Shown: positions 1 to 33,106 of the stretch, in pieces
How positions within the stretch are numbered: the stretch's first letter is position 1
Layout: each line of letters begins with the position of its first letter
Assembly: GCA_030635415.1 (NCBI GenBank)
Contig: DAOVYW010000002.1
Span: forward strand, 1-33,106
Direction: 5' to 3'
DNA: 33,106 nt
Source of the DNA: Candidatus Firestoneibacteriota bacterium
GTDB lineage: Bacteria; Oederibacteriota; JAAXVQ01; JAUVAV01
Notes under the pieces: model-generated
Told to the model about the DNA's origin: nothing
The model's database searches: none
Seen by the model: only the letters and a program-made list of their open reading frames with translations
Position numbers and translations under genes: made by a program

Positions 1-159
1 GAAGAAAAAATAAGTTGATAGGGGAGAACTATCCCGACAGCCTACGAGAAGGGTGTTTTTAATCCAAAGTTGCAGCCGGCTGCGAGAAACTCCTTGCTTG
101 ACACCAGGTTAGCTTTTTTATCGGTCTAAATACAGCCTAAACCGCCCCGTTTTTAATCA

Positions 160-189
160 TTGACACCCTATTTCGGATTTTGTTAAACT
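160..189 (+). promoter_or_regulatory. candidate sigma70-type promoter upstream of the beta-helix gene
   Basis: TTGACA at 160-165, 18-nt spacer, TAAACT at 184-189. It would give a ~260-nt leader before the ATG at 450. Motif match only. Confidence 0.3.
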
Positions 190-329
190 TTTCTTGGAAA
201 CCAAGTACCTATTGCGCCGCAGATAAGCTGTATAAATGATGAAGGCGGGCCCTTCGGAGCCGGTATGCAGGTACAGGCTTCAAACCACCTTATGCTGCTG
301 TAGTCAAAAGTTCTACGAGCGTCTAAAGG

Positions 330-358
330 GGAAGTTCCTTTGGTCGACTCACCTCATC
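330..358 (+). repeat. 29-nt conserved box, copy A (GGAAGTTCCTTTGGTCGACTCACCTCATC)
   Basis: Matches 3871-3899 at 28 of 29 positions in the same orientation. It lies ~90 nt upstream of the ATG at 450. The repeat is certain; its function is unknown. Confidence 0.9.
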
Positions 359-449
359 CGGGAGCCTCAACGCCACGGATGTTCAAGAGGTGGTTGACGC
401 GGGGTTGAACTGATAAAATAGCGTTAAAAAGAGAAAGGCGAATTACAAG

Positions 450-3269
450 ATGATGAGAAGATTGGGAATGTTTTTGATGTGGACAGGATTGTTTCTGTTT
501 GTATCCATAAATTCAGTCCCGGCAGATGTTTATTATGTGGATGCCACTGGTGGGACTGATGCTGCTTCAGGTTTGAGTGACCAAGAGGCATGGGGAACGA
601 TTACTAAGGTGAATAGTTTTAACTTCCAGCCAGGAAATTCAATCCTTTTCAAAAGAGGAGAAACATGGCGCGAGCAGATAACTGTTTCGAGTTCTGGTAC
701 AAAAGAAAATCCGATAACATATAGTAGTTATGGAACCGGCCCAAAACCAGTAATCAATCTGGCTGAAACTATAACCGGCTGGAGTGTCCACAGTGGAAAT
801 ATTTATGTGGCAAATGTTGATTATAATGTTTACCAGGTTTTTCTGGATGGTGAATTCATGACACTGGCGCATCATCCAAATAATGGATATTTAACGGTAG
901 ATGGAGACACCCCCCCATTAGAGAGAAATTATCTTATAGACAATGATTTGGGTTTAAGCGAAAGTCAGGTTGTTGGGGCGGACATATTCCTTTTGGGTAG
1001 AGCGTGGAGAGTGGATGAAACCAGGGTTATTGATTACACAGGGAATAAGATAACCTTTGAAGGGTGGGAACATTGCTGCACAAATTATGCGATGGCGAGT
1101 GGCAAGAAGTACTATCTGGCAAATAAGCTCTGGATGCTGGATAAAGCAGGAGAATGGTATTATGATGATTCTTCAAATAAACTCTATGTCTGGATGCCTG
1201 ACAGTTCGCATCCATCAAGCCACAAAATTGAGGGGAGCAAGCACCTATATGGATTCTATGTAAATAATAAAGAGAATATTGTTATTGATAATCTGGAAAT
1301 ACATAACCCAGTGCATTCCGGAGTATTTCTTAAGAATTCCAACAAATTCACTGTTTCAAATACTGACATTATAAATTCAGGGACAATGAAGTATTATGAT
1401 TTTTGGGAAGAAACAGGAAATGGGATAGTTGTTCTTAAAACTGAAAGTGCTTCTTTGGGTGATGGAGATGGTTTTATCCTCAACAATAAAATAAAAAACA
1501 CAATCCATCGCGGAATCCACAATAAAGGGTTTGCCGGACTTTTAATAGAAAATAATTTAGTGGAAAATGTCGGCATGATAGGTTCAGATGTCTATAGCCC
1601 AAAGCGGAGTACTGGTATACTCGTAAATTCCCCTAATATTGTAATAAAAGGAAATATTATTAAGGATATAGGTTATAGTGGAATACATTTCAGTCAAAAA
1701 AACACCCTAATTGAAAATAATTATATAACCAACACCATGCAGGTCCTGGATGACGGCGGAGGGATATATTGCGGTTTTAAAAATACAGGTGGAAGTAGAA
1801 TTATTGGAAACGTGGTTACAAATACCGGTAAAACCGGAACAAGAATTGGCATTTATCTGGATGACGGAAACACTAATGTCCAGGTTTTGAACAACACCTG
1901 TTCATTTGCCACCATAGGTATTTTCATACACAATGGGCAATATGACACTCTACGCGGGAACAAAATATATGATGTAAACACAGGAATAACAATAAAAGAG
2001 GACATGATTCTTAACGAGCCAGGGTATATTGTGGGCAATGTTATAGAGAATAACACTTTTTTCCTGTTAAACGAGGAGCAAGTTGTTTACAAATACGGCA
2101 ATTTGGGAAATTTGGATTTTGGCACATTTGATTACAATATTTATTCCAGCTTGTATCCTGAACATTTAATTAAAGAAACATATGGAGAAGATGGAATATG
2201 GAAATGGGGGAAATATTATGATTTGAATACCTGGCAAACCTCCCATGGACAAGACCAACATTCAAAATTTATCACTCAGCAAGGAAGCCCTGACCCTTAT
2301 GATAACTCCTTGTTTCTGGTAAACACCGGTCCCAATACAAAACAATTTGCATATAGTGATTACGCAGATGGTAAAAGCTGGACAGATATTGATGGAAATG
2401 CAATTTCCTGGCCTGTCACGCTTGCTGGATATAGTTCGAAGATTCTTTTATGGGATGGAGGGAGTTCTCCCACATCTTCAAATGACTTAATCGCCCACTA
2501 CACAATGGATTCTTCTGATATTTCAGGCAATACAATCTCCGACAAATCAGGAAATGGAGATGACGCCACTATTTATGGAGCTGTTTCAACAACCGGAAAG
2601 ATTAGCCAGGCATTGTATTTTAACGGAGTGAAAGACTATGTTGAAACAAATTATGTTAATCATCTACCACATTGGAGTGTAGGTGTTTGGGTAAAAGGCA
2701 ACAATCTTCCGGGAAGCGATAAGGAGGCCGGCCCGGTGATGAAGCAGGAGAATTTCTTAATCTCCTGGGATCATGAAAGCAGCAGCTTTAGAGAAGCAGC
2801 CGGCATTAGAGTGGGAGGAACATGGTATCCGGCCGGTTTTGGAACACTCAACGCCAATACATGGTGTCACTTAGCCGCAACTTATGACGGCGAGATACTT
2901 AAGGCATACAAGGATGGCAAACTAATAACCGGCAATCCTAATCCATCCGGAAATTCGGACAGCTCCAGCCACTCCGTGAAAATAGGCAGACATGCTGTCA
3001 ATGATTATTATTTCAACGGCGCAATAGATGAAGTCAGAATCTATAACTATGCTTTATCTGCGGATGAAGTATCAAAACTTTATGCCGGCGGTTCAACTCT
3101 CAAAGGCGACCTCACCGGCGACAACCAAATCGACATCCAGGACATCCAGGCCTGCGTCAATCATATCCTCGGGACGCAGGACTGGGGAAGCGCCGCTGAT
3201 GTGAATGGGGACGGGGCGGTAAACATATTGGATGTGCAGGGGATAGTGAAAATCATCCTGAATCCATAG
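450..3269 (+). CDS. secreted right-handed beta-helix (pectate-lyase-fold) protein with LamG-like domain and C-terminal dockerin-type repeat pair
   Basis: 939-aa ORF. The N-terminus has a signal-like hydrophobic segment (MMRRLGMFLMWTGLFLFVSINSVPA). Next comes YYVDATGG...W.TI...PGNSILFKRGETW, followed by many I/V-x-N-N/G-rich turns (NIVIDNLEIHN, NIVIKGNIIKDIG, RIIGNVVTNTG) typical of parallel beta-helix repeats. Residues ~680-880 resemble a LamG/concanavalin-type lectin fold (ends ...FNGAIDEVRIYNYALSADEV). Nt 3105-3266 encode two Ca-binding-type segments (GDLTGDNQIDIQDIQ and DVNGDGAVNILDVQ), i.e. a dockerin-like module. TAG stop. Confidence 0.85.
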   Translation: MMRRLGMFLMWTGLFLFVSINSVPADVYYVDATGGTDAASGLSDQEAWGTITKVNSFNFQPGNSILFKRGETWREQITVSSSGTKENPITYSSYGTGPKPVINLAETITGWSVHSGNIYVANVDYNVYQVFLDGEFMTLAHHPNNGYLTVDGDTPPLERNYLIDNDLGLSESQVVGADIFLLGRAWRVDETRVIDYTGNKITFEGWEHCCTNYAMASGKKYYLANKLWMLDKAGEWYYDDSSNKLYVWMPDSSHPSSHKIEGSKHLYGFYVNNKENIVIDNLEIHNPVHSGVFLKNSNKFTVSNTDIINSGTMKYYDFWEETGNGIVVLKTESASLGDGDGFILNNKIKNTIHRGIHNKGFAGLLIENNLVENVGMIGSDVYSPKRSTGILVNSPNIVIKGNIIKDIGYSGIHFSQKNTLIENNYITNTMQVLDDGGGIYCGFKNTGGSRIIGNVVTNTGKTGTRIGIYLDDGNTNVQVLNNTCSFATIGIFIHNGQYDTLRGNKIYDVNTGITIKEDMILNEPGYIVGNVIENNTFFLLNEEQVVYKYGNLGNLDFGTFDYNIYSSLYPEHLIKETYGEDGIWKWGKYYDLNTWQTSHGQDQHSKFITQQGSPDPYDNSLFLVNTGPNTKQFAYSDYADGKSWTDIDGNAISWPVTLAGYSSKILLWDGGSSPTSSNDLIAHYTMDSSDISGNTISDKSGNGDDATIYGAVSTTGKISQALYFNGVKDYVETNYVNHLPHWSVGVWVKGNNLPGSDKEAGPVMKQENFLISWDHESSSFREAAGIRVGGTWYPAGFGTLNANTWCHLAATYDGEILKAYKDGKLITGNPNPSGNSDSSSHSVKIGRHAVNDYYFNGAIDEVRIYNYALSADEVSKLYAGGSTLKGDLTGDNQIDIQDIQACVNHILGTQDWGSAADVNGDGAVNILDVQGIVKIILNP

Positions 3270-3362
3270 AGAAGGAAGTTAAAAAATAACCAGGCAAATA
3301 AAAAAAGACAGGTTTAGCGCAATAGGCAAAATAATCCTTTTAACAGTTTCGGGTGTGTTTTT

Positions 3363-3552
3363 GCTGCTTTTGTCCTCAATAATGCAAAATTGTCAGCCAG
3401 AACTAATGATGTGTTTATCCAGCATATAAGAGTAAGGATTTGGGGACACTTTAGATAATATTATTATCGGCCATTGCTCATTTAGCTGGGGCGTTGATGA
3501 GATCATGGAAATATACAATAATTCCGCTTCAGGCAGCGTTAGAGATGTATAA
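3363..3552 (+). pseudogene. frameshifted fragment of a PL1-type pectate-lyase-like gene
   Basis: Two adjacent frames read ...NDVFIQHIRVRIWGHFR* (to 3455) and GFGDTLDNIIIGHCSFSWGVDEIMEIYNNSASGSVRDV* (3436-3552). The I-x-H-I/L-R-x-R and (I/V)-I-x-H-C-S-x-S-W-x-x-D-E strings match motifs I recall from pectate lyases. There is no start codon, and the gene is truncated on both sides. Confidence 0.4.
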
Positions 3553-3734
3553 CGCAGCACATACCGGATAAAGGATTTCAGCTGGTGAGGTATTATGGCT
3601 GGTACAGCAACAAGCGGCGAGGAATGCGAGCTAAGCAACAAAGACAGGGAGTTGCTCGCGGATTGCAGAAAACCGAAATTGAGATTATAGACATATCGAG
3701 TTATCGGGCGCCGAAAGTTCCATCAAAAAAATGA
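3543..3734 (+). mobile_element. C-terminal remnant of an IS91-family (Y2/rolling-circle) transposase gene
   Basis: The frame opening after the TAG at 3540-3542 reads RCITQHIPDKGFQLVRYYGWYSNKRRGMRAKQQRQGVARGLQ...KVPSKK*. The H-I-P-x-K-x-F-x-x-V-R-Y-Y-G-x-x-S-N string is the conserved C-terminal block of IS91-type transposases as I recall it. Only ~63 codons remain and there is no start codon. Confidence 0.55.
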
Positions 3735-3870
3735 GTGTAGGTTCTCAAATTAAATTGATAAGATAACGCGTTATATTTTTAGGTTGAGACGAGTTTTCCA
3801 GACAAATCCGACTTTGTTTGAATATTGGAAAGTGTTTAAGGTGTGTTAATGGGAGCGGTGTGATTCGAGA

Positions 3871-3899
3871 GGAAGTTCCTTTGGTCGACTCACTTCATC
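3871..3899 (+). repeat. 29-nt conserved box, copy B (GGAAGTTCCTTTGGTCGACTCACTTCATC)
   Basis: Direct repeat of 330-358 with one C/T difference. Allowing two mismatches, the match extends 3 nt upstream (327-358 vs 3868-3899). It lies ~115 nt upstream of the ATG at 4014. Confidence 0.9.
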
Positions 3900-4013
3900 A
3901 TATTATGCTAATTTTCTGAGAAATAGTAAATCAATAAGGTCATAGATGCGCTTGAGATATGGTGATCATCAGCTAACTAAGGAAGAGGATTCAATCAAAA
4001 AGGAAAACAAATT

Positions 4014-4640
4014 ATGTCATACACCATAGATTTCCATTTTGGAGATGTATTAATGGGACATGAGCAGGCGCACAAGCAGGTGTACGTGGTTTGTTGCCGC
4101 GCTGGGCTTTCTTTCCTATCTTACTGTGACGAGCTTTATATCGATGAGAATGGAGAAGCCGATACCAAATTTCCTTCTGTTAAAGTGACATCGATTGAAA
4201 AAGCGACAGCAATTGCCCAAAACTGGATTGGAAGAGCCCATTACTATCGCTGGCAAACTTTATTGGATCTTGGGGTTTACGCATGGAAGGACAGAGTGAA
4301 TTGTGTAGTTCTTTGTGCAGACTATAGGGACTGGATGAATGTTATGAAAGATAAGGCCTTGGTCGTAAAGATTGGGGGTATAATATGCTCGGTATCAGAG
4401 GCGATAGGGTCGCCGTTTGGGTTCTTCCATGTGAACTCTAATTACATTCCTCTTAACAAATTGGCATTTATTGAGACGATGGCTTTAATTAGAAGCGGCT
4501 CACCCGAACCGCAACTGATGTGGGTTGCTGAGAGTTATCTTCCATACGCCGAACTGCTCACCGCTGCGGGAAATAATCGAACAATTATTCGTTCGCTCTC
4601 AGGCTACTCATTGGCACTGTCAGAAGAAGAATCGGACTAA
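4014..4640 (+). CDS. hypothetical protein (208 aa), no recognisable family
   Basis: Clean ORF with no competing frame. AAGGAA sits ~9 nt upstream of the ATG. I see no TM segment or catalytic motif that I can name. The DNA is AT-rich. Confidence 0.6.
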   Translation: MSYTIDFHFGDVLMGHEQAHKQVYVVCCRAGLSFLSYCDELYIDENGEADTKFPSVKVTSIEKATAIAQNWIGRAHYYRWQTLLDLGVYAWKDRVNCVVLCADYRDWMNVMKDKALVVKIGGIICSVSEAIGSPFGFFHVNSNYIPLNKLAFIETMALIRSGSPEPQLMWVAESYLPYAELLTAAGNNRTIIRSLSGYSLALSEEESD

Positions 4641-4870
4641 GGTCATCAGGCGGGCATCTGTGGGAGGGCAACAGGTCGCATCTTAATTAGTGTCTGGACG
4701 AAAACTCAAAACACCAAAGCCATGCTCTGGCCGGCGGTCCTGATTTATCAGTTGTTGAGTTACTTAAAAGGGTAGGGGATGTATTTTATATCACCGTTAG
4801 GATAAGTCCGACAGAATACCAACACCAATACGATTGCATTAGCAAAACAAGAAAATGGGAGAGTGCCTTT

Positions 4871-5455
4871 ATGTTTTATGTTATTAGAGCGGTATACGAT
4901 GAAACAAATGTGTATCTTGATAATAATGTCGCAAATTCTATTCCAAAGCAGTATCAACTTTTTGAGGGTGTGTCGCGCTTGGACGGCTGGTCTGAGGATG
5001 TTGCCTTTAAGTTCTCGATAAACAGACCGGAAGGTATGAACTTGACAGATTGCGTTGCGAATTCTGACCAATTGCTGATAATCAGCGATCGGTTCAGGGT
5101 GGTTCTGGAAGAATTTCAGGTTAAAGACATCGAGTATTTGCCAGTAAAGATAAAGGACCATAAAGGCAGAATGGCGAGTGAACACTACTGGATCGCAAAT
5201 TTCTTAGTTCTGACAGAGGCAGTGGATAGAGAACGTTCCATATTTGATGATAATCCGGGAAGTGAGGATGAAATCTTTGGTTTTGATAAGCTTGTTTTGC
5301 GCGAAGATATTCTAAAGTCCGGCCCGGTGATTTTTAGTTTGAAAGAAGAACCGATGACATTCATAGCAAGGCAGGATCTAGTGAGGCGGATTGAAGAAGC
5401 AGGCTTGGCCGGCGTGGAGTGTGTAGAGACGGATGATTTTAGAACTCTTGATTAA
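4871..5455 (+). CDS. Imm11/DUF1629-like protein (polymorphic-toxin immunity-type family), orphan
   Basis: 194-aa ORF with GGGAGAG ~8 nt upstream of the ATG. The overall pattern matches my recollection of the DUF1629/Imm11 family: ...LLIISDRFRVVLEEF...IEYLPVKI....G.....YWIANFL....AVDRERS......I..FDKLVL.........PVIFSLKEEP..FIARQDLVRRIEEAGLAGVEC. The family call needs an HMM search. Confidence 0.6.
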   Translation: MFYVIRAVYDETNVYLDNNVANSIPKQYQLFEGVSRLDGWSEDVAFKFSINRPEGMNLTDCVANSDQLLIISDRFRVVLEEFQVKDIEYLPVKIKDHKGRMASEHYWIANFLVLTEAVDRERSIFDDNPGSEDEIFGFDKLVLREDILKSGPVIFSLKEEPMTFIARQDLVRRIEEAGLAGVECVETDDFRTLD

Positions 5456-5510
5456 TGTAACTCCTGTGTATTAGGGGAGGTCTTCTGATAATCGAATAGG
5501 GATTTGTCCA

Positions 5511-5910
5511 ATGTCCCTTGCGCATGAGAAGACGGATTGGAGTGAAGAAGAGAAATGCCGTGCGGATGCGGCCCAGGCAGATTATGCGGCGAAGGCATCT
5601 CACAGAGAACGATCATTAAAAATAGGAAAAGATCATAAACTGGAAGACCATATCCGGGAGAAAATAAACCTCGAGAAATATTCACCGGATGCCATTATTG
5701 GGGAGATCAAAACTAAAGGGTTGGAATTTGAAGGGATGATATGTACCAGGACCCTGTAAAACTATTTAGCAAAAGGCGTGACAGATCCTGGGAGAAAGCG
5801 ACTTTGTAGAGCGGGCATTAAAAGCTGCAGAGGAAAATATCAAGAAAACGGAAAAACATAAAAAGCAAGGATGGAATATAGAACGACTGGTGAAAAAAGT
5901 CTGCGGAATA
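5511..5910 (+). pseudogene. IS30-family transposase remnant (linker region only; HTH and DDE domains missing)
   Basis: 5511-5759 reads ...RADAAQADYAAKASHRERSLKIGKDHKLEDHIREKINLEKYSPDAIIGEIKTKGLEFEGMICTRTL*NYL. This aligns by eye with the IS30 InsI segment YKAVDANNRANRMAKRPKP...LRKLVLEKLEMKWSPEQISGWL...ISPETIYKTLY. After a +1 frame change, 5785-5910 reads ...KHKKQGWNIERLVKKV, a weaker resemblance to the G-x-S-I-x-x-R-P block. The remnant is interrupted by a stop and a frameshift. Confidence 0.6.
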
Positions 5911-6146
5911 TAGCCTTCTTTGTTGGTCTCTTGATCGCGATACCTGTGACATACCTGGCATATGTTTATGTTTACAGGTTGTTAATGAAAGAGGTTGCGG
6001 CTCAGCCGGTGCCTGCGAAATTTGATCTTTCATTTAAATAATTTGGAAGATAAATTCCGAAATTCGTAATTTACCCTGCCAGTAAGCTCTTTTTTCTCTT
6101 TTTTAACTGTTCCAATCAATATGGATTCCAGGGTATGGGAAAGACC

Positions 6147-6176
6147 TTGACACTCCTGGAAATCCCATGCTAAAAT
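6147..6176 (+). promoter_or_regulatory. candidate sigma70-type promoter of recA
   Basis: TTGACA at 6147-6152, 18-nt spacer, TAAAAT at 6171-6176, ~100 nt upstream of the recA start. Confidence 0.5.
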
Positions 6177-6275
6177 TCCGCTTTAAATAAAATGCCTTGA
6201 TTTTAAGAATTTCTTACCTCCTTCTACCCTAATCTGAAAGAAAGGCATCTATTTCATTAAATGGAGGTTTATATT

Positions 6276-7355
6276 ATGGCAAATGAAAAATCCCGGGCCC
6301 TGGAATTGGCTATTTCCCAGATAGAAAAACAGTTTGGTAAGGGCATGATAATGAAATTCAGCGAGCGTCCGGTGGTTGATGTCAAGGCGATTTCGACCGG
6401 TTCGATCTCACTGGATACTGCCATCGGGGTGGGCGGAATTCCGCGTGGACGCATTATAGAACTTTTTGGTCCCGAATCATCGGGCAAGACCACTCTGGCT
6501 CAGCATGTTGTCGCGCAGACCCAGAAAGCGGGGGGGAATGCCGCTTTTATTGATGCCGAGCATGCCCTTGATCCGGAGTACGCCCGCAAGATCGGCGTGG
6601 ATATTGATAATTTACTCATCTCTCAGCCGGATTCCGGGGAGCAGGCGCTGGATATTGTCGAGACCCTGGTTCGTTCCGGGGCCCTGGATATGATTGTGAT
6701 TGACTCGGTTGCGGCTCTGGTTCCCCGGGCAGAGATTGAAGGGGAAATGGGAGATTCGCATATGGGACTCCAGGCCCGTTTGATGTCCCAGGCGCTGCGA
6801 AAATTAACCGCCATCAGCAGCCGGGCTGCCACTTCCATTATTTTTATTAATCAGCTCCGGGAAAAAATCGGCGTAATGTTCGGTAATCCGGAAGTCACGC
6901 CCGGCGGGCGGGCCCTTAAATTTTATTCCAGTCTGCGTCTGGATATTCGCCGGGTGGAAACCATAAAACAGGGACAGGAATCAATCGGCAACCGGGTGAA
7001 GGTCAAGGTGGTGAAAAATAAGGTGGCGCCGCCTTTCGGTCTGGCTACTTTTGACATTATGTTTGGGGAAGGCATTTCCAAAGAGGGTGACCTGATTGAT
7101 ATGGGCGTAGCCCATGAGATTGTGGAAAAATCCGGAGCTTGGTTCTCCTTTCAAGGCCAACGGATTGGCCAGGGAAGGGAAACGGTTAAGGCTTTTCTAA
7201 AAGGACACACTGAGACCGCGCAGGAGATAGAGAAGCTTATACGGGAAAAACTTATGCCGGTTTCGCAGCCGGAACCGGAGAACGGCAACCACGGGAAAGG
7301 GGCAAACCCGGATCCGGAAGTTGCCCAAACCATGCGAGCCGGACGAAGCAATTAA
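6276..7355 (+). CDS. recA: recombinase RecA
   Basis: Unmistakable RecA sequence: [16 protein letters not shown], Walker [10 protein letters not shown] (6468-6494), [54 protein letters not shown]. The ORF opens at 6261. However, GGAGG at 6264-6268 sits 7 nt before the ATG at 6276, and MANEK... is the usual RecA N-terminus, so 6276 is preferred. Confidence 0.97.
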
Positions 7356-7395
7356 TTCCGGATTAGACAATTATCAGCGAGGTTAGTCTTTTCAA

Positions 7396-9714
7396 ATGAC
7401 TAAGAATTCAAAACCACGATTCCGTATCGGTCGGTTTTTACTTATCTCTGTGCTGGGGATATTACTCCTGGCAGGACTCGCGCTTGCCATAGTTCCACGT
7501 TTTATACCTTGGGAAAAAATCAAATCCAGCGCGGAGAAGAAAATATCAGAAACCATCCAGCATAAGGTTACCATCGATTCCATCCGGTTTAATCTTTTTC
7601 GGGGAATCGAGATCAGGGACCTGAAGATCGAAAATGCCCGGGGTTTTTCCCGGGAACCGTTTTTAACCGATGAAATCGCGGCAATTCAGTACCGCTTGCT
7701 CCCCTTGCTGGCGGGAAAGGTGATGATTAAAGCGATTAAGTTGAAACGGCCGCAGCTGCTGATTGAGAGACGGGCTGACGGCCGATTTAACTTTTCCGAT
7801 ATGCTTCCCCCTCCCTCCGTTTCTGCGCCTAAACCTAAGAGCAAAACCAAACTCCCCACCCGGCTGCCCGTGGAATTGCTGGTAGCCCGCGTGGAAATAT
7901 CGGACGCCTCCCTGGTTTATCGCGATCTTGCCAAAAAGAGTGAACAGCGCCTGGAGGAATTTAATTTAAACATCAGAAATTTAACCCTGGCCGGTCTTAC
8001 TCCGGTAAAAGTTAATTTGGAGGTCAAGCTACGGAGCATGGGGCAGACCATTCCCCTGGTTTTGGAAACAAGTTGGCGCATCAACTACTTTCAGGAGGAA
8101 TTTATCCTGGACGAGTTTATCCTGGATATTCCGGGCGTTAAGGCGACAGTTGAGGGCCAGGTGGAAAAGGTACTTACCGAGCCGAGCCTGAACCTTTCCG
8201 GGAAAGTCAAGGCCGATTTCAACCGGATAGTCAAGGAGCTGCTGCCGTTGCCAGTGAGAAAAAAAATGCCGTTGGAAATAAAAATAGGCGGCACGGCGGA
8301 AAGCGATTTTAAGGTGAGCGGTCCGGTAAAAGACGGGCCCGGGAAGTTATCATTTTCCAGCAGTCTGCAGATCGCGGGCCTGGAAGCGAGTTATAAAGAT
8401 AAATCATTACTGAAGGATTTATCCGCCACCCTTATCATACTTCCGGATAAAATTACGCTTAAAACCCTGACCGGACAATTAGCCGGCCAATCCTTGCGGG
8501 CGGATTTCCAGGCCCAGGGGTTTGATTTACGGCAACCGGATACTTTGAAACCTGACCGGCTGAAGGCTGTGGTTAAGTGGAACCTGGAAAGTGAGTTGCT
8601 GGATATGGATGCTTTGTTGGCTTTATTCTCCGCCGGGAAGGAACCGGCTGGTACAGACCAGCCTAAGCAAACCAAGACAGTTTCGGACAAGCCTGAACCG
8701 GATGCGCGAAAATTCATCCCGGCTAATCTCCGGGTGGATGGCATGGCCAAGCTCGGCGGCCTGCGGTTGGGAGCGGTCAAGCTTGGGGCTATGGATTTTT
8801 CCATGAATTTGAACAAACGCCGGCTTGAGAGTTCGGGAACGCTGCGGGGATATCACGGGAGTATTAAAGACACCCTGCAGTTGGATTTTACCGGACAAGC
8901 GCTGCGCTATGAGGTTAAGGCCCAGGTTGAAAATGTGGATTTGGAACCGCTTCTAAATGACGTGGTGGATACTTTTGTGGCTGCCAAGCTCAAGAAACCG
9001 GAACTGATATCCGAGTTGAAGAGCAAGATGACAGGAATCTTGAGCGGACAAATGGATATTTCCGGAAGCGGTATACGTACGGCTACGGCTATGCCGGCTC
9101 TGAAGGGTCAGGGCAGCTTTGCCATAAAAAAAGGATATCTACGCCAATTCGCGTTCCAGGAAAAGCTGGCACAATGGTTCGGGAGTGATAAATTTAAGCA
9201 GGATATCCCCTTTGATCATACGGTTATGGAATTTTCCCTGGATCGACAGATAGTAAGGGTTACGAAATTTGTGGCGGAATCCGGGCCCCGGGGCGAAGCC
9301 GGTGATATCCGGATGACTGCCAACGGAAAATTGACTTTTAAGGCGGCTTTTAAGGATTTCAAGCTGCGCCCGCGCCTGCATCCCCGGGCAGCGAAAGAGT
9401 TATCGCCGGAATTTCAAAAATACAACGAGATCCTCAAGGATGAACGCGGGTGGGTCACGATACCAATGGTTTTAAACGGACCGATTAAGAAACCGGACGT
9501 GAAGCCGGATTGGAACTGGATGCGGAAACAATTCGGGAGCAAGGCCAAAAGAAAAATCAAGCTGGCCGCCGATGAGGCGGGAAAAAAAGTTGAACAGTTT
9601 ATAAAAAAGCAGAAGGACAAACCGCCGGAAGAGATCAAACAGGATTTAAACCGGGAGTTGAACAAGGCCAAGGAGAAATTAAAGGATTTGAATTTGAAGA
9701 ATCTTTTTAAATAG
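7396..9714 (+). CDS. AsmA-family outer-membrane biogenesis protein
   Basis: 772 aa. One N-terminal TM anchor (FLLISVLGILLLAGLALAIV) is followed by a long beta-rich region with AsmA-like strings (VTIDSIRFNLFRGIEIRDLKIEN, VEISDASLVYRD). The C-terminal tail is Lys-rich. Confidence 0.75.
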   Translation: MTKNSKPRFRIGRFLLISVLGILLLAGLALAIVPRFIPWEKIKSSAEKKISETIQHKVTIDSIRFNLFRGIEIRDLKIENARGFSREPFLTDEIAAIQYRLLPLLAGKVMIKAIKLKRPQLLIERRADGRFNFSDMLPPPSVSAPKPKSKTKLPTRLPVELLVARVEISDASLVYRDLAKKSEQRLEEFNLNIRNLTLAGLTPVKVNLEVKLRSMGQTIPLVLETSWRINYFQEEFILDEFILDIPGVKATVEGQVEKVLTEPSLNLSGKVKADFNRIVKELLPLPVRKKMPLEIKIGGTAESDFKVSGPVKDGPGKLSFSSSLQIAGLEASYKDKSLLKDLSATLIILPDKITLKTLTGQLAGQSLRADFQAQGFDLRQPDTLKPDRLKAVVKWNLESELLDMDALLALFSAGKEPAGTDQPKQTKTVSDKPEPDARKFIPANLRVDGMAKLGGLRLGAVKLGAMDFSMNLNKRRLESSGTLRGYHGSIKDTLQLDFTGQALRYEVKAQVENVDLEPLLNDVVDTFVAAKLKKPELISELKSKMTGILSGQMDISGSGIRTATAMPALKGQGSFAIKKGYLRQFAFQEKLAQWFGSDKFKQDIPFDHTVMEFSLDRQIVRVTKFVAESGPRGEAGDIRMTANGKLTFKAAFKDFKLRPRLHPRAAKELSPEFQKYNEILKDERGWVTIPMVLNGPIKKPDVKPDWNWMRKQFGSKAKRKIKLAADEAGKKVEQFIKKQKDKPPEEIKQDLNRELNKAKEKLKDLNLKNLFK

Positions 9715-9947
9715 TTGGATAATAAGTCGATTCTTTCTATTGGTCTTTTTTCGCTGTTGTCTTCACGTACGCGGAAATTCAAAAACTGTACAACATATTA
9801 ACCGTTCGTTAAGACATTGCCGGGAGTTGTAGGGGCGTTTAATTAAACGACCTGTCCTGAGCAACGCCGAAGGGCCCTACATTCCGTGGGGGCATATTTA
9901 GACAGTAATGACAGCAGATATTAAATAATTTAAGGAAGATAAAATTT

Positions 9948-12443
9948 ATGAAAGCTATAATCATGGCCGGCGGTTTCGGGACCAGGCTGCGTCCGCTTAC
10001 CTGCAACATTCCCAAACCCATGGTTCCCATGTTGAACCGGCCGATGTTGGAGCATATTTTTAATTTATTGAAGAGGCATGGCTTTACGGAGTTCGTAGTC
10101 GCCCTCTATTTTCAACCCGAGGTTATCCAGGAATACTTTGGCGACGGCTCTGCCTGGGGGATCAAAATTTCCTACCTGTTGCCCGACTCGGATTTGGGCA
10201 CAGCCGGCTGTGTCAAGCAAGCCGCGCAGCTTTTGGGCCGGGATGCTTTTATGGTGATTTCCGGCGATGTGCTTACCAACATTGATCTATCCCGGGCCCT
10301 GGCTTATCACCGGGAAAAAAAGGCCCAAGCCACTTTAGTGCTGGGACGGGTGGATAATCCGCTGGCCTATGGAATTGTTATAACCCGTGACGACGGCCGG
10401 GTCTCCCGTTTTATGGAGAAACCGGGGTGGGGCGAGGTATTTTCCGATACGATTAATACCGGTATTTATATTCTTGAACCCGAGGTGCTGGATAGGATAC
10501 CCCCGGAGGAATATGATTTCAGCAAACAATTATTTCCCGAAATGCTCTACGCCAAGGTCCCGATCTATGGCTATATTGCCGAAGATGGCTATTGGAAAGA
10601 TGTTGGCAACTTGACCGAGTACCGGCAGGCGCATTACGATGCCCTCCGGGCCGGGAAGGATTTGGTTGCTTTGGGGAAGGATAAATGGGTCAAGGGAAAT
10701 TTAATCGGCGCGGAATGCTATATAGATCCTTCGGCCGTGCTGGAGCAAGGAGTAGTACTGGGAGATTATTGCTGGATCGGTCCCAATGTGCGGATTGCCA
10801 ATACGGTAATGGGGTCCTCCTGCCGGATAGGCGAAGGGTCAAAACTGATCGGCTGTATAATCTGGGATAATGTCTCCATTGGGAACGGAGCCAATTTAAA
10901 AGAAGTAACCCTGGCAAATGACTGCCAGATCGGATCACGGACTTATATCGGCGTAGGGACTGTGATAGCGGAGCATTGCAGCATAGGTGAGGATGCCACG
11001 GTGAAGGCTGAGGTAAAAGTTTGGCCCTATAAAATTATCGAAGCAGGAACCACGCTCTCGACCTCTTTGATCTGGGGAGAACGGTGGACAAAACATATCT
11101 TCGATGCCTACGGAGTCTCCGGTTTAGGCAACATCGAGATCACGCCGGAATTCGCCGCCAAGCTGGGAGCCGCTTATGGAGCTTCCCTGCGTAAGGGGGA
11201 TTTTGTTATTTCCAGCCGCGACCATCACAAGACCTCGCGTATTATTGACCGCGCCATTATGACCGGCCTGGCTTCGGTAGGGGTTAATGTTTATGATCTG
11301 CGCGTGGTACCCACGCCCGTAGCGAGATATTCAGTGCGGGCGCTTAAAGTGGCCGGCGGGTTTCATGTCCGCAAATCGCCGTATAATGCCATGATTATGG
11401 ATATCAAGTTTTTTGACGCTCAGGGCAAGGAACTGTCCGGCGCCAAGGAGAAAGGGATCGAGAACCTGTTTTTTCGCGAGGACTTTCCCCGGGCGGAGAT
11501 GGAAGCGGCCGGGGAAATTATGTTCCCTCCCCGGGCGCTGGAATACTACCAGGAAGGATTTATGCGCGTCCTGGACCGTGATCAAATTCGGAAGGCGAAA
11601 TCCAAGGTAGTAATTGATTATGCCTGGGGAAGCGCGGTGGGGATTTTTCCGCAAGTATTAGGCGATCTGCACTGCGAAGTCATCGCGCTTAACTCTTATC
11701 CGGACGGGACCCGCTTAACTAAGGGTCCGGAGGAATTCGACCAGTCGTTGAAAAGGCTGGGGGAAATCGTGGGCACCCTGAAAGCGCATCTGGGAGTAAT
11801 GATGGATGCCGGAGCGCAGAAAATATTTATTGTTGATGATACCGGGAGAATCCTGGATGATGATCTGGCTCTGGCCTTGATGACGCTGCTGGTGCTTAAA
11901 GCCAAGAACGGTGCCCGCATTGGTGTGCCGATTTCCGCCTCACGGATAATTGAAGATCTCGCGCAGCAGTACAACGGACGGGTTCTGCGGACCAAGACAC
12001 CGTACACAGCCATTATGGAGGCGGCGGGCCGGCGCCGGCTGGATTTTCTGGGTGAGCCCCGGGGAGGATATATCTTTCCGCAGTTTCAACCGGCATTTGA
12101 TGCTATGATGGCTACGGCCAAACTCCTGGAACTGCTGGCCAACGCCCAAGAGCCGCTCAGCCAATTGGTTGACCAAATCCCGCCGATCCACATGCTGCGC
12201 CGCCAAATAGCCTGTTCGTGGGAACAAAAAGGCGCTATTATGCGCCGTCTGATTGAGGCTACGCGGTCGGAAAAAGTCCAGTTATTAGACGGTGTGAAAA
12301 TTTGGCATGGCAAATCCTGGGTACTGATTATGCCGGACGCGGATAAACCTTTTTTTCACATTAATGTCGAAGGCGTTAATTCAGAACAATGCCAACAACT
12401 GCTTCTGCGTTATACTCAAATGATCCAGGAATGGCAAGGATAG
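9948..12443 (+). CDS. fused sugar-1-phosphate nucleotidyltransferase (ManC/GlmU-like, with hexapeptide repeats) and phosphomannomutase/phosphoglucomutase-like C-terminal domain
   Basis: 831 aa. The N-terminus has MKAIIMAGGFGTRLRPLT (GxGTRLxPLT, 9969-10001). The middle has left-handed beta-helix hexapeptide repeats (IGPNVRIANTVMGSSCRIGEGSKLIGCIIWDNVSIGNGANL...). The C-terminal ~450 aa has the alpha-D-phosphohexomutase domain layout, but with GGFHVRKSPYN (11355-11387) and DAGAQK (11805-11822) in place of the canonical motifs. Confidence 0.88.
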   Translation: MKAIIMAGGFGTRLRPLTCNIPKPMVPMLNRPMLEHIFNLLKRHGFTEFVVALYFQPEVIQEYFGDGSAWGIKISYLLPDSDLGTAGCVKQAAQLLGRDAFMVISGDVLTNIDLSRALAYHREKKAQATLVLGRVDNPLAYGIVITRDDGRVSRFMEKPGWGEVFSDTINTGIYILEPEVLDRIPPEEYDFSKQLFPEMLYAKVPIYGYIAEDGYWKDVGNLTEYRQAHYDALRAGKDLVALGKDKWVKGNLIGAECYIDPSAVLEQGVVLGDYCWIGPNVRIANTVMGSSCRIGEGSKLIGCIIWDNVSIGNGANLKEVTLANDCQIGSRTYIGVGTVIAEHCSIGEDATVKAEVKVWPYKIIEAGTTLSTSLIWGERWTKHIFDAYGVSGLGNIEITPEFAAKLGAAYGASLRKGDFVISSRDHHKTSRIIDRAIMTGLASVGVNVYDLRVVPTPVARYSVRALKVAGGFHVRKSPYNAMIMDIKFFDAQGKELSGAKEKGIENLFFREDFPRAEMEAAGEIMFPPRALEYYQEGFMRVLDRDQIRKAKSKVVIDYAWGSAVGIFPQVLGDLHCEVIALNSYPDGTRLTKGPEEFDQSLKRLGEIVGTLKAHLGVMMDAGAQKIFIVDDTGRILDDDLALALMTLLVLKAKNGARIGVPISASRIIEDLAQQYNGRVLRTKTPYTAIMEAAGRRRLDFLGEPRGGYIFPQFQPAFDAMMATAKLLELLANAQEPLSQLVDQIPPIHMLRRQIACSWEQKGAIMRRLIEATRSEKVQLLDGVKIWHGKSWVLIMPDADKPFFHINVEGVNSEQCQQLLLRYTQMIQEWQG

Positions 12444-12455
12444 GAGATTTGCATT

Positions 12456-13871
12456 ATGAATATTAATTTTGGGACTTCCGGGTGGCGCGACATTATTGCG
12501 GATGGATTTACTTTCAGCAAAGTAACGGCTGTTACCCGGGCCGTGGCCCGTTATTTAAAAGCTAAGCGGCTGGCCGGCCGCGGGGTGCTGATCGGGCATG
12601 ATCCGCGGTTTCTTTCCGAGGAATTTTCCCGGCATGCCGCCGCCATACTAAGTGAAGAGGGCCTCACAGTCCACTTGGTGGAAAGCCCGGCACCCACTCC
12701 GGCCCTGGCTCTGGCCATTCAAAATCTGGGATTAGCGGGCGGGATTAATTTCACAGCGAGTCACAATCCTGCTGTCTATCAGGGATTCAAGTGGTCAAAT
12801 GCTTTTGGCGGGCCGGCGACCAAGGAAGAAGTCCGGCTGATTGAAAAAGAAGCCAACCGTTTGTTGGCACGAGGGGGAGGCAGGCCGTCCCGGGGAATAC
12901 GAAAAGGGAAGATTATTATTTTTGATCCCAAGCCCGCTTATTTCAAGCGCCTGGATAAGCTGGCTGCCATGCCGGTATTGCGCCGAGTCAAGTTAAAAAT
13001 CATAGCCGATCCTCTTTACGGCGCCGGCCAGGGATATCTGGCAGAGGCCTTGCGCCGGGCCGGCTGCCGCGTGGAAGTATTGCATGATTGGCGGGACACC
13101 TTATTTGGCGGGAACGCCCCGGAACCGAATGCCGAGCATATGCGGGAAGCCGCGGCGCTTATGAAAAAGCGGCGTTCCCGGCTGGCCTTAGGCACGGACG
13201 GAGACGCGGACCGCTTTGGCGTAGTAGATGCGGATGGAACATATATCACGGCCAACGAGGTTCTGGCTTTGACCGTATATTTACTGGTTCGGCATCGCGG
13301 CTGGCGCGGCCGCGTGGTACGTTCAGTGGTTACCAGTCACCTGGTGGATGCTGTAGCCGGGCAGTATGATCTGCCGGTGGAAGTCACACCAGTGGGATTT
13401 AAGTATATCGGGGAGAGCATGATCAGGGGAGGTTTTCTGGCCGGGGGAGAGGAGAGCGGCGGCCTGACCATTGCCAATCATATCCCGGAAAAAGACGGCA
13501 TTTTAGCTTGTTTACTAATGGCAGAACTGGTGGCACGAGAAAAGCGGAGCTTGGGGGCCATATTGAAGTCCATCTATGGACGGGTCGGTACTATAATAAC
13601 CGACCGGGTCAATGTCCAGTTGCCCAACTCCGGGGCTGGGCGGCAATTGCGGCGGAAGATGGATAAATTTCGTCCGGATAAATTAGCCGGGCGCCGGGTG
13701 GTGGAAATAGACAATATGGATGGTTATAAATACATTTTACAAGATGGTACCTGGCTGGCTATCCGTTTATCTGGTACCGAGCCGGTAGCCAGATTATACC
13801 TGGAAGCAAGGAATAAGCAGGGCTTGAGGCGTTTGGCCGGGGAGGGACGCAGGCTCCTTGCAAACATCTAA
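12456..13871 (+). CDS. phosphoglucomutase/phosphomannomutase (alpha-D-phosphohexomutase family)
   Basis: 471 aa with FGTSGWR near the N-terminus, catalytic-Ser loop TASHNP (12753-12770), metal loop GTDGDADR (13191-13214) and sugar loop GGEESGG. AGGAG lies upstream of the ATG. Confidence 0.92.
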   Translation: MNINFGTSGWRDIIADGFTFSKVTAVTRAVARYLKAKRLAGRGVLIGHDPRFLSEEFSRHAAAILSEEGLTVHLVESPAPTPALALAIQNLGLAGGINFTASHNPAVYQGFKWSNAFGGPATKEEVRLIEKEANRLLARGGGRPSRGIRKGKIIIFDPKPAYFKRLDKLAAMPVLRRVKLKIIADPLYGAGQGYLAEALRRAGCRVEVLHDWRDTLFGGNAPEPNAEHMREAAALMKKRRSRLALGTDGDADRFGVVDADGTYITANEVLALTVYLLVRHRGWRGRVVRSVVTSHLVDAVAGQYDLPVEVTPVGFKYIGESMIRGGFLAGGEESGGLTIANHIPEKDGILACLLMAELVAREKRSLGAILKSIYGRVGTIITDRVNVQLPNSGAGRQLRRKMDKFRPDKLAGRRVVEIDNMDGYKYILQDGTWLAIRLSGTEPVARLYLEARNKQGLRRLAGEGRRLLANI

Positions 13872-15147
13872 ATACCGGATTGAGCCCGTACAGCGGGAAG
13901 TATTCAGCAATGGACTTACCTTACTGGTGCAGCCGCTTCCCGGCTTGGTTTCGGTTTCCGTTGGGCTGAACGTAAAAACCGGTTCCCGGGATGAAACCCG
14001 GAGGGAAATGGGATGGAGCCATCTCATAGAGCATATGCTCTTCCAGGGAACCAGGCGCCGGAGCATGCGTGAGCTCGCGCGGGTTCTGACCGCGGTTGGC
14101 GGATATCTGGATGCTTGTACCGGCCGTGAAAGTACCACGTATTACGCCAAGGTACCGGCCTCTCACCTGTCTCTGGCCCTGGATGTTATTTCAGATATAA
14201 TAACCAATTACCGATTTAATCCCCATAGTCTGGAAAAAGAGAAGCGGATTATTCTTGAGGAAATCGGAATGTATGAAGACGCGCCGGACGAGTTAATCCA
14301 TGACCTTTTCGCCCAAGCCCTCTGGCCCAACCATCCGCTGGGACGACCGATTCTGGGAACCCGGGCCGGATTGAAAAACGTGACCTGCCGCGATCTGCGC
14401 GCGTACCTGCAGCGCCATTATCAGCCTTCGGAAATGATGCTGGCCATAGCCGGAAACGTCAGGAACTTGAAGGCAAGCAGATTGGCAAAACAATATTTTG
14501 GAAACCTGGTTAACCAAGGCCGGAGCTCTGAGCAAGGCCCGCCGGTTCCGGCTCCGGCTTTTAAGTCCCGGCGGCAACATCGTCGGCTTGAACAGCTGCA
14601 CATTTGCGTAGGAGTTAAAGGACTCCCCTATGCGGATAAACGCCGGCTGACAGCCGTGGCGCTCTCGAACATTCTGGGGGCCGGCAGCAATTCGCGCTTG
14701 TTTTACCAGGTGCGGGAGCGAAAGGCGCTGGCTTATTCTGTTTATTCTTTCATGGATTTTTTTCGCGATACCGGAGTGGCCGGGATATACATGGCCTGTC
14801 ATCCCGGGAAATTGAAGCATGCCATGCAGATTGTCCGCGATGAATTGCGGCGTATTGCCACGCGTCTGATCTCCGACCGGGAATGGCATGATGTTCGCGA
14901 GCAAATGCAGGGCGGGTTATTACTTTCCCTGGAGAGTTCATCATCGCATATGTGGCAGATGCTTCAGGAAGAGGATTATCTTCAAAAACATTCCGGCATT
15001 CCCGCTGTCCTGCGGGCGCTGAACCGCATTTCCAAACAGGATATTCTCAACCTGGCCCGTGATTTATTCCTGGAAGCGCCCATAACCTCGGCCATGATCG
15101 GTCCCCTGCCCAAAACTCCGCTTCCGGATATCAGTTTGTTGAAGTAA
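13858..15147 (+). CDS. M16-family (pitrilysin/insulinase-type) zinc peptidase
   Basis: 429 aa with inverted zinc motif HLIEH (14020-14034) followed by MLFQGT, and later EEIGMYEDAPDE. The start is a TTG that overlaps the preceding stop by 14 nt, with GGGAGGGA ~10 nt upstream. The start is uncertain. Confidence 0.88.
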   Translation: MQTSKYRIEPVQREVFSNGLTLLVQPLPGLVSVSVGLNVKTGSRDETRREMGWSHLIEHMLFQGTRRRSMRELARVLTAVGGYLDACTGRESTTYYAKVPASHLSLALDVISDIITNYRFNPHSLEKEKRIILEEIGMYEDAPDELIHDLFAQALWPNHPLGRPILGTRAGLKNVTCRDLRAYLQRHYQPSEMMLAIAGNVRNLKASRLAKQYFGNLVNQGRSSEQGPPVPAPAFKSRRQHRRLEQLHICVGVKGLPYADKRRLTAVALSNILGAGSNSRLFYQVRERKALAYSVYSFMDFFRDTGVAGIYMACHPGKLKHAMQIVRDELRRIATRLISDREWHDVREQMQGGLLLSLESSSSHMWQMLQEEDYLQKHSGIPAVLRALNRISKQDILNLARDLFLEAPITSAMIGPLPKTPLPDISLLK

Positions 15148-15552
15148 CAGGCAATATATAAACCGGCCGGGGCAGTTGTCCACTTTCATATGCAAAATCC
15201 CCCCTCGCTTACCACTTTTTCAAAGGGGGAAGAGCGCTTAAAATCCGCTTTTGTGCCTAAGTCCGACAGGCTCCTAATATTCTCTTGGAAATTTCGCTAT
15301 CATTTCTCTTGGCCATCGTATGAGGGTGTATTTTGCAGAACACTTAGTCAGCGATGTTTTTTTCTGAATCAATCTGAAATTGCGAACTTTATTTCACACT
15401 ACCTGCAACCCGGTTTATTGCTTTGTTCTAACTGAATTCCGGGTTTCTAAAATCTTAATTTGGACAAATACGAAAAAAATCTAAAAATAATTATTTTTTT
15501 TGAAAGGAATTATGTGGCAACTGGTCTGTATATTTAAAAGGAGAAAAGAGTT

Positions 15553-15858
15553 ATGTCTAAACGGTTTTTTTGGCTGATAATTGTTCTGGTGGTTTTGGCC
15601 GGCGGGATAGTTGGTGGATTTTGGCTGGGGAAGAAAATATCCGGTAACCGGACAGCGGCCTTTAAGGCCGGTCCGGGCGGGAAAGAGGCTTTGACGGAAA
15701 AAGAGGCCGGGTATTTAAACCGGGCGTATGGCACGCCTCCCGGGAAAGAGCCAGCCGTGATTCCGGGTTCCCCGGGAAGCAGGACAGGGGCGGAGGTTTT
15801 AAAAACGCTGCGGGAAGTGCAGGAAATAAATCGGATGAATACTCAAAATGAGAAATAA
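15553..15858 (+). CDS. small single-pass membrane protein, first gene of the efflux operon
   Basis: 101 aa with AAGGAG 8 nt upstream of the ATG. It has an N-terminal TM (FFWLIIVLVVLAGGIVGGFWLG) and a Gly/Pro/Lys-rich tail. No family recognised. Confidence 0.55.
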   Translation: MSKRFFWLIIVLVVLAGGIVGGFWLGKKISGNRTAAFKAGPGGKEALTEKEAGYLNRAYGTPPGKEPAVIPGSPGSRTGAEVLKTLREVQEINRMNTQNEK

Positions 15859-15868
15859 TGGAGGAAAA

Positions 15869-17323
15869 ATGAAGCCTAAGCCAGGATCAGGAAGAACCGG
15901 TGGTATAGGGGTGATCTGCTTGATATCCTTGCAATTACTGGCTGGTTATTCCGCCGGGGCAGAGAGCCGGAGCGGGAACCCAGCGGATGATAAACCGGCT
16001 ATCAGCCGGCAGGAAAGCCTCGCGATTAGCGAAAAGAATTATGCGCCTCTGCGCCTGGCCCGGGAAGAGATCGAGGTTATGCATGCCAAAGCGGCCGAAG
16101 CGGCCCGTAATCTCTGGCCGAATTTTTCGGCCAAGGGCGAGTATACCAAGGGCGCGGAAATCGAGGAACTGGGCACGCCGGGATTTGAAGAGAAAAGCTA
16201 TGGGCTCCAACTAAGCCATACCCTATTTAAAGGCGGGGGCATATGGGCCGCGTACCAACAAGCGGACGCCAATCTGCTAATCTCCCGTTTTAAATATCAA
16301 AAAGTCCGGCAGGATATGATTTACCGGGTTACTGAGGCTTATTGGAATCTGGCCCGCACCCAGGCTGATCTGTCCGACTGTCAACGCGGACGTGAGGCGC
16401 TCAAACAATATGACCGTATGGCTAAAAAACTATACCGGAATGGAGTGATAGATAAGCGGCAATTGCTGGCAACCGAATCGCAGTTAAATCAATCCGAGTA
16501 TCAATATGAAAGCGCCAGGATTGAGTGCGAGAAATTTCTCTGGGAATGGACTGCGGCTCTGGGACTTGACAATCCGCCGGATAGGCGTCCCCCTCAGAGT
16601 GTTCCCTTTCAGAAATTGGAGATCAAGCTGAACGAGTGCCTGCCAACCGCCCTCGCCGGACATCCGGAAATACTTATGCAGGAAGCGGCGCTCCAGGCAA
16701 GCGGGTATGAACTGAAGGTAAGAAACAGCGCGGATTGGCCCAAACTGGAACTGAACGGATTTTACGGGCGGAGCGGCGGAGCTTACCAGAGTGAGACTCT
16801 GGAGTTGAATGAAGATTATAATATTACGGTTAAATTAACCCAAACCCTGGCCTGGAATACCCTGGAAATTTCGGGGTTTGATCAAAAAACCAGTCCTAAG
16901 CTGGGACAGTCCACCCGCACCGAAGCCCGCACGGCTACGGCAGCTCTGGGTTTTATGGACGGATACAAGGCGGCGGCGGAAAAACGGGAAGCCGGGTTGA
17001 ATCGCCGGGAAGCGGAATTTAAGCTCAAGCAGGCGCAGGAAAGCGTGGCTGCCGGGGTACGGGAAGCGTTTTATAATTACCGTAAAGCGTTAATCCAGAT
17101 CAAAAACGCCGAGCTTGACCTGGACTTGAGCCGGAAGGGACTGGCTATTAATAAAATCAATCTCAGGGATAGCCGAGCAACTATTGACGATGTGGCAAAA
17201 AGCAGAAACGAACTTGCTAATGCCGGGATTGCATTACGGGAAGCAAAAGTGTTTTACCTGATCTCCCGGGCGGCCTTGGACCGGGCTATTGGTAAACCGG
17301 GAAAGTATGAGGTTGGGGAGTAA
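15869..17323 (+). CDS. TolC-family outer membrane efflux protein
   Basis: The ORF opens at 15848. The ATG at 15869 follows GGAGG (15860-15864) and gives a signal-peptide-like N-terminus (MKPKPGSGRTGGIGVICLISLQLLAGYSAGA). Two-fold coiled-coil/beta-barrel repeat pattern typical of the OEP family (YQQADANLLISRFKYQKVRQDMIYRVTEAYWNL...; ...AGVREAFYNYRKALIQIKNAE). Confidence 0.85.
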   Translation: MKPKPGSGRTGGIGVICLISLQLLAGYSAGAESRSGNPADDKPAISRQESLAISEKNYAPLRLAREEIEVMHAKAAEAARNLWPNFSAKGEYTKGAEIEELGTPGFEEKSYGLQLSHTLFKGGGIWAAYQQADANLLISRFKYQKVRQDMIYRVTEAYWNLARTQADLSDCQRGREALKQYDRMAKKLYRNGVIDKRQLLATESQLNQSEYQYESARIECEKFLWEWTAALGLDNPPDRRPPQSVPFQKLEIKLNECLPTALAGHPEILMQEAALQASGYELKVRNSADWPKLELNGFYGRSGGAYQSETLELNEDYNITVKLTQTLAWNTLEISGFDQKTSPKLGQSTRTEARTATAALGFMDGYKAAAEKREAGLNRREAEFKLKQAQESVAAGVREAFYNYRKALIQIKNAELDLDLSRKGLAINKINLRDSRATIDDVAKSRNELANAGIALREAKVFYLISRAALDRAIGKPGKYEVGE

Positions 17324-17355
17324 TCATTTATAATACCAATTTTCAAAAAAGGCAG

Positions 17356-18450
17356 GTGCGTATGAAAAAGCAAAAAAACCAAAAATCCTGGTTGCGGGAG
17401 AATCGTTATTATTTAATCGGCGCTTTATTTATATTATTTCTGGGAGCATTAGCTTTAGTCTGGCGCGGTTATCACGGCCCTTCCGCGGGAGAACGGCCCG
17501 GAGTTTCACCCGCTTTGGGATCCGGAGGCAAGCAGGCCCGCTATGTTCAGGTGTTCCGTGCGCAGCAGGTGCGTTTTCAGGACGCGCTGGAGAGCCTGAC
17601 GGGTACGGTTAGAGGTTCTTCACTGGAATTAAAATGCACGCAGGAGGAGAAGCTGCTCAAGTATAATTACCAGCCCGGTGACTTTGTTAAAAAAGGCGGG
17701 ATTATCGCGGAGTTGGACCATGTCCGCACCCGGGCGCGTTATCGCCAGGCCCAGATAAATCTGAAACGCAAACAATCACTCTACGACGTGGGCGGCGCGG
17801 CGCGCATGGAATTGGAGGAAGCGGAGGAAACCCTGAATATTGCGGAAAAGGATTATCAGGATACTTTTATCCGGGCGCCCAAGAACGGATACATGGGAGA
17901 ATGCCGGGTGCAGGAAGGCGAACTGACTGCGCGGCAGGCGCCAATAGTCTTTTTTGTAAGTACGGATGATCCGTTTTTCGTGGAGACCAATATTATCGAG
18001 AAAAGAATGCCGGAAATTAAAGTGGGGCAGAAGGCAATGGTAATAATCGAGGCTTTCCCGGGAGTGGAAATCCCGTGCAAAGTATTGAGTATTTCTCCCG
18101 AAGTAACCACCACCAGCCGGATGGCGTCCGTGCGGATTGGGATAGCCCGGGAATATCGCGCCCGGATCAAACCGGGGCTTTCCACGGTCTGCCGGATAAT
18201 TATTTTTGATCGCGAGGTGCTGCTGATACCAAAAAACGCCCTGCTGGAGAAGGAAGAGTCAGTATACCTGGTTGACGAAAAAAATCGGGTGCATGTCTGC
18301 CCGGTCGAGACGGGGTATGCTTCGCGCGATTACGTGGAAATCCGGCAGGGACTTAACGAGGGTGATGTGGTCGTGCTGCGTCCGGAGGCCGTCAATCTTA
18401 AAAAGGGCTTGGAAATAAGCTATGGCCAGGTCGAAGAGTACGGAAAATGA
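17356..18450 (+). CDS. efflux RND periplasmic adaptor (MFP/HlyD family)
   Basis: 364 aa with an N-terminal TM, a lipoyl-like GDFVKKGGIIAELD motif, a coiled-coil hairpin (RARYRQAQINLKRKQSLYD...EEAEETLNIAEKDY), then IRAPKNGYMG. GTG start at 17356 (alternative ATG at 17362). The stop overlaps the next start (ATGA at 18447-18450). Confidence 0.85.
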   Translation: MRMKKQKNQKSWLRENRYYLIGALFILFLGALALVWRGYHGPSAGERPGVSPALGSGGKQARYVQVFRAQQVRFQDALESLTGTVRGSSLELKCTQEEKLLKYNYQPGDFVKKGGIIAELDHVRTRARYRQAQINLKRKQSLYDVGGAARMELEEAEETLNIAEKDYQDTFIRAPKNGYMGECRVQEGELTARQAPIVFFVSTDDPFFVETNIIEKRMPEIKVGQKAMVIIEAFPGVEIPCKVLSISPEVTTTSRMASVRIGIAREYRARIKPGLSTVCRIIIFDREVLLIPKNALLEKEESVYLVDEKNRVHVCPVETGYASRDYVEIRQGLNEGDVVVLRPEAVNLKKGLEISYGQVEEYGK

Positions 18451-21400
18451 AATTCATCCAGTTTTCAGTTTCGCGCCGGGTAACCATCAGCATGCTATAT
18501 GCGCTCGTCTTTCTGCTCGGTTTTCTGGCCTGGCAGAGGCTTCCCCGGGAATTTATGCCCAGCCTGGAGTTTCCCCAGTTGGTAGTACTAACGGTTTATG
18601 AAAACGCTTCCAGCCGGGAAGTGGAGACACTGATAACCAAAGTAATAGAGGAGGCCTGCGGTACGGTTAAAGGCGTCCGCCGGATTCATTCCCTATCCAA
18701 AGAGGGCATCTCTCTGGTGACCGTGGAATTTCAATGGGGCGTGGACATGGATTTTGCCTCCTTGAATCTGCGCGAAAAAATCGATTTAACCAAAGTCAAG
18801 CTGCCGCGTGAGGCCGGGGAGCCGCGAATTGAGAAATATAATCCCTTTGCCCTGCCGGTCATGGTGTTGAGCCTGAGCGGAAAGCGGACGGCTCAGGAAT
18901 TACTGAAAATAGCCAAACGGCCGGTGGCGGAATTAATGGAAAAAGTGCCGGGAGTAGCGGCGGTCTCGCTTACCGGGGGGCTGGAACGCGAGATAATTAT
19001 TGAGCTCGACCAGGCAAAGCTGGCTAATTACCAGGTTTCCATCCTTCAGGCCGGCGAGGCCGTATCCCGGGGAAATGTTACCTACCCGGCCGGAACCGTG
19101 AAGGATGAAACCTATGAATATGTTGTCCGGGTAATGGGAGCGTACGCGGCGCCGGAGGAGATCAATCAGGTAGTAGTAAAAGTGGACCGGGACAAGCTCT
19201 TTCCCAGCGATATGTTTTCCCGCGGCCGCGCCGGGCAGAGGCGGTCCCCGGAGAAATCATACCGCGAAAAACAGACTGCCGCGCCCCTGGTACTGCTCTC
19301 ATCCCTGGGAATAGTGCGGGATACTTTTAAGGAACGCGCCAGTTACGCGCGCTATGACGGGCAGGAAAACATCTCACTGGCTATATTAAAGCAGGGTGAT
19401 GCGCACGTTACTGAAGTAGCGGCGGCCGCGAGAAAAAAATTGGATAATATCAAGAGCAAACTGCCTCATGGCCTGGAATTGAAAATAATCTATGACCAGT
19501 CGCTGTTTATCAAAGCCGGTATCCGGCAGATGGTAAATGCCGGCTTGATGGGAGCATGCCTGGCTTTTTTAGTATTGTTCCTTTTCTTCAGAGACTGCCG
19601 GAACGCGTTGATTGTAAGCGCCGCCATTCCGAGCTCAATCCTGGCGGCCTTGTTTCTGATGCATCTAAAAGGGATTACTCTCAATACTGTATCCCTGGCC
19701 GGACTGGCCGTGGGAATCGGTCTGCTGGTGGACGGTGCGATTGTGGTGGTGGAGAACATTACCCGGCATAAGGAGGCGGGGAAAGCTTCATCGCTCGCGG
19801 CCTTGACAGGAGCCAGGGAGATGCTTGGTCCGGTAACCAGTTCGGTGGGCACCACGATAGTGGTTTTTCTGCCTCTGATATTCGTTCTGGGAATCATTGG
19901 GCAGGTGTTTCGGGATCTCTCCTGGGCAGTGGTTTTCTCCCAGATGGCTTCCCTGGTAGTGGCTTTTACTCTGGTGCCAATGCTGGCCGGCATGATATTC
20001 CGGCCCGGTGCGCTTCATCCACCCCGTTTTCTGGATTTTCTATACCAAGCGGCCGGACGCTTACGGGACAGGTACGAACATATCCTGAAATGGTGTCTGG
20101 ATCATGCGGGGCGCACGTTAATCTTCGCGGCCATTATCTGGATAGGCAGCCTGGGCCTGACCGGATTGCTTCCCCGCTCACTCTTTCCCAGTCTGGACCA
20201 GGATCAATTTATCCTTCATTTGAAAATGCCGCTAAGCACGCGCCTGGAAATCACCAATAATACGGCAAAAAAACTGGAAGCGCTGCTCACGAAAATACCG
20301 GAAGTCAAGCATTGCATGGTTACCGTAGGATCCCTTCCCCAGCAGGGCCTGCAGCCCCTGGGTGGACATGAGGCTCAACTGGTTATCGATTTGGCAGGCT
20401 CACGGCAGCGGAGCGCGGCGGAAATTATCCAGGAAATAAAAGGCGGAATTGAAGGTCTGGCCCTGGCCGGTGGAAGGGTGGTTTTTCAGCAGCCCGGCGG
20501 AACCTTCAGCGAACTGGCAGGAAAAGGCGCGCCGATTATAGTGGAGATAAAGGGATATGAGCTTAAAAACCTGCGCCGGGTTTCCCGGCAATTACAAGAC
20601 AGGCTTAAAGGGATTTCTGAAATCTATAATGTGAATACCTCTTTAGATTTAACTACGCCGGAAATAGAAATCAAGGTTAACCGGGACCAGGCCGCGGTCT
20701 ACAGCCTCTCGGTCGCGGATATGGCCAAAACCTTGCTTACTGCCGTACGTGGGCGGGTGGTATCCAAGTATAGGGAAGAAGGACGGGAGATTGATATCCG
20801 GGTCCGGCTGGCGGAGCAGGACCGCATGGACCTGAAAGCCCTGCGCAGGTTACTCATCCGGTCACCCCTGGAAATAGACGTTCCCCTGGAAGCTGTGGCC
20901 GCCATTAAGCACGGCACCGGACCAAGCGAGATTCTCCATTATGACCAGCAGAGAACCGTTCTGGTAACTGCGGGTTTATACGGCAAGCCGTTGGACAAAC
21001 TTCGCCCTGAAATAGAGGATATACTGGAGGAGTTGCGGGAACAAAACCCGGATCTGGGACTGACGCTGACTGGAGAGGCCGCGAGAATCGAGGAGTCCTT
21101 TGCCAGCTTGAAGATTATTCTTATAATTTCCCTGCTGCTGGTATACATGATTATGGCTGCCCAATTCGAATCCTTTGGCCAGCCCTTTCTGATTATTCTG
21201 ACCATACCCCTGGCGCTTATCGGCATGGGACCGGCCTTGCTGCTTGCCGGTCATTCGCTTTCCGCTATGGCAGGCATGGGCTTGGTTCTGCTGTGTGGCA
21301 TAATAGTCAACAACGGGATTGTGCTGCTCGATTATATCAATCAGCGCCGCCAAAAGGATTCCAGTTCCCTTAAAACCGTTCTGCAGGAAGCCTGCCGCGT

Positions 21401-21620
21401 GCGTTTAAGACCCATTGTCATGACCGCAGCCACCACTATCCTGGGTCTGCTGCCCCTGGCCCTGGGGCTAAGCCGTGAGACGCAGATGCAAGCGCCCCTG
21501 GCCATAGTAGTGGTATCCGGACTTTTTGTTTCCACCTGTCTGACCCTGGTCATACTGCCGTCTATGTATTTGCTGTTTGAGAATCTGAAGGAAAAAATAT
21601 TAACCAAGCGTTTATCATGA
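18447..21620 (+). CDS. RND efflux permease (AcrB/HAE-type), canonical length
   Basis: 1057 aa with FSVSRRVTISMLYALVFLLG at the N-terminus. Conserved TM4 and TM10 blocks: LAGLAVGIGLLVDGAIVVVENI and GLVLLCGIIVNNGIVLLDYI. ATGA overlaps occur at both ends. Confidence 0.93.
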   Translation: MKFIQFSVSRRVTISMLYALVFLLGFLAWQRLPREFMPSLEFPQLVVLTVYENASSREVETLITKVIEEACGTVKGVRRIHSLSKEGISLVTVEFQWGVDMDFASLNLREKIDLTKVKLPREAGEPRIEKYNPFALPVMVLSLSGKRTAQELLKIAKRPVAELMEKVPGVAAVSLTGGLEREIIIELDQAKLANYQVSILQAGEAVSRGNVTYPAGTVKDETYEYVVRVMGAYAAPEEINQVVVKVDRDKLFPSDMFSRGRAGQRRSPEKSYREKQTAAPLVLLSSLGIVRDTFKERASYARYDGQENISLAILKQGDAHVTEVAAAARKKLDNIKSKLPHGLELKIIYDQSLFIKAGIRQMVNAGLMGACLAFLVLFLFFRDCRNALIVSAAIPSSILAALFLMHLKGITLNTVSLAGLAVGIGLLVDGAIVVVENITRHKEAGKASSLAALTGAREMLGPVTSSVGTTIVVFLPLIFVLGIIGQVFRDLSWAVVFSQMASLVVAFTLVPMLAGMIFRPGALHPPRFLDFLYQAAGRLRDRYEHILKWCLDHAGRTLIFAAIIWIGSLGLTGLLPRSLFPSLDQDQFILHLKMPLSTRLEITNNTAKKLEALLTKIPEVKHCMVTVGSLPQQGLQPLGGHEAQLVIDLAGSRQRSAAEIIQEIKGGIEGLALAGGRVVFQQPGGTFSELAGKGAPIIVEIKGYELKNLRRVSRQLQDRLKGISEIYNVNTSLDLTTPEIEIKVNRDQAAVYSLSVADMAKTLLTAVRGRVVSKYREEGREIDIRVRLAEQDRMDLKALRRLLIRSPLEIDVPLEAVAAIKHGTGPSEILHYDQQRTVLVTAGLYGKPLDKLRPEIEDILEELREQNPDLGLTLTGEAARIEESFASLKIILIISLLLVYMIMAAQFESFGQPFLIILTIPLALIGMGPALLLAGHSLSAMAGMGLVLLCGIIVNNGIVLLDYINQRRQKDSSSLKTVLQEACRVRLRPIVMTAATTILGLLPLALGLSRETQMQAPLAIVVVSGLFVSTCLTLVILPSMYLLFENLKEKILTKRLS

Positions 21621-24600
21621 ATTTTACCCAGCTTTTACACCTATCCGTATTCGGACTGATTTTGATAATGGCAGCCAAACATCTGCCCGGATTCACCATC
21701 CGCCGGCCCGTGGCTTTTATAATGATTCTGGGCGTGGTCGCTTTGGCCGGAGTCACAGGGATCAAGCAATTGCCGATTGAACTCATGCCGGATATCGCCT
21801 ATGGCAATGTAACGATTTTTGTGGAAGTCCGGGGCGGCATGCCGCCGCCCGAGGTGGAACGCCTGGTTACCAAACCGATTGAAGCTGTCATGGGAACAGT
21901 CTCCAAATTAAAAAATATCATCTCTTCCTCCAAGAAACACAAGGCGGTTATTACCCTGGAATTTGAGCCCGGGACAAATATGGATCTGGCTGCCCTGGAA
22001 GTGCGCGAGAAATTTCTGCGGGTTAAAGCCAAACTGCCCCGGGAAATCGAGCGGCCCATAATCGCGCATTATGAGGAATCCGACGCGCCGGTAGTAATAG
22101 CTGCGCTGACCTCCTCCCGGCATACTCCGGAAGAAATGCGACGGATGGTGGAGGGAGAACTCAAGGAAAAATTGCTCCGCTTGCCCGGGACGGCCAATAT
22201 TGAGATCGGCGGAGGACGGGAGCGGAAAATTTTGGCTGAACTGGATAAACACCGGCTGGCGGCGCTGGGAATTCCCATTAAAAAAATCACGGCCATTCTG
22301 GAACAAAATAATCTCAACCTGCACGCCGGGAACCTGGAAGGCAGGACCTATAACCTGGGACTCCGCACTTTGGGAGCTTTTCAGTCCCTGGAAGAGATCA
22401 GCAACATCGGGATCGCGGTGGGCAAAAAAGGCGGGATCATCCGGCTCAAGGATGTTGCCCGGGTTAAGGACGATTACCTGGAACCGGAAACCCATTCACG
22501 CCTTAATTCCCGGGCCGCAGTTACCATCTATGTCCAGAAAGAGAGCCTGGCCAATACCATACGCGTGGTTTCCGGAGTACGGCGTGTGCTGCGGGAATTT
22601 GAGTCCCGCATGGAGACCGGGATGGATTTAATCATAGTGACCGACCAGGCCCGGACCATCCAACAAGCCGTGCGCTCCGTAAAGATGACTCTCTTTTATG
22701 GCGCGTGTCTGGTAATCATTATACTCGGGCTTTTCTTGAGCCAAACCGTTTTCACCCGGTGGCTGGCCGGCGGTCTGCTGATCCTGCTTTTGCTCAACCT
22801 GCTTACCCTCTACTTCCTGCGCATTCCTTTGGAATCCAGCCTGGGAATGGTTATCGGAGTACTGGGACTGCTTTTCTGTCTCTCATTATGGCGCGGAGAT
22901 CTGCGTCCTGCCATGATAGTAGGCTGCTCAGTTCCCGTATCTCTCCTGATTACTCTGGCATTAATGTATTTTGAAAATGTATCCCTGAATGTCATCTCGC
23001 TCGCCGGTCTGGTTCTGGGAATCGGCCTGCTGGTGGATAATTCCATCGTAGTCCTGGAAAATATTGATCGCTGGAAACGTAAACTTCCGGATAGGGACGG
23101 CCCGCAACGCGTGGAAATCGCGGCCCAAGAAATGGTGCCGGCTATGGTGGGAGGAACCCTGACCACAGTGGTGGTTTTTCTGCCGTTTGCCTTGTTGCAG
23201 AAACAGACCCAGTTGCTATACGCGGGTATTGCCTTTACGGTAACCGCGACCTTGTTTTCATCCCTGTTTTGCGCTCTGGCTCTGGTTCCGGCCCTGGGAG
23301 CGCGTCTGCAGCCGGTGGATAACAGGCGCAAGCGGACAAAGCCTACCCGGCCTTGGACATTCCCATGGAGGGGGCGTCCGGATTACGGAATAAAAAAACT
23401 GCTCAGACGCCCGGTGAAAATCCTGCGTACTCTGGCAGAGTATATTCTGCGCCGTATCATTTCAATAGGATGGCCGATCGGGCTGCTAATCACGGTTTTG
23501 TTTGCCCTCTTGCTTTATTTCAAGTTTAAACTGGAATGGCCGGTAATAATATTTCTGTCAGCCTGCGGCACGGTTATTATTCCCGGAATTTTTATGTTTC
23601 GGCATTACTCGGCCAATTTGCGGAAAGTCCTGCAACATAAAGGCAAAACACTAATAGCCATATCCATTCTGTTCTGTATCGCGGTTTTTGTATTCATACA
23701 GTACGTACCCAAGGACTTCATGGCAGCTTCCGAGCAGAGCGAGTTCGTGGTTTACGTGGAAATGGCTTCCGGGACGCGTCTGGACATCTGCGACCGGATA
23801 GTGAGGGAAGTGGAAAAACGTATCTCCGGGCTCCCGGAGATCAGGGATATGATAAAAAGTCTTTCCTCGCGAGTGGAAGGATGGTCATCCAAAATATACG
23901 TATCTTTAAAACCCCGGGCTGAGCGCCGGTTTTCCACCCAGGAAGTCATAGATAATCTCCGGGAGCGTTTTAAGGGAGTAGGGGAAGATCATGATACCTT
24001 TGTTTATTTTTCCGAACCCCGGAGCGGCAAGGAAATATTCATCGAGATTTACGGTTATAATTATGAAACCCTGGCCCAATTAGCCATGCGGATTGCGTCC
24101 GGCATAGGAAAAATTCCGAAATTTACGGATGTGAAAATCCGCTACCGTCCCGGACGGCCCGAGGTACGGGTAATGCTCGATACCCGACGGACCGCTATGC
24201 TGGGATTCAATCACCGGGAAATAGGGGAGGTTATGCACGCCCAGCTGCGGGGGTTACGCGCCACCTCTTTTTATCATCAGGAAGAAGAAATTGAGACCAT
24301 AGTGCGGCTTAAGCCCGAACAGTGCCGTACCATCGGGCAGCTTAAAAATCTGGGTCTGGTCTCCCCGGCCGGATTCAGCGTGCCCGTAGAACACATATCC
24401 CGGCTGGAGTTCGGTCTCTCGCCCAGTGAAATATGGCACCGGAACAAGACCCGCATGATCCAGGTCAGCGCCAATCTCGGCCTGCTGCCTCTGGGTCTGG
24501 CAGCCAAACGCGTCCAGGCGGTAATCGCCCAAGTGGATTTTCCCGAGGATTACTACGCCGATATCGGAGGAGACTATGAGAGTATGGTCCAGGCAAACCG

Positions 24601-25129
24601 GAGTTTTTGGCAGGCCATGGTAATGACAATTCTTTTAGTCTTTGTGGTAATGGCCTGCCTCTTTGAATCACTGCGCCAGCCCTTGATTATAATGATAACC
24701 GTGCTGCTGGCCGGCATTGGTGCCGTAGCCGGTCTGGTACTCACAGCCAGCGCGGCTACGCTGGGAGTATCAATCGGACTGCTCATGCTGGGCGGCATAG
24801 TCGTGAACAACGGCATAATTCTGGTAGACCGGATCAATGCCATGCGGAAAAAATCTCCTCATGTCAGGCTGGAGAAAATCGTAATCCGGGCCGGACATCA
24901 GCGCCTCCGCCCCATACTAATGACAACCATTACCACTGTCCTGGGCCTGCTGCCCATGGCTTTAGACAGGAGCGAATCAGCCGTACTCTGGAGCCCGCTC
25001 GCCCTTACCGTCATCGGCGGCCTGATAGCCTCCACTGTTCTCACCCTGTTTGTAATTCCCTGTATTTATATTATTGAGTTCCCCCGTTGGCCTGTCCTGG
25101 ATGGTTTAGTCCAGGGAAAAGGGGGTTAG
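21617..25129 (+). CDS. RND efflux permease paralogue with extra hydrophobic insertions
   Basis: 1170 aa with conserved blocks LAGLVLGIGLLVDNSIVVLENI and GLLMLGGIVVNNGIILVDRI. Compared by eye with the upstream paralogue, it has a 51-aa insertion at 22739-22891 and a ~52-aa insertion at ~23444-23599. Confidence 0.9.
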   Translation: MNFTQLLHLSVFGLILIMAAKHLPGFTIRRPVAFIMILGVVALAGVTGIKQLPIELMPDIAYGNVTIFVEVRGGMPPPEVERLVTKPIEAVMGTVSKLKNIISSSKKHKAVITLEFEPGTNMDLAALEVREKFLRVKAKLPREIERPIIAHYEESDAPVVIAALTSSRHTPEEMRRMVEGELKEKLLRLPGTANIEIGGGRERKILAELDKHRLAALGIPIKKITAILEQNNLNLHAGNLEGRTYNLGLRTLGAFQSLEEISNIGIAVGKKGGIIRLKDVARVKDDYLEPETHSRLNSRAAVTIYVQKESLANTIRVVSGVRRVLREFESRMETGMDLIIVTDQARTIQQAVRSVKMTLFYGACLVIIILGLFLSQTVFTRWLAGGLLILLLLNLLTLYFLRIPLESSLGMVIGVLGLLFCLSLWRGDLRPAMIVGCSVPVSLLITLALMYFENVSLNVISLAGLVLGIGLLVDNSIVVLENIDRWKRKLPDRDGPQRVEIAAQEMVPAMVGGTLTTVVVFLPFALLQKQTQLLYAGIAFTVTATLFSSLFCALALVPALGARLQPVDNRRKRTKPTRPWTFPWRGRPDYGIKKLLRRPVKILRTLAEYILRRIISIGWPIGLLITVLFALLLYFKFKLEWPVIIFLSACGTVIIPGIFMFRHYSANLRKVLQHKGKTLIAISILFCIAVFVFIQYVPKDFMAASEQSEFVVYVEMASGTRLDICDRIVREVEKRISGLPEIRDMIKSLSSRVEGWSSKIYVSLKPRAERRFSTQEVIDNLRERFKGVGEDHDTFVYFSEPRSGKEIFIEIYGYNYETLAQLAMRIASGIGKIPKFTDVKIRYRPGRPEVRVMLDTRRTAMLGFNHREIGEVMHAQLRGLRATSFYHQEEEIETIVRLKPEQCRTIGQLKNLGLVSPAGFSVPVEHISRLEFGLSPSEIWHRNKTRMIQVSANLGLLPLGLAAKRVQAVIAQVDFPEDYYADIGGDYESMVQANRSFWQAMVMTILLVFVVMACLFESLRQPLIIMITVLLAGIGAVAGLVLTASAATLGVSIGLLMLGGIVVNNGIILVDRINAMRKKSPHVRLEKIVIRAGHQRLRPILMTTITTVLGLLPMALDRSESAVLWSPLALTVIGGLIASTVLTLFVIPCIYIIEFPRWPVLDGLVQGKGG

Positions 25130-25423
25130 GGGACAACTTTCTTATTTACAGAAAGTGAATGAAGGGCTGGCAGTGTGAAATATGTTAAAAATATTGTAAA
25201 TAAAAGAAATACCTTAATTTTTAAGAAGTTTTAAAATGTGCGCAAAATCGACATATTATTGGGATATAGATTTGCTATATGCTCAAAGCCCTGGAACAAA
25301 CTGCGAATTGGACAGCAGGGAAGATCAAGGCTATCAGTGAGAGAGACTAAAATTATTGGCGATATTTTTGAAATGGTGGGTGGGTTTTATGATCTCCTGG
25401 CAGAGATCAATTAAAAGGGACGC

Positions 25424-26434
25424 ATGGGAGCCGCGATGACCCTGCTGGTATTGATCATTCTGGTTTTAGTCTTAGCTGCTTTTTCGATGAAACTTTCAAA
25501 AAGGATTAAAGTTCCTTCTGTGGTCGCACTTATTGTTGTGGGACTAGTTTTGGGCCAACCTCCATTTAAGAGTTTCTTTATCGGCGAATATGATCAAGTC
25601 GTTTTTCTGCTGGGAGACATAGGCCTGTTGGCTTTAATGTTTTTAGCTGGTTTTGAGAGCTCTTGGCAACGGCTCTATCAAGAAAAAAAGGATGCAGCTT
25701 TAATCGCAGTGTTTGGTGTGTTTTTTCCTTTGATTCTGGGGACATTGGTTATACTCCTTTCCGGATATCCTCTCTCTATAGCCATAGTTGTCGGTGTTTG
25801 CTTAAGTATTAGCGCAGAAGCGACCCGGGCCAAGGTTTTGCTGGAACTTAAACAAATTAACACCCGGCTGGGCGCTGTCCTAATGGGTTCAGGCTTAATC
25901 GATGATATGCTTGGCTTATCCTTATTTGTCCTGATTACATTTTTAATTAAAGGAACGGCTACCAAAGAACAGTTTTTAGTGATAGGGTCGATTATCACTT
26001 TTTTCTTAGGATTATGGTTAAAACAATATATTAGCCGGCACCAAGTCTTAACCCTCATGCTTGAGAAAGGATTAAACACATTAATTATCCCCTTTTTCTT
26101 TGTTGCTATTGGCATTCATTTCAATTTTAATACCCTAATAGTGCATCCTTATCTGCTTATAACGATTTTCCTAGTAGGGGTTATCAGTAAATGATGAGGC
26201 GCTTTCGCTGTAAAACCATGGACTAACCTTAGTTGGCAGCAACTCAATTTGGCAGGTTGGGCAATGAATTCCCGTGGGGCCTTGGAACTTGCTTTGGCTT
26301 TGGTAGCCTTTCGCAGTAACTTAATTACTGAATCTCTTTATTCCAGTCTGATTGTTATGGCCCTAATTACCACCTTAATGTTTCCGTTCATTATCATCCA
26401 AATGCTTAAACGGCACCCTGATATTATGAATTGA
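25424..26434 (+). pseudogene. CPA2-type cation/proton antiporter gene interrupted by tandem in-frame TGA TGA
   Basis: ORFs 25424-26194 and 26249-26434 are in the same frame. The sequence reads ...LVGVISK * * GAFAVKPWTNLSWQQLNLAGWAMNSRGALELALA... Na+/H+-exchanger-family features are present on both sides of the stops (LAGFESS, LIDDMLG upstream; NSRGALELALA downstream). Confidence 0.75.
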
Positions 26435-26761
26435 TTGAGATTTCATTTTTCATCCTGGCCGGAGAAGACGGTGAACTGTGGACTAGGAGCCTCTTATCCG
26501 ATTAACCGAAGAACGTCCCCTGAAATCAATACAATTGCACAAGTTTTGTGCTATGCTCCAAAAAATATGTTCAATATCATAAGTTTGAAAAAGTGAAAAT
26601 AGTTGAAAAGAAAAAGAGATTCCGTCTGTCTAAACAATCGTACTCCAAAAAACCTTACCATATCTATTACTTTACAATAACGGGAAGTAGAGACTTATTG
26701 TTATTGCCCCCAATTAGTGTAAGGGACGGTCGAGACTGTTCCCTAAACCAGGAGGAACACC

Positions 26762-29700
26762 ATGCGCTTGAGACTGACATATCCGGGAAAAATAAGACTG
26801 CGCAAAGGCGTTACACTTTTTGTTGCGATAGTATTCGCCTATTTCAGTACTCTGGCAACCGGCATGGAGGCTTTTGCCGCGTACTTGGGAGCGGCTAAAA
26901 GCGGCAAGATAGAGAGCTTTCAGGACCGGAGAAGGTCAGGATACTTCAGTCCTGAAGTAATAGACAGCAGGATTAAGCAACAACAGGCTGTGGTGGACTA
27001 CCAGAACTGGAAAGAGCGCTCCCTGGAAAAGCAGCGCGCAAAAGTTCTGGGAAAAATTGCCCAAAACGTGGATGAGGCGGTATTTTCGCAAAAGCAGAGT
27101 ACCCACCGGATGGAGCTGGAGGTCCAGGCCGCCCAACAGAAGGTATTCGCCATTCTGGGACAGGCCGCCTTGTTTAATTATGTCCAGTACAATGACGGCA
27201 AGCGTATCTGGTTTAAAGACGGTCTGGCAGTAATCATTGAGAATGAGCGCATCCTGGATGCGCAAGGTAATGTTTCCCTCCGCAATACATATAATATGGA
27301 ATATAACCCTAAACGCTTACTGACCAGCTATGAGTCTGACACCACGGACTGTCTGGGCAATCTGACCCATGTTAAATGGTACGGCGCGAAATATACCCGG
27401 GATTCGGTTTTTTACGCGGATGACGAGACCTATGCCAATAAACTGATCACGGATTATATCCAGGAGACCACGGATTATTTCGGCAATGCCACAAAAGTAG
27501 AGTGGAGCAAAGCCCAATACGACGGCAAGCTGCTGACAAGTTATCATGAGGAATTTACGGATGCTCGCGGCCATGTCAGCGTTAAGGACTGGTATAGCGC
27601 CAGATATGACGAGAACGAGCAACTGGTGGAGTTCCAGGAGGATCTGCTTTCCGTCAAGGGTGTTCGCACACACCGTCTCTGGACTGGTGGAACATATATC
27701 AAGAACCCAGGGTATGACAAAGCCATGAACAACCGGGGACAGGCACAGACCGCGCCGGAATATTTGCTGGTGGCTTATCATGAGGAGATCACGGACGAGT
27801 GGGGTAACAAGACCATGCGGGACTGGCAGGGCGCGGAGTATGATCAATACGGCCAATTGGTCCGGTATGAGGAAATCCGGACTGATGCCCTGGACCGGCA
27901 AAAGAGTATTTTCTGGACCAAGGGAAAATATGATGAATACGGCCGGCTGATCGGGTATCAGGAAGACGTGGTTAATATTGACGAGACCACGAGCCGGGTG
28001 GAATGGGTGGCTGAGGTTTACGACCAGCAGCACCGTCTGCTGGCTTTCCTGGAAACCCGTACCGATGCCCTGGGCAATAAAAGCCGGCTCTGCCGCTATA
28101 ATATCCAATACAACTGCCTGGGAGATATACTGGCCTATAAGGAGTTTATTACTGATATCCACGGCCATGTTTCCAGCATCTCCTGGGAGAGCTGGCAGTA
28201 TGATGAATATGGCCGGCTTTTGGCCTTTCAGGAAAAAGTGGTTGATAACTTTGGCAACCGTACTTCCTGGATATGGGAGAACGCGGTGTTTGATTGCCAT
28301 GACCGGCTGCTCTCTTTCAGCGAGACCAGCGTGGATGTTCTGGGAAATCTCAGTGAGCGCGAGTGGCTGGAGGCCGAATATGACCAGTATGGGAGATTGA
28401 TAAAATACCGCGAGATCACCATGGACATACTGGGCAATCGCTCTCACCGGGAATGGAGCGGGGCGATATATGACGAATTCGACCGGCTGGCCGCGTATAT
28501 TGAAATCAATACCGACTCTCTGGGCAATCAGATGCAGGGGAAATGGAGCGCGGGCATAGGGGCGCAGGACATACATGCTTACAATGATTTTGGTCAACTG
28601 ACAGGCTATACGGAAGAGATCACTGATATCTACGGCCAGACCTCCATCAGGTACTGGAGGGGCGGAAAGTACGATAAGTATGGCAATCTTCTGGAATATC
28701 ATGAAAGCCTGATTAATCCCGACGGCTCAAAATCAAGCCGGACCTGGACCGGGGGCAAGTATGATGATTACAACCGGCTGATAAGTTATATGGACATATG
28801 GGACTACCCTGGTGGGGAGCAGTCCATTCATTACTGGTACAACGCCGTATATGATACGTTCGACCGCCTGATAGAGTTTCAGGAGCGTTTTTCCGACAGC
28901 GCGGGAAATTCGGCGCATAATCACAGGTTCAATACGAATTATAATACCCTGCACCAAGTGCTCTCGTACCAGGAGAGCGTCACTGACAGTCAGGGCGTAA
29001 TAACCAACGTCGCATGGTCAGAGGGAGCTTATGATGAATACGGGCGTTTGCGCGGATACCTCCAGACCAGTGTAAACCAGGCTAATCCGGATGTAATTAT
29101 AACCACCCGGGTCAGGGACCGGGCCTATGACAGATATGGTGAGCTTGCGGGCGGCGAGCAGACAACTACCACCAAGGGCATCACGGCTGCTGGAAGCCTG
29201 GTAAACGCCATAACTACCGTCCGTATCCAGAACGCCGTATTCTCATCCTCAAACCTTCTGATATCCTACACCCAGACCACCCAAACCATTGGCCTGGATC
29301 CCTCAGGCATCCTGCTGGACTGGCAGGAAACCCTGATTGTAACCGATATCACGCCCTTTTCCCGGCGCGAGATCCGGCATACCCGGGCCGAGGGCCTGGA
29401 TCACACAGTTATAACCGTTCGTACCGATATCACCCGCAACCGCCAGAGACAGATTACCGGTTATCAGGACGAGATATTCGATGAAGCCACACCAGCCGGG
29501 GTTACCATGATCCAGCGATCCAACACTTGTTATAACAGCCGGGGCGAGATAATCTCCTATCGGGAAATTATCCAAGACCTCCTGGGCCTGGTCAGCTCGC
29601 GTTTAGTGAGTGGTTTGCTCTACAACGGGCTCTCCCAAATGATCTCTTCGCATACGCGGACCGAGCGCACCAGCCAGGGCAGCAAGGCCTTGCCGGAAAA

Positions 29701-32700
29701 CTGGGCCGAACTTAACCAGGATGAGCAACGTGCTGTAATGACAAAGATTTTCGCCAATATCGGAAACAACGTAAACTGGGAGAGTGTATCGCCGGACCAG
29801 CAGACCGCTTTGCTCTCCGGCAAAACGGTTCTGCTGGAAGACGACGCATGCTTTATACTTGATCCTGACACCCTTAGCCTGGCTATGACCATGACGCTGC
29901 ATGAAGACACTCAGCGGTCCGATATCGGTTATGATGTTCTCGGACGCATGCGATCTTATGAGCAGATCAGCCGGACGCAGGGTAGCGAGTATAAAACCAT
30001 TACCCAATGGGAAGCCCAATCCTTCAACCCGGCCGGCCTGACAGCATCGGAGATTATTACTACTTTATTGATTGAAGAGACGGAACAAGTGGATGCGAAA
30101 AACCTGGAGGAGTATCAGGTTCCGGATCATAGTCAGGGTTTTCTTACGCGCCGGGAGCGCACGCTTATAACCTACAACCTCTTTGGACAGTTATCCGGCT
30201 ATCAGGAGCAGAGCGCGGATTCCCGGACTCCGGATTTGGCGACACATAAAACTGTGGGCAGCATAACCTATGACTCTCTGGGACGCGTGGCAGAACAGGA
30301 GGAAAACACGCGCCAGACAGGCCAAACCACGCAGGAACTATCTGACCTGGAATATCTGAATACTTATATGCTGGCCGGCGTAACTTTACTATGTTTCGAT
30401 CAGGAAGTTGTTTGGGATGAGATAAGCAGGGCCGACCAGGCCGCTCTGCTCACCGGGCAGAGCATAACCCAGGCCAGGCCGGCCGGAGATTTCCAGCTCA
30501 GCCTGGACGCGGACAGCGCTACGGTTATCCTGACCAGGATAGACCGGACCATCCATACTAGGCGTTCCCACGCCCAATTCGACAGCCAGGGACGTTTGAC
30601 AGGATACACGGAAAGAGTGACCACCACCGGACGCGAGAGCCAGGGCCAAGAGTTTGTAATGATCGAGACAAATCTGCGATCGGGCATGGAGTATGACGAG
30701 AATGGCCGCATACGCACGTATCAGGAAGTGCGATACTCAAACCAGAGCCCGGACCTGCGATTGAACATAACCCGAAGCAATATCACGTATGATCCCAGGG
30801 GACAGCTCTCGGGATTTGAGGAGAAGATAATCAAGCGTGCTGAAATCAACGGTAAATTGGTCCTGTATATTGAAAGCAGAACGCGGCGCTCCAATATAAT
30901 CTACAACGGGGCCGGTCTGACAGCCGGTTACCATGAAAGCCTGGAACGTTCCGACCGGGCCGGGTTGATAATGCAAATAGACCGGATTGACATGCAGTAT
31001 GCGGCTGGCGGCCGGCTCCTGGGATACATTGAAATTGTGCAGGACAACCAGGGGTACAGTACGCGCACTGAGGTGGCAAATATACAGACCAACAGCCTGG
31101 GCCAGGAGACCGGGCGTGGGGAAAGAGTGATTACCAGTGCTTTGAGTGAATCGGGCCGGGAAATTCTGCGTCAGGAGCAGACCTCGCTTTTCCGGAACCA
31201 GCGCTACAACAGCCTGGGCCAAAAAACCGCCTATATCGAGACTCGTACTAATAAAGAAGATGACAAAACTATTACCATACTCTGGGGCCAAGGCAGGTAC
31301 AACTCCCTGGGCCAGTTGGAATCATATTACCGCGAAACTCTGGAAAAAGGCCTGGGTCTGGACAGAAAAGAAGCGCGCGAACGTCTTGCCACAGCTTACA
31401 ACACCCTGGGACAGATAATCAGTACTACGGAGATAATCACCTGCTCGGACGCGCCGGATAAGACAGTCACGGAAAACACTCATAATATTACCTACAATGA
31501 GTGCGGCCGGCAAAATACTTTTGTGAAAGAAATCAATGAACAGGCGCGGGCCTGGGGAGAGATGAGCTTGAACATCTCTGCCACAATCAGGCGGCTCTCC
31601 ACGGATTATAATGATCTCGGCCTGGTCAGCGGTTATGAAGAAGAAACAGCCAGTTACGGCCAGGACGGAACTGAGATCCTGGATCTGAGAGCAAATACCG
31701 GACGCGACAGCATGATCTACTCCCAAGGCCGCCAACTGATTAGTTATCATGAAGTTACCTCCAGCAGTGACAAACCGGACCTGAACCTGGATATACAATG
31801 GAAGGGCAAGTACGATCCGCAAGGCCTGCTTACGGGTTTTGAAAGAATAGAGAATAACGGCCTGCTGATCAGCATGCTAAAGCGCGAAAACATAGAGTAT
31901 AACACTCTGGGCCAGGTCAGAGGATATGCCAGTACTGTTATTAATCGATCAACCGCCCTGTCCGGAATGCCGCCTGCGCTTCCGGTGAATACTACTACTC
32001 TGCAAAGCCGCGGCAGCATTGAGTATGATAAGCAAGGCCGCGTGCTTGCTTATATAGATGAAACGCGCGCTGCTGCCCGGCCGGAGATACTGACCAGGAC
32101 TTTGCGGACCCAAAACAAGTATGATGGCTGCGGCCGGCTGGAAGCCTGGGAGGATGAAGTTTTGAGTTTAAGCTCACTCCCTGGAGAGCAGGAAAAACTT
32201 TTATACCGGACAATACATACGCGCAAAACCACACGTTTTAACGCGCTCTCCCTGGAGTCGGAATATAAAGAAGAGATCGAGCATCAGGGACGCGATATCC
32301 GGGAGAGTGTGAGCCGGAAAAACATCCGGCATGACCTTAGCGGACGAACGCTAAGCTATTTGGAAACCCGGCGCGAGACAGATATTAAGGAAAATGATCT
32401 GGACCGGACAACCACTATAAACCGCGAGTATACAGGTTATGACCGCCGCGGCCGCGTGGAAGCGTATTCCGAGACCCGGACCTCATCAGCTGCCAACGAT
32501 ATTATCGAGAACATTAAATGGAGAGCGGAGGAATTCGATTCGGCCGGGAGAGTCAAGGCCAGTACGCAGACTACCAGGCCGTTTTCCCTCCAGGAGGGGA
32601 TCCCTCTGGGCGCGGGCCGGCCTAATGAGCGGAAGGACATACTATACGATGCCCAAAACCGCGAAATCGCGTACGAGAAATTCACACATACCCAGGGGAA

Positions 32701-32935
32701 CACCACGCATGTTCAACGCAGCAACATCGCGTATAACGGCCAAGGATTGCGGACCGGGTATCACGATCTAACCAAGCAGTACGATGAGAACCAAACCCTG
32801 GATGTTATCACGGAAACCACGCGCTCGCGCATACAGTATAACAACCTGGGCCGGGAGACGTATTATGAAGACCTAATAAAATCCAGCCAGGCTGTGGACG
32901 TTAACACCACGGTTATTTGGTCCCGGGGCGAGTAG
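26762..32935 (+). CDS. giant secreted YD/Rhs-like repeat protein (first 2,057 codons, up to an in-frame TAG)
   Basis: AGGAGG at 26750-26755 lies 6 nt before the ATG. Sec-type signal: MRLRLTYPGKIRLRKG plus a hydrophobic core and AFA. The rest is dominated by YD-x2-G-R-L-x2-Y-x-E ... D-x2-G-N ... W repeats. Confidence 0.85.
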   Translation: MRLRLTYPGKIRLRKGVTLFVAIVFAYFSTLATGMEAFAAYLGAAKSGKIESFQDRRRSGYFSPEVIDSRIKQQQAVVDYQNWKERSLEKQRAKVLGKIAQNVDEAVFSQKQSTHRMELEVQAAQQKVFAILGQAALFNYVQYNDGKRIWFKDGLAVIIENERILDAQGNVSLRNTYNMEYNPKRLLTSYESDTTDCLGNLTHVKWYGAKYTRDSVFYADDETYANKLITDYIQETTDYFGNATKVEWSKAQYDGKLLTSYHEEFTDARGHVSVKDWYSARYDENEQLVEFQEDLLSVKGVRTHRLWTGGTYIKNPGYDKAMNNRGQAQTAPEYLLVAYHEEITDEWGNKTMRDWQGAEYDQYGQLVRYEEIRTDALDRQKSIFWTKGKYDEYGRLIGYQEDVVNIDETTSRVEWVAEVYDQQHRLLAFLETRTDALGNKSRLCRYNIQYNCLGDILAYKEFITDIHGHVSSISWESWQYDEYGRLLAFQEKVVDNFGNRTSWIWENAVFDCHDRLLSFSETSVDVLGNLSEREWLEAEYDQYGRLIKYREITMDILGNRSHREWSGAIYDEFDRLAAYIEINTDSLGNQMQGKWSAGIGAQDIHAYNDFGQLTGYTEEITDIYGQTSIRYWRGGKYDKYGNLLEYHESLINPDGSKSSRTWTGGKYDDYNRLISYMDIWDYPGGEQSIHYWYNAVYDTFDRLIEFQERFSDSAGNSAHNHRFNTNYNTLHQVLSYQESVTDSQGVITNVAWSEGAYDEYGRLRGYLQTSVNQANPDVIITTRVRDRAYDRYGELAGGEQTTTTKGITAAGSLVNAITTVRIQNAVFSSSNLLISYTQTTQTIGLDPSGILLDWQETLIVTDITPFSRREIRHTRAEGLDHTVITVRTDITRNRQRQITGYQDEIFDEATPAGVTMIQRSNTCYNSRGEIISYREIIQDLLGLVSSRLVSGLLYNGLSQMISSHTRTERTSQGSKALPENWAELNQDEQRAVMTKIFANIGNNVNWESVSPDQQTALLSGKTVLLEDDACFILDPDTLSLAMTMTLHEDTQRSDIGYDVLGRMRSYEQISRTQGSEYKTITQWEAQSFNPAGLTASEIITTLLIEETEQVDAKNLEEYQVPDHSQGFLTRRERTLITYNLFGQLSGYQEQSADSRTPDLATHKTVGSITYDSLGRVAEQEENTRQTGQTTQELSDLEYLNTYMLAGVTLLCFDQEVVWDEISRADQAALLTGQSITQARPAGDFQLSLDADSATVILTRIDRTIHTRRSHAQFDSQGRLTGYTERVTTTGRESQGQEFVMIETNLRSGMEYDENGRIRTYQEVRYSNQSPDLRLNITRSNITYDPRGQLSGFEEKIIKRAEINGKLVLYIESRTRRSNIIYNGAGLTAGYHESLERSDRAGLIMQIDRIDMQYAAGGRLLGYIEIVQDNQGYSTRTEVANIQTNSLGQETGRGERVITSALSESGREILRQEQTSLFRNQRYNSLGQKTAYIETRTNKEDDKTITILWGQGRYNSLGQLESYYRETLEKGLGLDRKEARERLATAYNTLGQIISTTEIITCSDAPDKTVTENTHNITYNECGRQNTFVKEINEQARAWGEMSLNISATIRRLSTDYNDLGLVSGYEEETASYGQDGTEILDLRANTGRDSMIYSQGRQLISYHEVTSSSDKPDLNLDIQWKGKYDPQGLLTGFERIENNGLLISMLKRENIEYNTLGQVRGYASTVINRSTALSGMPPALPVNTTTLQSRGSIEYDKQGRVLAYIDETRAAARPEILTRTLRTQNKYDGCGRLEAWEDEVLSLSSLPGEQEKLLYRTIHTRKTTRFNALSLESEYKEEIEHQGRDIRESVSRKNIRHDLSGRTLSYLETRRETDIKENDLDRTTTINREYTGYDRRGRVEAYSETRTSSAANDIIENIKWRAEEFDSAGRVKASTQTTRPFSLQEGIPLGAGRPNERKDILYDAQNREIAYEKFTHTQGNTTHVQRSNIAYNGQGLRTGYHDLTKQYDENQTLDVITETTRSRIQYNNLGRETYYEDLIKSSQAVDVNTTVIWSRGE
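27302..29160 (+). repeat. array of about 19-20 tandem 90-nt (30-codon) protein-level repeats inside the giant gene
   Basis: Units counted by eye include YDQYGQLVRYEEIRTDALDRQKSIFWTKGK, YDEYGRLIGYQEDVVNIDETTSRVEWVAEV, YDEYGRLLAFQEKVVDNFGNRTSWIWENAV and YDQYGRLIKYREITMDILGNRSHREWSGAI. The units have diverged at the DNA level, and a few are longer. Confidence 0.85.
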
Positions 32936-33106
32936 GACCGTTTCGGCCGTCTGTTCGGCTATTCACAAAATACCAGCCAAAACGGCGAGAACAGCCAGGC
33001 ACAAAAATTTGAGCTTGAGCTTACTACTGACCGAAAATACACGACATACGATATCCAAGGCCGGCTCACTGGCTGGCAGGAGAACAGGACCTCTTCGGCC
33101 GAACCC
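32936..33106 (+). CDS. in-frame continuation of the giant repeat protein beyond the TAG (partial, runs off the window)
   Basis: 57 further sense codons lie in the same frame, with no ATG, GTG or TTG among them. They read DRFGRLFGYSQNTS...KYTTYDIQGRLTGWQENRTSSAEP, which keeps the repeat register. Confidence 0.7.

Follow-up and report, generated by a model that had tools for sequence, protein, structure and literature searches.

The canonical YD unit of Rhs-type shells is about 21 aa long. Giant adhesins such as SiiE and the LapA/RTX-type proteins are beads-on-a-string arrays of Ig-like domains that use type I secretion and carry C-terminal signals. For Omnitrophota, the available part of a recent preprint describes giant proteins with a predicted hollow single-stranded helix of antiparallel beta-sheet, ~1,500 aa long, with regularly spaced exterior alpha-helices and RHS-like features; it also mentions that Elusimicrobiota have proteins of 10,000 aa or more (West-Roberts et al., 2023; bioRxiv 10.1101/2023.11.21.568195). 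Here, we analysed a window of 33,106 nucleotides from an uncultivated diderm bacterium (Candidatus Firestoneibacteriota), at the end of which lie the first 6.3 kb of one giant gene, at most its 5' third. The product adds a structurally new variant to the YD/Rhs superfamily, and its family is rare and described in no database. We consider it very probable that this is a distinct, giant, Rhs-like hairpin-ribbon protein and not a canonical Rhs toxin. That the ribbon forms an open tube or fibre and has a contact function is a tentative proposal, to which we give somewhat less than an even chance. Taken as a whole, a giant Rhs-like ribbon gene together with the tube or fibre proposal is the best explanation, and we hold it with fair rather than high confidence.

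Gene start, signal and linker

The features of the gene, with the evidence for each, are as follows.

26750..26755, + strand: AGGAGG ribosome-binding site, from direct sequence reading; the ATG lies 6 nt downstream
26762..32935, + strand: ORF with ATG start, 2,057 codons, Sec signal and one terminating TAG
26762..26878, + strand: Sec-type signal peptide, aa 1-39, with basic n-region, hydrophobic core at aa 16-37 and A-F-A↓A motif
26879..27178, + strand: Gln/Lys/Glu-rich polar linker, aa 40-139, ~100 aa (translation, family alignment, dN/dS)
27179..29119, + strand: array of about 21 beta-hairpins, aa 140-786 (unit HMM, AF2, Foldseek)
27839-29029, + strand: strictly 30-aa periodic block, aa 360-756 (unit HMM)
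29120..32932, + strand: irregular hairpin-ribbon continuation, aa 787-2057 (AF2, Foldseek, anchor listing)
29717..29815, + strand: alpha-helical insert 1, aa 986-1018 (AF2 helices H206-220 and H231-238 of model 2; motif at aa 1006)
30362..30451, + strand: alpha-helical insert 2, aa 1201-1230 (AF2 helices H421-424 and H443-450 of model 2; motif at aa 1218)
32933..32935, + strand: in-frame TAG at the Tyr codon of a YD anchor (TAC in relative L002)
32936..33106, + strand: same frame up to the contig end, 57 codons, collinear with aa 2057-2113 of P0002

The AGGAGG, the hydropathy scan and the ORF coordinates agree with the strong ribosome-binding site, Sec-type signal and 2,057-codon ORF reported in the preliminary description. 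The scan places a hydrophobic core of ~20 aa ahead of the A-F-A↓A motif (aa 37-40), and cleavage probably follows A-F-A; the AxA pattern of the signal region recurs in the relatives P0004 and P0005. The linker is presumably helical. Together, signal and linker (aa 1-139) are the most constrained part of the giant gene, with a dN/dS of 0.13.

A hairpin ribbon of the Rhs/YD type

Beyond the linker, the product continues without interruption as a single antiparallel beta-hairpin ribbon of the Rhs/YD type, in which the later hairpins are longer and irregular and carry small helical inserts. The ribbon begins with the array, for which about 19-20 back-to-back 30-aa units had been described; a unit HMM detects 20 of them in a row, from aa ~151 to aa 786, with the consensus YDQLGRLTSYQETVTDSLGNVTHREW. 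Spacing is exactly 30 aa for the units at aa 360-786, except for one 37-aa step, and the N-terminal module (aa 140-290) is common to ~600-aa relatives, many of which match profile positions 1-150. The structure prediction that the preliminary description had proposed returned a hairpin ribbon for aa 140-800 (AlphaFold2 pLDDT 92.7, pTM 0.81); this model and that of aa 781-1480 (model 2; pLDDT 85.4, pTM 0.79) were built from only 7 aligned sequences. Each unit is modelled as one hairpin, comprising a strand of 11 residues, a 5-residue turn with D..GN, a strand of 9 residues and a 5-residue turn with YD..GRL. This sums to 30 aa and bears out the earlier suggestion that both hairpin halves are lengthened, each strand in the model being 4-5 residues longer than in the canonical unit. 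Downstream (aa 787-2057), strands reach 10-20 aa and the YD/YN..G(R/Q)L anchors stand 30-45 aa or more apart, the looser recurrence to the window end that had been noted. Both helical inserts bear the motif W..(L/V)S..(D/E)Q..LL.G.

Long repeat proteins misassemble easily and the contig ends inside the giant gene, as would fit an array that is an assembly artefact, a chimera or a set of collapsed repeats. We find this scarcely credible, since there is no DNA-level tandem repeat within the array, the region is ~87% identical at the nucleotide level to, and collinear with, an independent contig over 6.4 kb, and the unit count is the same in seven independently assembled relatives (for example, 661 vs 661 residues in P0002).

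Kinship to YD/Rhs proteins, as first proposed from the order of landmarks, holds at the level of structure and consensus. All 22 significant Foldseek matches of the array model are Rhs, teneurin or Tc shells (E 1e-21 to 6e-8, TM 0.15-0.19), as are 11 of the 12 for aa 781-1480 (E 3e-11 to 3e-5), the twelfth being mosquito SGS1. Over both models, TM-scores are 0.09-0.19 and rmsd 20-30 Å. In the profile searches suggested at the outset, an idealised consensus array matches PF05593 at 6.8e-15 (8 stretches, 39 residues onto model positions 1-30) and TIGR01643 at 5.5e-6, and an hhalign comparison with E. coli RhsA units reaches 92% probability across the YDxxGRL anchor. The natural sequences stay below the thresholds of PF05593 and TIGR01643 and have no Pfam, NCBIfam or PDB sequence match, in keeping with the earlier failure to tie the protein to a described family.

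These matches also bear on a second reading, a bona fide Rhs/WapA-type polymorphic toxin, in which one or several cocoons would enclose a C-terminal toxin released by autoproteolysis, with an immunity gene past the window. The YD..GRL anchor, the PF05593 match of the consensus array and the Foldseek matches, SGS1 excepted, favour it, and the pTM values of 0.79-0.81 suggest a compact, defined shape. Against it stand the missed thresholds of the natural sequences, the period of 30 aa instead of ~21, TM-scores of 0.19 at most, and the absence of the PxxxxDPxGL core motif from the 248,000 residues scanned, in 157 proteins and reading frames that belong almost entirely to the family. As the preliminary description had stated, searches of the window found neither a toxin domain nor an immunity gene beside the giant gene, and no Rhs core motif.

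Integrity and full extent of the gene

The single TAG, followed by an open frame to the window edge, was confirmed. It lies 171 nt from the contig end, at a position where the 87%-identical relative L002 has TAC (Tyr) in the anchor 'GEYDRFGRL', and the P0002 protein alignment reads GE[Y]DRFGRL there. Because of this TAC, and because four other genes in the window end normally with TAG, recoding is ruled out; the codon reflects either a nonsense mutation from C to G or an erroneous base call close to the end of the contig. If the TAG were real, the product of the window copy would be limited to 2,057 aa.

In relatives, the giant gene spans at least 6,000-8,000 codons and includes a long helical segment and further YD-like hairpins. 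The reading frames of three MAG loci (L006, L008, L010) are open beyond 6,124, 6,454 and 6,029 codons; the complete P0013 has 7,589 aa, and P0010 has 7,965 aa while still partial. The functional end thus lies past the window, as had been predicted, in a gene far larger than its visible part. In some relatives the gene appears as 'gene 1 / gene 2', with breaks at different places (+1 nt in L001; in L002 one TAA in a G14/C8/A8 stretch, with the same frame on both sides). P0004 reads through the junction uninterrupted, and the splits are single lesions within one reading frame.

The in-frame TAG at 32933, together with the frameshift in L001 and the stop in L002, both in the junction region, could also indicate that the window copy is a decaying pseudogene with a real TAG, or that the gene is a non-functional relic. 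We judge this very improbable. The lesions come from three assemblies, each has its own position, and all are of error-prone kinds (a contig end, a G-run, a G14/C8 low-complexity stretch); the MAG with the G-run lesion is presumably a long-read one. The three MAG loci above have no break over more than 6,000 codons, the window copy keeps an undamaged signal peptide and ribosome-binding site, many Y, D, G and W columns are invariant across relatives 36-50% identical, and dN/dS is 0.24 over 2,105 codons, vs 0.14-0.17 for the RND genes. The gene is real and evolves under purifying selection.

Within the family, the C-terminal end is known from P0013 and P0011, distant paralogues (P0013 ~25% identical), in which a Gly-rich hydrophobic region is followed by an unannotated GHSxG-type domain, both modules being without database support. 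Such an end, with a hydrophobic segment and a possible hydrolase-like module, is potential cargo for the toxin reading. However, nothing recognisable as a toxin or immunity gene follows the complete P0013, whose downstream genes have no Pfam match or encode Sel1 repeats, and an Rhs-style end (core motif, toxin and immunity) was not found in the relatives either. The ribbon of 6,000-8,000 or more aa also far exceeds the about 700-2,100 aa of known shells, and no T6SS, PAAR or VgrG genes lie nearby. We therefore regard an Rhs toxin as unlikely and retain the distinct giant ribbon protein.

The family is rare, with 275 representatives at E<=1e-3 among 1.84 billion proteins. The MAGs of the relatives are labelled Elusimicrobia/Elusimicrobiota and candidate division FCPU426, and the Omnitrophica protein P0153 has the distal repeat type of the family.

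Neighbourhood, proposed structure and known systems

The window, L001/L009, L002, L003, L004, L010 and L011 share the gene order OEP-MFP-RND-RND-giant, with an RND identity of just 55-60%. Since this place after the RND genes is conserved in seven distinct related loci and the GC of the giant gene (0.52) equals that of the neighbouring recA, PGM and RND genes (0.52-0.55), the gene looks resident and not recently imported, in agreement with the preliminary description. The conserved order would also suit a periplasmic or envelope-spanning scaffold that acts with TolC-MFP-RND-RND, such as a very large partner in the periplasm or a tether of the envelope, in place of a surface appendage; the presence of only a Sec signal, with no outer-membrane export system found, points the same way. 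Yet paralogues in the same MAGs adjoin unrelated genes (pyruvate formate-lyase, histidine kinase, GroEL, RecQ), and in the window the giant gene is set apart from the RND genes by a low-GC insertion of 1.4 kb, so co-transcription is not required. No RND system is known to need such a partner. We hold a scaffold of this kind to be decidedly unlikely. A periplasmic location as such is possible, given that no outer-membrane export route was found, the neighbours of the paralogues are unrelated and the upstream RND genes are of the efflux type.

For the giant ribbon protein, we propose an open structure located beyond the cytoplasmic membrane: most likely, the ribbon coils up as an extended spiral tube or fibre that is probably hollow, since it is too long for one Rhs cocoon, is unlike solved cocoons in shape and has no cocoon-closing elements. 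The preference for an open tube over a cocoon is based on length, low TM-scores and absent closing motifs, and several cocoons in succession would also be possible. The tube or fibre would be a structural appendage touching other cells or surfaces, and the ribbon might also keep in place, or guide, the hydrophobic and hydrolase-like module at its own C-terminus.

Compared with known systems, the protein resembles the Rhs/YD shells (PF05593, TIGR01643; E. coli RhsA; T6SS Rhs effectors 8qja, 8qjd and 8uxt; TcB/TcC 4igl and 6h6e; teneurins 7ban and 6vhh) in its YD..GRL and D..G turn motifs and its antiparallel beta-hairpin ribbon. It differs in the longer unit (strands of 9-11 residues), in the size of the family's ribbon, its alpha-helical inserts and its global shape, and in that the protein and its family lack an Rhs core, an aspartyl-protease motif and a recognised toxin-immunity pair. 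Its export begins with a Sec signal, whereas Rhs/Tc shells use T6SS or Tc delivery. The mosquito salivary protein SGS1 (8fjp) and the teneurin-like TLP (9ifo) are likewise very large and include Rhs/YD shells, and their Foldseek matches range from weak to strong. However, their shells are closed, with canonical repeats in multi-domain eukaryotic or teneurin-like architectures, and they have no sequence similarity to the window protein. Like the giant adhesins (SiiE, LapA/RTX-type), the protein is multi-thousand-residue, repeat-built and probably exposed outside the cell, with a contact function possible; unlike them, it carries its Sec signal at the N-terminus and runs as a continuous hairpin ribbon, and a domain search found no match to Ig, BIg or cadherin domains. 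The Omnitrophota giants, as far as the available part of their description goes, are longer than 30,000 aa and contain numerous transmembrane regions, SecA-DEAD and dockerin/CBM modules and adjoining type II secretion-like loci, none of which was seen here (West-Roberts et al., 2023). The comparison with their tubules is by description; the preprint does not use the term 'YD repeat', and the available part of the text describes no 30-aa repeat (West-Roberts et al., 2023). The tubule proteins are also encoded by giant genes of uncultivated PVC-associated lineages, and these predicted RHS-like beta-helix 'tubules' are a partial precedent for the window protein (West-Roberts et al., 2023; bioRxiv 10.1101/2023.11.21.568195).

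Extent and integrity of the giant gene

The giant gene starts at an ATG with AGGAGG six nucleotides 5′ of it and runs on the forward strand (26762..32935) for 2,057 codons to a single TAG, after which 57 further in-frame codons reach the window edge. The window appears to be an entire contig, as the longest contig listed for the cluster of this protein measures 33,106 nt. The translation, the AGGAGG and the ATG show that the open reading frame of the preliminary description, including its in-frame continuation past the TAG, is real. Its GC content of 0.52 is like that of the adjacent recA, PGM and RND genes, in agreement with the housekeeping-like base composition described earlier. In a comparison with L002, the locus of the closest relative, the giant gene has a dN/dS of 0.24 and its repeat array one of 0.21, versus 0.14–0.17 for the two RND genes, and the window gene is real and under selection. 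A promoter and terminator scan of 25000-27000 gave counts no higher than shuffled controls, and a 48-mer exact scan of JGI metagenomes for an extension of the contig returned zero matches. The protein begins with a basic n-region, a single hydrophobic segment (aa 16-37) and an A-F-A/A motif, and the AxA pattern is common to the N-termini of the relatives P0004 and P0005; taken together, these features make a cleavable Sec signal likely.

The TAG lies opposite a TAC codon for the tyrosine of a YD anchor in L002, within ~87% nucleotide identity. Recoding of TAG was ruled out, because this codon aligns with TAC and terminates four other genes of the window as a normal stop. The codon lies 171 nt from the contig end and is either a nonsense point mutation or a miscalled base. 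A truncated allele, for which the TAG would be the genuine end of the chain, has the stop codon itself in its favour and is the lower-probability reading beside the open frame of L002 at this position.

A word-indexed database of 5.8 billion proteins held only seven matching proteins, all unannotated, of which P0002 is 84% identical to the window protein and 2,954 aa long. On the P0002 contig, a second open reading frame of at least 3,331 aa with a like repeat type lies 3′ of it. We rejected the presence of two genes (2,954 aa and >3,331 aa) in L002 and in a further locus, L001, on the basis of long open frames, single lesions and P0004, which spans the same junction uninterrupted. The two L002 frames are one frame parted by a single TAA, and the sole stop between them falls in a G14/C8/A8 low-complexity stretch (L002 17420-17525), which probably arose through an assembly or poly-G error or through insertion of a hairpin element. 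In L001, from a MAG that we presume to be assembled from long reads, one surplus base within a G run causes the split. The species-representative genomes yielded thirteen loci; their MAGs are named Elusimicrobia, Elusimicrobiota or candidate division FCPU426, apart from one labelled 'Planctomycetia', and some carry several paralogues. Frames stay open past 6,124 (L006), 6,454 (L008) and 6,029 (L010) codons, the L008 product P0010 has 7,965 aa and is still partial, and P0013, a complete protein of 7,589 aa, is encoded directly 3′ of another gene of >3,658 aa (L018); the longest relatives reach 7,400-8,000 aa. The window thus covers only the 5′ portion of a gene that extends over 6,000-8,000 or more codons, and the functional end of this gene lies beyond the window as the preliminary description had placed it. 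A search from the distal part of L010 for a full-length orthologue returned only an Omnitrophica fragment, P0153, bearing the distal double-hairpin repeat.

Two further features of the relatives were observed. Many signal-peptide proteins of ~600 aa (P0065, P0070, P0079 and others) resemble the giant only in its N-terminal module, namely profile positions 1-150 or window aa 140-290; past it they diverge, without Pfam matches. Separately, short GC-rich palindromic DNA elements lie in frame in the giant genes of P0010 (aa 2423, 2686, 4438 and later; L008), P0002 (aa 2380, 2497, 2705; L002), P0003 and P0005. One of them, AATGTAGGGCAAGGCTTTAGCCTTGC, encodes NVGQGFSLA, and others encode PPLxKGGxGG or SPLRGEGRGEG; the window gene has none.

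A 30-residue repeat and its relation to the YD family

The array occupies aa ~140-786, where a unit HMM recognizes 20 consecutive units (aa ~151 to 786) spaced by exactly 30 aa across aa 360-786, save for one 37-aa step. The back-to-back 30-aa units of the preliminary description were thereby recovered, with the family-wide consensus YDQLGRLTSYQETVTDSLGNVTHREW. Beyond the periodic block, the YDxxGRL-type anchor recurs every 30-45 aa or more. The array shows no repeat at the DNA level and is collinear among seven independently assembled relatives, and an assembly artefact is therefore excluded.

Natural sequences of the family fall short of the curated RHS_repeat (PF05593) and YD_repeat (TIGR01643) thresholds. 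The window protein has zero Pfam or NCBIfam matches at E<=1, and P0002 and the L002 downstream frame yield nothing meaningful at E<=10, their sole match being a TIGR01643 trace (E 1.7, 9.3 bits against a cut-off of 15.8 bits). The same databases returned nothing for P0009, three of the ~600-aa relatives and the C-termini of P0010, P0011 and P0013, and the family profile matched no PDB chain at E<=10. An exhaustive search of 1.84 billion representative proteins with this profile (E<=1e-3) retrieved only 275 proteins; the canonical Rhs family, very large as it is, was not picked up.

An artificial array of eight consensus units, on the other hand, matches PF05593 over eight stretches (6.8e-15, 55.5 bits), 39 residues being needed to cover model positions 1-30; it also matches TIGR01643 at 5.5e-6 (26.7 bits). 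For the profiles named in the preliminary description (PF05593, TIGR01643 and TIGR03696), the outcome is thus negative with natural sequences and positive with the idealized array for the first two. In Escherichia coli RhsA, the unit HMM recognizes only the YDxxGRL and TDxxG turns; hhalign pairs the unit with RhsA units at 92% probability over an 11-column anchor only, and a global alignment has to open a gap of 4 residues within the first strand. These consensus-array matches and the anchor alignment make the early label of a 'stretched YD repeat' apt: the YDxxGRL-type anchor is kept, whereas the anchor period of ~20-22 residues in the Rhs/YD family becomes 30 aa. The unit is a distant YD-repeat offshoot in which both strands are 4-5 residues longer.

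The Rhs core-terminating motif, already reported as lacking in the window, was sought with NCBIfam and with a regular expression. The Rhs core model TIGR03696 has zero matches in the window gene as read without its 3′ end. PxxxxDPxGL is absent from the window protein, P0002, P0010, P0011, P0013 and the open frames of L006, L010 and L002, with one chance-like match among 157 proteins and reading frames, nearly all of them family members. The window product has no defining Rhs core, lies below every family threshold and has a novel 30-aa period.

Gene neighbourhood of the giant genes

Features of the window upstream of the giant gene
450-5455: low-GC block (0.40-0.44), including a 939-aa beta-helix/Laminin_G_3/dockerin protein
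4014-4640: unannotated 208-aa ORF within the low-GC block
4871-5455: Imm11/Imm43 immunity-family protein within the low-GC block
9948-12443: 831-aa fusion of a nucleotidyl-transferase/hexapeptide (GlmU-like) N-terminal half with phosphoglucomutase domains I-III
12456-13871: separate complete PGM/PMM gene, immediately after the fusion gene
15848-25129, forward strand: TolC-like OEP, MFP and two tandem RND genes, in the orientation of the giant gene
23402-23595: ~194 nt of the second RND gene without an L002 counterpart
25073-26493: ~1.4-kb insertion relative to the 87-92%-identical L002, separating the giant gene from the second RND gene
25424-26194: low-GC (0.40) ORF inside this insertion, first half only of a Na+/H+ exchanger (Pfam positions 2-186 of 375)

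The order TolC-MFP-RND-RND-giant is kept in seven distinct loci (the window, L001, L002, L003, L004, L010 and L011), at an RND identity of only 55-60%. Paralogous giant genes lie outside such a neighbourhood, among unrelated neighbours, and no conserved accessory or secretion gene was found beside them. Because of these unrelated neighbours and the low-GC insertion, we treat the linkage as conserved synteny and not as evidence of function, and the case for a functional link is weak.

The second RND gene of the window encodes 1,170 aa against 1,107 in L002, the difference being an in-frame insertion within an AcrB-family transporter. In the low-GC block, the 208-aa ORF and the Imm11/Imm43 gene could form a toxin-immunity pair that has nothing to do with the giant gene. 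We rejected the Imm11 gene as an immunity partner of the giant, as it lies 21 kb upstream in this block and beyond housekeeping genes.

Predicted fold and comparison with known systems

The array was modelled with AlphaFold2 from a 7-sequence alignment (aa 140-800; pLDDT 92.7, pTM 0.81). The model is all-beta, with strands of 11 and 9 residues alternating and 5-residue turns between them, so that one 30-aa unit would correspond to one hairpin. In a second model (aa 781-1480; pLDDT 85.4, pTM 0.79), the ribbon carries on; its strands are 10-20 residues long, and it is interrupted by two small helical inserts that bear a recurrent W..LS..(D/E)Q..LL.G motif. All 22 significant Foldseek matches of the first model in the PDB are Rhs effectors, teneurins or Tc BC components (E 1e-21 to 6e-8), as are 11 of the 12 of the second (E 3e-11 to 3e-5), the twelfth being mosquito SGS1. 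Across all shells, however, TM-scores are 0.09-0.19 and rmsd is 20-30 Å for both models. The predicted local architecture, an antiparallel beta-hairpin ribbon, is therefore Rhs-like, while the poor superposition argues for a global shape different from that of the solved cocoons.

The YD/Rhs hairpin is known as the unit from which bacteria build closed toxin cocoons and animals build teneurins. In the present family, the motif has a very regular 30-residue period and forms ribbons ~10x the length of solved shells, without shell-closing elements, and the family is a new structural variant of the YD/Rhs hairpin superfamily. The window gene encodes a continuous hairpin ribbon of Rhs-like type that bears a signal peptide. 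Given this length, the poor superposition and the lack of closing elements, the ribbon most likely lies outside the cytoplasmic membrane, wound as a spiral into an open and extended tube or fibre that would serve contact with other cells or surfaces and might carry its own C-terminal module. A cocoon-type toxin would share the Rhs-like local fold, and is the less probable reading beside the predicted global shape and the complete P0013, in which no recognized toxin was found. The search for a route of export across the outer membrane found none; a scaffold retained in the periplasm would suit the likely Sec signal, and we give it a lower probability than the open tube or fibre.

The relatives whose ends are known, P0013 (C-terminal part aa ~6690-7589; L018) and P0011 (5,823 aa), close with a Gly-rich, Gly-zipper-like hydrophobic region followed by a domain with a GHSxG / GHSQDG motif, which may be the nucleophile elbow of an alpha/beta-hydrolase. 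This domain has no match in Pfam and nothing meaningful in a PDB sequence search, and the genes 3′ of P0013 encode Sel1 repeats or products without a Pfam match. Because P0013 and P0011 are distant paralogues, their C-terminal modules are only a lead for the window gene. A more specific proposal, which we consider rather unlikely, is that one Sec-exported chain of 6,000-8,000 or more residues forms an open hollow nanotube acting as a contact-dependent conduit or harpoon for a C-terminal hydrophobic and hydrolase-like module. The 30-aa and longer hairpins would then build one continuous hollow tube several tens of nanometres long, projecting from FCPU426/Elusimicrobiota-type cells, the Rhs 'cocoon' having been opened into a delivery tube.

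If the ribbon forms an open tube, the family shows the conversion of a cocoon fold into a filament or conduit, and a compact, confidently modelled 660-aa fragment is on hand for experiments. Elusimicrobiota have been reported as enriched in unannotated proteins >5,000 aa (PMC11573180), and the present family offers a first structural handle on these 'huge proteins' and links them to Omnitrophota giants proposed for predation or epibiosis. The latter giants are described as having many transmembrane regions, a divergent SecA-DEAD domain and >30,000 aa (bioRxiv 10.1101/2023.11.21.568195). In contrast, the window protein has one hydrophobic segment and its relatives few, with zero Pfam domains. 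The same preprint predicts hollow 'tubules' for them, RHS-like in character and formed by an antiparallel beta-helix that carries helices on its exterior, which the proposed tube or fibre would parallel. At the level of secondary-structure pattern, the long hairpins and two helical inserts of window aa 781-1480 fit such predicted tubules. The family is rare, lineage-restricted and unannotated, and these predicted Omnitrophota tubules are its partial precedent.
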